Source of the DNA: Myxococcota bacterium
GTDB lineage: Bacteria; Myxococcota_A; Bradymonadia; UBA7976; UBA1532
Assembly: GCA_036337435.1 (NCBI GenBank)
Contig: JAYZEG010000062.1
Location: forward strand, 64,001 to 128,000
DNA length: 64,000 nt
Direction: 5' to 3'
Shown piece by piece: positions 1 to 64,000 of the stretch (positions are counted from its first letter, which is position 1; every line of letters begins with the position of its first letter). The notes beneath the pieces are model-generated. The model was given only the letters and a program-made list of their open reading frames with translations. It made no database searches and was not told the origin of the DNA. The position numbers and the translations under genes were made by a program.

Positions 1-1752
1 GAGAGTGTCGAGGGCCAACGTGCCACACCCGTACTTTTTCGTCCCTTCAACACAAATTTCGATGGTTTTTCCACGGTCTTCTACCCGGACACGGAAGGAC
101 GCGTTGTCGTCGATGCGGAGACGTGGTGAATCCTGTAGACGATCAGCAATTTCTTCTCCCCTCGACCCAGAAAAACTTAATGTAGCGGGTAGACGAACCC
201 TCAGGTGACGTAGGGCTGTCGGGTATGTTTCGAGGATTCGGTGGAAATGGTCATTGGCGGCACTCGTTTGGCCCGTTTGGACGAGGGCATCGGCCAACCA
301 AGTACGAATTCGTAGTCTCAGCAACTTTGTCGTTTTTGGAATTCTTTTGAGCAAGCTTTGCCCCGACTTGATGGCATCGATGTATCGGCCATCCCGCCAA
401 GCCATCTCACCGATATAGGCATCAAGAAATGCACTTGCAGTGTCTTTGAAGTCGGTCTCTTTCACTCGGGCCTCTTCGATGATCCGGTCCATCACCCCAT
501 GGCCCAACACCTGAACAATATCGGCCCCGAACCAAGGCATTAAATCCGTCATGTAGGGCCGAATCACTTTCTCTAAGTTACCGGGTATCGACGCCAGGCG
601 AATCGCTTGTCTAGCCACGGACCGCTTTGTTCGGACCAATTTGAATTGTTCTTTTCGTTCTGACAAAGCGTCAAAGAAAGGGCGCGCTGATGCGCGTTCT
701 CTGAACTGTTCTTGCCTGGCATTAAGGACAGACCAGGCGAGGATTTGATTGGTCAGCTCAATGGTCTCGGCCGCCGTACTCACCATGCCAGCACGGTCTG
801 GTTCATCGATGATTTCTTGGGCTCGGACGGCCGCTTGCTCGAAAGCACCCAAGGCATGCAAAAGCTCGACAAATCGAGCTCGAATGACCATTTCGTTCTG
901 CACCTTCATATCGGGCGTTCGGGGTGCCATTCGAAGTGCTTTAAGGGCACTCAGCGATTGCTGGAATTCGCCGAATACCAGATACATGGCGGCCAATTGT
1001 GCGTTGGGCGAGGTTGGACAGCTCTTGTCTTTGGCTCGCAATGCGGTTTGGTCATGTTCGATGGTTTTGGCAAATCGAAAAGTCCGTCGCGCACCCAGTG
1101 CCAGATTGGTCGCAATGATACACGACTGACTGCGCGTATCTTCAAGGCCGCGCAGTCCCCAGGTATAGCTCGCCTCCCTGTTCCCTGCCTCCTCTTCGAT
1201 GGCCATGAGGCCATTGAATGCGCGTTCACGGATATAGGCTTTGTCGCTGGTTCGGTTTGCATGGGCGATGCGCCTCGCTTCCTCAAAACGGCCCAATTTG
1301 AGCAACGGCCAAATACGATAGTAGGACTTCTCACCTTTGTACTCGTCGTCGTATTCCGTCAGAATATCGAGTTGTTCTTCACGACGGTCCAGCTGAGCGA
1401 GGACAAACTGCTCTCGCATCAGAATTCGCCGATGCCACCGTCGTACGACGTCTTGGACCGGTGATCGGCTAAATTTGTCGATCAATTGTGCCTTCGCCCG
1501 TCGAACCAAAAAGAGCCCTCTGGCCAGATTGCCTTCACCTTCGCTATGGCATACGCCGAGTACATAATTCGCCCAGATGCTTTGATTCGATGTCCGCTGT
1601 AATTCTTTCTCTGCAATGCGTCGTGCGCTGGAATACTCACCCATGTCGAGATGACGCATCGCAGCACTTTCGCCCGCTTTTGGTTCGGGTGTCTGCCCGT
1701 GTGCGACGCCGAACCAAAATGCAAAGACTGCAAGACAGCAGAGAAACTTCAT
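1..1752 (-). CDS. Secreted TPR-like/alpha-helical protein, runs off the window start (partial)
   Basis: Not in the ORF track because no stop lies in the window. Manual translation from ATG 1752 gives signal-peptide-like MKFLCCLAVFAFWFGVAHG, then TPR-like helices (WANYVLGVCHSEGEGNLARGL; WPLLKLGRFEEARRIA). I read 1752-961 and 240-1 as open; the stretch between is assumed open. It starts 18 nt after the MoxR stop. Confidence 0.8.
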   Translation of the reverse strand, partial: MKFLCCLAVFAFWFGVAHGQTPEPKAGESAAMRHLDMGEYSSARRIAEKELQRTSNQSIWANYVLGVCHSEGEGNLARGLFLVRRAKAQLIDKFSRSPVQDVVRRWHRRILMREQFVLAQLDRREEQLDILTEYDDEYKGEKSYYRIWPLLKLGRFEEARRIAHANRTSDKAYIRERAFNGLMAIEEEAGNREASYTWGLRGLEDTRSQSCIIATNLALGARRTFRFAKTIEHDQTALRAKDKSCPTSPNAQLAAMYLVFGEFQQSLSALKALRMAPRTPDMKVQNEMVIRARFVELLHALGAFEQAAVRAQEIIDEPDRAGMVSTAAETIELTNQILAWSVLNARQEQFRERASARPFFDALSERKEQFKLVRTKRSVARQAIRLASIPGNLEKVIRPYMTDLMPWFGADIVQVLGHGVMDRIIEEARVKETDFKDTASAFLDAYIGEMAWRDGRYIDAIKSGQSLLKRIPKTTKLLRLRIRTWLADALVQTGQTSAANDHFHRILETYPTALRHLRVRLPATLSFSGSRGEEIADRLQDSPRLRIDDNASFRVRVEDRGKTIEICVEGTKKYGCGTLALDTL

Positions 1753-1769
1753 CGAATTAGACCTTCATT

Positions 1770-2786
1770 CTAAATCGTTGACCGGTTGAGTGCGTCTATC
1801 GGCGATTTTATCGCGTCTGCGAGGATGTCATCCACTTGACCGGCACCGGGCACCACACTGATTCGATGATGAAACAGGTGAGGTGACAATCGTTCGATGT
1901 CGCTCGGTGCAATGTAGTCGCGGCCTCGGATGACAGCGAGCGTTTGAAGCGCCGGAATCGCCTGCACCAGTGATCGCGTCGATACGCCTTGAGCGGTTCT
2001 TGTATCTTCGCGGATGGTTCTCGCTAGGTCGACCAGACATTCTTTGATTTCCTTGGCCACATGGACCGAATTGTGAATTGCCTGCCGTGCGCTGAGAATG
2101 GCGTGTTTTGAAACGGGGTTGAGGGGAGCTCTCTGGGTTGGTGTACCCCAGGTGTTCAAAACGTCTAACTCGGCATCCCGAGACACATGTTTCATACTGA
2201 TTTTAAAAAGGAACCGGTCCAGCTGAGCCACTGGAAGGGGGTATGTACCCACAGAATCAAGCGGATTCTGAGTTGCGATGACAAAGAAGAGGTCGTCGAG
2301 TTTGTAGCTGACATTGTCGATGGTGACTTGGCCTTCTCCCATGGACTCCAACAGAGCCGATTGGACTTTAGGCGAGGTCCGATTGATCTCATCGACCAAG
2401 ACGATTTGAGCAAAGATAGGCCCGCGTCTGAAATGAAAATCGTTGGTTTGTGGATCGAAGACCATGACCCCAGTGACGTCGGAGGGCAAGAGGTCGGGTG
2501 TGAACTGAATTCGACGGAAAGCCGCCAGTTCGGTGTCCAGCTGGTCGGGTTCAAGGGCTGAGCCTAAGGCCTTGGCCAACGTTGTTTTACCCGACCCTGG
2601 ATAATCCTCGAGGAGGACGTGACCTCCACCAAAGAGTGCCACCAAAATCAGTTCAATCACGTCATCTCGACCCATAACGTCGCGGGTCATGAACCCACGA
2701 ACTCGGTCGACAATGTCGCCCACTTGCGCCAAAGCCATTGTCTGTCTTCCATCTTTTGGCTGCTCGCCAAGATTTAGGTCACTCAT
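1770..2786 (-). CDS. moxR: MoxR-family AAA+ ATPase
   Basis: Walker A region HVLLEDYPGSGKTT, RIQFTPDLLPSDVTG, Walker B LVDEINR, TQNPLD..GTYPLPVAQLDRF. ATG 2786 overlaps the upstream stop (ATGA). Confidence 0.93.
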   Translation of the reverse strand: MSDLNLGEQPKDGRQTMALAQVGDIVDRVRGFMTRDVMGRDDVIELILVALFGGGHVLLEDYPGSGKTTLAKALGSALEPDQLDTELAAFRRIQFTPDLLPSDVTGVMVFDPQTNDFHFRRGPIFAQIVLVDEINRTSPKVQSALLESMGEGQVTIDNVSYKLDDLFFVIATQNPLDSVGTYPLPVAQLDRFLFKISMKHVSRDAELDVLNTWGTPTQRAPLNPVSKHAILSARQAIHNSVHVAKEIKECLVDLARTIREDTRTAQGVSTRSLVQAIPALQTLAVIRGRDYIAPSDIERLSPHLFHHRISVVPGAGQVDDILADAIKSPIDALNRSTI

Positions 2787-4861
2787 CGCGTAAAATACCA
2801 TCCGATCGGGTTAATTGTTCCCAAAGCACGTTTCCAACGAGGTAGATTCATTTTCAGTTCTGTGCCGACTTGTTTGCATTGTTCCATCATGCCTTCGCTT
2901 GTTCCAGACTCGCTGAGGCTTAAACTCAAATGCTGGTGTGTAAGCTTCTCGAAGCTGGGTGCCAGTGCCTTGACTCGCTTTGCATGGTTTTCTCTTGTTT
3001 CGCCAAAATCACGTCCAAGTCCAAGATCGGAGAGTTGATCCAAGACCGCAGAGAAAGCCCACCTCTGGCGGAACCGACCAGCCATTGATGGCCTCACCCG
3101 ACGCGCGACTTTGATCAAGTAACTGGCGGTAAATAGACTCACAAAAAGCATAAACAGGCCATATCTGATGCTATCCCACGGGATTTGAAAAGGCGTGTTT
3201 TGCGCTTCCAAGGCCCGTCCACCTGATTTATCGTTTCGCGCCAGTTCACCGAGCAAGCTTTCCAAATCTTGTGAAACCAGTTGTGGTGGAGGTTGGTCCG
3301 ATTGCTCTGGGTAGATGTCGAAGGCAATCCAACCCACGCCGTCGATGTGGATTTCAGGCCATGCGTGGGCCCGGTCACCCATGATCAAAACAGCGGAGCC
3401 GCTGCCTCGCATTCGGTTGTCAACAGCATAGCCGACCGCGACGCGCGATGCGATGCCAACCGTTCGAAACAAGAGTGCGGCAGCATGGGCGAAATGAACA
3501 CAATAGCCCCTTAAGTTTCCGAACAGGAATGACGCGGCTGGGTCCGGTTGATTGTCGTGTCGCTCTTCTCGAGTGTAGAAGCCATTTTTCTCAAGGTATC
3601 GTTTGACCGCCAGGGCTTTCACCAAGGTGTCGTTGCTGTATCTCGGATCGACTTCTCTGACAATTTCATTGGCCAGCGAGTCATATCTGGGATCATCGGG
3701 TCCGGTCAAATAATGGTCTTTTTGCGCCTGGCTCCAGTCGGCTGGGACCGAACGCCGACCCAGATAGCGCATATCGTGAATTTTCGTCGTGGGAGCGAGA
3801 GAGACCACATCATAGGCAGCGACGAACTTGGCCGGTGATGGGTTGGGTCTTGGACTGATTTCGATGGACGCGGTCAAGCCCAAGGGTTGCGGATGGTCGA
3901 CCATCAAGAACATCGATGTCGGAACCCGTTTGTGAAATGCTGCCTTTTGGGTCTCGTCGGTGATACGGATGGGATCAGTGCCTGGAAATTGTGTGATGAC
4001 ATCAGCTGCAAATTCACCGGTGGGTGAGGATACCAGGCGTTTTCCATTGAAGTGGCCTTGGACCTGCTGTCGGAAATAGAGCAGGTCGGCTTCTGGTTCA
4101 TAATCGGTGTGCAAAAGGGCAACGGCAACCGGGTATGGTTTGTCTTGATTACTTTGCCCCTGACCCGCGACCGATTGCTCTTTCAGAAAGTCCTCGATGG
4201 GCGGCTCGAGTTTCATCGACGACTGTTGCTGGTACGCAACCAGACCCAGTACCAAAAGCAAGACCATACTCATCACTAATTTTTGTCGGGATTGTTTCCA
4301 AAGCATCATGACGATAGCCACGAGTGCCGCAACGACGCCGATGCCCTGCAGCAGCACTTGTGGATCGAGACCATTGACCAGTGCCCAATCCGCCAAAAAC
4401 CGGGGTCTATGATAGGCTAAATGTTGATGCCGGGAGAAGAGCAGCACCACCGATGCAATGACGATAAACGTCTCTACGATAGACCAGATTCGTCGGCGTG
4501 TTGACATGAACCGAACTGAAAATGAGACACCGAAGGCAGCCAAACTGAATCCCATGATGTCAGAGACGACCAAGAGTTTTTCGGCCTTTAAGCCCAGCGG
4601 GTTCAAACCAGAGTCTCTAAACCAATCTGCGCCGAACCAACTCAAGGCGAGGGTGCTGATGCCCAATGCCAGTGCCACGGATGTCTTCAGGTGGCGCTTC
4701 GACATGGACCGACCCAATTGGCTGCCAAGAATCGCAAAGGCGACAGCAAAGAGCGTGGCTGTAAAGTTGGTTTGCGACCACAACGTGACCAATGTGGCGA
4801 TAGCGAAGAGACCGCTTTTCAGCCATCCGACAGCTCTTGATTCGAATCGAACGGAACTCAT
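2783..4861 (-). CDS. Membrane-anchored transglutaminase-like domain protein (TgpA-like)
   Basis: Multiple N-terminal TM segments. Catalytic triad Cys (RGYCVHFA), His (HAWPE), Asp (GWIAFD). A C-terminal TM follows. Coupled to its neighbours by ATGA overlaps. Confidence 0.88.
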   Translation of the reverse strand: MSSVRFESRAVGWLKSGLFAIATLVTLWSQTNFTATLFAVAFAILGSQLGRSMSKRHLKTSVALALGISTLALSWFGADWFRDSGLNPLGLKAEKLLVVSDIMGFSLAAFGVSFSVRFMSTRRRIWSIVETFIVIASVVLLFSRHQHLAYHRPRFLADWALVNGLDPQVLLQGIGVVAALVAIVMMLWKQSRQKLVMSMVLLLVLGLVAYQQQSSMKLEPPIEDFLKEQSVAGQGQSNQDKPYPVAVALLHTDYEPEADLLYFRQQVQGHFNGKRLVSSPTGEFAADVITQFPGTDPIRITDETQKAAFHKRVPTSMFLMVDHPQPLGLTASIEISPRPNPSPAKFVAAYDVVSLAPTTKIHDMRYLGRRSVPADWSQAQKDHYLTGPDDPRYDSLANEIVREVDPRYSNDTLVKALAVKRYLEKNGFYTREERHDNQPDPAASFLFGNLRGYCVHFAHAAALLFRTVGIASRVAVGYAVDNRMRGSGSAVLIMGDRAHAWPEIHIDGVGWIAFDIYPEQSDQPPPQLVSQDLESLLGELARNDKSGGRALEAQNTPFQIPWDSIRYGLFMLFVSLFTASYLIKVARRVRPSMAGRFRQRWAFSAVLDQLSDLGLGRDFGETRENHAKRVKALAPSFEKLTHQHLSLSLSESGTSEGMMEQCKQVGTELKMNLPRWKRALGTINPIGWYFTR

Positions 4862-6120
4862 ATCGACCTCATTGCAGCCAAATCGGTTCCGGTCATAATG
4901 CGTTGCTCGCTTTTGTGGATGATTTGCACCCGAGATCCAGTGTTGGCCATGTGATCGTAGAGAGACGGCAGTCGACGAAGCCGCTCTGTGGCCACCCCGT
5001 CGTCGAAGAAACGTGTTCGCTTCGACGATTGCGCCTGAACGGTTGGGCCATCAACGGCGATGAGGACCAATGGCGGTCTTGGTAGCTGAATGATGGCTGC
5101 CAGCACACGGTCTCGCCACTGACCATCTTGTGAGGGCAGGAAGAGCACGCAATGATTTCGTCGGGCCGGGTCGATGGTGGCTAGAAATTGGGCCAAATCA
5201 CGGCCATTTCTGTGTCGATGGTGTGCCGATTCGACGATGGCATCGAGTGCCTTTGCCCGTTGCCTGACGGGACCGACTGTACCCGTTGCACCAAAGATTA
5301 AGTCTTCGCCTAAAAGGCCTTGCTCGAGCACTGTTCTGGCCAGAGATGCTGTCTCTTCGTCGTTGGGCCCACTGACAAAGAATGCAGCGGCATTGGGTCT
5401 TGGAGCGATGGCTCTTTCCGGTGTTCTCACCAAGAGCTTCCGAGACCGAGCAAAGGCTTTCCATAAGATAAACCGTTGTGGGTCGCCCGGCGCGTAGCGC
5501 CTCATTTCGATATAATCGCCAACCGGCTCACCCAGAGGGTGACTCGACCCATCGCCCTCGGCGTGTCGCAATTCCGGCACCAGAGACAAAACCGCTTTGG
5601 ATGGGGAGATGACAATGGATGCGACCTGTCGATGTTTTAATGTCATGGCCGAGAAACCAAAGATGTCCTTAATGGTGATCCGACGAACGATTTGGGTCAT
5701 TCGACCACGTCCGACCGTTTGAGCATGTTCTTGCCAATATCGCCCATCTTTGACCAGTCTCGGTTGCGCTTGGCTTAAATCGGACCATGAGACATCGATT
5801 TGGATTAAGGGCCAGTAGGGTAGCCGTCTGGCGCGAAACCCTGTTTTATGGCTCTGGTTTGTCTCCCATTGGCCCGCAAGCGTTTGGGTCTCGAATCGAA
5901 CTGACTGACGGATGAATAGGGTCCCGATGATCGTGGTGAGTATGCAGACACACATGACTGTGACGATCGCGATGATGGACGCACGGACGACAAAATCATG
6001 GCTTCCATCAACCCATACAAGCCAACCACATACACTAAATGCAGTTAAAATAAGCCCGATTCCCGTCAACGGAAACAGGTCTGCTAAGGGTCGCCAATAT
6101 TGCTTTAAACGGCTCGTCAC
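4858..6120 (-). CDS. DUF58 domain membrane protein
   Basis: Two N-terminal TM helices. Motif GDYIEMRRYAPGDPQRFILWKAFAR..LLVR is typical of DUF58, and it sits in a MoxR/transglutaminase operon. Confidence 0.88.
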   Translation of the reverse strand: MTSRLKQYWRPLADLFPLTGIGLILTAFSVCGWLVWVDGSHDFVVRASIIAIVTVMCVCILTTIIGTLFIRQSVRFETQTLAGQWETNQSHKTGFRARRLPYWPLIQIDVSWSDLSQAQPRLVKDGRYWQEHAQTVGRGRMTQIVRRITIKDIFGFSAMTLKHRQVASIVISPSKAVLSLVPELRHAEGDGSSHPLGEPVGDYIEMRRYAPGDPQRFILWKAFARSRKLLVRTPERAIAPRPNAAAFFVSGPNDEETASLARTVLEQGLLGEDLIFGATGTVGPVRQRAKALDAIVESAHHRHRNGRDLAQFLATIDPARRNHCVLFLPSQDGQWRDRVLAAIIQLPRPPLVLIAVDGPTVQAQSSKRTRFFDDGVATERLRRLPSLYDHMANTGSRVQIIHKSEQRIMTGTDLAAMRSI

Positions 6121-6291
6121 AGGCTCTTCTCGGTTCTGTACCCCAACGCTTTTTGAACCGCTCTTGCCCCAAGGTCAGTCCGGCGTTGCCACCACCTATA
6201 ACCTTGATGCTCCCCGAAGACTTCCGGAGGCGCAATATTTTAAATTAATCGCGAATCCCCCCAGAACCATGGAGAGATAACAAACCAAAGT

Positions 6292-9200
6292 TCAGTGTTC
6301 GTATTTAAGGCCCACGCTGAAGCTACGTCCCACAATCCCACGCGCTTGAATGAGGTCGCCAGCACGCCGCTCCATGGCTTGATTGATTAAATTCTTGGCT
6401 TTTAATTTCAGGGCTAGGCCACCACCGAGACGCATGCCGAACACGAAGTCCAGCAGGTTCTGGGGTTGTTCGTAGATATCGGGAAGACTGCTTGTGCCGA
6501 CCTCCACAATCCGCCGTCCGGAGACATTGTAGAGGAGGTTCCATTGCCAAAGACTGCGCGGGGCCTCATAGCCCAGTTGCAGATTAATGACATAAGCAGA
6601 CTGTCCTTCCAGGGGTCTCTTGCTCGATGTCTCACACCCATCGCTCTGTCCCAGATCGACATTTGAGTCGATGACAGCCACATTGCCCGAGAAAAATGTC
6701 CTGTCCAGTCCGATAAAATCAAAGGCTTTTCGCCACGCGAGTTCGGCGCCGAGGTTGGTGGCCGATGGCGAATTTCGGAATGTCAGGGTTTTGTCTGCAC
6801 CGCAGCTGATTTTAGTTTCAATGGGGTCGGTGAAATACTTAAAGAAACCGGCGAGAGAAATGCTGTCTCGCGCGTTGAAATAATATTCCCAACGCAGGTC
6901 ATAATGGTCGATCAAGGCTCGGTTTAAATCAGGATTACCGACCACAGATTGTCGATTGGTTACATCATCGAATCGTGCCGGCGAGAGCTCGCGAAATTCT
7001 GGACGACTGACCGTTCGGCCATATCCAGCGCGCAGTTGCATTGCGTCGGTCATCACCCAGGTGGTGCTGGCCGACGGCAAGAGGTCTAGGTTTTTCAGGT
7101 TTGCGTTGACAGGCTCATCGCCTGAGAACGGCGAAAAGGTAGATACATTTTGTTCGGCACTCTCCAGCCGCAGGCCGCCCATCAGTCTTAAGCGATTCAA
7201 CAAGCCGACTTCAGAGGCCAAATAACCTGCATAGACTTTTTGTTTCGCCTTATAGTCATCGGTGGTCTGAGTGGTATTGAGGAGTCGATACTGACCTTGC
7301 TCATTGCCGATATTCTCTCGAGCAAAGAGAACATCAAGGCTTTCAACTTGACGCGTAGGCCCTTGGAATTTGTATCTGCGAGTCTCGACAAGTCGCTCTC
7401 GATTCAGTGTGGCACCACCGACCTCGACATAGGACTTGGCACGACCTGCTTTGGCTTCGCTCAGCAGATAACGTGCCGACGCCCTGACCTCGTGAGCTGT
7501 ATCGTCTAGATCGCTGAAAAAACGACGATTGCCTTCAGGCTTTGCAGACAGACCGAACGGGTCGTCTGTACCGATACTGCGGTCGTACTGGGAAATCCGT
7601 CGATTGGGCTCCAAACGGTCGGCGAGAGACAGTCCGTAGTTCCATTTCAATTCCAGATTAGGCAGGTCATGTTCGCCTCGAACTTGTTGAGTAAAAAGCT
7701 CTCGTTCTACCCACCGAAGCCGTTGGACGATGACATCTGAGCGCTCGTCGACGTTTGTGCCAACGAATTGACTGGCTTCGTCATCGGTGTTCCTCAGCAG
7801 AAGACTTGTGGTTGCGATTTTGTGGTTACGGCCAATATCCAGACCCAGTTCAAGGATGCCGCTCGCTTGGATTGTGCGAGTGAGGCTGTCGATTCGACCG
7901 CCATCGCTGACCTCCAATTGTCCAGCGCTGATTCTAAATGTGTTTCGGGTCATTTGCTGCCGGTTCCAGCCCTGGTCGTATTGGATACTCGCGACACCAC
8001 CGAATTTGATGCGGCCTTGGTCGTTGAGATAGCCACCGGAAACCGACCCACCAAAGTCCAAAGGCACCTGAGTACGATGGCTGTTGTAGGTGTCAGGAAA
8101 CGCACGACCTAACTCGGTTAACTCATCTGGCGAAAGGCAGTTCTCTCTGGTGGTGATACTGCACAGCTTGAGCGCTGTTCGGTCGGTCTCGGCTGCGACA
8201 TTGGCTGGGAGGGCTCGAGCACCCGAATCAATGCCTAAGTAATCATAGTCGCCGCCTTCATAGGTCAATCCATCAGTAAACGTGCTTCCTGTGCGACCCC
8301 CCATTGAGATGGATGCCTCTAGGAATGATGACTCTGGGAGGCGTTTTGTCCTCAGTTGGACAACCCCACCTCCAAACTCACCTGATTGGTCCGAAGAAAA
8401 GGTTTTTTGGACGACGACGCTGCTGAGGATCCCTGTTGGAAACATATCGAGGGGGACAACGCGCCGCTCCGGTTCTGGACTTGGCAAGAACATGCCGTTC
8501 AAGGTCGTACTCGAATAGCGTTCTCCCATTCCTCTGACGTAGATGTACTTACCGCCCACAATGGTCAGACCGGTCACCCGCTTGAGTGCACTGGCCGCAC
8601 TGCTGTCTCCCGTTTGTGCCATTTGCTCTGCACCGATGACATCGACCACATTACTGGTCTCGCGTCGCTCTGAGACCAAGGCGGCGACGCCCCCTTCGAT
8701 ATACGGGGCGGTGACGACAAATTCTTCCAACTCGGGGTTGGCGATTTCCATGACGATGTCATCGAGTTTTTGGGACTGGTCTTTTAAAACGTCTATTTCA
8801 TCAGCCCGAGCGTTTCGATACCCAGCTCGAATAAAGGACAGTGCGGTCTTTCCAACGCCGACGCGCAGTTTGTATTCGCCCTGACGGTTGGTTGTTGCAG
8901 TCGCATTCTGGCCCAGTACAAAGACCTGAACACCACGCAGGGGCTTGCCTGATTTTGTCACACAGCGACCCTCGATAGTGCCGAATGCGCTGATGGCCTC
9001 CTGCGCTTTGGTTTGTTGGGTGACCTTCCTCTGTTCGATGCTAACGAGCGCGTCTAGGTCGATATGTAATGTGACGATGACTTCTGTGACCTCGCCTTCC
9101 ATTGTCACCACGTTTGAAATCGATACCGAACGAGCCGGCGTGAACAACCTCAGGTTGAAATTTCCTGGTTTTTGCTCAAGAAAAATTCGGCCATCTTGGT

Positions 9201-9354
9201 TTGTTTGTCCCTTTTTTTGACCATCGATCTCGAGGGTCACACCGGGCAAGGGTGCATGGCCGCCGTCTCCATCGAATACGTAGATTCGTAGGCCTGCAGC
9301 GTGTCCTAGATTACTGAGAAGTAAAGCAGCAGTAATGAACCAAACTAATCGCAT
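6292..9354 (-). CDS. TonB-dependent receptor with N-terminal carboxypeptidase-regulatory-like domains
   Basis: Signal peptide from MRLVWF (ATG 9354). Two Ig-like N-terminal domains (PLPGVTLEIDG; KPLRGVQVFV). Plug motif GDSSAASALKRVTGLT..YVRGMGERY, barrel motif GNPDL and C-terminal KNLIN...GRSFSVGLKY. Confidence 0.93.
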   Translation of the reverse strand: MRLVWFITAALLLSNLGHAAGLRIYVFDGDGGHAPLPGVTLEIDGQKKGQTNQDGRIFLEQKPGNFNLRLFTPARSVSISNVVTMEGEVTEVIVTLHIDLDALVSIEQRKVTQQTKAQEAISAFGTIEGRCVTKSGKPLRGVQVFVLGQNATATTNRQGEYKLRVGVGKTALSFIRAGYRNARADEIDVLKDQSQKLDDIVMEIANPELEEFVVTAPYIEGGVAALVSERRETSNVVDVIGAEQMAQTGDSSAASALKRVTGLTIVGGKYIYVRGMGERYSSTTLNGMFLPSPEPERRVVPLDMFPTGILSSVVVQKTFSSDQSGEFGGGVVQLRTKRLPESSFLEASISMGGRTGSTFTDGLTYEGGDYDYLGIDSGARALPANVAAETDRTALKLCSITTRENCLSPDELTELGRAFPDTYNSHRTQVPLDFGGSVSGGYLNDQGRIKFGGVASIQYDQGWNRQQMTRNTFRISAGQLEVSDGGRIDSLTRTIQASGILELGLDIGRNHKIATTSLLLRNTDDEASQFVGTNVDERSDVIVQRLRWVERELFTQQVRGEHDLPNLELKWNYGLSLADRLEPNRRISQYDRSIGTDDPFGLSAKPEGNRRFFSDLDDTAHEVRASARYLLSEAKAGRAKSYVEVGGATLNRERLVETRRYKFQGPTRQVESLDVLFARENIGNEQGQYRLLNTTQTTDDYKAKQKVYAGYLASEVGLLNRLRLMGGLRLESAEQNVSTFSPFSGDEPVNANLKNLDLLPSASTTWVMTDAMQLRAGYGRTVSRPEFRELSPARFDDVTNRQSVVGNPDLNRALIDHYDLRWEYYFNARDSISLAGFFKYFTDPIETKISCGADKTLTFRNSPSATNLGAELAWRKAFDFIGLDRTFFSGNVAVIDSNVDLGQSDGCETSSKRPLEGQSAYVINLQLGYEAPRSLWQWNLLYNVSGRRIVEVGTSSLPDIYEQPQNLLDFVFGMRLGGGLALKLKAKNLINQAMERRAGDLIQARGIVGRSFSVGLKYEH

Positions 9355-10484
9355 AGTGTCTTGTCTCGACGGCAATCGGCCATGGCCTTGCGAAGCTTTG
9401 CCGCGCGATTGAAGAGACTCGGGTTGGTCAAGCGCTTGAGGTGACGTTCCGTCTTTTTAAAATCCCGCGTCCTGAAATAGGCGTAGGCCAGCGCATAGCG
9501 CAGCTCCTCGTCTTGCCCCAATATGTCCAAGCGAGATAGACGAGGGGCGAGCGCTGTGACCGCTTCGAAGCGTTCTAAATCAAGGAGGATTGCAAGCCTT
9601 TGTTTCAACTTCGTTGTCTGTTCCAGGATGCGACCATTCGCCGCCAATGCTTTGTGACCTGACCCAAGTTCTCGATAAATCTCGGCGGCATCCCGCGCGT
9701 ATTTCTCTTCTTTCTCAGACGCGTTTAGAAACTGTCTCGCTGCAGTTACTGGGTAACCGGCAGACAGCCATGCATGGGCTGCTTGAGCTTTGATTCGATT
9801 GTCATCTGGATAGGTGAGCATCGCTTTTTCGAGGACTCGGATGGCAGATTTAGATTCTTTGGCTTTGAGTAGTGCCTCCGCTAGAAACAAGACATCATCC
9901 GCCGTTGAATCTGCTGCTTTTACAAAATTCAATCCAACATCAGCCGCTGATTGATAAAGACCAAGTTCGATCAAGCGTTGGATATTTTTACGACCAAAAT
10001 CTCGCTGTTCCGGAAACAGCGTTTGCGCGCGTGACAGAACATGGAGAGCGCGATCGTAGTCTTTCAACGTCCATGCGCACTCACTCCGGATAATTAGGAA
10101 ATCAGGGTCAGTCCATGCTTTATCGCCAGCCGCATCCAAAGCCGCTTCGACTGTCTCACATTGGTTTAGCGCATAGGCGCATCGGGCGCGTGACAAGTGA
10201 ATATCGTCACTCGCTTTACCTAACTCGATAATCTTGTCGAAATTTTTAAGTGCCAGTTCAAAACGCTTAAGCCGCATATTTAAAACAGCAGATACGGTGT
10301 AGTAGCGGACCTGATCTAAAGTCTCATCGGTTTTATCGACCTGTTCTAGTGCAGCTGCAGCCCGTTTGAGGTACCCGTCTTGGAGCATGACTGTCGCCAA
10401 TGCCAAATGGTCGATCTCGGCCTGGTCATTGGCATGGGCAGGCAGACAGCAGAGGAGGCTGCATATGAGCAGGACAAGACGCAT
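9345..10484 (-). CDS. Periplasmic tetratricopeptide-repeat protein (TtpD-like)
   Basis: Signal peptide and repeated TPR-like helices. It follows tonB in the operon. Confidence 0.8.
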   Translation of the reverse strand: MRLVLLICSLLCCLPAHANDQAEIDHLALATVMLQDGYLKRAAAALEQVDKTDETLDQVRYYTVSAVLNMRLKRFELALKNFDKIIELGKASDDIHLSRARCAYALNQCETVEAALDAAGDKAWTDPDFLIIRSECAWTLKDYDRALHVLSRAQTLFPEQRDFGRKNIQRLIELGLYQSAADVGLNFVKAADSTADDVLFLAEALLKAKESKSAIRVLEKAMLTYPDDNRIKAQAAHAWLSAGYPVTAARQFLNASEKEEKYARDAAEIYRELGSGHKALAANGRILEQTTKLKQRLAILLDLERFEAVTALAPRLSRLDILGQDEELRYALAYAYFRTRDFKKTERHLKRLTNPSLFNRAAKLRKAMADCRRDKTLCD

Positions 10485-10486
10485 CC

Positions 10487-11134
10487 TTAGGCTCCGCGGC
10501 TCAATTTAAAGCGGATGGTTTGCTCGACCATGACGGTCTGGGCTTTACCTTTGTACATCCCGGGTCGGAACGTCCAACGCTCGATGGCTTGCCGCGCGGC
10601 TTCTTCAAAGACGCCCGCTGGTTTTGAGCGGATGACTTTAGCACTTTGAATCTCGCCATGTGAGCCGATGATCAGAGAGAATGAAACAAACCCTGTTACA
10701 CCGTCTTTCCTTGCCTGCATTGGATACTTTGGACTCACCTTTCGGGTGGCCTTAGGTGGCTCATCGACGGTCGCACTGGTCATCAATAGGTTTTTGCCAC
10801 CCGTCTTTTGTAGAAGCGAATCTCCATTGTCATCACTGGTTCGACCGAATCGAGTCTCATTGCCTAAATCAACGCCCGACAAAGCACTTGAGAGTTTCGG
10901 CTGTGGGGCCATACGTCTTACTGTACGCGGCTTCGCCCGTCGAGGCTTTGGTCTAGCCGCCTTCTTTTTCGGCTTTGGCTTTATTTTCTTAATCTCGACA
11001 TTGGCGGTCACCCGTCTCTCTTCTTTCTTGGGTGGTTGCGTGTATCGATTCATCACGATCATTAAGGTGAGGACCAAACCAACACCGAAGACCATGATGA
11101 CCAAAGAGCCAAGAATTTGCGTCAGACGATTCAT
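10487..11134 (-). CDS. tonB: Energy transducer TonB
   Basis: N-terminal TM, Lys/Pro-rich spacer, TonB_C domain (PKYPMQARKDGVTGFV...VFEEAARQAIERWTFRP). Confidence 0.92.
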   Translation of the reverse strand: MNRLTQILGSLVIMVFGVGLVLTLMIVMNRYTQPPKKEERRVTANVEIKKIKPKPKKKAARPKPRRAKPRTVRRMAPQPKLSSALSGVDLGNETRFGRTSDDNGDSLLQKTGGKNLLMTSATVDEPPKATRKVSPKYPMQARKDGVTGFVSFSLIIGSHGEIQSAKVIRSKPAGVFEEAARQAIERWTFRPGMYKGKAQTVMVEQTIRFKLSRGA

Positions 11135-11541
11135 CAGGTCGCCTCACGTTCCGTGGCGACAGCGACATCTTTGGCTCCAGCCAGTCTGCATTGGTCGATG
11201 ACGGTCAGCAGCTGCTGTGCTTTGACACCCGCATCGGTAATCACCAGAACGGGTCGATCTTTGGCACCACGGAGCAACTCTCTGACGGTGCCTTGCAAGA
11301 GCCAAGGGCGTACTGCTCGACCTGAGACATAGGTGTCTCCTCGTCGGTCGATGGTCACCCGAATCGCCTTTGTGGATGCAGGTTTTGCGCTGGACGCAGA
11401 GGGTCGGTCCAGCTCCACTTGAGCATCCTTGACGAAGGTGGTGGTAACCATAAAGAAAATGAGAAGGATGAAGACCATATCGATGAGTGGCGATATGTCA
11501 ACGCCGGCTTCCTCAGCCTGTCTTCGTCGTCGATTCATCAT
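11134..11541 (-). CDS. exbD: Biopolymer transport protein ExbD
   Basis: DISPLIDMVFILLIFFMVTTTF signature with the conserved TM Asp. Confidence 0.93.
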   Translation of the reverse strand: MMNRRRRQAEEAGVDISPLIDMVFILLIFFMVTTTFVKDAQVELDRPSASSAKPASTKAIRVTIDRRGDTYVSGRAVRPWLLQGTVRELLRGAKDRPVLVITDAGVKAQQLLTVIDQCRLAGAKDVAVATEREAT

Positions 11542-11542
11542 G

Positions 11543-12139
11543 TCAATGTCCTCCTCTATTAAGACATGCCACAGACACCAGTTGGTCTAGGTCGTTTTCA
11601 AGTTGAAATTGCTTCCGGTCCAACAAGCGACCGACAATGACGCCTGGAATAGCCACAACCAAGCCCATCTGCGTTGTCAAAAGAGCTTGTGAAATGCCGC
11701 CCGCAACACCACCCGACGCGGCGAATAGGGCTTGATTACCGAGGGAGTCGAAGGTCTCAATCATCCCCGAAACGGTCCCTAATAGACCCGCTAATGGGGC
11801 GATGATGACAATGCTTTTGACCAGCACTCGATTGCGGTTAAGAGAACGTTTGAGCGGATAAAGGGCCTCGTAGAAGGCAGCCGATTGATCCGCTTCATCT
11901 AAGGTCTTGTCCTCGACCTTTTTCACCGATGCCCAAGCTTGGCCCAGTACACCCCTTTTGGGGACTGAACCCTGGCTGATTCTGAGTCCGAAGTCGCCTC
12001 GGAATCCACGGCGCAGGAAGAGCGCTCGGTCGCCTAAGCCGTACCAAAGAACAAAGGTACAGATAATGAGGGGCGGCATGACGAAGCCGCCTTCAGCCAT
12101 ATACGCGCTCAGTTCGATTAAGAGTAAGTCCACAGACAT
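11543..12139 (-). CDS. exbB: MotA/TolQ/ExbB proton channel protein
   Basis: APLAGLLGTVSGMIETF and GGISQALLTTQMGLVVAIP motifs. Confidence 0.9.
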   Translation of the reverse strand: MSVDLLLIELSAYMAEGGFVMPPLIICTFVLWYGLGDRALFLRRGFRGDFGLRISQGSVPKRGVLGQAWASVKKVEDKTLDEADQSAAFYEALYPLKRSLNRNRVLVKSIVIIAPLAGLLGTVSGMIETFDSLGNQALFAASGGVAGGISQALLTTQMGLVVAIPGVIVGRLLDRKQFQLENDLDQLVSVACLNRGGH

Positions 12140-12142
12140 GAC

Positions 12143-13564
12143 TTATGCAGGCTTTCCTGTCGCTGTCAGCGCACCGTCCCAATTGGCGTTTGTCTCAGCC
12201 GACTGAGATGCGCGCTTTCGGCAGCGAACCGCATTGATTAAGCGCAGTGCACCAAATTCCAGGTTCCCCTTCATCTTGGTTGCCCAGCCGTTGAGAATGT
12301 TGCCGAAAAGAAGTGTCGGAATCGCGACACACAACCCAAGTTCAGTGGTCACAAGTGCTTCGGAAATACCGCCACTTAAAAGCTTTGGGTTACCCGTGCC
12401 GAATTCAGTGATGACATCGAAGGTCGAGATCATGCCTGTCACCGTTCCGAGAAGACCCAGCAGTGGAGCGACGGCAGCGATTACGAGAATGATTGAGCCA
12501 AAGCGGTCAAGGTAGCCTTCCTCGACGACCATTCGCTCACTAAACACGCGCTCCAAGTCGTCCCTGTCTTCTTTTAGAACAGGCGTCAATGCGGCTAAAA
12601 TTCGCGCGCCCGCGCCTCGCTTGGTCTCGCAAAACTTGGAGGCTTCCATCAGGTCACCTCGGTAGACAACATCCTCAATTCGATCCCAGAGACGCTCTGT
12701 GTTTGTCCCCGCGAAGACCAGCAGAAGCGCACGAATGACGAGCAGTAACATGGCCAAAATACCCAGGCCGACGATCACCCAGGCGATCACACCACCGCTG
12801 TTAATGATTTCGAGTACTGTCTTTTCCTTTGGGGGCTCAAAGTTCTTTGTCGTGTTCTCAAATAAGAACAACTTGATTTGGGCTTCTTGTCGACCTTCGA
12901 TGAGCGCCCTGGCTGTATCAGCGCCTTGGGGCGGGTCGAGTTTGAAATGGCCATTACCTGCTGGCGTCAGCGCACCCGCCTGGCCACCGGCAACGCCGTA
13001 GACGGCCACTTTTCCGACTTTCAACAGTGTGCCGTTGACTTGCTTGCCATCGGATAGGAAAAACTCGCCGGGCTCGCGTCTGACTTGGCCGCCTTGTTCG
13101 AGAGACTTAAACGATAAGTCAAAACCGGTGAGGATCTGACCGGCCTCTCGCTTGAGTCTATCTTCGGCACTCTCCCCGTCGACCGCCCCCATCTTGGGCT
13201 TCCAGACAACGCCTTCAGACTCAAGTCCGCGACTGATTTGGTCTCCTAAACCAGTCAGGGCTTCTTCACTTTCACCCAGTGCATCCACTTGTCTTTCTAA
13301 ATCCACCATGGCATCGGCCATGGCGTCGGACTCGGTGGTTTGCTGAACGATTTGGCGCTGAAGTCCGGCTAAAACAACCTTGCTTCGGCCGGCTTCTTGT
13401 CTCAGAGCACGCTTTGCTTTTTGAAGCCTTTTCTCCAAGACGGCCTGTTCGGATTCAAGAAATGCAAACTCTTTTTTAAATGCGTCACGAAGTGTCCCAC
13501 TCTCTGGCTTTGCCATGAGGAGAGTCGGCGTCATTAGACACGCCAATAAGATTGATAAACGCAT
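12143..13564 (-). CDS. Long MotA/TolQ/ExbB protein with periplasmic coiled coil (TtpC-like)
   Basis: Signal peptide, coiled coil, then APLLGLLGTVTGMISTF...GGISEALVTTELGL. Confidence 0.88.
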   Translation of the reverse strand: MRLSILLACLMTPTLLMAKPESGTLRDAFKKEFAFLESEQAVLEKRLQKAKRALRQEAGRSKVVLAGLQRQIVQQTTESDAMADAMVDLERQVDALGESEEALTGLGDQISRGLESEGVVWKPKMGAVDGESAEDRLKREAGQILTGFDLSFKSLEQGGQVRREPGEFFLSDGKQVNGTLLKVGKVAVYGVAGGQAGALTPAGNGHFKLDPPQGADTARALIEGRQEAQIKLFLFENTTKNFEPPKEKTVLEIINSGGVIAWVIVGLGILAMLLLVIRALLLVFAGTNTERLWDRIEDVVYRGDLMEASKFCETKRGAGARILAALTPVLKEDRDDLERVFSERMVVEEGYLDRFGSIILVIAAVAPLLGLLGTVTGMISTFDVITEFGTGNPKLLSGGISEALVTTELGLCVAIPTLLFGNILNGWATKMKGNLEFGALRLINAVRCRKRASQSAETNANWDGALTATGKPA

Positions 13565-14356
13565 TTAACGTCCCTCCGGCATGGGCAGCATATTGGGGAG
13601 GTCGAATAGACCCACTCGAATTTGTTTTTTAAAGGAGTCGAAGAGGTGGTTGATTTGAAGACGACCGCGCTCTTCATCGACAAAGGTTGTCGTCCAGCCT
13701 GAATCGGACCGTGTTACCAAACCCACTCGGCCTGTACCTGTTCGAAAGTAAAGACCGATGGTTCCGATTCGCACCACATCGACCATGAGCTTTTGGCCAT
13801 CTACGGTGACGGTGTCTCTGTACAACCCCGTCTCTTTAGCCATTTGACGTTCATCTTCTATCAATGACCAAAGCCGAGTGAGTGCCGATCTTGGGCTGAG
13901 AAGTCCACCACTGAGTTTCTGGGTAATCAAGTCGACTTCGGCCAATCGTTCGCCTTGTCTAAATGGAAGGCTTGTCTCGACATATCTTTTGAGTGCAGCA
14001 GCATTTTTCTCAAATATGGGCAAAAGGGCCGCATCGCGTTCTTTAGACGCTTCGATGAGTACTTTCTTTCTCTGCATGGCCTCTGTGAGCTGTGCGTGAC
14101 GCACGGATTCACGTTGTAATTCGGCGTCTAATTGCGCTTTTTGGTTCTCAAATGCGCGTTGTTTGGCACGTCGTTCACGCTTCTTGTTTTCTAACTCTTC
14201 TGTGAGTTCTTCGACCTTTGAGCGCTTCTCGACCAAGGACTTGATGAGGGCGTCCGCATCTTTAACAGTGGCCTTAGAATAGGCGGCCATTGGGCTCATA
14301 CACAGCAGGGCTGCGCTTATGAAAATTTGTGTATGACTCGTCATCATAGTCTCCAT
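13565..14356 (-). CDS. DUF3450 family protein (TtpB-like)
   Basis: Signal peptide, coiled coil, LPFRQGERL and VDVVRIGTIGLYF motifs. It is the first gene of the TonB module. Confidence 0.8.
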   Translation of the reverse strand: METMMTSHTQIFISAALLCMSPMAAYSKATVKDADALIKSLVEKRSKVEELTEELENKKRERRAKQRAFENQKAQLDAELQRESVRHAQLTEAMQRKKVLIEASKERDAALLPIFEKNAAALKRYVETSLPFRQGERLAEVDLITQKLSGGLLSPRSALTRLWSLIEDERQMAKETGLYRDTVTVDGQKLMVDVVRIGTIGLYFRTGTGRVGLVTRSDSGWTTTFVDEERGRLQINHLFDSFKKQIRVGLFDLPNMLPMPEGR

Positions 14357-14370
14357 CGATTCGCTCTAAA

Positions 14371-14446
14371 CTTTCCTGTTTTCAGATCGTTTTTTTGACC
14401 GATCTGAAAACAAGAAAGCCCTCGCGAAAAATCAACGTCGCGAGGG
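14371..14446. terminator. Two adjacent stem-loops between the lipoprotein gene and the TonB module
   Basis: CTTTCCTGTTTTCAGATCG (14371-14389) pairs with CGATCTGAAAACAAGAAAG (14400-14418) with one mismatch. CCCTCGCGA (14419-14427) pairs with TCGCGAGGG (14438-14446). Confidence 0.6.
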
Positions 14447-14490
14447 TCATTCTTTAACCGACTTTGTCGCCGGCTTATGGGGTCTAAGAC

Positions 14491-15849
14491 TTACTCGAGA
14501 CCGATGGTCCAGCCAGCAGTCCAATCCTCGTCACCGACGGCACCGATGAATGCTGTGTTGTCGAACCAAGCAGCGAGCTCGATGGCGTCTGCAGGGCTCA
14601 GCAGCATTGAGTCGCTTGCAGGCATATAGTTCTCGAGGACAGTCTCGTCGGTTGTCACGTTGCTACCAGCGCGGCTGAAGATGCTCTCAGCTGTGCATGC
14701 GGCTGTGAATTCTGCAGGATCAGGCTCTTCAATCTGAGTCTCACAATTGAGGACTAAGTTGCTCAATGTGATGAGACTTGCGTCTGCATCACAGCTGTTG
14801 GCAAATGTGGCCTCATTGTCGAGAACGAGGCATGCATCGCCGAATCCGCTGACGACCGAGTTAGCGATTGTGACGCCTGTGCCTTCGCGGATGAGCATAC
14901 CGATGTCGGTGTTCTCGTTTCCGATAAAAGTCAGGTTAGCCAGTGTTGGGTTCGAACGAGGCAAGAAATCATTGTTCGCCTTGTTGTTGTCAGCTTCAAT
15001 GCCATTGTCGCCGTCATCCTCGTACTGTTTAACGATGGCGTATTGGATATTGCCGACCCAACCGTCCGTCCAATCGATGCTGTCATCACCAGCACCTGTT
15101 ATAACGACATGCTTGGCTGAGACAGTGCCACCGAAGAATTCGATGCCGTCATCCTTGTTCATGTGGACTTGGATGTAATCAACGACAGTCCCGCTACCAA
15201 CACCTTGGAATGCGATGCCATTGAGTTCGTTGTCTTCGCTGAACAACGTACCGGCATACTCGACGCGGACGTACTTGAGGGTGCCGCTGTTGTCTTCTGG
15301 ATTATCGCCGCCGTACGTGCCGGTGCTGCCTTCACCCTCTGCAGAGCAAGGGGCTGCGTCACAGCCGTTGATGGGTGCATACCCATTGATGATAAGGCCG
15401 CCCCAATCTCCGCGGTCTTTCTGGCCTTCCAATTGGTCAGATGTAAATACGATGGGTGCGTCTGCTGTCCCAACAGCTTCGATTTTTGAGCCGCGGTCGA
15501 TGATTAATGTACCAGGGGACCCAGGGTCTTTGATGCCGTAGATGGTTGTGCCAGGCTCGATTGTGAGAACAGTCTCGGCTGTGCCATCACCAATGAAAAC
15601 AGGGCCGCTGAGAATGTATTGATTGTTTGCTGTCAATGTCAGGTCTGTTGTAATGCGTCCTTCTAGAGCGCAGAACTCGGCGACCTCGGCAGTCCCCGCT
15701 GGGCATCCAGCGGTGGGCTCGGTTGGCTCAGTTGGAGCCATGTTTCCTGAATTGGCGTCGCTTGTACTCTCCTCTGCACCACCGCAAGCAACCATGCTGG
15801 CCACAGCGATTAAACAAAGAAGCAGTCTCGCGTTTAATTGATTTTTCAT
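14491..15849 (-). CDS. Acidic Gly/Asp/Asn-rich lipoprotein, probable beta-helix, TBDR-associated family
   Basis: AGGAG RBS before ATG 15849 and lipobox MVAC. Motifs GDWGGLIING, DNSGTLKYVRVEYAG, ELNGIAFQGVGSGT, DDGIEFFGG, DDSIDWTDGW, GIEADN. Confidence 0.8.
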   Translation of the reverse strand: MKNQLNARLLLCLIAVASMVACGGAEESTSDANSGNMAPTEPTEPTAGCPAGTAEVAEFCALEGRITTDLTLTANNQYILSGPVFIGDGTAETVLTIEPGTTIYGIKDPGSPGTLIIDRGSKIEAVGTADAPIVFTSDQLEGQKDRGDWGGLIINGYAPINGCDAAPCSAEGEGSTGTYGGDNPEDNSGTLKYVRVEYAGTLFSEDNELNGIAFQGVGSGTVVDYIQVHMNKDDGIEFFGGTVSAKHVVITGAGDDSIDWTDGWVGNIQYAIVKQYEDDGDNGIEADNNKANNDFLPRSNPTLANLTFIGNENTDIGMLIREGTGVTIANSVVSGFGDACLVLDNEATFANSCDADASLITLSNLVLNCETQIEEPDPAEFTAACTAESIFSRAGSNVTTDETVLENYMPASDSMLLSPADAIELAAWFDNTAFIGAVGDEDWTAGWTIGLE

Positions 15850-15948
15850 GATTCGAATCTCCTTTTCTTCAGAATTGATTTTGTTCCGAGTGTATCCACT
15901 CAAGCTCAGACCCGTCGGAACCCGAGCGACAGGGAGCGTTTCCGATCT

Positions 15949-15970
15949 GATTGTGACAAATTGATGGCAC
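15949..15970 (-). promoter_or_regulatory. Pho-box-like direct repeat
   Basis: The minus strand reads GTGCCATCAAT-TTGTCACAATC, two 11-bp units resembling CTGTCAT-N4-CTGTCAC, about 100 nt upstream of the lipoprotein start. Confidence 0.55.
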
Positions 15971-15999
15971 TTTGGTGCCCTGATGGAAAAAACAGCAAC

Positions 16000-16021
16000 G
16001 TGTCACTCAACTGACACAGAA
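16000..16021 (+). promoter_or_regulatory. Second Pho-box-like direct repeat
   Basis: GTGTCACTCAA-CTGACACAGAA, 11-bp periodicity. Confidence 0.45.
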
Positions 16022-16122
16022 TGGATGCATTGGTGTTTCTAGACGGCGATCTTCAGAGCTGCACTGCTCTGGGTCATAGGGGGTTTTGACCGAGTGTTTT
16101 TATCTGACTTGGACCCAGTCGC

Positions 16123-16968
16123 CTAATGACCGAAGGGATCACCTTGGGTCAGTCTTGGCTGTGCGCAGCGACAAATCTGATCGAGTTCGCGGGTGTGGCA
16201 GGTCTGTCGTTCCTGATGTTCGCATGTATCTCGCGCATCATCCCATGCGCCTAGACACCAGGAGCCGTTGGCCGCACAAATTTCGTCGCAGGTCCGGAAG
16301 TTAGGTGTTTCAACTCTGAATTCACAAAATGGGACCGTATTATCGCCATGCTCGTCACTCTCACCACAAAATGGGGTTGCCGGAAACATGCCACAATTGA
16401 GGCTTGGCTCTAGACTGGGTGTATTGAAGACGGGTTCGTTCGAAATGCATTGACCGGATATACATTGTCCGGTGTCACAGGGTGTGCCATCGGATGCGTA
16501 TTCAATACTTGGCGTCAGGCCGTCTGTGCAGCCCACAATGGTGCTGCACGGTCCCACGGTCTTCAGCACGACGTCTCTTGACGTGATTGGGCAAAAGTCC
16601 ACGCTTGCATGGTCGGCGCATCGGCCATTGGTGTGACACGCGGTCAGTTGAGTCTCGTAATTTAAGTTCAAACAGCTTTGTTCCTGTCCATCCTCTATCA
16701 GGATGAACTGGTCGAGTGCCGAACAATTGACCTGTGGACAACTCCGATCCAATAGGGGGATGCGAAACTGTCCCTTTTCATCGCAGACCGAACACGTCCC
16801 AAGCTTTTCCCCGGGGGTACACAGGGCATCGAAAGGCTGGTCTTGGACTGGATATAATTCCCCATGAGTCGCTATTTTAGGGTGCTGGTTTTCGGTGGGT
16901 GTGCTCAGGTTGTCGCTGCACCCCGACACCGCGAAGACGATGACGAGATGTGAAATAGACAACTTCAT
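16123..16968 (-). CDS. Cysteine-rich lipoprotein
   Basis: MKLSISHLVIVFAVSGC lipobox. Very Cys-rich, with DGTPCDTGQCISGQC and C-terminal CDEICAANGSWCLGAWDD...QICRC modules. Confidence 0.78.
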   Translation of the reverse strand: MKLSISHLVIVFAVSGCSDNLSTPTENQHPKIATHGELYPVQDQPFDALCTPGEKLGTCSVCDEKGQFRIPLLDRSCPQVNCSALDQFILIEDGQEQSCLNLNYETQLTACHTNGRCADHASVDFCPITSRDVVLKTVGPCSTIVGCTDGLTPSIEYASDGTPCDTGQCISGQCISNEPVFNTPSLEPSLNCGMFPATPFCGESDEHGDNTVPFCEFRVETPNFRTCDEICAANGSWCLGAWDDARDTCEHQERQTCHTRELDQICRCAQPRLTQGDPFGH

Positions 16969-16997
16969 ACTCAAGAGAGTACCTCAGCGACTTCAAT

Positions 16998-17030
16998 CTG
17001 TCATACTTTTGTTTCAATTCTGTCACAATT
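16998..17030 (+). promoter_or_regulatory. Pho-box-like triple 11-bp repeat
   Basis: CTGTCATACTT-TTGTTTCAATT-CTGTCACAATT. The first and third units match the PhoB half-site CTGTCA(T/C) exactly. Confidence 0.55.
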
Positions 17031-17190
17031 GAAAAGATCGCCGACTGGTTCGTTGGCGATCCACTGTCATGGTCGGGTGCTATTGGAGCTGTGACTCATA
17101 CGCCCCTGGAATCCTCATCCAGCCATGGCGGCGTGACTCATCCGTCGCTGTTCTTACCCTGTAATTTTGATTTCTTAGAGCCTTCGGACC

Positions 17191-18453
17191 TTGACCCGCT
17201 GGTCCGACCAGTGCAGGTTGCATAGGGTGAATGCAGACAGAAACCATTCGAACGAAAGTACCCAATGGGCCCATGCGGTGATCGTCAGTGGGTCTTTTAA
17301 ATCAGGGTATTCCTACCAGGAGAATGTCTGGGCTGAGTCTCTGTCACGGATGGGCTGGACAGTGACAGTTCTTTGCCCAAAAGGGCGGTCTCAATCTAGT
17401 GATCAGTCGGCAATTGAATTCATTGAGGTGGCGAGTTACGGACTCGAACGTCGGCAACTGCTTTTAGAGACGGATGTCGCGCGGCATATTGTCTCTCTTA
17501 GACCAGATTGTATTCTCTGGTTTGGGCCACCCCAGTTATTCGGTTTGTCGATGGCACGAGAGTTGGCTGTCAAGGCCATCCCCACAGCCATCTTCATGGG
17601 CCAAAACAGTCGTATGCAGACATTTGACTGGCGAACAAAAGGACTTGGGCTTAAAGGTTGGCTCAAGGCGAGTGCCTACAGATATATTCGTGGCCCGGCC
17701 ATTCGAAAGGCCATCGACATTGCAGACTTAGTTGTCGCCAATACAGCCGAGACACCTCGCATCCTTGGTCTCTATGACGCGCCCACAAATTTCAGTCATA
17801 AATTAATGATGAAACCCCTCGGATTTGACCCTGATACATTCAAATACAACCCGCGCATCCGAACCAGGTCCCGGACAGACATGGGCCTCGCCGAGGATAG
17901 CCTGACCTTCTTACTCTCATCTCGATTTGCGGCGGAAAAAGAACTGTCGATTCAGCTGATATGGCACGCCTTTGAACGATTGGCTCAGACAAATGAACAC
18001 GTGCAGTTGATCGTTACGGGTCTCGACGACAAAGCCATCTCCAAGCGGTTTATCGCCCAGGTGGAGACAAGCTCAGTGTGCAATCAGGTCCATCTGCATT
18101 CATTCTTAGACCGCTCTGCGCTGGCGGGTGTCTATCATGCGGCCGATGTTGCTGTATTTGCAAGGCCTAGCATCTCCTGCCAAGAGACGCTTGGTGCCGG
18201 TGCTTTTGGTCTGTTTTCCGATGATGGGTCCATGGATTGGTTGCTCACCGATGATGAATGCGGTCAGACTTTCCCGCAGGCAGACGCAGACGCACTGCTG
18301 GGTCAGATGCTGGACCTTCAGGCCAACGCGGCTCGACTCTTGGACGAACGCCAGCGTATCAAACGTGCGGCCAAAGCATCTTTCTTAAGTTACGACCGAA
18401 TCATCGACGATGTTTTGACACGTCTGCAGCAGCAGTCATCGACGGATCATTAA
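17191..18453 (+). CDS. Glycosyltransferase, GT-B fold (GT4-like)
   Basis: YQENVWAESLSRMGWTVTVLCP, LGFDPDTF, SSRFAAEK, YHAADVAVF..QETLGAG. Start codon uncertain. Confidence 0.8.
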   Translation: MTRWSDQCRLHRVNADRNHSNESTQWAHAVIVSGSFKSGYSYQENVWAESLSRMGWTVTVLCPKGRSQSSDQSAIEFIEVASYGLERRQLLLETDVARHIVSLRPDCILWFGPPQLFGLSMARELAVKAIPTAIFMGQNSRMQTFDWRTKGLGLKGWLKASAYRYIRGPAIRKAIDIADLVVANTAETPRILGLYDAPTNFSHKLMMKPLGFDPDTFKYNPRIRTRSRTDMGLAEDSLTFLLSSRFAAEKELSIQLIWHAFERLAQTNEHVQLIVTGLDDKAISKRFIAQVETSSVCNQVHLHSFLDRSALAGVYHAADVAVFARPSISCQETLGAGAFGLFSDDGSMDWLLTDDECGQTFPQADADALLGQMLDLQANAARLLDERQRIKRAAKASFLSYDRIIDDVLTRLQQQSSTDH

Positions 18454-19952
18454 CCGTCTTGCTCGTTGCTGTGTTGTAGAGCCTCATATTGTTTTTTCCA
18501 ACGCGTCTGCTCTTTGCCGGACATGGGTTTGATGACGTTGATGGCATTGCGAAGCCTTGCTCTTGTTAAATCACGACCTAAAATGGCGAGCGTGTTGAAC
18601 AGTGGTGTCGAGTTCTTTTTGCCAGAAATAGCGATGAAGAGCGGGCCTAGAAAGACACGGAGCTTCAAGTCCATTAAGTCAGCCGTCTTTCTGAGTGCGC
18701 CGTTAATTGCCTCGCCCGTCCAGTCTGTCAGGCCATCGAGCGCCCACAAGCTGTAGCATAGGACTCGGCGCACGTCGTCTTGTTCGAGACCCTTGCTCTC
18801 TAATGAGTCTGCTGTGACATCCACAAGGCCTTCTAAGAACAGGGACGCATGGCCAGGGAGGTCTGACCATTTATTGATCCGTGGGCGCACCAAAGGAATG
18901 ACGGCCTTTAGATAATCCCGATTAACAGCCCATTTGACCACTCGGTCCATAAATTCATCGTCTGATAATTCATCGCGAATCCATGTGCCGTTGAGCCAAT
19001 CCAGTTTTGTGACATCGAAGATAGGCCCGCCCAAAGAAATCCGCTCCAAAGTGAAATGTTCGATCATCGTCGACAGATCGAACTGCTCACTTTCATCGGG
19101 CATGGACCACGCCATACGACCCAAATAATTGAGTAGGGCCTCGGGCAAATAGCCCATCCGCTGGTAGTATAGAATGCTGGTCGGGTTCTTTCGCTTGCTT
19201 AGCTTTGAGCGGTCCGGATTACGGAGTAATGGCAGGTGGCAGAGTGTCGGTGCCTCCCAGCCGAAGTACTTATAGAGCAACAAGTGCTTTGGTGCTGACG
19301 ATATCCACTCTTCGCCCCGTAAGACGTGAGTAATGCCCATGTGATGGTCGTCCACCACGTTTGCCAAATGATAGGTCGGCATACCATCAGACTTGAGCAG
19401 CACTTGCATGTCGACTTGGTCCCAGGCGATTTCAATGTCGCCGCGAAGCAAGTCATGGACGGTGCAGATGCCATCGGTCGGGACTCGCATTCTCACGACA
19501 AAAGGCTTACCCGATGAAGCCAGGGCATCGGATTCAGCCCGAGTGATTTCGGAGTAGGGATTCGGCATGGCCGTCTGGGCACCCGAGGCCTGGTGTTGTG
19601 CACGGACCTCAGCCAGTTCGGCCGGTGTCATAAAACATCGGAAAGCGTGGTCATCATCTAGAAGCTGCTGTGCGTACTTTTGATACAGCTCGCTGCGCTC
19701 ACTTTGTCGGTACGGACCACAAGGGCCACCAACGTCAGGGCCCTCGTCCCAGTTTAAGCCGACCCAGCGGAGGGCATCCATAATCATTTGTTCCGATGCC
19801 CGAGTGCTCCGGACTTGGTCTGTATCCTCGATGCGCAGGATAAATTCGCCGCCGTTGGCTTTTGCAAAACAATAGTTAAACAAGGCCACGTAGGCCGTGC
19901 CCACATGGGGATCACCTGTCGGCGATGGTGCAACTCGTGTTCTCACCGTCAT
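18450..19952 (-). CDS. gltX: Glutamate--tRNA ligase
   Basis: RTRVAPSPTGDPHVG (HIGH-like), LRIEDTD, ITHVLRGEEW, KLSKR (KMSKS-like). Confidence 0.96.
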   Translation of the reverse strand: MTVRTRVAPSPTGDPHVGTAYVALFNYCFAKANGGEFILRIEDTDQVRSTRASEQMIMDALRWVGLNWDEGPDVGGPCGPYRQSERSELYQKYAQQLLDDDHAFRCFMTPAELAEVRAQHQASGAQTAMPNPYSEITRAESDALASSGKPFVVRMRVPTDGICTVHDLLRGDIEIAWDQVDMQVLLKSDGMPTYHLANVVDDHHMGITHVLRGEEWISSAPKHLLLYKYFGWEAPTLCHLPLLRNPDRSKLSKRKNPTSILYYQRMGYLPEALLNYLGRMAWSMPDESEQFDLSTMIEHFTLERISLGGPIFDVTKLDWLNGTWIRDELSDDEFMDRVVKWAVNRDYLKAVIPLVRPRINKWSDLPGHASLFLEGLVDVTADSLESKGLEQDDVRRVLCYSLWALDGLTDWTGEAINGALRKTADLMDLKLRVFLGPLFIAISGKKNSTPLFNTLAILGRDLTRARLRNAINVIKPMSGKEQTRWKKQYEALQHSNEQDG

Positions 19953-20126
19953 TTCAACACGCTCCATTGTCTAGAATCGCGGGCGATATTGCCTATCTCG
20001 GCGTCCAGGTGCAACTACAGAGTCGGGTCAGGCATTAAACTATTGGTCATTTTTGCCGATGAGCTATGTATAAAGCCTCGGACCAGCAATTTAGCGGTTG
20101 GGCAAGTAATATGGCAGTATGTAAGC

Positions 20127-20675
20127 ATGAACCGCTTAATCCACATCACATTGATTCTGCAGACGGTTGGTATCTGTGGCTTCCTCATCTGGATGGTCAT
20201 GCGTCCAACCGGGGCCGACCCGTCCCAGCCATTTGTTGAACTGCAAGCGTTCACAGACCGCTTTGGCCCAGACAAAGCAGTCAATGCGCTTGGCCCCAGC
20301 ATTTTTCAAAAAGCGGCGGCACTCTGCCGCAGAGAAGCATGCATTCAAGCGCGTTATGGTGGGAATCGCGGTCGTTGGTTGACGGTCACTGCGGCCAAAC
20401 AGCGAGACCCGTGTACAAGTTTTTCCCATGCACCGTGCGGTCGCACTGCCATTACACGGGAACTAAAGAAAGTCGTCGGTCGCATCAATCGTTGCGCTGT
20501 TGTCGGCAGCTTGAAGCGCAGTTCCGATGTACGGCTCCGGGTTGAATGCGATGGCGTTCAAGATTTTGTAACCGTCGAGAGGCGTGGACCGAACGGCTGG
20601 GCGATTGTCGGGGATGAACGTTATCCCGGTTTTCTACCACGCATTCATTCAGCGACTTTCAATCGGCCAAATTAG
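20127..20675 (+). CDS. Hypothetical membrane-anchored protein
   Basis: ATG 20127 begins a TM segment (LIHITLILQTVGICGFLIW), followed by a Cys-containing soluble domain. The longer ORF from 19788 overlaps gltX. Confidence 0.6.
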   Translation: MNRLIHITLILQTVGICGFLIWMVMRPTGADPSQPFVELQAFTDRFGPDKAVNALGPSIFQKAAALCRREACIQARYGGNRGRWLTVTAAKQRDPCTSFSHAPCGRTAITRELKKVVGRINRCAVVGSLKRSSDVRLRVECDGVQDFVTVERRGPNGWAIVGDERYPGFLPRIHSATFNRPN

Positions 20676-21027
20676 CTGCTGTATCTGCCCGAAGATGGTC
20701 TCCGCTCTTGGCATTTTGAAATCAGTCGTTTGGCAAGCACTTTGGCGGCTTCTAAACATCTAAAAGCTCACAAAAAACACAATCTTCACGTGCTTTGATG
20801 GGCAGATTTTTGTCTAAATAGCCCCATCTTGAGGACCCCAATACAAATCACACTTGCAATTTGAAGACCAAGTTCTATGGCTCTTTCTAACTGTATGTTT
20901 TTAATACCAATAGCTCATTCGATTCAGAATGTTTCCCAGCTTTTTCGACGAACAACAGTCATATTAAATAATAGAACTACATGTAAAAAAATATATTCTA
21001 ATGAAAGTTTGTTCTTTACATGCACCT

Positions 21028-21075
21028 ACACAATATCTACTGTATTCACATGAGGTTGGATACCACATATTGGGG
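21028..21075 (+). promoter_or_regulatory. Tandem NrdR boxes
   Basis: ACACAATATCTACTGT (21028-21043) and ATACCACATATTGGGG (21060-21075) match acaCwAtATaTwGtgt. They start 32 bp apart, upstream of a ribonucleotide reductase. Confidence 0.78.
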
Positions 21076-21298
21076 CAGACGTAGGAAGAACAGAAAAATT
21101 GAGTATTCTCAAACACTTCTGATTTTTTTTGTAAAAGCCCTTGTATGGCCGGTTCCAAGCGGTTAAACACGACAAATGTCAGACTTTTGGCACCACCGTT
21201 TTTCGTTGGTTCTGGAAGCCCTGAACTACCATTCATTGTCGGTTTGTAACTAAAGAGACGTCCCGGGGCGAACGGGATAGGTGTATATAGGTGTGTCC

Positions 21299-24200
21299 AT
21301 GAGACTCAAAAGGCGATTTACGAAGGAATTATCTTCTCCTTACGAGAACTTAGAGTTCGAAGTACGAAAGAGCGAAATCAGAAATCCTGATGGTTCTATC
21401 GTATTCTTAAACGAACGAGTCGAAGTTCCATCGAGTTGGAGCCAAGTCGCGACGGATATTATCGCCCAGAAGTACTTTCGTAAGGCCGGCGTCCCGGCGT
21501 ACACGCGACCCGTTGTAGAGGACGGTGTACCTGAGTGGTTGTGGCGACACGAGCCAGATCAAAGCAAACTCAACGACCTGCCCGTCGAAGAGCGCTTTGG
21601 TGGCGAACATGATTCCCGGCAAGTTTTTGACCGACTGGCTGGTTGCTGGACCTATTGGGGATGGCAACATGGCTATTTTTCCGACGAAGAAAGTGCGCAG
21701 GTTTACTACGATGAAATGCGCTCAATGCTGGCCACACAAATGGCGGCACCCAATAGCCCTCAATGGTTTAACACAGGCTTACACTGGGCCTATGGAATCG
21801 CAGGGCCTGCGCAAGGTCACGCTTATTGTGATCACGAAACCGGTGAGACGCGGATGAGCGAAAACGCGTATGAGCGACCTCAGCCTCACGCATGCTTCAT
21901 TCAGTCCGTCGGCGATGACCTGGTCAATGAGGGGGGCATCATGGACCTGTGGGTTCGTGAAGCTCGCTTATTTAAGTTCGGGAGCGGCACGGGTACAAAC
22001 TTCAGCTCCTTGCGCGGCGAAAATGAACCCCTGACCGGTGGCGGTAAATCCAGTGGTCTGATGAGTTTCCTTCGAATTGGTGATCGTGCCGCTGGGGCCA
22101 TCAAGAGCGGTGGGACAACCAGGCGAGCTGCTAAGATGGTGACCCTTGACGTCGATCATCCTGACATCGAGCAATATATCGATTGGAAGCAGCGTGAAGA
22201 GCACAAGGTTGCAGCACTTGTCGCGGGCTCCAAAGCAACGCGGTATCACCTGACTCGCATCTTGGAAGCGACGCGGGTGGAGGTTGATGGTGATAGCCTA
22301 AACCCGAAGGACAACCTGGCCCTCCGAAAAGCCATTGGTGAAGCGAAGAAAGCCAACATCGTGCCAGCCTACATTCAACGAATTCTTCAGTTGGCCAAAC
22401 AAGGCATCACGGATATTGAATTCGATGAGTACGATGTCGATTGGCAATCAGAAGCCTACAGCACGGTCGGTGGTCAAAACAGCAATAACTCAGTGCGCTT
22501 GAGCGACGATTTCATGAACGCAGTCTGTGAGGATGAAGATTGGAATCTGATTCGCAGAACCGACGGCGAAATTGCAAAGACCGTCTCTGCCACGGGGCTC
22601 TGGGACCAGATCGCAAACGCGGCATGGTCGTGTGCTGACCCAGGTCTTCAATTCGATACGACCATCAATGATTGGCACACGTGTCCAAGTGCTGGGCGAA
22701 TCAACGCAAGTAATCCATGTTCCGAATACATGTTCTTGGACAACACGGCCTGTAATCTTGCATCAAGCAATTTGATGAAGTTCATGACCGATAACTACAC
22801 AAAGTTTGATGTAGACGCTTTCAAGCATGCGTGTCGTTTATGGACAATCACCCTTGAAATTTCCGTGGCCATGGCCCAGTTCCCGAGCGAGGAAATTGCT
22901 AAGTTAAGCTGGACATACCGTACGCTCGGTCTCGGTTATGCGAATCTCGGAACCATTCTCATGGTTATGGGGATTCCTTATGACTCGGTTAAGGCAACCA
23001 ACATTGCGGGTGCTATCACTGCAATTATGACCGCAACGAGCTATGAGACCAGTGCTGAATTGGCGGCGCATTTGGGGCCCTTTGCTGGCTATGAAGACAA
23101 TAAGAATGACATGCTCCGCGTCATTCGAAATCATCGTCGAGCGGCCTATGATGTTCCATCGACGGACTACGAGGGGCTCAACACAATACCCGTGGGCATT
23201 GACCCAGAGCATTGCCCAGAATACCTACTCAATGCCGCACGTAAGACTTGGGACCTCGCTTTGGAGAAAGGTGAGCGTTACGGCTTTAGGAACGCGCAGG
23301 TCTCTGTCATCGCACCGACCGGCACCATCGGGTTGGTTATGGATTGTGACACAACAGGTGTCGAACCCGACTTTGCACTGGTCAAATTTAAGAAACTTGC
23401 CGGTGGCGGATACTTCAAGATCATAAATCAATCAGTGCCTTTGGCTTTGAGTCGACTCGGGTATTCCGACGACCAGATTACGGCGATTGTCAATTACTGC
23501 AAAGGGGCTGGTACGCTGGATGGCTGTCCACATATAAACCCCGAAAAGCTCAAAGAGCACGGATTCGACGCTGACATGCTTCAGCGGATTGAAGGGTTGG
23601 CTGGCAGCGCATTCGACCTCAATATGGTCTTCAATCGGTTCACCTTCGGAGATCAGTACATTATCGACCGTCTCGGGATTCCAGAGCCGACAATCAATCG
23701 GCCCGATTTTGACTTGTTGTCATCCCTCGGGCTCACCAAGAAGCAAATCGCCGAAGCAAATGATTATGTTTGCGGTACGATGACTGTTGAAGGCGCGCCA
23801 GCCCTTAAAGAGAAAGATTTGGCGGTCTTTGACTGTGCCAACAAGTGTGGAAAGAACGGTAAGCGATTTATTCGTGCTGAGGCCCATATTGAAATGATGG
23901 CGTCAACCCAGCCGTTTATTAGTGGTGCGATCAGTAAGACCATTAATATGCCAAATGAGGCCAGCATTGAGGATGTTCAATCCGCATACATGTTGAGCTG
24001 GACCCGCGGCCTCAAGGCCAATGCCATTTATCGTGATGGCAGTAAATTAAGTCAGCCTTTGTCCGCCACAGTCTTCGATTTTGATGATCAAGACGACGCA
24101 TTGGAGAACGGAACTCAGTTGGAGTTGCCCGTTGCAGTCGACCAGCCTGCTGTCGCAGCTGCTCAAATTGCAGAAAAGGTGATCGTACGTTATCTCGCCC

Positions 24201-24994
24201 GACGCCGGAAGCTCCCTGGTCGCCGAAGTGGATACACACAGAAAGCATCTGTTGGTGGGCATAAAGTCTACTTGCGCACGGGTGAATATGAAGATGGAAC
24301 ATTGGGTGAAGTCTTTATCGACATGCACAAAGAGGGCGCGGCTTTCCGAAGCCTAATGAACTCTTTTGCAATCGCAGTTTCTCTGGGTCTTCAATACGGC
24401 GTACCCTTGGAAGAGTTTGTCGATGCTTTCATCTTCACGCGATTCGAGCCCAACGGCATGGTCATGGGTAACGATCGAATCAAGATGTCTACATCGGTCA
24501 TCGACTATATCTTCAGAGATTTGGCGGTGAATTACTTGGGTCGTAACGAGCTGGCCCAGGTCAGTGAAGAAGACTTGAGAGCCGATGCGGTCAATCAGCC
24601 GGAGCCAGAGCCTGAGTACACTGAAGAGGTGGTCGTACAAGAGCGTCGAGTTGCCAATAGTTCCCACGTCTATGACTTCGCGAACGGTCCTAATGGTGCC
24701 GATGAATCGATGGGCAATGAACCACAGGCATCCTCAGCCTTGATTGAGGCACCCTCTGGTTATGCGCCCAATCCGCCTCGGACAGAAAACATCACATTGG
24801 TTGAGTCGCTCAGTTCTGGTTCGGTGAACATCATGACAAGTGTCAACGGCAGCACGAGCGCGAAAGCCATACAAGTCGCAAAGCAGCAAGGCTTCGAAGG
24901 TGACCCATGTATGTCATGTGGAGCGATGATGCTGGTTCGCAACGGCACATGTTTGAAGTGTATGAATTGCGGAAGCACATCCGGTTGTAGCTGA
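21299..24994 (+). CDS. nrdJ: Vitamin B12-dependent (class II) ribonucleotide reductase, long form with C-terminal TSCPD-like and Zn-ribbon region
   Basis: [48 protein letters not shown] and C-terminal CMSC...[11 protein letters not shown]. Start ATG 21299 or GTG 21281. Confidence 0.96.
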
Positions 24995-25004
24995 AAACTG
25001 ATCT

Positions 25005-25050
25005 AGGTCTCGCTCGATGAAAAGACGGGTGAGACCTGCCTCTTCTTTTC
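25005..25050 (+). terminator. Stem-loop after nrdJ, between convergent genes
   Basis: AGGTCTCGCTCG pairs with CGGGTGAGACCT (with G-U pairs), followed by a pyrimidine-rich tract. Confidence 0.5.
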
Positions 25051-25056
25051 CGCCGT

Positions 25057-25602
25057 CTACTCTAAGAAATGGATGTGTTCTCCGATGGACGGGCGTTCAA
25101 TCGTCGGAACGTTCTTAGGCTCACCAAACCAAATGAAGCCGACAACCTTTTCTGCATCTGAGTCAATCTTGAGCAGCTCACAGATATCAGCGTGCTGGGT
25201 GAGGCTCCCTGTCGACCATTTGGAACCAAGCCCCTCGCCTTTAGCAGCCAACAGCATATTTTGAATCGCACAGCAGGTCGCTGCATAATCTTCTTGTTCT
25301 TGAAACGCGTTGTCTGAGCGTGTCTGAGTCACAACAACAAGCGCGGCTGGATTGATCAGTTTTGCCCGGACACGCTTTTTCATATTTTCCTCGGTCACGT
25401 TCTTCAATTTATAGGCAATCGGCAGCAGTGCCTGGCGCGTCTCAGGGCCGACGACAGTAAACCGCCAGGGCCAGGTGAATCTGTGATTTGGCGCCATATG
25501 CCCCGCGGCCAAAATTCGATTGAGGACTTCGGGATTGATTGTCGACGGATTGTAATTATGAACCGTTCGCCGTTGATTAATCGCATCGTAGATATTCATC
25601 AC
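25057..25602 (-). CDS. Nitroreductase family protein (YdjA-like)
   Basis: AINQRRTV, APNHRFTWPWRF, AIQNMLLAAKGEGLGSKWSTG. Confidence 0.9.
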   Translation of the reverse strand: MMNIYDAINQRRTVHNYNPSTINPEVLNRILAAGHMAPNHRFTWPWRFTVVGPETRQALLPIAYKLKNVTEENMKKRVRAKLINPAALVVVTQTRSDNAFQEQEDYAATCCAIQNMLLAAKGEGLGSKWSTGSLTQHADICELLKIDSDAEKVVGFIWFGEPKNVPTIERPSIGEHIHFLE

Positions 25603-25816
25603 GTTCTCCTTAACTGCTTAGAGGCGTAGAATGGCGTTTTCGATTCATATCTTCAAGTTGGCCATACGATGAAAAAAACGTGACCACCATCCACAGCCCT
25701 AAATCGGAAATAACCTTGGTTCAAGCCGTCTTGACCGCGCCGCCAAGGACGAACTAATCGAATTGAGCGATTAAATTCTATAGGGAATAGTACGGGTACA
25801 CCCCGGCGGTGTTGAG

Positions 25817-25858
25817 GAAAAGTGAAACTGGGATTTGATTGGTTACTCAAATCCCAGT
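25817..25858 (-). terminator. Probable intrinsic terminator downstream of hsp20
   Basis: Perfect 12-bp inverted repeat ACTGGGATTTGA (25827-25838) / TCAAATCCCAGT (25847-25858), followed on the minus strand by TTCACTTTT. Confidence 0.6.
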
Positions 25859-25933
25859 CCAGCCCGGTTTGTCATCGCCCTAAAAACAGTCGGCTACATC
25901 CATGGGCAAAATTATTTGGATGGCGTCTCGCGG

Positions 25934-26365
25934 TTACTGGTTAATGGGAATTTTCCTGACCTTATCCTCGGCTCGTTTCGGCAAGGTCACCGAGAGCAAG
26001 CCATGCTCGAGGGACGCGTTGATTTTATCTAAATCGACGGATTCAGGGACTCTGAGCACACGTCTGAAGGTCATGTTCCGGCGACTCACTACATGCGGCG
26101 TCTCTGGGCTTTCTTTTTCTGTCTCTCGGTCGGCCGTTATCCTTAAATTCTTGCCGTCTAAAGTGACGTCGACATGGCTCGAATGGAAGCCAGGCAGGTC
26201 CGCATGGAGGACGTAATGGTCATCGTTCTCATAAACATCGATGCCCTTATTCCCCGGGTTGCCAAAATATTTTTGTCCCGAGTCGCCAGTGAGATAGTCC
26301 AGGTGATTTTGGACAGCGCGACTGATGTGAAGTGATGGTGTAAGCGTTGTAAATCGAGTAAACAT
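25934..26365 (-). CDS. Hsp20/alpha-crystallin small heat-shock protein
   Basis: DVYENDDHYVLHADLPG, ASLEHGLLSVTLPK, C-terminal I-x-I (KIPIN); GGAG RBS. Confidence 0.9.
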   Translation of the reverse strand: MFTRFTTLTPSLHISRAVQNHLDYLTGDSGQKYFGNPGNKGIDVYENDDHYVLHADLPGFHSSHVDVTLDGKNLRITADRETEKESPETPHVVSRRNMTFRRVLRVPESVDLDKINASLEHGLLSVTLPKRAEDKVRKIPINQ

Positions 26366-26699
26366 ACACGTCTCCTATTCGGTTATCGAAATCCGATAAA
26401 CGTTCTTTATCATTATGGTTTTTTGGTTTTTGTCGGCGCGTCCGCTGACATTTTAACGGATGTACACGGTCCGACTCACTGTCAAGTGATCAAACCAATA
26501 ATTTCTTCAATTATGGCTGTCTAGCCTCACAAAAACCAATGATGGAATACGTCATTGCTACAAAAAAACAGCAGTCTTTAAATAATCGTAAGAATCAAAC
26601 CCTATCCTTTTCTGTAGGGGATTGGGTGGACCTGCGTACTCAGTGACATCCTATATTTTAGGCTCGTGATTTCTCGCACCTTGGTGAGTTGGGGGTTTT

Positions 26700-27182
26700 T
26701 TGCGTTTGGTACACATCATTTTGCTCGCTGTTTTGGCGTCCAGTTTCGGCTGTTCCTCAGAATTAGATGACAGCAATATACCGGACTATCGAGACCCTAA
26801 ATCCGAGTTTGGACCCCCGGTGATGATGACTCAGGATGCGCCCAAAGGAGACGCACCGAATACCCCTCCTAAGATTGTAAGAGTCCGGTGGCAGTCGGCT
26901 GAAGATTGCAGCACCGACACCATCTCCCCGGTTCAGTTCGCCATCGAGGTCGACGGGGCCAGTGACCAAGCGACCGAGTTGATTTTTGACGGTGCGGTCA
27001 GTGGGTGTGATTCAGAGGCCAACCGCTTTGGCTCTATGATTAATGGACCTCGGGTTCGACTCAGCTGCCATCACGTTTCAGTCCATCGAGCCTTCTTGAC
27101 GGTTGTTGACCAGCAGGGTCGGGGCGATAGTCTGGCATTCCAATTTGGCCCCTGCAGTCGCGGCGTTATCGACACGCACTAG
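26700..27182 (+). CDS. Hypothetical lipoprotein
   Basis: Lipobox SFGC, Pro-rich linker, beta-rich domain with four Cys. Confidence 0.65.
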   Translation: MRLVHIILLAVLASSFGCSSELDDSNIPDYRDPKSEFGPPVMMTQDAPKGDAPNTPPKIVRVRWQSAEDCSTDTISPVQFAIEVDGASDQATELIFDGAVSGCDSEANRFGSMINGPRVRLSCHHVSVHRAFLTVVDQQGRGDSLAFQFGPCSRGVIDTH

Positions 27183-27194
27183 ACGCCGGGCTTC

Positions 27195-27665
27195 CTACAT
27201 CCACGGACACCTTGCGTCATTTTCAATGGTAATGCGCGTCGGCAGCAGGGGAAGTACGCAAGAACCAACCTGATTGATTCGCCCTGATTTACTGCCACCG
27301 AACCTCATTTTTCGAGTGGTAATTGACACATCGATTTCCACATTGTTTCCCAGACTTTTTAGGCATTCACGAATTTTAATGAGTGCTTTTGGTGCTTTAT
27401 CATCCAGGTCGGCCTTGCCCACATGGATAGACTCGATGGTGCCTGGGCATTCACTGTATTTTAAAGCAACGTATTTTTCGCCTGGGTCGTCCTTAACCGG
27501 TGAGTCAACAATGGTTGCTTTCTTGTTCAGGTCATTGAATTCATAAATTAACGAACTGCCCGATAGCCAGCTCAAAAAATAGGTCGTCACCGTGATCAAG
27601 ACGGTCACTGAGAGAAGAAATTTAAAGACCGGGAATGGTCTCGCAGCTGGTTGGCTGTCGGTCAT
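27195..27665 (-). CDS. Hypothetical membrane-anchored protein
   Basis: Single N-terminal TM and a soluble domain with four Cys. Confidence 0.65.
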   Translation of the reverse strand: MTDSQPAARPFPVFKFLLSVTVLITVTTYFLSWLSGSSLIYEFNDLNKKATIVDSPVKDDPGEKYVALKYSECPGTIESIHVGKADLDDKAPKALIKIRECLKSLGNNVEIDVSITTRKMRFGGSKSGRINQVGSCVLPLLPTRITIENDARCPWM

Positions 27666-27910
27666 CGAAACACCTGTTGGTTATTTGGATTGGGGTCATG
27701 TACCTCAGTCCAAGCAGTGTGACTTAAATTGGTCGAGAAGTCACCTCACAATCACGTCGGCCAACATGAGCATCAGACGCAGAGCGCAAGGAGTGTCCAT
27801 CGACATTCGCCCTAAATGGCCGGCCTCTCAATCTGAATTAGAAAGCCGTTAATTTTTTTCATTCGTGCCCCAAGCATGTCATTCTATCCATCCAAAAGGT
27901 AGGGTCAGCC

Positions 27911-29731
27911 ATGCGTCCAATCGAGGGTCAGTCATATACTGAAGACACAAAATATGCGCTCAGTACCAGTGCATTATTTCACGGACTCTCCGACGAGCAA
28001 TTAGCAGATGTCGCCAAGCACGGCTCACTTTTCCGATATACGGTCGGTCAACATCTGGCCAGGCAGGGCGAACCGTCAGACGCATTTGATATTTTCGTCA
28101 AAGGCGCAGCTGTCGTTCAGCTCGACGATTCGAAGAGTGGGAGCACCGTTGAATTGGCCCGACTCTCACCACCCGATTCCGTAGGCGAGATGGGTGTTTT
28201 GCTTGAAACACCTCGATCGGCCAGTGTCTTGGCTATCGACGATGAGGTGATCGTCATTCGGTTCACAAAAACCCAGTTTTCGAGAATGATTCAGTCGCTC
28301 CCATTCTTCGGTTTGGTGTTGTCTCGAACTTTGGCCGCGCGGCTCCATGCTGTCAATCGCCAAGTCTCATTACCGGAGCACCTCTTCGAGTCTGACCAAC
28401 TTGATGAAGACCTATTTCGCCTTCTGCCAGCCGACTTCATTAGCCGTCATCGGGTTCTGCCTGTGTCCCTTGATCACCATCATGTGACCATTGGGTTCGT
28501 CGATCAGCCAACGGATACGTTATTGCAAAGAATCCAACGTTTGTTGACGGGCATGGTTGTTCGACCGGTTAGCCTCACAGCAGAGCAATTTGATGAGACA
28601 GCACCTAAATTTGGCGTTCGTCCGCAAAGCACGATTATGGCGTCGCAGTCCATGAACACGCAGACTGTTTTCCCCCTCGATTCAATCCTGCGGCAAGTGG
28701 TCGCTGAGGGGGCGTCAGACCTGCACATCTCTGCCAACCAGGTTCCTCGATGGCGCATCGATGGCGCGCTCATTCCCATCCCTGGACACACCGGTCTCAC
28801 ATCCAGTGCGATCGCATCGGCAATGAACGACATTATGCCTTTATCTCGGCAAAAAGAATTCGCTCAGACCAATGATACAGATTTCGCATATCAGCTCGGC
28901 GAACAAGCCCGATTTCGAGTCAATGTATTTCGAGATATTCATGGGGTGAGTGCGGTACTGAGACATATTCCGAGCCTCATCAGAACGCCCGCGCAGCTTG
29001 GGCTCCCAGAGATTATTTCGAGTTTTTGCAAAATGCCCCATGGCTTAATTCTGGTCACGGGTCCAACAGGCAGTGGCAAATCCACGACGTTGGCTGCGAT
29101 GATCGACTCCATAAATCGCGAGCGTGCAGAGCACATCATTACCCTCGAAGACCCGGTTGAGTTTGTCCACAAGTCAAGTCAATCCATGGTCAATCAGCGT
29201 GAAGTTGGGTCTCATACAGACTCCTTCGCTCGCGCACTTCGGGCCGCGCTTCGTGAAGACCCAGATGTCGTTCTTGTTGGAGAGTTGAGAGATTTAGAAA
29301 CCATTTCTCTGGCCATTGAGACAGCTCAGACAGGTCATCTCGTTTTTGCCACCTTGCATACGTCGACCGCCATTGGGACCATAGACCGAATCGTTGGTAT
29401 GTTTCCGCCCGACCAACAAGGTCAGACTCGCTTAAGTTTGGCTGAGGTCTTGAAGGGTGTGGTTGCACAGACTTTGCTGCCCAGACGAACGGGCGGGCGT
29501 GTTGCGGCCTTTGAAATCCTGGTCAGCAGCCCTGCGGTGGCCAATCTGATACGAGAAGCAAAATCTGCCCAATTGGTCAGCACGATGGAAGTGGGCCGCA
29601 AAGCGGGCAACTCACTGCTCAATGATGAATTGGTTCGATTGGTGAACTCGGGCCTTGTCGAGATGGACGTCGCTCATCGACACGCCATTCATAAAGACGA
29701 CTTTTTGAAACGCTTGAAGCGTGTGAAGTAG
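27911..29731 (+). CDS. pilT: PilT/PilU-family type IV pilus retraction ATPase fused to cNMP-binding and T2SSE_N-like domains
   Basis: cNMP motifs (RQGEPSDAFDIFVKG; VGEMGVLLETPRSASV). PilT motifs: ASDLHI, GPTGSGKST, TLEDPVE, LREDPDVVLVGE, TLHT, AVANLIRE. Confidence 0.88.
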   Translation: MRPIEGQSYTEDTKYALSTSALFHGLSDEQLADVAKHGSLFRYTVGQHLARQGEPSDAFDIFVKGAAVVQLDDSKSGSTVELARLSPPDSVGEMGVLLETPRSASVLAIDDEVIVIRFTKTQFSRMIQSLPFFGLVLSRTLAARLHAVNRQVSLPEHLFESDQLDEDLFRLLPADFISRHRVLPVSLDHHHVTIGFVDQPTDTLLQRIQRLLTGMVVRPVSLTAEQFDETAPKFGVRPQSTIMASQSMNTQTVFPLDSILRQVVAEGASDLHISANQVPRWRIDGALIPIPGHTGLTSSAIASAMNDIMPLSRQKEFAQTNDTDFAYQLGEQARFRVNVFRDIHGVSAVLRHIPSLIRTPAQLGLPEIISSFCKMPHGLILVTGPTGSGKSTTLAAMIDSINRERAEHIITLEDPVEFVHKSSQSMVNQREVGSHTDSFARALRAALREDPDVVLVGELRDLETISLAIETAQTGHLVFATLHTSTAIGTIDRIVGMFPPDQQGQTRLSLAEVLKGVVAQTLLPRRTGGRVAAFEILVSSPAVANLIREAKSAQLVSTMEVGRKAGNSLLNDELVRLVNSGLVEMDVAHRHAIHKDDFLKRLKRVK

Positions 29732-29760
29732 ATGCGTCAGGGAACGGTCTTACCTGAGCG

Positions 29761-31329
29761 TCAGTCATCCCTCAGGAGCTTTTCGATTTCGGCGACCGCG
29801 TCATCGATTGGAATTCTCCTCTGATCCATCGTGTCTCGGTCCCGGATTGTAATGGTTCCATCGTCTAGGGTTTCCCCATCGATGGTTAGGCACCATGGCG
29901 TTCCGATTTCGTCATGGCGTCGATATCGCTTACCAATGGCATTTTGTGCGTCATAAGACGCGTTTATACCGCGGCGGAAAAGGGTATCGACCAAAGCACG
30001 CGCTTTCTCAGGCATGCCATTTTTCTTGACCAGCGGCATGACCGCCACCTTGACTGGTGCCAATTGTGGGTGGAGCTTGAGCACGACTCGGGTGTCCGTC
30101 CCCTTTGGCCCTTCCACTTCCTCCTCATGGTACGCATCACAGAGATAGGTCAGTACGCCGCGAGTTGCTCCAGCGGCCGGTTCGATTACGTAAGGCGTGT
30201 ATCGCTTACGCTCAACCGGATCAAAATATTCGATCTTGGAACCACTGTGCTCTGCGTGTTTTTTGAGGTCATAGTCGGTTCGATTGGCAATCCCTTCCAA
30301 TTCGTCCCAACCCCAAGGAAATCGATATTCAACGTCGTAGCACCCTTTGGCGTAATGAGCTAACTCACTGGCCTCATGAGCTCTCACTCTGAAGTTCTCC
30401 GGGTTGTTGGCAAATTTTCTCCACCATCCCATCCGTGTTTCTTTCCAATATTCGAACCACTCATCTTCAGTGCCCGGTTCACAGAAAAACTCCATTTCCA
30501 TTTGCTCAAATTCACAGGACCGAAAGATGAAGTGCTCGACGGTGATTTCATTTCGAAATGATTTCCCGGCTTGAGCGATTCCAAATGGAATTTTCAGAGA
30601 CATCGATTGCTGAATATTTGCATATTGAACAAACATGGCTTGCGCCGTTTCTGGCCTCAGATAGACGGTGCTATCCTTCGTAAAGCCATCCAGCTTACTT
30701 CTCAAATCGGATCCGCTCAGCCCATCAAATTCGCCCGATTCGATGGCTGAGGCAAGAGCACCCATGGGGTCCACTGGTCCGTAGAAACTTCTAAACATGA
30801 GGTTGAAGTTGCGTTCTTCGCTCATGAAAGGCGACCCACAATTTGGACAGACGTAGGGTCTATTGCCTGCCTTTGCACCAATAAGTTGTCGCCCCGAGCG
30901 CTCCAATGTGACGCCAAATTGCTCTTGAATATAGCCGAGAGCCGTCTTTGCGCGGCCTTTATCCGCGAGTTCGATGGTCACGTCTTGGCCCGGTTCGACC
31001 ACGGGTGCTTTATCGGCGCGAAACCGTTCTTTACAGACTTTGCAGTCGACCAAGGGGTCGCTGAACCCTGACAGATGACCTGAAGCCTGCCAGACTTTGG
31101 GATGCATAATGATAGATGCATCTAAGCCGACTACATCCTCACGGCTATGCACCGTATCGCGCCACCAAGCGTTCATCAGATTCCGCTTCATCTCGACGCC
31201 AAGCGGACCATAGTCGTACGCGCTTTTCAGACCCCCGTAAATTTCAGAAGACTGAAATACGAACCCGCGTCGTTTGCAAAGCGAAATGATTTTCTGCATT
31301 CGGTCGTCGGTCACCAGATGATCCTCCAA
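29761..31329 (-). CDS. glyQS: Glycine--tRNA ligase, alpha2 (eukaryote/archaea-like) type
   Basis: LCKRRGF, YDYGPLG, YLRPETAQ, GKSFRNEI, ELEGIANR, IGKRYRRHDEIGTP. Confidence 0.96.
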   Translation of the reverse strand: MEDHLVTDDRMQKIISLCKRRGFVFQSSEIYGGLKSAYDYGPLGVEMKRNLMNAWWRDTVHSREDVVGLDASIIMHPKVWQASGHLSGFSDPLVDCKVCKERFRADKAPVVEPGQDVTIELADKGRAKTALGYIQEQFGVTLERSGRQLIGAKAGNRPYVCPNCGSPFMSEERNFNLMFRSFYGPVDPMGALASAIESGEFDGLSGSDLRSKLDGFTKDSTVYLRPETAQAMFVQYANIQQSMSLKIPFGIAQAGKSFRNEITVEHFIFRSCEFEQMEMEFFCEPGTEDEWFEYWKETRMGWWRKFANNPENFRVRAHEASELAHYAKGCYDVEYRFPWGWDELEGIANRTDYDLKKHAEHSGSKIEYFDPVERKRYTPYVIEPAAGATRGVLTYLCDAYHEEEVEGPKGTDTRVVLKLHPQLAPVKVAVMPLVKKNGMPEKARALVDTLFRRGINASYDAQNAIGKRYRRHDEIGTPWCLTIDGETLDDGTITIRDRDTMDQRRIPIDDAVAEIEKLLRDD

Positions 31330-31389
31330 TGAGAGATTTGGGGGGCATCCTACAGACCAAGATCACGTACGGCAAGCAGACCAGAAATT

Positions 31390-32535
31390 TTATGGCTGTG
31401 AGGGATCATTTGTTTCGTTCAGCCAGTCGATTGCCCGCCTCACAATTTGGAATTCATGAAGTGCTTGGCCACCTCGGGTTGGGCGCGCATCATCGGCGTA
31501 AATGGCCCATTGTATGCTGGCCCCATTGATCACTTGAGCGAGATTATTCTTATGCAAGCAGACCCAAACACTCAGGCCGTAGACCTCTTGGCTCGGAAAG
31601 AGCGGTGTCGGGTGATATCTGGAATAGGTCAAAGACCCAGAGTTCTGGGTATAATGGGTCTCGCCAAGGACTTTCATTCGGCGGCGAACATCCGAGCCAG
31701 CAAATGGTCTCGGAATGATGAGGTCCAATCCAACATGCCTGGCCAAAGTGCGACCCCGATTGGACACAAAGAGACGGAATTGGATAAAGGCGCGTGGTCC
31801 CCTTGGGTCAGATGTGTCCGTTTGTAGCTTTCCATAGGGGCCAAATCGGGCCAGTTCGATCTTTGGATGAAACGTGCGTCGTAAGACATCTTGGACATGC
31901 ACATGGCCCATTGGCCGACTCTTGCCTGCGATTCTCAAATAGTATCGGTGGTCTTTCGCTTGATGTGGTGCATCTGGACTGGCTGATATTTCAATTACAT
32001 AGATTCCATGACCTGGTTTGATCAGACTTTTTGAGTCCATTCGAGGTGAGACCTCGAACACATTACAGCGGGGTAACGGCGGATCGACACAGGCGGCAAT
32101 CAAGTCTTCAAGCCAGGCCCGTGTACCCCCTTTTAATTCTGTAGGAACACCTCCATCGATTTGCCCTGTATCGTCGATTCCGACAAATAGGAGTCCACCA
32201 GAGCCATTGGCAAAAGCCGACGCTTGTTTCGATAGAAAAAACAGGAAATCCGGTTGAATTTCTTGGGGACTCTTCATCAGCCAGCCAGAGCCTTTGAATT
32301 CTTGAAAGTCATGCTCATGGGGTTCGAGCCCCAAGAGCATTTGTTCTGTCCAAGATTCTGCGCGAGTCAGAGTCTCAGGGGTCTGTGTTGAGTCTAGATT
32401 CACGGCTGATAGAATTGAGCGTGTCGACGCGCGGGTGGTTTCAACCTCCGGTGGTCTGACTGACGGTTTTGCGTCTGCCTCTGCCTTGTTTTCGGACGTT
32501 TGCTGCCCGTCATCTTTGTTTGTGCTATCAGTCAA
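31390..32535 (-). CDS. Schlafen/AlbA_2 domain protein
   Basis: EHDFQEFK, SAFANGSGGLLFVGIDD, PHQ...YYLR motifs and a C-terminal beta-rich domain. Start uncertain. Confidence 0.82.
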   Translation of the reverse strand: MTDSTNKDDGQQTSENKAEADAKPSVRPPEVETTRASTRSILSAVNLDSTQTPETLTRAESWTEQMLLGLEPHEHDFQEFKGSGWLMKSPQEIQPDFLFFLSKQASAFANGSGGLLFVGIDDTGQIDGGVPTELKGGTRAWLEDLIAACVDPPLPRCNVFEVSPRMDSKSLIKPGHGIYVIEISASPDAPHQAKDHRYYLRIAGKSRPMGHVHVQDVLRRTFHPKIELARFGPYGKLQTDTSDPRGPRAFIQFRLFVSNRGRTLARHVGLDLIIPRPFAGSDVRRRMKVLGETHYTQNSGSLTYSRYHPTPLFPSQEVYGLSVWVCLHKNNLAQVINGASIQWAIYADDARPTRGGQALHEFQIVRRAIDWLNETNDPSQP

Positions 32536-32642
32536 AAAAAACTCGGCCTGTTTGGTTCATTTCGGTCGCTTTGATCGTGACCGCATTGCGGCTCATTGGC
32601 AAAGGTAAATTTATTGGCCGGCCGCTCGCTTAGGGTCTACGG

Positions 32643-33461
32643 ATGACAGATTTGCTACTGAAGGAAAAATTTGACAGCGAGGGGTATGTTGTCCTCCCGT
32701 CCGTCATTGACCCCGATTTGTGTCGAGAGGCGAGGACACGGTCGTGGAACATCGTCAATGATTTTGCGCCAGACAACGTCACCGCACCCTTTACGACGGA
32801 TCCAAATAAACGATACGTCGACCGTTATTTTCTGGATTCAGCTCGAGCAATTTCAGTCTTCTATGAAGATCCAGACATCGTGGGTGGCGAAATCCGGCGA
32901 CCCAACAAAATTGGACACGCACTTCATGAACGAGATGATTTTTTCTCTCGTTTTGCTCGGTTACCGGCGATTCAAGGTGCGGTTGCCAGTCTCGGTATAC
33001 AGAGTCCCAAGTTAATTCAATCAATGGTGGTCTTTAAGACAGCTGATGGGGGTGGGTCAGTCAATTGGCATCGTGATGCCACATTCTTGTATGCAGAACC
33101 GTATCCAATTCTCGGCATCTGGATCGCGTTGGAGCCAGCGGCTCTCGAGAATGGTTGCCTCCAAGTCTATCCACGGTCCCACTTAGGCGAGTTGGACACC
33201 CGATATATCAGGCAGTCCGATGACTCGTGCCTGTTTAAAAAGCTGTCGGACTCCTCGCCGTCTTCTCATCAAGCGTCGGCCATCGAAGTCGACACAGGTT
33301 CAATGGTTCTCATGCATGGCCATCTTGCCCATGCGAGCATGCCTAATCGTTCATCACGTTCGAGATTGGCCTTTACGCTTCATGTTCTCGATGGACGAAG
33401 CCATTACGCATCAGACAATTGGTTGCGTTCATCTGCTGACGCCCCATTCAATGGCTTCTAG
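32643..33461 (+). CDS. Phytanoyl-CoA dioxygenase family (PhyH/PHYHD1-like) Fe(II)/2-oxoglutarate oxygenase
   Basis: NKIGHALH, HxD motif in WHRDATFLY, WIALE..ENGCL, distal His and Arg in HASMPNRSSRSR. Confidence 0.9.
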   Translation: MTDLLLKEKFDSEGYVVLPSVIDPDLCREARTRSWNIVNDFAPDNVTAPFTTDPNKRYVDRYFLDSARAISVFYEDPDIVGGEIRRPNKIGHALHERDDFFSRFARLPAIQGAVASLGIQSPKLIQSMVVFKTADGGGSVNWHRDATFLYAEPYPILGIWIALEPAALENGCLQVYPRSHLGELDTRYIRQSDDSCLFKKLSDSSPSSHQASAIEVDTGSMVLMHGHLAHASMPNRSSRSRLAFTLHVLDGRSHYASDNWLRSSADAPFNGF

Positions 33462-33505
33462 GTCTATTTGAACCATGGTCTGGGTATTTGAGGCCATCGT
33501 TCAAT

Positions 33506-36500
33506 TTAAGGCGTGCTGGCTTTCGGTATTCGGTATCGTTTGAATAGACTGATATTGTCCCTCAGTGACGATTCATACGGTCTGACATTGGCCCGCGGAG
33601 TCGAGTACTCTAAGAGATGGTTATTGTCGCTTGAGATCAAGTCCAATGCATTGATACCGGCCTCACTCATACCCATAAGAAACCTGTCGAGTTCGCGTGG
33701 GTTGAGCAATAAATTCTGGCTGAGTTCGGGCAGTTTTCCTCCAAATAAATCGAGAAGCGGTTTCAAATTTGGAACTCGAGTCAACGCTTCGCCAATCTTC
33801 GGGTTGGGTGGACATGGCTCGGTACAAGCGACCATCATGCCTTGACCGCCGACCATATACAGCCAGACATCATCAAATTCATTTCTCATTGTCGCAATGA
33901 TTGAAACGAGGTCTGTCGCACTGAGTCGGTGTAATTGAATCCACTGTTGGAATACTCCTTTTGGACGCAGCCTCTTTTTTGCGAGCTGATAGAATTCTGA
34001 GTTGTATAGCGACGCAGCCCCAGCAAACCAGATACTGCTGACTTCGATGCTGATGAGGTCGTATTTATTTTCTGTCAGCATCAAATAATTTCGACCATCG
34101 GTGACGTAGGTGTTTACGCCTTCGCGTGACAAGACCTTGCCATTTTTTCGAGCAAAATAGGTTTTGGCCAGACGCAACAAATCTTCACTAAGTTCGACGA
34201 TGTCGACAGTTGCATAACCACCATCATGCAGGGTTCTGGCCGTGACTCCCGTCCCAAAACCGACAACCAAACTACGCGCTCTCTTATCCGTATGCATCAT
34301 GGGGACTAATCCGAAACCAACTTGGGCACGCATTTCACGTTTATTTGATGAATCGCCCTGGAATTTTCCGTTGGTCAACAGCGTGTAAATCACCTCGCCT
34401 TGTTCATCTTCCGAGCGTTGAACTGTGGTGAGTCCACCGTCTAGACTCTCTGCATAATCAATGACGTCTCCATAGCCCTGACCATGGAAGTAAACATTCG
34501 CACCGGTGGCCAACTGATTCATGTTAAACCCGTCAGGCAGACATGGGAAAAGGGCCATGCAAAGGAGCAGTGGGAGGACCAAGCGTCGCCGTTCTACAGG
34601 CGGCAAACTCCAAGCAACCAGGACGCTCAACCCAAGTGCGATTCCGGCGATGAGCTCAAGGGTCGAGAAAGAACCCAAACCGGGTATAAGTACGAATCCG
34701 CCGATCAACGCACCAATAATGTTGCCTAGCGTATTACTCGCGGACGCACGTCCGAGTGCCAGGAGCCGAATTTTAGGCCAAGCCTGTCCGACAAGCTCCA
34801 TTGAGAACGGGTAAGCCATGCCGATCAAAGTGCTCACAGGAAGCATGGTCAAAGCACAGGTTACGAAGCGCACGAACTCGCGTTTCTCAAAGGTCTTTGT
34901 GTCGCCATATTGCGAGAAGCTTTCAAAATAGCCCGGAATTTGATCCCACCAGAACAAGCCCAAAACGATGACGAAAGCCATACCAAGGTAGCTGTACGCC
35001 AATCCGATGCCGGCGGAGATATCTTTATCGAGCAGGCGCTTGCTCACGCTTGCACCTCCGCCCAGGCCGACGAGAAAACAGAAAAGCATGAGCGCAAAGG
35101 CATAGACGCTATTGCCGGCGACTACAGCCAACAGATGGATGTATGTTGACTCTAACGCGAGAGTCAGGATGCCGCCGATCATCAGGACAAAAACAGCGAC
35201 TTTACCTCGACTCAATTGTGCGGAGCTGGCCCCGTCTACGTTGACTTGCCTCGTGTCTGTGGTCGCGGATAGCAAAGGGAACTGATCGTCGTCTCGATCG
35301 CTTTGTTGTCGCAGCAGGATTTTGCTTATCCAAAGGGCGGCCAGAGCAGCGATGAGGTTCATGGCCACAGCGAGACCTGTGGCCCCCTGACTGCCCAACG
35401 TGGGTAACAGGAGGTATCCCGTGGCGAGTGCACCGACTGCAGCCCCCAACGTGTTGGCACTGTATAGGCGCCCGACCGAGCTGCCGAAATGCTCATTCTT
35501 CTCTTCAAAATACGCTGTCAAAACCGGCAGGGTCATGCCCATTAAAATCGTGGGTGGTGTTAGAATGAGCAGCCCAAATACAAGTTGAATAGCGACAAAT
35601 TTTGGTTCTGAGGGGTCGCCGCCAGCGGCGACGGTGATGTACATATCTTTGATCAGCTCAAAGAGCCATGGTGTGAGAATGCACCATATTGCAATGCCAA
35701 CCTCGCAGACCATGTAGACTCTAATTGGGTCATGCTTGGCATTGGCAACCCGGCCACCGACCCAAGACCCAATTGCAATGCCCGCCATGAAAGCTGTCAG
35801 AACGGTCGCGGACGCAGTTCCCATGCTGCCAAAGGTCAGTGCCAAAGCCTTTGCAAACACGACTTGATACACCAATGCGGCAAATCCAGATGCAAAGAAC
35901 ATGCTGCCGATCCACGGTGCAAATCGATCTCGTTTTGGCGGGATGGCATCTGTTGGGGCCATCCTGATATCGAGACTGTTAACAGACGGCCTAAGTTCGT
36001 TTAGTGACATGACGAAATGGACGATGGTGATACCGGCAAACAGCCAGGTCAACCAGCTTTGATCCCTCATGATGACAGGGGCGTAGATGACCGCGGCACA
36101 CCAGGCCACGAATAGGATCGCCGCGTATCGTACTTTTGCAATTCGTCTCGGTCCAGGATGGATCAAACTCAAAATGCCAATGACAAGGGGACCTGCTGCG
36201 AGTAGGTCAACGATGTAATGGAGACCTAAGGCAATGGTTGCGAGGAGAGTAAGCCCGAGGAAAATCGCTGCCAGAGAAAAAACCAGGCGTCCGAGTGGCC
36301 TCGCGTAAGCCAGTACCACTAAGGCCCAGGCCGTGTGAAGGGATGGAAAACAATTTCGATACTCCGGTATCGCCAAATAGCGAATTGCTTTCATCTTCTC
36401 TGCATTCGGCGGGTCACCTGGAAATCCCGATCTGAAGAAGTAGGTGGGTCCGACCACTGGAATGATGTGATAGAGGGCGAATCCAGCCACGCCGACCCAT

Positions 36501-37249
36501 AGAAATGCGGATAAGATGCCGCTTTCATTTTGCCCTTTTAGACGCTTCGATATGACAAAAACAGCAGCAGCAGCAGCCGGCAAATGCATGTAAATGAGGA
36601 CAAGCAAGCCGCGGAGTATAGGCATGGACGCCACGCCAGCGGCGATCTGAAATGAGGGAGCGTCGAAAAATGCAGAGTCGATCATGTAGACCGATGCATC
36701 GAACACCCGTGGGTGTAAGATACGAGTGAGGCCAACAAAACTGATACTTGCCGCGATGAAGCCGGGGAGAAGGTACATTTTTCCGAGGACGTTGGCTTTT
36801 CGATTCGACCCAAGTGTTTGCAGACCGAACTGGGTCACAATGGCCGTTAAACCAAGGCCGGTGCCCAGGTTGAGCAGGACTTGGTACAGCGTATGAGAGC
36901 CACCAGGGCGGTACCGGCTAAGAGCAATATCGACGCTTAAGCCCACAACGGTAACCAGTATGCACGTCTTGATGCCGGGTTTTTGGCTCAGGAAAATTAA
37001 AAATGAGCCGAGTAGTGCTGAACTTAGAAAAGGAGAACCGTTACCAAACAAACCAAGAACATGCTTGTGCGGTGGATCGACGACAGCCGCCAGACCGAGG
37101 ATTTCACCAACCAAGATCAAGGCGATGAGGGTGATGGTCCAACCGCCAATAGACTGTTCATAAAGACTCGCATTTGAGTCCAGCTGTGTCTCTGTTGATT
37201 CTGTGGCGGACGGACTAGACATTGATCTCGGTTGACCTTGGTCGTTCAC
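33506..37249 (-). CDS. Fusion of PAP2 (AUR1/IPC-synthase-like) membrane domain, multi-TM domain and spermidine-synthase-like SAM-fold domain
   Basis: PAP2 motifs YHIIPVVGP, CFPSLH and HYIVD. Central MFFASGFAALVYQVV...LYSANTLGAAVG membrane repeats. C-terminal LVVGFGTGVT, DIVEL, DGRNYL, LYNSEFY. Confidence 0.82.
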   Translation of the reverse strand: MNDQGQPRSMSSPSATESTETQLDSNASLYEQSIGGWTITLIALILVGEILGLAAVVDPPHKHVLGLFGNGSPFLSSALLGSFLIFLSQKPGIKTCILVTVVGLSVDIALSRYRPGGSHTLYQVLLNLGTGLGLTAIVTQFGLQTLGSNRKANVLGKMYLLPGFIAASISFVGLTRILHPRVFDASVYMIDSAFFDAPSFQIAAGVASMPILRGLLVLIYMHLPAAAAAVFVISKRLKGQNESGILSAFLWVGVAGFALYHIIPVVGPTYFFRSGFPGDPPNAEKMKAIRYLAIPEYRNCFPSLHTAWALVVLAYARPLGRLVFSLAAIFLGLTLLATIALGLHYIVDLLAAGPLVIGILSLIHPGPRRIAKVRYAAILFVAWCAAVIYAPVIMRDQSWLTWLFAGITIVHFVMSLNELRPSVNSLDIRMAPTDAIPPKRDRFAPWIGSMFFASGFAALVYQVVFAKALALTFGSMGTASATVLTAFMAGIAIGSWVGGRVANAKHDPIRVYMVCEVGIAIWCILTPWLFELIKDMYITVAAGGDPSEPKFVAIQLVFGLLILTPPTILMGMTLPVLTAYFEEKNEHFGSSVGRLYSANTLGAAVGALATGYLLLPTLGSQGATGLAVAMNLIAALAALWISKILLRQQSDRDDDQFPLLSATTDTRQVNVDGASSAQLSRGKVAVFVLMIGGILTLALESTYIHLLAVVAGNSVYAFALMLFCFLVGLGGGASVSKRLLDKDISAGIGLAYSYLGMAFVIVLGLFWWDQIPGYFESFSQYGDTKTFEKREFVRFVTCALTMLPVSTLIGMAYPFSMELVGQAWPKIRLLALGRASASNTLGNIIGALIGGFVLIPGLGSFSTLELIAGIALGLSVLVAWSLPPVERRRLVLPLLLCMALFPCLPDGFNMNQLATGANVYFHGQGYGDVIDYAESLDGGLTTVQRSEDEQGEVIYTLLTNGKFQGDSSNKREMRAQVGFGLVPMMHTDKRARSLVVGFGTGVTARTLHDGGYATVDIVELSEDLLRLAKTYFARKNGKVLSREGVNTYVTDGRNYLMLTENKYDLISIEVSSIWFAGAASLYNSEFYQLAKKRLRPKGVFQQWIQLHRLSATDLVSIIATMRNEFDDVWLYMVGGQGMMVACTEPCPPNPKIGEALTRVPNLKPLLDLFGGKLPELSQNLLLNPRELDRFLMGMSEAGINALDLISSDNNHLLEYSTPRANVRPYESSLRDNISLFKRYRIPKASTP

Positions 37250-37311
37250 ATTGCAAATGCAGACCCTTATTGCACCTTTGGGACGCCATGTCGATCAGCA
37301 GAAACGTAGCC

Positions 37312-37548
37312 CTATCTGATCGGCTGTCCTCGTCCAACCAATTCAGTCAGGAGGCTTTGAAACCGTTCCTTGGAGATCGATATTTTTTCGCAGACGCGTC
37401 CGTAGAGCATTAAGGTCGGAATGGAGCGACCGGGCCTCTCTTTTTGTGCTTCGTGCAAGGTGTACAAAATGACCCGTTGTTCTCGCGTAAGGCCATCTCG
37501 CACATCTGGCAGTTGATGGGGATTCACATAAGCCCGATTATCATTCAC
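37312..37548 (-). CDS. Small hypothetical protein with GyrA/ParC N-terminal-like motif
   Basis: From GTG 37548: ..LPDVRDGLTREQRVILYTL..LMLYGRV.., 78 aa. The longer ORF from 37728 overlaps the divergent gene start. Confidence 0.7.
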   Translation of the reverse strand: MNDNRAYVNPHQLPDVRDGLTREQRVILYTLHEAQKERPGRSIPTLMLYGRVCEKISISKERFQSLLTELVGRGQPIR

Positions 37549-37699
37549 GTGTGGGCCTTTCAAAAAACAGAGATTGACTTTGTTGCGATCTTTGGGTGTT
37601 TGATGGGGTGAGTGTACACATTTCTGCACTGGGAGTATTCTGTATTCGAAACCGGAAACACTCCGTATCCGAACCTGACCGACGAGTGGATTTATTGAT

Positions 37700-39742
37700 T
37701 TGTTTTGGTTCTTAATCGCTATCACCATCGCTTTGGGCGCCGTCTACGGAGGGTGGAGATGGTCGATTTTGCTCGGGTGTGCTGCGGCCGTTCTCGCATT
37801 GGCTCGACAGGGTGAACCAACCACTCAACCCCCGTCGGTCGTTCGAATCAAAGCTAATGAAACAGGCACGGGGCAGAAAACATGTCGGCGATGTCACCCA
37901 GCTGAATGGAAAACCTGGAATGCCAGTTACCACAAGACCATGACTCAGCTGCCATCCGACGAGACAGTTCTCGCGCCATTCAAGCAGGACTTGAATGGAT
38001 TGTCCGGACGTTGGCGCCTATTTCAGGATGAGGGTCTCTACAAGGCGGAACACACGGAACCCAATGGCCGCGTGAAGACGGCGACGGTGGCGCTGCTGAC
38101 CGGGTCTCATCACATGCAGAACTACTGGTTATCGGTTGGAGACGGCTGGTTGATACAGCTTCCTTGGGTCTGGTGGATTAAAGGGCAGCGATGGATTCCC
38201 GTCGAAATGTCTTTTCTGAGGCCAGCGCCTACAGGCCCGGAGCCGCCATCAGTTTGGAACGATGAATGCGTATACTGTCATACGACGAGTGGATTTCGCG
38301 GGGCGGACCGTGCTGCAAATACAACCCAAAGCCAAGTCGATGAGTTAGGCATATCGTGTGAGTCTTGTCATGGGTCCGCAACCGCTCATGTTGCTCATTA
38401 TCAAAGTCCCATCAATCGCTATTTGGGTTGGCTGAATCGGCCGGTAGAAAAGATTACGGCACCGCTCAAGCCAACCGATGACAGCATCAATGTTTGTGGT
38501 CAGTGCCATGGTTTGTTTGCCCACCTAAATGGGCGAGCGCGGGATCTCGCAGGCGATTCCCATAAGCCTGGAGACGACCTTGCCAAAACCAGAAAGTTTC
38601 TGCGCTTAACTCCGTCTCCTCTGGTCGGTAAACGCCCTATTTTAAAATCAAAAGAAGGCCGAGGGCCAACGGTGATTCGCGGCTCGAGCGGGCCCCTTCA
38701 TCTGGTCGGTTTAAGCACCGATGGATTACACCTGGTGGGTGGTCCGAAAACCCCACAAAATCTATCTGTTTTCGTTGGTGAGCTTGCATTGAATGGGGAA
38801 TTTGAGCCGTACTCAGGTGGTGGATTTCTGAGTGTGCCTACGTGGACCGACCGACAATGGTATGGGATTCTTGATGCCCTTGGATATTCAGGCGTTGCAT
38901 TCAAACCTTATGATTGGAATGCATTTTGGGATGACGGAACCATGCGCACGGCGGGCCGAGCCCTCAACGGTATGCTTGATTCGGCCTGTGCATCCGCGGG
39001 CAGCATGACCTGTTCGACTTGTCACACCATGCATGGTCATGAGCCTGATGATCAGCTCAAAGCTGGCTATCGAGGGAATAAAGCCTGTGAATCCTGTCAC
39101 AAAGCCTACGTAGACGATCCCGTTAGCCATAGTAATCACCCGCTGAGTGGTGGCGGAAGCGATTGCCAAAACTGCCATATGCCGCACACAACCTATGGCC
39201 TCTTGGGGGCATCTCGGACACATCGTGTGGAAAATCCTAGGCCGTTTTTAATGCAGCAGCGCGGCCGGCCCAATGCATGTAATTTATGTCACATGGATAA
39301 GTCGGTTCGTTGGGCTCAAAGTTGGACGGACAAATGGTATGGTAAAAAAGGCAAAGACATGCCTCTTGACCGCCGTCCGGCTTTGGATGAACCCGCGGGT
39401 TTAGTTTGGCTGCTCTCCGGTGACGCAGCCCAGAGAGCAATTGCCCTTTGGCATCTGGGGTGGGGATACACACGTGAGATAGCTGGCACTGATCGCTGGT
39501 TGGACCAATTGAAGCCGATCTTGAAATCTGACCCGTATGCAGCTGTGAGGGCCATTTTTGAACAAGTCCTAAAGACCGTACAGCCAGATGAAAAATACGA
39601 CTTTACGCAGTGGCCTGCAGACGGTCATCATCCTATGGAAAGAGCCGACCAAGGTAAGGCTGTTCCGACGGTACACACCGAATCCTTATACCAATCATTG
39701 CTTGAGGATCGGATCGACAGGCCCATCATCATCGCAGAGTAG
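37700..39742 (+). CDS. Membrane-anchored octaheme c-type cytochrome
   Basis: N-terminal hydrophobic segments and eight CxxCH motifs (CRRCH, CVYCH, CESCH, CGQCH, CSTCH, CESCH, CQNCH, CNLCH). C-terminus is helical and HEAT-like. Confidence 0.88.
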   Translation: MFWFLIAITIALGAVYGGWRWSILLGCAAAVLALARQGEPTTQPPSVVRIKANETGTGQKTCRRCHPAEWKTWNASYHKTMTQLPSDETVLAPFKQDLNGLSGRWRLFQDEGLYKAEHTEPNGRVKTATVALLTGSHHMQNYWLSVGDGWLIQLPWVWWIKGQRWIPVEMSFLRPAPTGPEPPSVWNDECVYCHTTSGFRGADRAANTTQSQVDELGISCESCHGSATAHVAHYQSPINRYLGWLNRPVEKITAPLKPTDDSINVCGQCHGLFAHLNGRARDLAGDSHKPGDDLAKTRKFLRLTPSPLVGKRPILKSKEGRGPTVIRGSSGPLHLVGLSTDGLHLVGGPKTPQNLSVFVGELALNGEFEPYSGGGFLSVPTWTDRQWYGILDALGYSGVAFKPYDWNAFWDDGTMRTAGRALNGMLDSACASAGSMTCSTCHTMHGHEPDDQLKAGYRGNKACESCHKAYVDDPVSHSNHPLSGGGSDCQNCHMPHTTYGLLGASRTHRVENPRPFLMQQRGRPNACNLCHMDKSVRWAQSWTDKWYGKKGKDMPLDRRPALDEPAGLVWLLSGDAAQRAIALWHLGWGYTREIAGTDRWLDQLKPILKSDPYAAVRAIFEQVLKTVQPDEKYDFTQWPADGHHPMERADQGKAVPTVHTESLYQSLLEDRIDRPIIIAE

Positions 39743-39776
39743 GTCTTTGCCAGCAAAAAATTGAAGTCTGGCTCGT

Positions 39777-40412
39777 TTATTTGACGATGTATTTGCTCTT
39801 ATCGGGACTTGGTTCGACGCTTGGGCTCGTTTTCTTTGGGCAGCCTTCTGCGTCCGGGTGGTCCTTGCAAAAATAGGCGACTGTGATGCCGAGATTACAC
39901 GCAACGCATTGGGCTTTCGCCTCGCGACAGCATGGATGATTAATCGCCCCGCTACACCCAGGCAGCTTTGGGTTATCTCGGCATATGACATTGATTGTTG
40001 TGCCCTTCTGACAGGCTAGGCACGTCGCGAATTCGTCTTTACAACAGTCGGGCTTTTCCTTTTCGGGTGGTGCACAGCCACTGGTCTCCGGTCTCTGAGC
40101 ACAATAATCCGCGATCGATACTTTTGCTTGGCATGCCAGGCATCGGACAGCAGGAATCTTGCAACATTCTTTAGATTTTATTTTCGTCATTAGCCGTTTA
40201 CGACAACGGTCTTTACACGCCCGTCTATTTGGTACACGTCGACACTTCGAGATGCACTTTTTGACGATTCTCAGAGTATGGCTGCTTTTCGTAGCACCAT
40301 CTGTTTTTGGTGTTCGAACTCGGATTTCAGCCTGCGAGAGACAGGTCAGCAGTGCAATAAAGAATAGAGATGTGGTGGCTAATAAAAACGGTCTTAATCT
40401 ACGGGAGTTCAT
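39777..40412 (-). CDS. Secreted Cys-rich repeat protein
   Basis: Signal peptide from MNSRRLRPFLL and three CC-x6-C-x2-C-x9-C-x8-C repeats. An upstream start at 40481 is possible. Confidence 0.75.
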   Translation of the reverse strand: MNSRRLRPFLLATTSLFFIALLTCLSQAEIRVRTPKTDGATKSSHTLRIVKKCISKCRRVPNRRACKDRCRKRLMTKIKSKECCKIPAVRCLACQAKVSIADYCAQRPETSGCAPPEKEKPDCCKDEFATCLACQKGTTINVICRDNPKLPGCSGAINHPCCREAKAQCVACNLGITVAYFCKDHPDAEGCPKKTSPSVEPSPDKSKYIVK

Positions 40413-40563
40413 GCTCTTTGAAATCCTATTCAGTCGTTGGCTGCTCCAGATTGAAAACGAACCTTTCGTATTCATATTCATTGTCCATTCGGTTGAAGGT
40501 CAAGAGAAACTACAGTGTAGACGTGCCCAGACTGCTCCGACGCATCAGAGACCCTGTCTCCGT

Positions 40564-43500
40564 TTAAAGCGTGTAGAAAATATTGAGGTGAACGCGGAGG
40601 TTTTGATCACTGAATTGAGTCCGATTGAGTGGATAGGCTAAATCGAGCCTCAGTGGAATTTGTCCGCTTACGAGCCATCTCAATCCGCCACCGACACTGG
40701 ACCGAACCCGATCGGTGGACATCTCGGACCAAGACGGGGCGATCGCTCCAATGTCTGTAAAAGTTGCAAACCATAAGTCATCGATCACAAAGGTTGGGAA
40801 GCGGAGTTCAAGACCACCCAAGAACATTGAGCGTCCCCCAATGGTTGATGCAACTGCAAATGAGTCTTCTGCCGATAGACCCGGTGGATAGACATCTTCG
40901 CAATAATTACCTCGCCCATTGGTCTCTAAGCCGTTACACGCATCGACCGCCGCATCTTCATAGCCCCTGATCGGCAGCGCAACCCCATCGCCGCCGGCCT
41001 TGAAGAAGAAATCAGATTGCAAGTCACTCTCTTTTAAGTCGGTCCAGACCGCACCGACTCTGAGATTAGGCACGATAATGAATTGCCGTTTGAAAAACGA
41101 TTTGATGTACTGGCCGGTCAGCGTGGCTTTGATGGGCAGTTCATTGAGCTCCGTTAACTCTGGAAAAACAAATTCTGCTTGAGCTGATACCAGCCAACCA
41201 AGCGTTGGATGTAAGGGACTATCGCGTCGATCCCAGGACAATGAGGGCGAGAGAGTGACTTGTTTGGTCGGTTCTTCGAAAAGGGGTCGTTCGCCTGCCC
41301 GAGTCAGGGGTCTGAGTCGTTCCTGGACGAACTCGGTTTTCAAGGTTGCTCTCAATCCACGACCCCACCGTGCTGGGTACGATAGATTGTAGAAATCAAA
41401 ACCAATGGTCGCTTTTGCATTTAACTCTTCTTGATAGGCATCGCGTTGACTCGTTCGGCCTCGTTCGAACAAAGTCTCAATTGCAAGGTCGAGTCGAGTT
41501 CCAAACAGCCTTCGATTCTTAAAGAATGGACCGGTCCTCCACACGGAATCATCGTTTTGTACATCAGTGGCCGCATCGATTCGGTTACTGTGGGAAAATC
41601 CAAGACCAACTTCGAGCGCGCGACCCAAAAAATTACGGTGTCTAATGGTGGTGCCAACTGCGTAGAGAACGGGGAGTTCTTCTTCAAGTGGTGTCGAATC
41701 GATTTGCAGGCCCAGATACGCTTCCAGCAACTTTGACCGTGATTCTTCAACCGTGACCACCACAGTGGCATCTCGATCTTTAATTAATCCTTCGTTCGTA
41801 GCCACCCAATCTTCAGATTGTCGCCCAATGTATTCGATGTTGACAGCGGAGAAAACGCCCAGTGAGCGCAGGTTTGCTTGACTTAGAAATAGACCATCAC
41901 TGCCAAGGGGTTGGCCCGGCTTGAGAAGCAATTCGTCACGGAGGATTGAATCTTTTGTTGAGAGATTCCCCCTCAATAAAATGCCCGATACAAGGGTTTG
42001 AGGGCCCGGATCAATTTCGAAGAAAACGCGTTTTAACCGCATTCCGTATAGCCGGTCCTCTGAACATGAATCGCCCTTTAAAACCAGTCCAGATGCGAGC
42101 TCACACGCTGAGTCAACTCGGGCACTCAGGTAGCCGTTTTGGTGGTAATATCGGAGGACAAACCCGCGAAGGGCCTTGAGTCTGGCTTGAGTAAATCCAA
42201 GTTGTCGAATCCACCGACCGAATTCATCCATGACCCCCTGTTCTTGAAGCAGGGCTCTTGCCTCAGTCTGCATTTGAGCGTCCATTTGGCCGATGATTTT
42301 TGAGAATTCGATTTTGTCGATCAGGGTTCGCAGGCCTTCATCAACATCGATTTGGATATTCACAAAGCGGGGATCGTCATCGGGAATAATTTGGAAACAA
42401 TTATGAGTCAGTGGGTTGTCGCTCCAAACATCAAACTGACCACTAAACATGGACTCGTCAATGGCTGGACCCTCGCTCGTCTGCTCTTGTTCTCGTAATT
42501 GCCTCAGAACGCTCCATTCCTGCGCACCGACCTTCGGGTTTGCGCACCGAAACTTTAATCCGGGCATTCCATTGCGTTTATAGAGCTCGCGGATTCGGTT
42601 GAGATCATTAATGAGTTTTTCATCCTGAACGATCCCAGCAGACTTTGTCAGTGCATTAACGACGCCATCAGGCGCGATCCCTTTCGTTTCCATTTCCCCC
42701 AAGATGTCTTGTTCAGGGAGTGTCTGATTGCCACGAATTGTGATTCGTCTGGCATAAACTGAAGGGCCTTCATCGATTCTGAATGTGATGATGAAGCGCC
42801 CATCGCCAATCGCCTCTCGAGAGCTCTTAATGGATACGAAGTAACGCGCGGATGCTTGGTACAAACCCTTCATTTTTCGGATACTTTCGATGACCTCTGT
42901 TTCATCGAAAGTTCCTGATTCACTGAAGGTTAGAACCTGCTTTAATTCTCCGTCGGAGAGGGTTTCATTGCCTTCAAATCGGGTCCTTAAATGCTTGCCC
43001 TCGACGATCCGAACTTTCGGATATACGCGACCATTTTTCTCGGCTAGATCCGGTTCTAAACGCACCCTGGCTGACACCCAGCCAGCGCGTCGATAAAGGT
43101 CCTCGACAGCGGTAAGCTCCTCTTTTAGAGTCCGTCTTGCATATCGTCCTACACCGAAAAGACCGAAAAGACCTCGCCAAAAATCGGTCCGTTCACCAGT
43201 TGAAATCTGGTTGATGATTTTCCAGTAGGGCATGCCTTTGGCACCCTTAATGAGAATCTGCCCAATCTTTGGTTGTTCACCTTCCTTGATGCGGACCTCT
43301 ACCCTCACTTTTTTCCCATTGGGACCAGAGTATGAAGGCGTAATCTTGACCTCGGTACCCAAATAACCCTGGCGCCTGTAAAGGTCTAAAACGCGTGTTT
43401 CATACTGTTCGATAAGCGTCTTATCTCGTTGAGCGAATGTTCCATCAGACTTCATCGGTGGGAAACTGCCACCCCTGCGTAAAGGTAATCTTTTTCGAAT

Positions 43501-43935
43501 TTCAGCTACGAATTGCTTTGGATAGAACCAACTGGCCCAGCTTGCGTAGACAACATCAAGGTCTTGGATAATCACGTGTCCGACACAGTCGAACACGATT
43601 CGAGTATAGCGGCCGCCCTTAACGGGCTTCCAACGGATTGTGATGCGCCTGAAGTAACCGGTTCGCATCAAGCGGCTCCATGACTCAGCCACGCCTTTTC
43701 CCGTGATCTTACTGCCTTGTTTCAAATTGATTAAATCGATGAACTTTTGTCGATTTCGATCAGCATTACAAATTGGAATATCGCATCGAAGCTCCACATT
43801 TTGAGCGAGGACCCAGTTTTCCCAGCGTGCTGCTTGCGACCGGATGTCACTCATGGTCAGCGCGTCGTCCGGGCTGGCGGCCAGGGCTGTTATGGCATGC
43901 CCCATCAACAGACCTATGGTCAGACAATATCTCAA
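40564..43935 (-). CDS. Omp85-family outer-membrane protein (TamA/BamA-like) with multiple POTRA domains
   Basis: Signal peptide, POTRA repeats (RFEGNETLSDGEL; IRGNQTL; LRGNLSTKDSILRDEL), WDRRDSPLHPTLG, IRGY, GLELRFP, GGGLRW, PLRLDLAY. Confidence 0.88.
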   Translation of the reverse strand: MRYCLTIGLLMGHAITALAASPDDALTMSDIRSQAARWENWVLAQNVELRCDIPICNADRNRQKFIDLINLKQGSKITGKGVAESWSRLMRTGYFRRITIRWKPVKGGRYTRIVFDCVGHVIIQDLDVVYASWASWFYPKQFVAEIRKRLPLRRGGSFPPMKSDGTFAQRDKTLIEQYETRVLDLYRRQGYLGTEVKITPSYSGPNGKKVRVEVRIKEGEQPKIGQILIKGAKGMPYWKIINQISTGERTDFWRGLFGLFGVGRYARRTLKEELTAVEDLYRRAGWVSARVRLEPDLAEKNGRVYPKVRIVEGKHLRTRFEGNETLSDGELKQVLTFSESGTFDETEVIESIRKMKGLYQASARYFVSIKSSREAIGDGRFIITFRIDEGPSVYARRITIRGNQTLPEQDILGEMETKGIAPDGVVNALTKSAGIVQDEKLINDLNRIRELYKRNGMPGLKFRCANPKVGAQEWSVLRQLREQEQTSEGPAIDESMFSGQFDVWSDNPLTHNCFQIIPDDDPRFVNIQIDVDEGLRTLIDKIEFSKIIGQMDAQMQTEARALLQEQGVMDEFGRWIRQLGFTQARLKALRGFVLRYYHQNGYLSARVDSACELASGLVLKGDSCSEDRLYGMRLKRVFFEIDPGPQTLVSGILLRGNLSTKDSILRDELLLKPGQPLGSDGLFLSQANLRSLGVFSAVNIEYIGRQSEDWVATNEGLIKDRDATVVVTVEESRSKLLEAYLGLQIDSTPLEEELPVLYAVGTTIRHRNFLGRALEVGLGFSHSNRIDAATDVQNDDSVWRTGPFFKNRRLFGTRLDLAIETLFERGRTSQRDAYQEELNAKATIGFDFYNLSYPARWGRGLRATLKTEFVQERLRPLTRAGERPLFEEPTKQVTLSPSLSWDRRDSPLHPTLGWLVSAQAEFVFPELTELNELPIKATLTGQYIKSFFKRQFIIVPNLRVGAVWTDLKESDLQSDFFFKAGGDGVALPIRGYEDAAVDACNGLETNGRGNYCEDVYPPGLSAEDSFAVASTIGGRSMFLGGLELRFPTFVIDDLWFATFTDIGAIAPSWSEMSTDRVRSSVGGGLRWLVSGQIPLRLDLAYPLNRTQFSDQNLRVHLNIFYTL

Positions 43936-46900
43936 TTCAAATTAACCCTTAATTTGAGTCGACCTGTCGTCGAGATATTACTGCCAAGTCGTTCATTGGA
44001 GAGCTCGCCAAATGCCACATTATTGATTTGATATCGCAACCCAAATTGTTGTGGATTCCCGTCTTGTTCTTCGCCTACGAGAACACGTGAATAGAGGTAT
44101 AGCCGTCTGGAAAGCACCTTGTTTGCATCGATATATAGCGTGCCGGTTGACAGCGGAGTGAGGGTTAAGTCGACTTTAAAAGTGTCTTCCAGTGGCCGTT
44201 CGACCAGACTCAGCAGTGGTGCTAAAACCACTTCCGTTGCTGGTTGTGCGCCAGCCGCACCGCTGAGATTTTCTGGATAACTGCCCGTGAGTACCAGCAT
44301 GACTACTTCGAACTTACTTGCACCGCTATTACTCGATAGGTCAAAGGCAAAACTGGGTGGCGATTCACGGGTTGGAAAGGCCAAACGAGCTGATAAGACG
44401 ACTTCTTCAAGTCTGATGTCTCCCGAACCTGAATCGAAGCTGGTTGATGCTGTTGAGACACTTTGACCAGTTCTGAGCGTGAACGTCCGATTCGCTTCAA
44501 TTTGTGCATCGAGGAAATTACGGCCACCAAAATTGACCACTCCATTTGAGACATCAAATTCACGCCTCGCGTAGGTAATGGTTGAATCCGGTAACACGCT
44601 GATCGTACCCAAGATGGCCAATCGTTCATCGGCTGTATCGTGCGGCATGTTGTACAAAAAACCTTTAATTTCTTCTAAATCTAAACCGATTTCGAGATTG
44701 TTAGTCAGGGTCAGAACTCGGTTCCGGATGTAGAATCCCCCTTCACCGACAACGCTTAAGTCGAGCATCAGTCTTTTTAAGGACGGAATGCGTTCAAAAA
44801 CACTCACGGTCCGAGTTTGTGTCCGACCACTGAGGCGGTTTCTAAACCCCTGGTTGAGTTCTGCAACGCCAGTTAAATCTGCCAGGTATTCGCCTTGAAT
44901 CACGTCGATCTCTCCAGAGACCTTCATTCGCCGCTCATCCCGTCTGTCGTCGAACTCCTTTATCCAAGATTCGTAAACAAGGTTGGGTGTATCAAAAGTG
45001 CCCCGAACCACCCGCGGCACATTGAGTCCGATTTCACTGCCTGAAAGGCCAACTCGGATACGGTCAAGAGTAAACCCCTTTGTCGTCACAAGGACGTCAT
45101 TAATACGAATGACTGAATCGTCTCGCATGAGACGCATTTCGCCCGCAGTCTCGGGGGCGTTTGTCCCTTTTATGAGGCTGATTTTCAAATCTCCGGCACC
45201 GTTTACTTCATCGGATGTAGAGTCAGTTCGATGTGCCTCGATGGCAAACCGTGCAGGCGCAAGCAGATCGAGTTGTGAACCGATGATGGCGGCTCGCGGC
45301 ACAAATTCACCTTGGGTCACGACCAGTTTCAAATCCGGTTCTGGTGCTTGGATAAACCCTTTTAAAGACCCATCCAGGTTCAGTTCGCCACTCGCTTCGC
45401 TAAACACACTGTTTAAGAAGGGCATTGCGAGACCGAGGTTGATCTTGCCCCTGGTGGTCATCTCTAATCGGCCGTCAGAATAAACATCTCCGTCGAGCCG
45501 AATTGTAGATTCATACTGGTCATTTTTCTGATCAAAGCCTTCGAGATTTAATATCCTGAGTCGCAGTGCCAATTGCTGAGTGTTTAGCTTTGTTCCATCC
45601 CATTTGAATTGCACTGGATTGGTGAGGTCAGCAGAGTAGCTGACTGCGTCTTCGAAAGCATATTTTGTCTGCAGTTGCTTTAGGTTTGCAGTTGCTTCTA
45701 GGAGGGCTGGTTTGAACGGGTCAAATTTAAGTTCGATGCGACCGGTCATTTTAGATTTTAGTGCACTCTCCGACAGTTGTGGCAAATGGTCTTCGACACC
45801 AAAACCATCAAATTCGATAAGCGCGCTACCCGGGCCTGATCGTTTGACCAGTGGTGTAGATGCACTGATGCGTAGGTCATCCAAGATTTGACCGGTCAAT
45901 TGCATTTGTTTTTTATCGGCCCGGATTTCAAATTCTGTTCGGCCCAACTTGTAATCTCCATATTCGCCTTCGACAATGCTCAATTGGCCTTGTCCCGACG
46001 GGGTCTTCAAGTTGCCCGATAGGGTCACATCGGCCACGAGACGACCAGCGATTGGTAGTGGCTCTTTGACGAAATGATTGATCCAGTCCAAAGGGACTCC
46101 ATTGATCTTCAGCTGGCCAGAGAAATTCAATCGCTTGATATGTCCATTTCCGCTGAGATCGACCAAAGTTTTACGGCGGTCCTCGATTTTCAAAGTCTCT
46201 ATTTTGACTTTCTCTCCGGACCAATCACCCACGACTTCGACCCGCCGGAAGCAGAGTGGTTTATCGCCATACGGCGTTTTCCAGCATGGTCGTGCGATCC
46301 GGCCTCGCCCGGTGACGCGGGGATTGCTCAGGGGTCCGCGAAGTCGCACATCGACGGCTGTTCGTCCTGAGAAACGATCGATGAACGGTAATGATGCCAA
46401 TTCAAATTGTCTTGCGTTCAGACGAAAGTCCATTGGTTTTCCGGGCTTAGACAAGGACAGACGGCCTTTGAAGCCAATGGATCCATTGTCGGATTTCAAG
46501 GACACTTGGTCGAAATCCAATAAGCCGGCCTGGTAGGCGACTTTGCCCTTGATGGCTGACTTCGGCAGCTCGCCATAACGCACCCGTGTGGCGTTGATAT
46601 CAGCGTGAAACCGTGGATTTAAGGCGAACCCTTTGACGCCGAAGTCGATACGGGCCCGTCCCTTGGTCGGATATCCAAACGAGGCCGTCAGTGGGCTGAG
46701 TTTGCCAATCACGGCTTGACCCTGAATGTTGATGAGAAAGGTATCCAAATCAAATTTGCCTTTTAGACCCAATCTTTTGGTTCTGTCCGAGAGCTTGAAA
46801 GACTGAATATCGAATGTGTTGTCTTGCAATTCTAGATAACCATCGACGGCTAAATTTCGGCCAAGGCCGAATGGTCGATTTTTAGCCGACAGTGTTTCGA

Positions 46901-48242
46901 GCTGAGTCTTAATGGAGAACAACGGAGTATCGCCGATAAGATGTCTCGCCTCAGCAAAGATATGGCCTGTTAATCGACCCCCGAGACTGGCCCCTACGTT
47001 CGTGGGCATAGACACAGGCAACGCGTCGAGTGGGACGTCGTCCATGAATACACTGAGGTGTGCGTAGTCGTCGTCTGTACGCCACTCTCCGTGCGCAATC
47101 ATTCGCCCTTTTTCAAGGTCTGCATCCACGTAGTTGACCTTCATAGCGTCGTTCTTCGTTTTCTCGATTTGTGCCTGAAGGCTTTGAATCTTCACGCCCT
47201 GACAGTTCAAGTCCGTGCCGCCGATTTGGATAATTCCGTCTAAGTCATCTGCTTCTCCTGAGACCTGTGCATCAATGGTCGCTGGACCTGAGATGGGCGA
47301 CTCAACAAATGTATTTATGTGTTTGTCGATCTGGTCTGTATCGAGCCGAAGTCGCGTATTTAGATAGGGCACCTCTGGCCTGTCTAACTCCATTTTGAAG
47401 CCTTCGAGGAAGAATGGGTCGCCTCGCAATAGGCCCCGTAACTTGCTGAAATTAAAATCCTCATCATTCCAGTTGAAGTCGTCGATTTTCACCTGTCGGA
47501 GAGACCAAGACCAAACATCTTCAGGATCCGCATACAGCGGTTTTTTCAGTGCAGTATCTTTTGCGACTCGCACTTGAATACTGCCGACTTTGAGGCCTTC
47601 AATTTCGATGGCCATCAAGCTGTCCGTCGCGGTTGAGTAACTTCGAAAACGCCCGGCTGGAATTTGAATACCATGAGCAATGATTGACGTGCTTGGATGG
47701 TCGAGAATAAAGATGGCATTCCGAATTTTGATGCGCGTCAGGTCGAGGTCCAATGGTTTTGAATCACCGGTGTCGATTTGTGTACCGATAGACCAAAACA
47801 TTTCGGCGATGTTCATCACTCGATCATCTTTTGGATCAGAACCAGATTCCGAACGAACGAGACTGACTAGGCGTGTGACCGGTGCATCGATATGGACACC
47901 TTGTGCTGACAAACGGTTGTCGAAAAGGCCAAGAATATCGAGCTCTCGAATCGTCAAGCTCTTGGCTTCGATGACGGTTCGCCCGGTTGAATCAACCAGC
48001 ACCGGCTCTAAGAGCTTGAGGTCAGAAGGCCATGGCCCCCAAGCCAGTCGAGTCCAGGCCACTTGGCCCCTGATCTTTGAATTAACCAGTACGTCAAATG
48101 CTTGGTTTGTAAACCGCGAATTGAGTGCGAAATAGCCGAGAAAATACACCAGACAGACAAATGCGCCGGCGAGTATCACAAAAGCGCTCACCCGCTGATA
48201 CATGCTTACGCTCTTACGAACGAGTGTCTGTACGGTGTCCAT
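43932..48242 (-). CDS. AsmA-like/TamB-family translocation and assembly module protein
   Basis: N-terminal TM anchor, long beta-rich repeats (LRGPLSNPRVTGRG; LSGNLKTPSGQG). Overlaps the Omp85 gene by 4 nt. Confidence 0.82.
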   Translation of the reverse strand: MDTVQTLVRKSVSMYQRVSAFVILAGAFVCLVYFLGYFALNSRFTNQAFDVLVNSKIRGQVAWTRLAWGPWPSDLKLLEPVLVDSTGRTVIEAKSLTIRELDILGLFDNRLSAQGVHIDAPVTRLVSLVRSESGSDPKDDRVMNIAEMFWSIGTQIDTGDSKPLDLDLTRIKIRNAIFILDHPSTSIIAHGIQIPAGRFRSYSTATDSLMAIEIEGLKVGSIQVRVAKDTALKKPLYADPEDVWSWSLRQVKIDDFNWNDEDFNFSKLRGLLRGDPFFLEGFKMELDRPEVPYLNTRLRLDTDQIDKHINTFVESPISGPATIDAQVSGEADDLDGIIQIGGTDLNCQGVKIQSLQAQIEKTKNDAMKVNYVDADLEKGRMIAHGEWRTDDDYAHLSVFMDDVPLDALPVSMPTNVGASLGGRLTGHIFAEARHLIGDTPLFSIKTQLETLSAKNRPFGLGRNLAVDGYLELQDNTFDIQSFKLSDRTKRLGLKGKFDLDTFLINIQGQAVIGKLSPLTASFGYPTKGRARIDFGVKGFALNPRFHADINATRVRYGELPKSAIKGKVAYQAGLLDFDQVSLKSDNGSIGFKGRLSLSKPGKPMDFRLNARQFELASLPFIDRFSGRTAVDVRLRGPLSNPRVTGRGRIARPCWKTPYGDKPLCFRRVEVVGDWSGEKVKIETLKIEDRRKTLVDLSGNGHIKRLNFSGQLKINGVPLDWINHFVKEPLPIAGRLVADVTLSGNLKTPSGQGQLSIVEGEYGDYKLGRTEFEIRADKKQMQLTGQILDDLRISASTPLVKRSGPGSALIEFDGFGVEDHLPQLSESALKSKMTGRIELKFDPFKPALLEATANLKQLQTKYAFEDAVSYSADLTNPVQFKWDGTKLNTQQLALRLRILNLEGFDQKNDQYESTIRLDGDVYSDGRLEMTTRGKINLGLAMPFLNSVFSEASGELNLDGSLKGFIQAPEPDLKLVVTQGEFVPRAAIIGSQLDLLAPARFAIEAHRTDSTSDEVNGAGDLKISLIKGTNAPETAGEMRLMRDDSVIRINDVLVTTKGFTLDRIRVGLSGSEIGLNVPRVVRGTFDTPNLVYESWIKEFDDRRDERRMKVSGEIDVIQGEYLADLTGVAELNQGFRNRLSGRTQTRTVSVFERIPSLKRLMLDLSVVGEGGFYIRNRVLTLTNNLEIGLDLEEIKGFLYNMPHDTADERLAILGTISVLPDSTITYARREFDVSNGVVNFGGRNFLDAQIEANRTFTLRTGQSVSTASTSFDSGSGDIRLEEVVLSARLAFPTRESPPSFAFDLSSNSGASKFEVVMLVLTGSYPENLSGAAGAQPATEVVLAPLLSLVERPLEDTFKVDLTLTPLSTGTLYIDANKVLSRRLYLYSRVLVGEEQDGNPQQFGLRYQINNVAFGELSNERLGSNISTTGRLKLRVNLN

Positions 48243-48276
48243 CCGGGCAGCTTATCAGGGAATCCTAGTTTACGCG

Positions 48277-48302
48277 AAAAGCCCTATCACTATGTGATAG
48301 GG
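48277..48302 (-). terminator. Perfect 9-bp inverted repeat after dapB (terminator or operator)
   Basis: CCCTATCAC-TAT-GTGATAGGG (48282-48302), followed on the minus strand by CTTTT. Confidence 0.5.
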
Positions 48303-48342
48303 GGTCTCGGGATGAGGGTCTAGATGGGCCGTCCTCGCTGGA

Positions 48343-49104
48343 TCAGGTGCCCCGAAAAATCGACGTCTCATCCGACGAGTCGACTAAATGTTTCATGCCA
48401 TAGAGGCCTGGTTGTTGATCCTTTAGCCAGATGGCAGCCCGAATCGCCCCCAGGGCAAAGATATCTCGATTGGCAGCGCGATGTGTGAGCTCTAATCGCT
48501 CTGATTCGCCAAACAGAAATACTGTATGCTCACCCGGGACAGCGCCGCCCCTTAAGGCGGCTGTTCCGACCTCGTTTTCACTCCGAGGTCCCGTGATTCC
48601 ATCTCGGTTTCGCCGAGCGTCTGGCCAATCCAAACCACGGCTTTCAGCAGCGGTTTTTCCAAGCAATAGCGCGGTTCCACTTGGTGCATCAGCTTTCATT
48701 CGGTGATGAATTTCAAAAATTTCAGCATCAAATTCACGACCAAGACTTCGGACGGCTGCCTCCACGAGTTTGTTCAATACGGCAACACCAATACTGAAAT
48801 TGGCCGCTGAGAAAATGGGTTGGATTTCTGATGCTTCAGCGATGTCTTCGAGTTGCTTTTTGGATCGGCCTGTTACCCCTGTCACAAGGGGTATAGAATT
48901 CTTGCCTACAAGCTCTAAGACTGCATCGGTGGCTTTTGCGACGCTAAAGTCGACGATGACATCGCAGGTGCTCAAGTCGCCGGTTATTTCCGATTCATCG
49001 ATGGTGCAGACGACGCGGACATCATGTCGCTCTGCAGCACATTTAATGACACGCCGACCCATACGTCCACCGGCACCATAAACGGCGATTTTACAAACAC
49101 TCAT
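48343..49104 (-). CDS. dapB: 4-hydroxy-tetrahydrodipicolinate reductase
   Basis: GAGGRMG, ANFSIGV, EIHHRMKADAPSGTA, HRAANRDIFALGA. Confidence 0.95.
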   Translation of the reverse strand: MSVCKIAVYGAGGRMGRRVIKCAAERHDVRVVCTIDESEITGDLSTCDVIVDFSVAKATDAVLELVGKNSIPLVTGVTGRSKKQLEDIAEASEIQPIFSAANFSIGVAVLNKLVEAAVRSLGREFDAEIFEIHHRMKADAPSGTALLLGKTAAESRGLDWPDARRNRDGITGPRSENEVGTAALRGGAVPGEHTVFLFGESERLELTHRAANRDIFALGAIRAAIWLKDQQPGLYGMKHLVDSSDETSIFRGT

Positions 49105-49991
49105 GGCGATTCAGGCCCAATTTCGAGTCGCTGGCAAATCCCATCTAAAATCGATTCTGACTCGGCAGAAAGTGGGGTCATCGGAAGACGTAAGTCTCGG
49201 GTGCAGCAGCCCAGATGCTTGGCCACTAAGGTCTTGATTGGAATGGGGTTTGATTCGATGAAGAGACCGTCGAAGAGTGGCAACAAAGCGTGATGATTGC
49301 GGCGGGCTGCATCACCTTCTCCTCGCTGATATTGTCGCCATATTTCAACCATTCGGTCAGGCACGAGATTACTCGTAACGGACACGACGCCGTTCCCTCC
49401 AATACTCCACAATGGCAGGGCTGTGATGTCGTCGCCGGACAGCACATTGAGATCACTGCCACATGCAGAGAGAATTCGCGCTGCGAATGCCATATCCCCT
49501 GTTGCTTCCTTGAGCGCCACGATATTTGGGATGCGCGCCAATTCTCTTATGGAGTCAACACTCAAACTAACACCCGTTCGACCGGGTACGTTGTAGAGCA
49601 TGATTGGTGCGTCCGGAATCGCATCACTGACGGCTTTGAAGTGATGAATCAGCCCGCGTTGAGTGGGCTTGTTATAGTAAGGCGTGATCACCAGGAGTCC
49701 GTCTGCTCCAAGTTTGCTGGCACGCGCGCCGAGCCGGATTGTCTTCGCCGTGTCATTGGATCCAATCCCTGCGACAACGTTAACTCGTCCGTTCGCAAAC
49801 TCGATGGTCTTTGCAATGACAGCAGCGGTCTCGTCTTCCCCGAGCGTCGCTGATTCGCCTGTTGTGCCACATGGAATAATGCCATCGACGCCCGCAGAAA
49901 TTTGCCGCTCTATCAGCTCATTGAGTGCCTCGAAATCAACTGAATCATTTCGAAAAGGCGTGATGAGAGCGGTATAGACCCCTTGAAACAT
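49101..49991 (-). CDS. dapA: 4-hydroxy-tetrahydrodipicolinate synthase
   Basis: GTTGES, TPYYNKP, YNVPGRTG, Schiff-base Lys in ALKEA, ESNPIPIK. Confidence 0.96.
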   Translation of the reverse strand: MFQGVYTALITPFRNDSVDFEALNELIERQISAGVDGIIPCGTTGESATLGEDETAAVIAKTIEFANGRVNVVAGIGSNDTAKTIRLGARASKLGADGLLVITPYYNKPTQRGLIHHFKAVSDAIPDAPIMLYNVPGRTGVSLSVDSIRELARIPNIVALKEATGDMAFAARILSACGSDLNVLSGDDITALPLWSIGGNGVVSVTSNLVPDRMVEIWRQYQRGEGDAARRNHHALLPLFDGLFIESNPIPIKTLVAKHLGCCTRDLRLPMTPLSAESESILDGICQRLEIGPESP

Positions 49992-50248
49992 TTCGAAACC
50001 CTTTCAATTAGAGCAGAATGCGCGCATCGCTTTTGCACATTCAACGGCAAATGTTCTTCCCCATGTCGCAAAAGCTGGCAGACATTTTCCATTCGGGATC
50101 GCGGAATACCCGAAAACAGGGATCAGATGCAATGAACACAAGAGCAAAAGACAAAAAAATTATGTCGAGTAATGATTGTAAGCTGTCAGAATTGTTAAAT
50201 GAACTGGGCTCTCGATGGGTGTCTTGGGTTTTGTCTTAAAGCTGATGA

Positions 50249-50277
50249 TTGACAAACACAGATCGAGCCTGTAGTTT
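50249..50277 (+). promoter_or_regulatory. Sigma70-type promoter
   Basis: TTGACA (50249-50254), a 17-nt spacer, then TAGTTT (50272-50277). Confidence 0.6.
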
Positions 50278-50311
50278 CCGCCCGCTCGACTCTTCACTCG
50301 ACGGAGGTTTC

Positions 50312-50416
50312 ATGTCGATTTTGATGACTTTAAGCCTGACGGCAATCGCCGGAATCTTGGCAACAGCGGCTATGTGCAAGCTCGTTCTCGAGATTATGCC
50401 AAAGATCGACGCATAA
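50312..50416 (+). CDS. Putative 34-aa single-TM small protein
   Basis: GGAGG RBS at 50303-50307. Translation MSILMTLSLTAIAGILATAAMCKLVLEIMPKIDA. It lies below the ORF-track size cutoff. Confidence 0.6.
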   Translation: MSILMTLSLTAIAGILATAAMCKLVLEIMPKIDA

Positions 50417-50655
50417 ACGCGCCTGGTCTCCCATCCTAATTTTTATTCTGCTCTGCGACCAGATCGCCATTCGTCGCGTCGACTGTAACGAAACCGAGTG
50501 CGATTGATCTAAGCTGGACGAGAAACCTATCTCTCCTGTAGGCTATACGATAGCGATCAAGCCTCGATAAGTTTTACGCCGCGTGAGCCTGGTGTACCCT
50601 GATTGGGAACACCATGCTGTGTCGACTTTGGTCAATTGAGTTACAAGGAGCAGTT

Positions 50656-51903
50656 GTGGGCGAAAAAATAATCTCAAAAGAGTTTATCAAGGCATTGCCG
50701 AAAACCGACCTTCACGTCCACTTAGATGGGTCCATCAGGCCGGCGACGCTGATTTCGCTCGCCCGTGAGTACGGAGTGGAGCTTCCAAGTTATACGGAGC
50801 AGGGTTTACGGGAGACCGTTTTTAAAGACCGCTATGAGAATCTGGGTGAGTACCTTTCTGGTTTCGGTTACACCGTGGCTGTCCTCCAGAGCGAATTGGC
50901 ACTTGAGCGTGTGGCCTACGAATTAGCGGTCGATAATCAGGAAGAAGGCGTTCGCTATCTGGAGGTCCGATTTGCACCACAGCTCCATGTCCATTCACAC
51001 CTTCATGCATTGATGGTCTTAAAAGCTGTCAATCGAGGGCTTGAGAGAGCGCAAGCCGAGTTTAACTCAAGTGCGGCCGTTATCGAAAATGGAGAACCGC
51101 CGTTTCATTATGGCATTATTGTCTGTGCCATGCGCATGTTCAGACGGAATTTCAGCGAGTATTTCAAGTCGCTTATCAACGCCCATCGGCATGCACCGCA
51201 GAAAGAAATTTACAGCATGGCATCTCTGGAATTGGCGCGAGCGGCTGTGATTGCCCGAGATGTACACGGATTGCCGGTGGTGGGTTTTGATCTCGCCGGT
51301 GAAGAGGCAGGCTATCCTGCGGGTGACCATGCTGCTGCGTTTGAATACGCACATAAACATTTTATGAAGAAAACGGTGCATGCTGGTGAGGCATATGGGC
51401 CTGAAAGTATTTTCCAAGCGATTACCGACCTCTATGCAGATCGAATAGGGCACGGTACTTACTTACTCCAGTCGGACATGATCACAGATCCGGAAATTGA
51501 AGATAGGCAGCATTATGTCAGGCAGCTCAGCCAGTACATTGCTGATCGACGAATTACCTTAGAAGTCTGTTTGACAAGTAATTTACAGACCAATCCGAAT
51601 ATGAAGTCTCTGGCAGAGCATACCTTTCGTAATCTTCGAGAAGCGCGATTGTCCACGACCATATGCACCGATAATCGAACGGTCAGTAACACGACCGTCA
51701 CGAATGAGATTATGCTCGCCGTAAAGCATCTCAACCTTGATTTCTACGACTTGAAGTCAATTATCATTTACGGTTTTAAGCGCAGCTTCATGCCCATTTC
51801 ATATCTCGACAAACGGGCTTATGTCAGAAAAATAATCGATTTTTATGAGTCCGTTGAACGCCAATTCTTCCACACCGACAAAGACGACTCCAAGCGAGCG
51901 TAG
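50656..51903 (+). CDS. add: Adenosine deaminase family protein
   Basis: DLHVHLDGS, TVHAGE, RIGHG, EVCLTSN, TDN. AGGAG precedes GTG 50656. Confidence 0.9.
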   Translation: MGEKIISKEFIKALPKTDLHVHLDGSIRPATLISLAREYGVELPSYTEQGLRETVFKDRYENLGEYLSGFGYTVAVLQSELALERVAYELAVDNQEEGVRYLEVRFAPQLHVHSHLHALMVLKAVNRGLERAQAEFNSSAAVIENGEPPFHYGIIVCAMRMFRRNFSEYFKSLINAHRHAPQKEIYSMASLELARAAVIARDVHGLPVVGFDLAGEEAGYPAGDHAAAFEYAHKHFMKKTVHAGEAYGPESIFQAITDLYADRIGHGTYLLQSDMITDPEIEDRQHYVRQLSQYIADRRITLEVCLTSNLQTNPNMKSLAEHTFRNLREARLSTTICTDNRTVSNTTVTNEIMLAVKHLNLDFYDLKSIIIYGFKRSFMPISYLDKRAYVRKIIDFYESVERQFFHTDKDDSKRA

Positions 51904-51904
51904 C

Positions 51905-53161
51905 GTGATTCGCCGCCTCTGTATCGGGTTGTGCGTCTGGACATCTTTTGCATGTTCACCCGCCCCGACTGTCCGAGCAGGTGATGGGGGTGATCGGCAG
52001 CAGGTGTATTTCTCTGATGCGGGTTCCGCTCGCTTGGGCATCGAAGTGTATCGCGATGCAACGGCGGAGCTGCCGGATGTGATTTCACTCTCGGAGACCG
52101 GCGCGTGTCGAACTGGGCGCACCGCGGGTACGGTTTGCGCACCGAACGGCCGCTATATTGCCGGTGCGCGGGTCAGTGCCGAGACCAGAACCTGTCGAGG
52201 TGAACCCCGAGTTGTCGAGACAACAGCCGACGTGAGGGGCTACTTCGTTTTAGCCGATCTCGCCCCCGGTCCCGTCAATATCACCATTACCAGCGGCAAT
52301 TTTGTTGGGCGATTCTCAGTGGATATCGTTGCGGGTCGAGAAGTGCCTGTGTCCAATGAGGGGTCGGCAAAGGTTTGCCTGCCGCCGGATAATGCTCGAC
52401 TCGCTGTTCTCACGGGTGACTACGACGATATCGGTGCTGTCATCGATGATTTAGGTTTTGACCATGATGTTATCTGTGGCAGTTGGAGCAACGCCCGACC
52501 CGCACTCGGCTTTTTAGCAGATTTGGAGAGACTGACCCAATACGCGATTCTATTCATCAATTGTGCGAGTGGCGTCAACTTTCGAGCCACCAATCCTGAA
52601 ATGGAGACCATCTCGGACAATATCCGAGAATATGTCCGGCGGGGCGGCTCTCTTTATGTGTCGGACCTCGCTGTTGACTGGGTACAGCGTTTATGGCCTG
52701 ACAAGATCCAATTCTTAACAAGCAATCCTCAGGACCGTGAGATCGACCCATGTTGTGTCTGTACAACCGATTGCGACCTAAGTTGCTATGTTGAGCCCCC
52801 TGACGAACCGACGTACAGCTGCTCTCTTCCCAATGATTTGCCGCAAGTCTGTCGGGAACCATCGGGGCCCACCGGTTTTGGTCAGTTGGGTGAATTAACC
52901 GGTGATATTGTATCGCCATTTTTGAGGCAGTTTGTGTCCGATGGCCAAATTCCAGTGGCGTTCGACGCGGGGGGGTGGGTTGAGATTGATTCTGTGGCAG
53001 CCGACGTTGAAGTGTTGGTCAGAACGGAGGCCCGTCCGCTGATGGTCCTGTTTGAACCGTATCCTGGTGGTGGTCGGGTCGCTTACACGAGTTTTCACAA
53101 TCATGGTCAGGCCACGGAAGCGATGCTTGAGATCCTTCGCGCCTTAATTTTTAGGCTCTAA
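51905..53161 (+). CDS. Lipoprotein with carboxypeptidase-regulatory-like domain and GATase-like alpha/beta domain
   Basis: Lipobox SFAC, Ig-like domain (ETTADVRGYFVLADLAPG), then AVLTGDYDDI, LFINC, YVRRGGSLYVSD, GRVAYTSFHN. Confidence 0.7.
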   Translation: MIRRLCIGLCVWTSFACSPAPTVRAGDGGDRQQVYFSDAGSARLGIEVYRDATAELPDVISLSETGACRTGRTAGTVCAPNGRYIAGARVSAETRTCRGEPRVVETTADVRGYFVLADLAPGPVNITITSGNFVGRFSVDIVAGREVPVSNEGSAKVCLPPDNARLAVLTGDYDDIGAVIDDLGFDHDVICGSWSNARPALGFLADLERLTQYAILFINCASGVNFRATNPEMETISDNIREYVRRGGSLYVSDLAVDWVQRLWPDKIQFLTSNPQDREIDPCCVCTTDCDLSCYVEPPDEPTYSCSLPNDLPQVCREPSGPTGFGQLGELTGDIVSPFLRQFVSDGQIPVAFDAGGWVEIDSVAADVEVLVRTEARPLMVLFEPYPGGGRVAYTSFHNHGQATEAMLEILRALIFRL

Positions 53162-53177
53162 TAGGATTTGTCCCGTT

Positions 53178-54752
53178 ATGCAAGAGCGCACAAACCTACT
53201 CCTTCCAAATGCGACAAGATGGTCGAGCACAGACCCCATCATCGAGCTAAGAAATGTGTCGAAAGTATACGATAACGTCGCTGTCATCGATGGTTTGTCT
53301 CTGGCCATAGAGCCCGGTAAGACGACTGTGATCTCCGGACAATCGGGGAGTGGGAAAAGTGTTCTGTTAAGGATGATGAATGGCCTAACTCTTCCCGATG
53401 AAGGGGACGTTTTTCTTTTCGGACAAGAGCTCAGGACAGCCACTGAGCAGGTGCGTACCGAGTTGCGAAAGCGGTGCACAATGGTCTTTCAGAATTACGC
53501 ATTAATCGATTCGATGACGGTGGCACAGAATATCGGATTCCCCCTCGCCGAAAACACAAAAATGTCAAAAAAAGACATTCGAGAACTTGTCCATTCTTTG
53601 CTGGAAATGCTCGAATTAAGTCATGCAATTGACCTCTTGCCGGCAAGTTTATCTGGTGGCATGAAAAAACGTGTGGCTCTTGCGAGAGCCGTGATTACCA
53701 ATCCTGAGGTCGTTCTCTTCGATGAACCAACGACGGGCCTCGACCCTGTAATGATCGAGTTTGTTGATCAACTGATTTTAAGAACCCAGCAGGAATATGG
53801 AATCACGTCCGTCATTATATCTCATGACATGGCGTCGAATCGTCGTCTGGCCGACCGAATGGCGATGCTTTCTGACGGTCAGATTATCGCATCGGGCACC
53901 TTCGACGACATCATGTCCAGTTCGATTCCAGCTGTGCGCGAATTCATGCAAGATGTCTCTGAAACACGCTCGATTCATGCTGACGAAGCAGAACAAATCG
54001 ACGGTAACACCGAGGATGACGATTTTGTGGTTGAGGTCGAAGAGTTGCATAAGTCATTCGGTGAAAATCATGTACTCAAAGGGATTTCGTGTCGAATCCC
54101 CAAACGCAAAATCACTGTCGTTATAGGGGGGTCTGGCTCAGGTAAATCGGTTCTGATTAAACATATGATCGGCCTTTTCGAACCGACATCTGGTCGCGTG
54201 CGGGTGTTTGGCCAAGATTTGTCTGAGTTGACCAGTCGGGACATGCAGGGTGTCCAAGCGAAGATTGGCATGCTCTTTCAGGGCGCGGCTTTGTTCGACT
54301 CCATGAGTGTCCAGGAAAACATCGCATTTCCCCTCGTCGAAGAGCGGCGAAAAACCAAAAAAGAGATTCAAAAGTTGGTGCATGAAGTTGCCGGGCGACT
54401 GTCCGTTGATTCCATCCTGGACCAAATGCCGAGCGAAATTAGCAATGGTCAGAAAAAGCGAGTTGCCCTTGCTAGGGCACTCATCACTGAACCAGAAATC
54501 ATGATTTATGATGAACCAACGACCGGCCAAGACCCAATCATGATGAAGCGAGTTGACGATATGATTGTCGAAGCTGCGGAGAAATTTGATATCACGAGTA
54601 TTGTGATCAGTCATGATATGAAATCGACGTTTCGCATCGCTGACCAGGTTATTATGATTAAAAATGGTGACCTTGTGATTGCCGATTCACCCCAGGCCTT
54701 ACGGATATCGACAGACAGTCGTGTAAAAGAGTTTATCTTTGCTGGATCCTAA
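53178..54752 (+). CDS. ABC ATPase made of two fused MlaF/Mkl-like domains
   Basis: Two Walker A (GQSGSGKS, GGSGSGKS), two Walker B (FDEPTTGLDP, YDEPTTGQDP), MlaF-like motifs LFDSMSVQENIAFPL and LSGGMKKRVALARA. Confidence 0.88.
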   Translation: MQERTNLLLPNATRWSSTDPIIELRNVSKVYDNVAVIDGLSLAIEPGKTTVISGQSGSGKSVLLRMMNGLTLPDEGDVFLFGQELRTATEQVRTELRKRCTMVFQNYALIDSMTVAQNIGFPLAENTKMSKKDIRELVHSLLEMLELSHAIDLLPASLSGGMKKRVALARAVITNPEVVLFDEPTTGLDPVMIEFVDQLILRTQQEYGITSVIISHDMASNRRLADRMAMLSDGQIIASGTFDDIMSSSIPAVREFMQDVSETRSIHADEAEQIDGNTEDDDFVVEVEELHKSFGENHVLKGISCRIPKRKITVVIGGSGSGKSVLIKHMIGLFEPTSGRVRVFGQDLSELTSRDMQGVQAKIGMLFQGAALFDSMSVQENIAFPLVEERRKTKKEIQKLVHEVAGRLSVDSILDQMPSEISNGQKKRVALARALITEPEIMIYDEPTTGQDPIMMKRVDDMIVEAAEKFDITSIVISHDMKSTFRIADQVIMIKNGDLVIADSPQALRISTDSRVKEFIFAGS

Positions 54753-54762
54753 TTCGGCCAGT

Positions 54763-55404
54763 CTAAGGCTGTTTTTCTTCGGTACGCTCTGAACTCGCGT
54801 CATCTTCAAAGGTCAGGGCCACGGAATTTACACAATGTCTCAACCCCGTGGGTCTCGGACCATCTCGAAAAACATGGCCTAAATGACCATTGCATCGTGC
54901 GCAGACAATTTCCATGCGGAGCCTGCCGTGACTTCGGTCAGGAACCCGCTTCACTCGATGTTTCAAACTTCGATAAAAACTGGGCCAACCTGTGCCAGAC
55001 TTAAATTTTGTTTTTGATGAAAATAAGGGGGCACCACAACCAGCGCAACGGTAGGTTCCCGTACGAGTGTTATGCAGCAGGGCACCGCTATGTGCACGCT
55101 CGGTTCCTTGTTGGCGTAAAATGTAGAATTGTTTTTCTGACAATCTACTTTTCCATTCTGCTTCGCTCAAAATGAAAGGTTCGTAAGAATCGGGGTCTAC
55201 CTGACCCTGTTTAGTGCTCTGCTTTCCATCGCGTGCTTCTGATTGTTCTTTGGGAGCGGATGCTGGCTTCGATGTGGGTTGTGACGTCGAGTGTGACGCC
55301 CCGTTGTCTGGCTCGGTCGCTGCGGCATCTTGTGCATTTGCCCGATCGAATGGCATGAGCAGCGCAGAGATGAGCCATGCTGTCTGATGGAATCGTTGGA
55401 CCAT
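54763..55404 (-). CDS. msrB: Peptide-methionine (R)-S-oxide reductase with signal peptide
   Basis: GTER, CAGC, SGTGWPSF, CARC, HLGHVF, GPRPTGLRHCVNS. Confidence 0.93.
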   Translation of the reverse strand: MVQRFHQTAWLISALLMPFDRANAQDAAATEPDNGASHSTSQPTSKPASAPKEQSEARDGKQSTKQGQVDPDSYEPFILSEAEWKSRLSEKQFYILRQQGTERAHSGALLHNTRTGTYRCAGCGAPLFSSKTKFKSGTGWPSFYRSLKHRVKRVPDRSHGRLRMEIVCARCNGHLGHVFRDGPRPTGLRHCVNSVALTFEDDASSERTEEKQP

Positions 55405-55456
55405 GTCAAAGCCTCCTTTAGACGGTCTCCCCCTTAAATAAACCGAGCGTCTAATC

Positions 55457-56656
55457 TCAGAATTTCTCCAAGATCTCTTTTACGACGATGACGACCATGA
55501 GAATCATCAATAAAAGCATGCCAATGCCATGGATTACACTCTCGACCAATGGCGGAACAGCCTTTCGGGAAACAGCCTCAATACCGACGAATAAAAGACG
55601 ACCGCCATCCAAGGCGGGTAATGGAAAGAGATTAATCACGCCTAGGTTGATGCTGAGTATGGCCATAAAACTGATAAACCATTCCAGGCCCATTTTAAGC
55701 GTATCGGCACCCGTGTCTGCCATCTTTACGACACTTGCGAGCTGAACGGCTTCGGTTCCTTCAAACCATCGCCCCACGATTCTCATCATTCCACGCACAA
55801 CAGCCCAGGTCTCTACGCATCCAAGTCGGATGGCATCGGTCCATGATTGTGCGCCGAATCTGACCACATCCGGCGAGATACCGAGGACGTAACCCTTGGG
55901 GGTCTTCTCTGCCTTCATCTCGATGACGTGACTTGGCCACTCATTGGGAATTTTGGGAAAGGATAAGGCGACGCCCGTTTTATCATCGACCTTCGTTTGC
56001 ATAGGCGGCGGCGTGCCGTCGGGAGATCGCCTGATGGTGACTCTCAAGGTCTGGCCTGCTGTTTTTCCGACAACTTTCTTGAGCTCTGAGAAACTTCGGA
56101 CTGGATAGCCGTTGATGGACTCGATTGAATCGTATGGTTTGAGTCCTGCAGCCAAAGCTGCACCGCTCACATCTCGGATGACCTGCGTGCCTTCATGCCG
56201 CCAGTCATAGGTCACCGCTGTCGATGACCCAAACAAGAAACTATAGGTTACGATGGCCAGCAGAAAGTTCGCCATGGGACCGGCTATCATCACAATCGCA
56301 CGCTGCCAGGGTGGGTATTCCCGAAGAGCATGGGTGCTGCTGTCGGATATATGTCCGTCGCGCCGCCTGTGGCTTGTGCGCGTGAGACCCTCTAATTGTA
56401 CGTAGCCACCAAACGGGATAAGCGCGAATTGAAAAGTGGTCTCTCTGCCGTGAATCCGGATCAATGCGGGCCCAAAACCAATGGAAAAGCGAGTCGCTTT
56501 CATTCCGAAAAAACGGGCTGCAAGAAAATGCCCTAACTCATGGACGAGGATGAGTATATTGAATCCGATGATAAAGAGAATTAACGACACACCGTAAACC
56601 AATTGAAACGAAAGGGCTGATTGGTCGAGGATAACGCGGACGGTCGAGTACGTCAT
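55457..56656 (-). CDS. rseP: RseP-like M50 intramembrane metalloprotease with PDZ domain
   Basis: HELGH, FSIGFG, IPFGGYV, AGPMAN, NLFPLPALDGG. Confidence 0.9.
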   Translation of the reverse strand: MTYSTVRVILDQSALSFQLVYGVSLILFIIGFNILILVHELGHFLAARFFGMKATRFSIGFGPALIRIHGRETTFQFALIPFGGYVQLEGLTRTSHRRRDGHISDSSTHALREYPPWQRAIVMIAGPMANFLLAIVTYSFLFGSSTAVTYDWRHEGTQVIRDVSGAALAAGLKPYDSIESINGYPVRSFSELKKVVGKTAGQTLRVTIRRSPDGTPPPMQTKVDDKTGVALSFPKIPNEWPSHVIEMKAEKTPKGYVLGISPDVVRFGAQSWTDAIRLGCVETWAVVRGMMRIVGRWFEGTEAVQLASVVKMADTGADTLKMGLEWFISFMAILSINLGVINLFPLPALDGGRLLFVGIEAVSRKAVPPLVESVIHGIGMLLLMILMVVIVVKEILEKF

Positions 56657-56705
56657 GGTAATTTGTCGTTAAAAGAAACCGAACAGGAGATCGCATCTGG
56701 TTACT

Positions 56706-57905
56706 TTGTCACCTATTTTGATGTTGGTTGCTTTGAATCTCGGCGGCGCGGGCGTCGAACTCGGCGGTGGCCTCTTGAATGAACGGATGGTCTTGTCGGC
56801 TCAACCATGGGTCTCCATCCGCTATTCAGTGGCAGAGATATCTATTGGACCAAAGCTAAACTTTGATCTTCGGGATGGCCAACTGCGTCAGCAAGATTGG
56901 GATGAACCAGGAGATTATGGACTCATCGTTCACAAGTTCAGTTGGGGCAAATGGCTGCGTGGAGGTGCCATTGCACACAAGAGCTTTGGCAATGGCACCC
57001 TGGTCAACCGATACCATAACCGAGTCGACAGAGATCACGGTCGATTGGGTCTCGAACTCAAAATCCTCACTGAAAAACAACGCTTTTGGCGGCCCAATCG
57101 CTATGAACTAATGGTCGACCAAGTTCTGGATAGTCCTGTAATGGCTGGTGGTTTTGGTTGGTGGTCAAAAAATGGAGAGCTCAACGTGCTCTATGCAGCC
57201 GACCATGCTGCGCCTACGCAGATTGAACCGGCTGTACAAGCCGATGGGTGGCTCAAACATTCACCTCGCTCGCGCTGGGCATTGGGTCTATCCAGCCGGT
57301 GGCAATTAATCCCCCGCGGTGGGCAAATGGAACTGGCCTTCATCGGGGATATCAACACGATACGAACCAGGGGCTGGGGGATTCACTCCGGTCTTGAAAT
57401 TGCGTTCCAAGATCGGGATGACTGGCGTGTTCAGCTGCGGGTTCTTGGAATGCGTTCTGGACGCGATTACACATGGAGTCTTTTTGACACGAGCTATTTG
57501 ATCGACCGATGGCGCGGTATTGAATCCGAACTAGAAAACGCTGACGCCGTATGGGGGCTTCAAGGGCTCTTTCAATTGACCGTGCAAAAAGCTCTGATCA
57601 TCGGTTTTGAATATACGGATGTCGAGCAGTCCGATAGAACGGATTTTGGAGCCTGGATGAGGATCCCTCTGGACCGGTTTACTCTGGGTGCATTTTGGAA
57701 GGTGAGGCGAGTCAATGGGTTTCTTGAAACGTTCGACTGGGATAAGTTGCTCGCTGCGCTATCAGGACGATATCGGGTCAACCATTGGTTTACAGTCACT
57801 GGTGTGTTGAGTCGAGATTGGTTCGTTGATCGAGATAATGCGACTTATGCACCGAGAACAACCGCTTTAATCATGGCTGGTTTTGACTGGATTAACCCCC
57901 GCTAG
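56706..57905 (+). CDS. Hypothetical exported protein, possible outer-membrane beta-barrel
   Basis: Signal-like N-terminus and alternating aromatic/polar beta-strand patterns. Confidence 0.6.
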   Translation: MSPILMLVALNLGGAGVELGGGLLNERMVLSAQPWVSIRYSVAEISIGPKLNFDLRDGQLRQQDWDEPGDYGLIVHKFSWGKWLRGGAIAHKSFGNGTLVNRYHNRVDRDHGRLGLELKILTEKQRFWRPNRYELMVDQVLDSPVMAGGFGWWSKNGELNVLYAADHAAPTQIEPAVQADGWLKHSPRSRWALGLSSRWQLIPRGGQMELAFIGDINTIRTRGWGIHSGLEIAFQDRDDWRVQLRVLGMRSGRDYTWSLFDTSYLIDRWRGIESELENADAVWGLQGLFQLTVQKALIIGFEYTDVEQSDRTDFGAWMRIPLDRFTLGAFWKVRRVNGFLETFDWDKLLAALSGRYRVNHWFTVTGVLSRDWFVDRDNATYAPRTTALIMAGFDWINPR

Positions 57906-58656
57906 CAGCCAATAAAATACCGGCTGCGACCGAAACATTTAATGACTCCACGCCGCCAGGCCCCGCGATTTTAATCGTCCGATTGCACTCGTTTAAAACG
58001 GATTGGGAAATCCCCCGGTTTTCATTACCAAGAACAAAGCAAACGGGCTTTGGGAATGCTGCTTGAGTCAAGGTGTCTTTGGCTCGGTGGTCAGCGGCGA
58101 TGACGTCGAAACCCAGCTCACGAAGTTCGCGGAGGCCGCCAGAAAGCGTTGAGCATCTGATGATAGGAATGTGCTCTGCCCCGCCTTGTGAGACGCGCAG
58201 TGCCGCTGGATTAACGGCTGTTCTACTTTCGTCGGTTAAGTAGGCATCGGCACCGAACCAGGCCATGCTTCTTAAAATCGCACCCATATTATGGGGATTC
58301 GTGATCCCATCGGCAGCGATGATGCATTTGGCTTTCTTGAGCGTCTTTTTTGTTGTTCCAAAGGCTTTTGTCAGGAGCGGTTGAGCGATGGCGACAACGC
58401 CTTCGTGGTGGGGCGTACCCGCCACTCTTGTTAAGTCGTCTATCTCGACTTCTCGATAGGGTTTTCGGTTTTTTGCCGTGGCCTTCAATACCGGACCAAT
58501 TTCTTTCCGAATTTGTTTTAAATAGAGTACGCGGCGGAGATCCTGAGGGCGGTGCTTCGCGAGGGCGGTTACGGCTCGGAGCCCATAAATGACACTTTCC
58601 TTTTGGCTCACGACTTCATCTCCCATTCGAATCTGGCCTACCAACCAAGTAGACAA
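57892..58656 (-). CDS. TrmH/SpoU-family RNA methyltransferase
   Basis: IYGLRAV, HEGVVA, NPHNMGAILRS, VLGNENRGI, ESLNVSVAAGIL. The true start may be slightly downstream. Confidence 0.92.
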   Translation of the reverse strand: MSTWLVGQIRMGDEVVSQKESVIYGLRAVTALAKHRPQDLRRVLYLKQIRKEIGPVLKATAKNRKPYREVEIDDLTRVAGTPHHEGVVAIAQPLLTKAFGTTKKTLKKAKCIIAADGITNPHNMGAILRSMAWFGADAYLTDESRTAVNPAALRVSQGGAEHIPIIRCSTLSGGLRELRELGFDVIAADHRAKDTLTQAAFPKPVCFVLGNENRGISQSVLNECNRTIKIAGPGGVESLNVSVAAGILLAASGG

Positions 58657-58707
58657 GACTCTATCACAGAGTCAGAATGGAGGCCTGTTTGTACTGAATT
58701 GAAGCAC

Positions 58708-59391
58708 ATGGATACGTCTCAAGGCCAATTTGGACACGCGATCTCAACGGCGTTTGGCTTGTTGATTTTGTCGAGTTTTACTCTCTTAGCTGGTTCACAG
58801 CTCATCGCATTGGCTGAACTTCCAGGCAACTGGCCCAAATTATCCATCATGATGTGGACACCCACATGTCTCCTTTTAATCGCAATCGCCATTCGTCGAT
58901 TGAGTCCAGTGCAGGTGCGCTCGTGGGCCGCAACAAACGAGAGCATAAAGTTAGCAATCGCTGGGTTTTCTATCGGCGTTTTATCCGCGCCATTACTCGC
59001 CATTGTCACCAATGTAATCCGCCTCATGGTTCAAGGGGATGAAGTCAATCATCAAGTCGCTTTGGTGACGCTGAACAACCCAACCCCTTTCGAGTCAAGT
59101 CTGGTCGCGATGATGATCATTATTTTCATTCCGGTCGCCGAAGAGATTTTGTATCGAGGCGTCTTGTTTGATGCATTGCGTGCCCTGATCAGCGACCGGG
59201 CGGTGGTTGTTTTGACCGCGATCACCTTTGGAATTGCACATTTTGATGTCGCCAACTCCATCGGTACTGGCCTTCTTGGACTCGGGTTAGGCTGGCTGCG
59301 GTTAAAAAGTACGACCATTTGGCCTTGCATTTTACTGCACGCAGGCTTCAATCTAGTCGGCTATTCTGTCATCCTGCTCACGAGCAGCTAA
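58708..59391 (+). CDS. CPBP-family (CAAX/Abi) intramembrane glutamic endopeptidase
   Basis: PVAEEILYRG, FGIAH and LLHAGFN motifs in a polytopic membrane protein. Confidence 0.9.
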   Translation: MDTSQGQFGHAISTAFGLLILSSFTLLAGSQLIALAELPGNWPKLSIMMWTPTCLLLIAIAIRRLSPVQVRSWAATNESIKLAIAGFSIGVLSAPLLAIVTNVIRLMVQGDEVNHQVALVTLNNPTPFESSLVAMMIIIFIPVAEEILYRGVLFDALRALISDRAVVVLTAITFGIAHFDVANSIGTGLLGLGLGWLRLKSTTIWPCILLHAGFNLVGYSVILLTSS

Positions 59392-59509
59392 TTGGGGCTT
59401 TGGTTCAACTTGACGAAACCCGATCTGTGTTTAAATGCTCTTGGTGGTAGGTGGCAGACCCGTTCCTGTCAGTCTCATGGGTCAAATTTGAAGCGAGGAG
59501 AGGTGGAAG

Positions 59510-59863
59510 TTGAGTAATCAACGCGACGATGAACGGCGGTCCGACCGCCAAGGTCAAACAGAAACACTGACCCGTCGGCGTTTAAAACGGCCTCCGCTTT
59601 ATCGAGTTATCTTTCACAATGATGATTACACAACGCGGGATTTTGTGGTGATGGCGCTCATGCGGTATTTTCACAAAACACACGCTGAATCGACGACACT
59701 CATGCTGCAAATTCATACCCAAGGAAAAGGCATTGCTGGCCTCTATCCTTTGGATATTGCGCGTTCGAAGCAACTGCAGGTTGAATCCCTCGCCAGAGAC
59801 TACGAAATGCCACTCAAACTCACCATCGAGGCCGATGATGACGGTCAGGAGGAAGATGAGTAA
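59510..59863 (+). CDS. clpS: ATP-dependent Clp protease adaptor ClpS
   Basis: PPLYRVIFHNDDYTTRDFVV, MLQIHTQGKG. Overlaps clpA by 1 nt. Confidence 0.95.
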   Translation: MSNQRDDERRSDRQGQTETLTRRRLKRPPLYRVIFHNDDYTTRDFVVMALMRYFHKTHAESTTLMLQIHTQGKGIAGLYPLDIARSKQLQVESLARDYEMPLKLTIEADDDGQEEDE

Positions 59864-62124
59864 TGGCGGAGTTAACACCCGAACTGCAAATCGCGATCCG
59901 AACGGCACTGGACGAAGCTCAGCACAGACATCATGAATTTGCTGGCACGGAACACCTATTGTTGGCGCTCCTGTGCGACACTGTATCCGCGCGAGCAGTT
60001 CGCCGTTGCGGTGGCAGTGTTGATTGGCTCAAAAATGAGCTGGAGCAGTTCCTTGCTGAGAGCATACCAAGACTGCCTGCTCACATGGATGTTGAGGCTG
60101 CTGCCTCCGTTGGATTCCATGCCGCCATACAGCGGGCGGTCATTAACGCACAAACCTCTGAGAGAGAGCTCGTCGCAGGCCCTCATGTGCTGATCGCCAT
60201 GTACGCTTTAGAAGATTGTCATGCCGTCTATCTGCTCAAATCCCAAGGTATCACGCGCATCGCACTCATGGAGTATGTCTCCCACGGAGGCGGTGATGGC
60301 GATTACGAATCTCAAGATTCGTCTGTCGGTGGGGGTATGTTCGCTGTCGACGGTGAAGAAAATTCCGATACCTTGGAGCCTGAACAGGCTCTTGAGAAAT
60401 TTACGGTTAATTTGAATGAAGAAGCATCGGAGGGTCGAATCGATCCGATGATTGGTCGTGGTGACGAGTTAGAACGCTGTGTCCATGTCCTCAGTCGAAG
60501 ACGTAAAAATAACCCGATTTTTGTCGGTGAGGCTGGTGTTGGTAAGACGGCAATTGTTGAAGGACTCGCTCGTTCGATTGAAAACGGGTCGGTACCCGAC
60601 GCGCTCCAGGGAGCGACGGTCTATTCACTCGACGTCGGTGCTCTCATTGCGGGCACCCGGTATCGAGGTGACTTCGAAAATCGAATGAAAGCGGTCGTGA
60701 AGCAGCTGGAATCGATGCCCGATGCTGTTTTATTTGTCGATGAAATCCACACGCTGATTGGGGCGGGTGCCGCGAGTGGTGGTGCCATGGATGCATCGAG
60801 TATTCTAAAGCCCCTCCTGGCGCGTGGTAAAATCCGATGTGTGGGTGCCACCACTTGGCGCGAATATCGAAATATTTTCGAACGCGACCAAGCGCTGGCG
60901 CGCCGCTTTCAAAAAATCGAAGTAGGCGAACCGTCCATCGAAGAAACCGAAGCCATTCTCAAGGGATTAAAACCCGAATATGAAGCGTATCACGGTGTGA
61001 AATTCGATGATGAGGCCCTGAAAGAAGCAGCGGTGCTTGCCGGCCGCTACCTAAACGATCGCTTTCTTCCCGATAAAGCCATCGATATCATCGATGAAGC
61101 GGCAGCCTCGGTGAAGTTGGCGACTCGTAAGGCCGTGACTGTTGAAGACATCGAAAATACCATTGCGCGAATGGCAAGCATTCCTGCGAAATCGGTCGCA
61201 GGCGATGATCGGCAGCGTTTGGCCGAACTCGAGAGTGCCCTTGCCGGGTCAATCTATGGTCAAGACGAGGCGGTTAAACAACTGGCCTCGGCGGTCAAAA
61301 TGGGTCGGTCAGGCCTCGCGCATCCTGACAAACCCATCGGATCTTTTCTGTTCACCGGTCCCACAGGCGTCGGTAAAACCGAGGTCTGTCGGCAGTTGGC
61401 CCGAATACTGAATCTCGAACTGATTCGGTTTGATATGAGTGAATATATGGAGCGACATACGGTCAGCCGCTTAATCGGTGCACCGCCGGGTTACGTCGGC
61501 TACGACCAAGGTGGTTTACTCACTGACGCTGTGGCGAAGACACCCCACGCGGTGCTCTTGCTCGATGAGATTGAAAAGGCCCACCCAGACGTCTTCAACC
61601 TACTTCTGCAGGTTATGGATCACGGGTCTTTGACCGATAACAATGGGAAGAAAACCGATTTTCGGAACGTCATTGTAATCATGACCAGTAACATCGGTGC
61701 GCGCGACCTTCAGCGTAATCGGCCCGGGTTCTCCGCCGACCTGGATGAGCTCAAAGGTGATGATGATCCGGCGTACAAACGGCTATTCAGCCCCGAGTTT
61801 CGAAATCGTCTCGATGCGCGCATTCGATTCGAGCCCTTGAAACCCGATGTCATGCGTTTGATCGCCCGAAAATTCATCGATGAATTGGCTGAACAATTGG
61901 CGGATCGAAACGTGACACTCACCTGCAGTGAGGCGGCTATCGACCGCCTCATGGAGCTCGGTTTCGATGCCCAGAATGGGGCGCGTCCCATGACACGGGC
62001 CATCCGAGACCATATTCGGCAACCCCTTGCCGACGAACTTCTCTTTGGTCAGCTCGCTGATGGCGGTAACCTTGCCATCGATGTCAGAGACGGGGATTTT
62101 GTCTTCGAGTTTCCGGATAAATAA
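59863..62124 (+). CDS. clpA: ATP-dependent Clp protease ATP-binding subunit ClpA
   Basis: Clp N-domain, two AAA+ modules ([16 protein letters not shown]), no middle coiled coil, [11 protein letters not shown]; located after clpS. Confidence 0.95.
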
Positions 62125-62155
62125 AGGCCAATTTGAGTGGGCCACCGGCACACGT

Positions 62156-62893
62156 TTACGTGGTCTGCGATTCTTGGGTCAATTGGAGAAAGACCTCCTC
62201 CAAGCGTTGGCCCTGTGTTCCTGTTCGTTGCCGCAGCTCATCCGTCGTGCCGCTGGCGACTAATTGGCCATGGTTGATCACGGCGACTCGGTCGCAGACT
62301 TCGTCAGCCACGTCAAGCGTATGGGTGCTCAGCAGTACAGTCATACCATTTTCATGGGCCTGATTTTGTAATACGTCCTTCAACAGCCTCGCCCCCTTCG
62401 GGTCGAGGCCGACCATGGGTTCGTCGACCACCATAAGGCGAGGTTCATGAAGAAGGACGGATGCCATGACAAGGCGTTGTTTCATCCCGTGGCTAAAACT
62501 CTCAACCAGTTTATGGCGGACATGTCCCAATCCAAAGAGCTCGATGAGTTCCTTTGCTTTTTTTCGTCCATGAATTGCCTCGATTCCGTAAAGCCCAGCT
62601 ATAAAATACATGTACTCTTCGGCTGTGAGTTTTTCATACAGGTGAGGTCTATCCGGCACATAACCGATTCGTTTCTTTACTTCGATCGGTGATTTGACGA
62701 CGTCGAAACCGTCAACTGTAATCGTGCCTTCAGTGGGTCGAATTAAACCACAGATCATTTTCATAGTTGTTGTTTTACCGGCTCCATTGGGACCGAGAAA
62801 ACCAAAAATAGTGCCCCCATCCACGTCTAGATCGAGTTCTCGAACAGCGATGAAATCTCCGTATCGCCGAGTGACATTCCGTATGTTTAGCAT
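62156..62893 (-). CDS. ABC transporter ATP-binding protein (exporter type)
   Basis: GPNGAGKTT, FSHGMKQRL, VVDEPMVGLDP. Confidence 0.92.
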   Translation of the reverse strand: MLNIRNVTRRYGDFIAVRELDLDVDGGTIFGFLGPNGAGKTTTMKMICGLIRPTEGTITVDGFDVVKSPIEVKKRIGYVPDRPHLYEKLTAEEYMYFIAGLYGIEAIHGRKKAKELIELFGLGHVRHKLVESFSHGMKQRLVMASVLLHEPRLMVVDEPMVGLDPKGARLLKDVLQNQAHENGMTVLLSTHTLDVADEVCDRVAVINHGQLVASGTTDELRQRTGTQGQRLEEVFLQLTQESQTT

Positions 62894-64000
62894 GGCAAAG
62901 CCTTCTTGATGGCATCTGCTAGCACTATGTAATCATCTGAATCATTGTGTAAAGCCGCAGAGATTCTAAGTAGGCGATCCGATGAATTAGGCCAAGGGAT
63001 GACTGGCACCTCAATGCCAAATTGCTCGAGTAGTGTCCGTTGGTACTCGGTCCCGAATAGGGGAGATATAGGTCGCGTTGAACTGGGTAGTCGAACTGCA
63101 GCCAAATGCCCGATCATGGAGTCAGGGACTGGTTTTTCTAGACCAAGCGTAGTCGACAAAAGTTCCTGAGCTTCCAAGGCGAGCATCCGGTTCCTACACC
63201 TGATGACGTCCCAGCCGCCGTCGACCATGTCGTCCAAAACGTCGATTGCTTTGGGCACCGATAACCAAGCCGTCGGATCATGTGTACCGATCCAGTCGAA
63301 CTCAAGGTGATGCCATGGGCGGCCCAAGTCGTCGGCGTTGAGTCCGAAACCGTGGCTGATGACGGCTGGTCGTGTCGTCGATTGAACGTCCTCGCGTATC
63401 CACATGAATGCAGCCCCTTTCGGTGCGCAGACCCACTTGTGCAAATTGCCAACGTACCAAGAGGCAGCGAGGTCGCCTATTGATAGGTCAAGCATGCCTG
63501 GTCCATGAGCACCATCGACCAAGACTCGAACGCCGGATGCCTCGAGCATCTCCGAGAGCTGCTCGACGGGCAAAACAAGGCCTGTTGGGCTGGTGACATG
63601 GTCGAGAATGGCCAGACGCGTTTTTGAACTGATGGAGTCTAGGATGGTCTCAATGACAGTCGTTGGGTTGATTCCTTCGAAGCCAAATTCAGCGGTCACG
63701 ACCTGGGCGCCTGTTTTTTGCGCCACGAAGTCGACGATATTTTTGCAAGCATTATACCCGTGATTGGTCACCAGAATTTCATCACCTGGTTTTAATCCAA
63801 AACTTCTGATGATGGCATTGACCCCTTCTGTCGTGTTTCGGATGAAAACCAGATCCCGAGGACGGGCCTGGATGAAGGCTGCAAGTCTGGCTCTGGCTTC
63901 ATCTATACGGTCGTAGATGTCGCGCATGAAGAATTGAACGGGTTGCTCTTCAATGGTTTGTCTGAGCGTCTGTTGATAGTCCAAGACATCCTTGGGACAT
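62887..64000 (-). CDS. PLP-dependent aminotransferase class V (isopenicillin N epimerase/cysteine desulfhydrase-like), 5' partial
   Basis: The frame is open to the window edge (..CPKDVLDYQ). Motifs DHVTSPTG, VDGAHGPG, PLP-Lys in GNLHKWVCAPKG, ISHG. Confidence 0.88.
   Translation of the reverse strand, partial: CPKDVLDYQQTLRQTIEEQPVQFFMRDIYDRIDEARARLAAFIQARPRDLVFIRNTTEGVNAIIRSFGLKPGDEILVTNHGYNACKNIVDFVAQKTGAQVVTAEFGFEGINPTTVIETILDSISSKTRLAILDHVTSPTGLVLPVEQLSEMLEASGVRVLVDGAHGPGMLDLSIGDLAASWYVGNLHKWVCAPKGAAFMWIREDVQSTTRPAVISHGFGLNADDLGRPWHHLEFDWIGTHDPTAWLSVPKAIDVLDDMVDGGWDVIRCRNRMLALEAQELLSTTLGLEKPVPDSMIGHLAAVRLPSSTRPISPLFGTEYQRTLLEQFGIEVPVIPWPNSSDRLLRISAALHNDSDDYIVLADAIKKALPC

Follow-up and report, generated by a model that had tools for sequence, protein, structure and literature searches.

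A three-domain membrane protein joining Aur1-like PAP2_3, MFS and spermidine-synthase folds belongs to a family frequently encoded beside type IV pilin genes

Type IV pili serve bacteria in adhesion, twitching and DNA uptake and are also major receptors for phages. Few enzymes that decorate pilins are known: besides O-glycan ligases and the arabinosyltransferase TfpW there are the phospho-form transferases of Neisseria, PptA and PptB. Here we describe a protein encoded in a stretch of 64,000 nucleotides from a Myxococcota bacterium (the window), which combines parts resembling yeast Aur1, the catalytic subunit of IPC synthase (PDB 9ivc, 9vj3/9vj4), MFS transporters and the spermidine synthase SpeE. 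The nearest named group is the NF037959 family, annotated as "fused MFS/spermidine synthase". It shares the MFS-like and SpeE-like domains, but the window protein has in addition an N-terminal Aur1-like PAP2_3 domain (about 420 residues) and an active-site loop of its own. Literature searches turned up nothing on the function of the NF037959 family. They also returned no paper on the PAP2_3/MFS/spermidine-synthase architecture, in agreement with the original prediction that no enzyme of this design has been characterised; two ESM Atlas clusters already catalogue the architecture as uncharacterised.

Domain architecture of the fused protein

The protein is encoded by a single unbroken open reading frame at 33506..37249 on the minus strand, which opens with GTG and spans 1247 aa. 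Translation probably begins instead at the ATG at 37222 (residue 10; 1238 aa), because the homologue P0002, 87% identical to the product, has 1238 aa and the ESM Atlas record starts at residue 10; neither the GTG nor the ATG is preceded by a strong ribosome-binding site. Scans of the 1247-aa protein against Pfam identified PAP2_3 (PF14378, residues 193-360, 53.6 bits, cut-off 27), MFS_1 (PF07690, residues 450-769, 42.2 bits, cut-off 33.4) and Spermine_synth (PF01564, residues 982-1126, 40.6 bits, cut-off 22.9), and NCBIfam returned NF037959 (106.4 bits, cut-off 40). The full AlphaFold2 (AF2) model (pLDDT 93.3, pTM 0.92) resolves three domains, and as modelled the product is an inner-membrane protein in which these are fused. 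All motifs on which the original prediction was built are found in the translation (CFPSLH, HYIVD, YHIIPVVGP, GFGTG and IEVSSI). The features are as follows, all on the minus strand; conservation counts refer to a 115-sequence alignment of about 40% identity.

33506..37249, minus: whole open reading frame, 1247 aa from GTG; likely start ATG 37222 (1238 aa)
35990..37192, minus: Aur1-like PAP2_3 membrane domain, about residues 20-420, 10-11 helices (Pfam, AF2 model, structure alignment, loop charge)
36335..36358, minus: PAP2 motif R298, N299, P302, S303 and H305, the first catalytic His (115-sequence alignment)
36206..36220, minus: PAP2 motif H344-x3-D348, second catalytic His and Asp (115-sequence alignment)
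34583..35941, minus: 12-helix MFS fold, about residues 437-889 (Pfam, structure alignment, conservation)
34541..34600, minus: 13th hydrophobic helix, residues 884-903 (AF2 model, alignment ends, family hydropathy)
33584..34534, minus: spermidine-synthase-fold domain, about residues 906-1222, predicted periplasmic (Pfam, PDB profile, Foldseek, VIA-align)
34247..34261, minus: nucleotide-binding loop G997-F-G999-T1000-G1001 (115-sequence and SpeE alignments)
34028..34045, minus: rebuilt active-site loop E1069-V-S-S1072-I1073-W1074 (115-sequence and SpeE alignments)

The N-terminal domain, modelled alone with a pLDDT of 89.8, matched Aur1 best by fold. VIA-align superimposed it on 9ivc_A with Z 15.5 (rmsd 6.2, 257/335 residues aligned, 18% identity, model residues 20-443), ahead of LpxE (Z 13.5), PgpB (Z 11.9) and SMSr (Z 10.2), and Foldseek placed Aur1 entries at ranks 1-2 (E 0.012-0.014). 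Sequence-profile similarity to Aur1 was marginal (E 0.76-0.91). The catalytic triad is intact and strongly conserved (H305 in 110/115, H344 and D348 each in 112/115), as are the remaining motif residues R298 (115/115), N299 (110/115), P302 (113/115) and S303 (112/115). The assignment of this part as Aur1/IPC-synthase-like was therefore borne out. Besides the PAP2_3 family and the His/His/Asp triad shared with Aur1, the domain also has a close fold match in the sphingomyelin-synthase-related protein (8ijr). In contrast to Aur1, it is bacterial and fused to two further domains, and nothing points to inositol, ceramide or a Kei1-type partner. One subgroup has lost the PAP2 His/Asp residues and retains the rest of the protein (P0103, plus P0017 and P0035 by Pfam), from which we conclude that the two enzymatic activities need not be coupled.

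The middle part had been described simply as a membrane segment. It is indeed membrane-embedded, but it is more than that, namely a complete 12-helix MFS transporter fold: VIA-align of the full model aligned 353/358 residues with NorA (28vj_B, Z 28.9), and OxlT (Z 27.9), VMAT2 (Z 27.9), Spns1 (Z 26.0) and LtaA (Z 23.4) followed. The fold is thus shared with DHA1-type antiporters such as NorA, VMAT2 and SotB (Z 23-29, about 350 residues aligned), including the conservation of acidic residues within helices, and with the lipid-handling proteins Spns1 and LtaA. From these the window domain is set apart by an identity of only 10-15% and by the enzyme domains fused to it on both sides. Four membrane-embedded residues, E516, E700, E791 and R794, are invariant (each 115/115). 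Following MFS helix 12, the AF2 model contains an extra helix at model residues 837-856; the MFS alignments stop at about model residue 838-842 and the SpeE alignment begins at 859. This 13th helix is uniformly hydrophobic, with a family-averaged hydropathy peak of 2.12, and the preceding loop averages 2.1 K+R and 0.2 D+E.

The C-terminal domain has the whole spermidine-synthase fold, including the N-terminal beta-sheet part, and is shared with SpeE of T. thermophilus (1uir/3anx), Synechococcus (6qmm) and human (2o05). Entry 1uir was matched by all three methods (PDB profile search, E 1.6e-14; Foldseek, E 3.4e-8; VIA-align with 1uir_A, Z 28.1, 289 residues aligned). Common to both are the glycine loop (G997, G999 and G1001, each 115/115), the acidic residue ending strand 2 and D1051 (115/115); position 1019 is acidic in all sequences (E 68, D 47). 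Judged from the alignment, the residues of the adenosyl-binding cofactor pocket are retained. In aminopropyltransferases, the Asp of the glycine loop is the selector for dcSAM. Here the position aligned to the Glu/Asp of the SpeE GGG(E/D)G loop, residue 1000, is occupied by T in 109, V in 4 and S in 2 of the 115 sequences. The loss of the catalytic DxxD motif that had been claimed is only partly correct. The catalytic acid survives as the invariant E1069, a conservative replacement at the position where solved SpeE structures have their catalytic Asp, whereas the second acid is gone and replaced by S1072 (114/115); I1073 and W1074 are invariant as well (each 115/115). The model falls below pLDDT 50 at model residues 1025-1029, within the active-site loop, which is probably mobile. 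The domain therefore differs from SpeE in having Thr for the dcSAM Asp and Glu plus Ser for the loop acids, in being tethered to the membrane and in its predicted periplasmic location. The same genome encodes a paralogue lacking PAP2 (26% identity over 686 aligned positions by BLASTP), which likewise has Glu at the catalytic position.

Family distribution and gene neighbourhood

A homologue search scored 7999 candidates, of which 891 proteins reached E<=0.001. The 120 of them that were listed all measure 1087-1298 aa, with both PF14378 and PF01564 in nearly every one, and 288 of 309 pattern-matched stretches from species-representative genomes encode a relative. The fusion is thus genuine and not an assembly artefact, and the family is widespread and uncharacterised. 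Members occur in Burkholderiales, Moraxellaceae and Methylobacter. Among the relatives that were searched, the three domains were matched together only in the four genomes of the window's own genus, G000 included, which fits an accessory surface-modifying gene.

Fifty related loci have 1.5 kb or more of flanking sequence on each side, and in these we analysed a radius of 3.5 kb. A pilin-type open reading frame was found in 38 of them. The usual position is immediately upstream and on the same strand: 45 of 73 pilin-motif frames start no more than 2 kb upstream of the family gene, and 32 of the 55 loci with at least 1.5 kb of upstream sequence have a same-strand pilin there. Profile matches show these neighbours to be genuine pilins, with PF00114 plus N_methyl and, at an Archangium locus, PF14245 (PilA). 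In the pilin-linked members the family gene takes the slot directly after the major pilin gene that TfpO/PglL and TfpW occupy in Pseudomonas aeruginosa. Its domain set is wholly different from theirs, and profile scans of the protein with Pfam and NCBIfam gave no match to the Wzy_C/PglL ligase, GT-C TfpW or TfpX/Z families. TfpX/TfpZ accessory genes (NF041437, up to 289 bits) were present at 15/50 loci, an arrangement known from group IV/V P. aeruginosa loci (PMC11841053). The same report describes TfpX/Y/Z-type proteins as acting in pilus assembly without modifying the pilin (PMC11841053), and adjacency to a pilin gene consequently does not prove that the pilin is the substrate.

This pilin linkage of the family is new here, and the gene in the window stands outside it. 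The window contains no pilin motif over its 64 kb, and no prepilin-type gene was found on its contig, the eight of the genome all lying on other contigs. Within the clade of the window protein a pilin is close by at only 4/11 loci, and at neither of the two closest relatives; outside this clade 34/39 loci adjoin pilin genes and 5/39 are without one. At the pilin-less loci L056 and L002 a CDP-alcohol phosphatidyltransferase gene adjoins the family gene, which would be consistent with a role in supplying a donor phospholipid, and a fatty-acid hydroxylase gene is adjacent at locus L074.

Membrane topology and candidate functions

The active sites of PAP2 proteins face outward and the termini of MFS proteins face the cytoplasm. 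These two constraints are independent, and they agree with each other and with the loop charges across the family (cytoplasmic loops K+R 2.1-4.6, most periplasmic loops about 0). The PAP2 active site is accordingly predicted on the periplasmic face. The 13th helix would carry the C-terminal domain across the membrane, so that both catalytic domains are expected in the periplasm; for the C-terminal domain this placement is drawn from topology rules rather than from model coordinates. No periplasmic pool of SAM or dcSAM is known to us. The SAM-dependent modification of a membrane lipid that was proposed originally, if taken as a simple cytoplasmic reaction, is thus unlikely, since the 13th helix and the positive-inside pattern place the transferase-like domain on the other side.

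We favour, at slightly less than an even chance, an envelope-modifying inner-membrane enzyme acting on a periplasm-exposed substrate, which in most members would likeliest be the type IV major pilin. In such a mechanism the Aur1-like domain would draw a phospho-head group from a membrane glycerophospholipid at the periplasmic surface and pass it, via a phospho-histidine intermediate, to an acceptor hydroxyl. Transfer of this kind to pilin would parallel the phospho-forms of Neisseria made by PptA and PptB. The MFS domain, whose fold is nearest to cation/proton antiporters and lipid-handling MFS proteins, may carry a small molecule from the cytoplasm through the membrane; a SAM-type donor or a polyamine is the most plausible cargo. 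The spermidine-synthase-derived domain, brought to the periplasm by the 13th helix, could then employ what the transporter delivers in an alkylation, either of the same substrate or of the head group just attached. The complete version, a two-step outward-facing pilin decorator that adds a phospho-head group and then by SAM-type alkylation yields a cationic, phosphocholine-like or polyamine-like adduct, is a speculative proposal that we regard, taken as a whole, as distinctly unlikely. Because the gene of the window's lineage (Bradymonadia/Myxococcales-type) does not lie beside a pilin, its acceptor may be a pilin encoded elsewhere or another envelope component.

That the protein is instead a membrane-lipid head-group enzyme, performing an Aur1-like transfer (for example to ceramide or diacylglycerol) on a lipid that is then methylated or alkylated and flipped by the MFS domain, we consider unlikely. 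Such a role would agree with Aur1 and the sphingomyelin-synthase-related protein as the closest full-domain fold matches, with the similarity of the transporter to Spns1, Spns2 and LtaA (Z 22.7-26.0), with the lipid-related genes at L056, L002 and L074 and with the scarcity of pilin linkage in the window's own clade. However, most loci outside this clade adjoin pilin rather than lipid-synthesis genes, and no lipid-synthesis gene was found beside the gene in the window. Moreover, Burkholderiales, Moraxellaceae and Methylobacter, in which members are found, are to our knowledge not sphingolipid producers. Ceramide, suggested originally as substrate, does not emerge from the data; the conserved neighbours elsewhere are type IV pilin and pilin accessory genes, and the best description is an uncharacterised envelope-modifying, probably pilin-modifying enzyme. 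A phosphatase serving protein O-glycosylation, in which the PAP2 part removes phosphate from undecaprenyl pyrophosphate, or from another lipid phosphate, that a PglL-type oligosaccharyltransferase sets free in the periplasm and the remainder has an unrelated role, appears improbable. PglL/Wzy_C O-oligosaccharyltransferase-like genes lie within 3.5 kb at 11/50 loci and the phosphatases LpxE and PgpB match the core of the domain, but 39/50 loci have no such gene nearby, Aur1 covers the whole domain (257 residues) where the phosphatases cover a core of only about 160, and the strictly conserved MFS and SpeE-like domains would be left unexplained.

The fold and the SpeE profile match of the C-terminal domain, together with an MFS part closest to NorA, VMAT2 and similar amine/cation antiporters, might also suggest a true polyamine enzyme, that is a membrane-anchored aminopropyltransferase making or exporting spermidine-like polyamines for the cell surface, with PAP2 as an accessory. 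The genome encodes a SAM decarboxylase (PF02675), and dcSAM should thus be available. We nevertheless judge this quite improbable: the protein scores far below every aminopropyltransferase equivalog cut-off (TIGR00417, 54 vs 249.55; PRK00811, 66.3 vs 260; PRK03612, 136.7 vs 472), the dcSAM-marking Asp and the second loop acid are replaced by Thr and Ser in nearly all sequences, and the genome already encodes a spermidine-synthase domain on another open frame, of 570 aa. In this respect the original prediction, that the protein is probably not a polyamine synthase, held. Highly improbable, finally, is a non-catalytic pilus assembly factor or scaffold that binds pilins in the membrane in the manner of TfpY/TfpZ. 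The pilin accessory position, the assembly role given to TfpX/Y/Z neighbours in PMC11841053 and the subgroup with a dead PAP2 site speak for it; yet the catalytic-type residues of both enzyme domains and the charged MFS residues are invariant or nearly so across the alignment, which is not expected of a mere scaffold.

The present annotation name wrongly implies polyamine synthesis. A pilin-accessory position combined with domains so unlike those of known pilin-modifying systems would provide surface variation with a new chemical route, and a cofactor-competent SpeE fold that is predicted in the periplasm and joined to a transporter raises the question of SAM-type donor use outside the cytoplasm, the answer to which would also account for the much larger NF037959 family. 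Two-step pilin decoration, if true, would represent the first case of a SAM-type alkyl group being transferred outside the cytoplasm, and the large "fused MFS/spermidine synthase" family would gain a function, probably that of masking pili from phages or other recognition.

The three-domain gene and its distribution

ORF calling in the window yields one uninterrupted open reading frame on the minus strand (33506..37249), 1247 aa long from a GTG, and its translation contains every motif string on which the original prediction was built. Translation probably begins at the ATG of residue 10 (37222); a database homologue that is 87% identical (P0002) has 1238 aa, and the ESM Atlas record of the protein begins at residue 10. 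A strong ribosome-binding site was found at neither start, and promoter and terminator scans gave background level only. NCBIfam assigns the protein to NF037959, "fused MFS/spermidine synthase" (106.4 bits, cut-off 40), and Pfam recognizes three domains.

Pfam domains of the protein
Residues 193-360: PAP2_3, 53.6 bits (cut-off 27)
Residues 450-769: MFS_1, 42.2 bits (cut-off 33.4)
Residues 982-1126: Spermine_synth, 40.6 bits (cut-off 22.9)

A protein search that scored 7999 candidates returned 891 proteins at E<=0.001. All 120 homologues among the matches listed are 1087-1298 aa long, and nearly all of these carry both PF14378 and PF01564. A scan of prokaryotes with one genome per species gave 309 pattern matches, 288 of which encode a relative, so that the fusion is not limited to one assembly, a possibility that the original prediction had raised against itself. 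For the context analysis 78 loci were retained. They come from Myxococcota, Burkholderiales, Rhodocyclales, Moraxellaceae, Methylobacter, Competibacter, Cardiobacterium, Desulfomonilaceae and Thermoanaerobaculia, and named isolates with relatives include Perlucidibaca piscinae, Variovorax saccharolyticus and Inhella gelatinilytica. In the ESM Atlas the architecture forms two clusters of 54 and 115 members. The common length range, the invariant residues in all three domains (see below) and the relatives in named isolates rule out an assembly chimera or a missed stop as the source of the fusion. In single Oxalobacteraceae/Burkholderiales genomes two or three family copies lie next to each other (L069 7620-19162 and L011 4401-11187).

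In a comparison covering 30 relatives of the window's genome, we found the three-domain gene only in the window's own genus, where all four genomes carry it, the window's own included; the copies in the other three are 86, 63 and 57% identical. The last of these (G003:C579:6780-10451, in another genome of the genus) contains one internal TAG and could be a pseudogene or reflect a sequencing error. Other genera encode just paralogous MFS/SpeE-like genes, which match from about residue 440 on. With this patchy distribution the gene behaves like an accessory gene. No paper dealing with this architecture or with fused MFS/spermidine synthases turned up in literature searches; the one mention of "PAP2" in a Myxococcus pilus paper was a plasmid name.

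Three confident folds and their predicted topology

An AlphaFold2 model of residues 48-1247, computed with a 115-sequence alignment, reached a mean pLDDT of 93.3 and a pTM of 0.92. Residues ~437-889 are modeled as a complete 12-helix MFS fold, which VIA-align superimposes on NorA with a Z of 28.9 (353 of 358 residues aligned), followed by OxlT and VMAT2 (both Z 27.9), Spns1 (26.0) and LtaA (23.4). Residues ~906-1222 are predicted to adopt the full spermidine-synthase fold; SpeE of T. thermophilus (1uir) matches over 289 residues with a Z of 28.1, at a Foldseek E of 3.4e-8 and a profile-sequence E of 1.6e-14. The N-terminal 445 residues were folded separately (pLDDT 89.8). Here the top match was yeast Aur1 (9ivc_A), which aligns over the whole domain (VIA-align Z 15.5, 257 residues), whereas LpxE (Z 13.5) and PgpB (Z 11.9), both phosphatases, align over a core of ~160 residues only; a sphingomyelin-synthase-related protein scored Z 10.2. 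Foldseek also ranked two Aur1 entries first for the PAP2 domain, at E 0.012-0.014, with no match at E<=0.001. The label "IPC-synthase-like", proposed earlier from motifs, thus holds at the level of the fold. The PAP2 part has few stand-alone relatives: we obtained just eight matches, ~30-36% identical and uncharacterized, among them actinobacterial proteins that combine PAP2_3 with DUF5933.

The topology profile was taken from family-averaged hydropathy, as the single-sequence profile was too noisy. In model numbering the MFS alignments stop at residue ~838-842 and the SpeE alignment begins at 859. Between the two domains lies an extra, uniformly hydrophobic helix of 20 residues (model 837-856, residues 884-903 of the protein) with a family-averaged hydropathy peak of 2.12, and the homologues carry the same short hydrophobic helix between basic flanks. 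On family average, the loop before this helix holds 2.1 K+R and 0.2 D+E; the expected cytoplasmic loops hold 2.1-4.6 K+R and most of the expected periplasmic ones about zero. In known PAP2 enzymes the PAP2 motifs face outward. Counting helices from these motifs places the start of MFS helix 1 in the cytoplasm, as the MFS fold requires. Since the PAP2 and MFS orientation constraints agree, the predicted location of both the SpeE-like domain and the PAP2 active site is the periplasmic side of the membrane.

Conserved catalytic-type residues and the SpeE-like site

Conservation was counted in the 115-sequence alignment. The PAP2 domain keeps R298 in all sequences, H305 in 110, and H344 and D348 in 112 each; in the MFS domain E516, E700, E791 and R794 are invariant. 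Within the glycine loop of the SpeE-like domain G997, G999 and G1001 are invariant as well, and position 1000 is Thr in 109, Val in four and Ser in two sequences. Position 1019 is acidic throughout (68 Glu, 47 Asp). D1051, E1069, I1073 and W1074 are found in 115/115 sequences and S1072 in 114. E1069 aligns with the catalytic Asp of solved SpeE, and Thr1000 aligns with the acidic residue of the SpeE glycine loop, which selects dcSAM over SAM. With its conserved loop residues and E1069 the domain looks cofactor-competent and catalytic, and with Thr at the dcSAM position it is, judged by its defining residues, no aminopropyltransferase.

The original prediction had also considered a polyamine synthase improbable, and this agrees with the NCBIfam aminopropyltransferase equivalogs, for which the protein scores far under every cut-off, and with the residue at position 1000. 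Its account of the active site stands in part: the dcSAM-linked acidic position is indeed Thr, but the catalytic acid that it had considered lost is kept as Glu at the Asp position. Because of the strict residue conservation we reject a degenerate, non-functional SpeE domain. A lack of dcSAM in the organism was likewise rejected, because a SAM decarboxylase gene (AdoMet_dc) is present in the genome. In addition, the genome has a spermidine-synthase domain in a separate open frame of 570 aa, and it encodes a PAP2-less "fused MFS/spermidine synthase" paralogue that has Glu at the same catalytic position.

PAP2-less paralogue in the window's genome
G000:C26:18262-20292 (locus L088): open frame of 1062 aa, loop Glu-Pro-Ser-Asn-Pro-Trp

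This paralogue continues for ~300 further residues after the matched part. One three-domain homologue (P0103) has its PAP2 His and Asp residues replaced, and its MFS and SpeE-like parts are still 48% identical; P0017 and P0035, of similar length and from the same subgroup, are without a PAP2_3 Pfam match.

The family is linked to pilin loci

ORFs called in the 78 loci were clustered by BLASTP. The largest neighbor cluster was the type IVa major pilin (57 proteins in 43 loci; PF00114 and the N-terminal methylation motif), followed by the TfpX/TfpZ pilin accessory family (22 loci; NF041437, up to 289.5 bits) and a PglL/Wzy_C-type ligase (12 loci). In a subset of 50 loci with at least 1.5 kb of flank on both sides, where pilins were scored by BLAST cluster or motif, a pilin-type ORF lies within 3.5 kb in 38, TfpX/Z in 15 and a PglL-type gene in 11. 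An upstream flank of at least 1.5 kb was available in 55 loci, and in 32 of them the pilin stands upstream on the same strand; 45 of 73 pilin-motif ORFs in the loci begin no more than 2 kb upstream of the family gene. Their density is 51 and 27 per 100 kb in the first two upstream 1-kb bins, compared to 0-7 farther upstream. The adjoining pilins are ordinary PilA-type proteins with a C-terminal disulfide loop. In P. aeruginosa, the product of the gene directly 3' of pilA either glycosylates the pilin (TfpO, TfpW) or helps in assembly (TfpX/Y/Z) (PMC11841053). The three-domain family shares this slot next to the pilin gene; non-pathogenic cultured examples with the gene after pilA include Inhella gelatinilytica 4Y10, Variovorax saccharolyticus J22R187, Undibacterium spp. 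and Iodobacter sp. BJB302.

The window itself belongs to a clade in which this link is weaker. A FastTree phylogeny of 68 proteins places it in one group with Myxococcota, a Desulfomonilaceae MAG, Perlucidibaca and Hydrogenophaga (local support 98), and a pilin is nearby in four of the 11 loci of this clade vs 34 of 39 elsewhere. The pilin-linked loci of the clade include Archangium, with a true PilA (PF14245) divergently adjacent. No pilin was found near the gene in the window or in its two closest relatives (L001, L036), a motif scan of the 64 kb of the window found no pilin motif, and the eight prepilin-type genes of the genome are all on other contigs.

Neighbors of the gene in the window
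27911-29731, plus strand: type II/IV secretion ATPase (T2SSE 174.5 bits, N-terminal cyclic-nucleotide-binding and MshEN domains)
32643-33461, plus strand: PhyH-type Fe/2-oxoglutarate dioxygenase (117.7 bits), convergent with the 3' end of the gene
37312-37728, minus strand: 138-aa ORF, 63 nt upstream of the gene, same strand
37700-39742, plus strand: multihaem cytochrome c, 680 aa, divergent from the gene
40564-48242, minus strand: Omp85/POTRA protein (1123 aa) and a 1436-aa ORF, past the cytochrome

The gene order Omp85-type protein, multihaem cytochrome, the gene, PhyH-type dioxygenase, GlyRS and PilB-like ATPase is common to the window and both of these relatives. The secretion ATPase, 3.8 kb away from the gene, keeps its position in both relatives; the PhyH-type neighborhood is kept only in this small clade. 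The 138-aa ORF matched no Pfam or NCBIfam family, is no pilin and may not be a real gene. Among the remaining window ORFs, Pfam recognized just housekeeping and envelope genes. In addition, the minus strand encodes a Schlafen AlbA_2 domain protein of 381 aa (57.8 bits) at 31390-32535, and at 6295-14356 it has a gene cluster for a TonB-dependent receptor, a TPR protein, TonB, ExbD, two MotA/ExbB-type proteins and DUF3450.

A lipid-centred role is a live rival for the window's gene. In three pilin-free loci of its clade the family gene adjoins lipid-type genes, namely a CDP-alcohol phosphatidyltransferase (L056 4586-5173 and L002 6651-7226) and a fatty-acid hydroxylase, the latter together with a TadE-like gene (L074 11534-12978). 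Because the clade is also poor in pilins, the pilin reading is an extrapolation here, and we regard a pilin-related role of the window's own gene as possible but somewhat less likely than not. For the pilin-linked members of the family we lean slightly toward such a role.

An outward-facing three-domain enzyme is the likely general reading. PptA and PptB are known for the phospho-forms of Neisseria pilin. In the three-domain protein, with both enzyme domains oriented outward, the Aur1-like domain would transfer a phospho-head group, the MFS domain would bring in a cytoplasmic donor and the SpeE-derived domain would transfer an alkyl group, with pilin as the putative acceptor. This particular pairing of phospho-head-group transfer with alkyl transfer is an unlikely guess at the chemistry.
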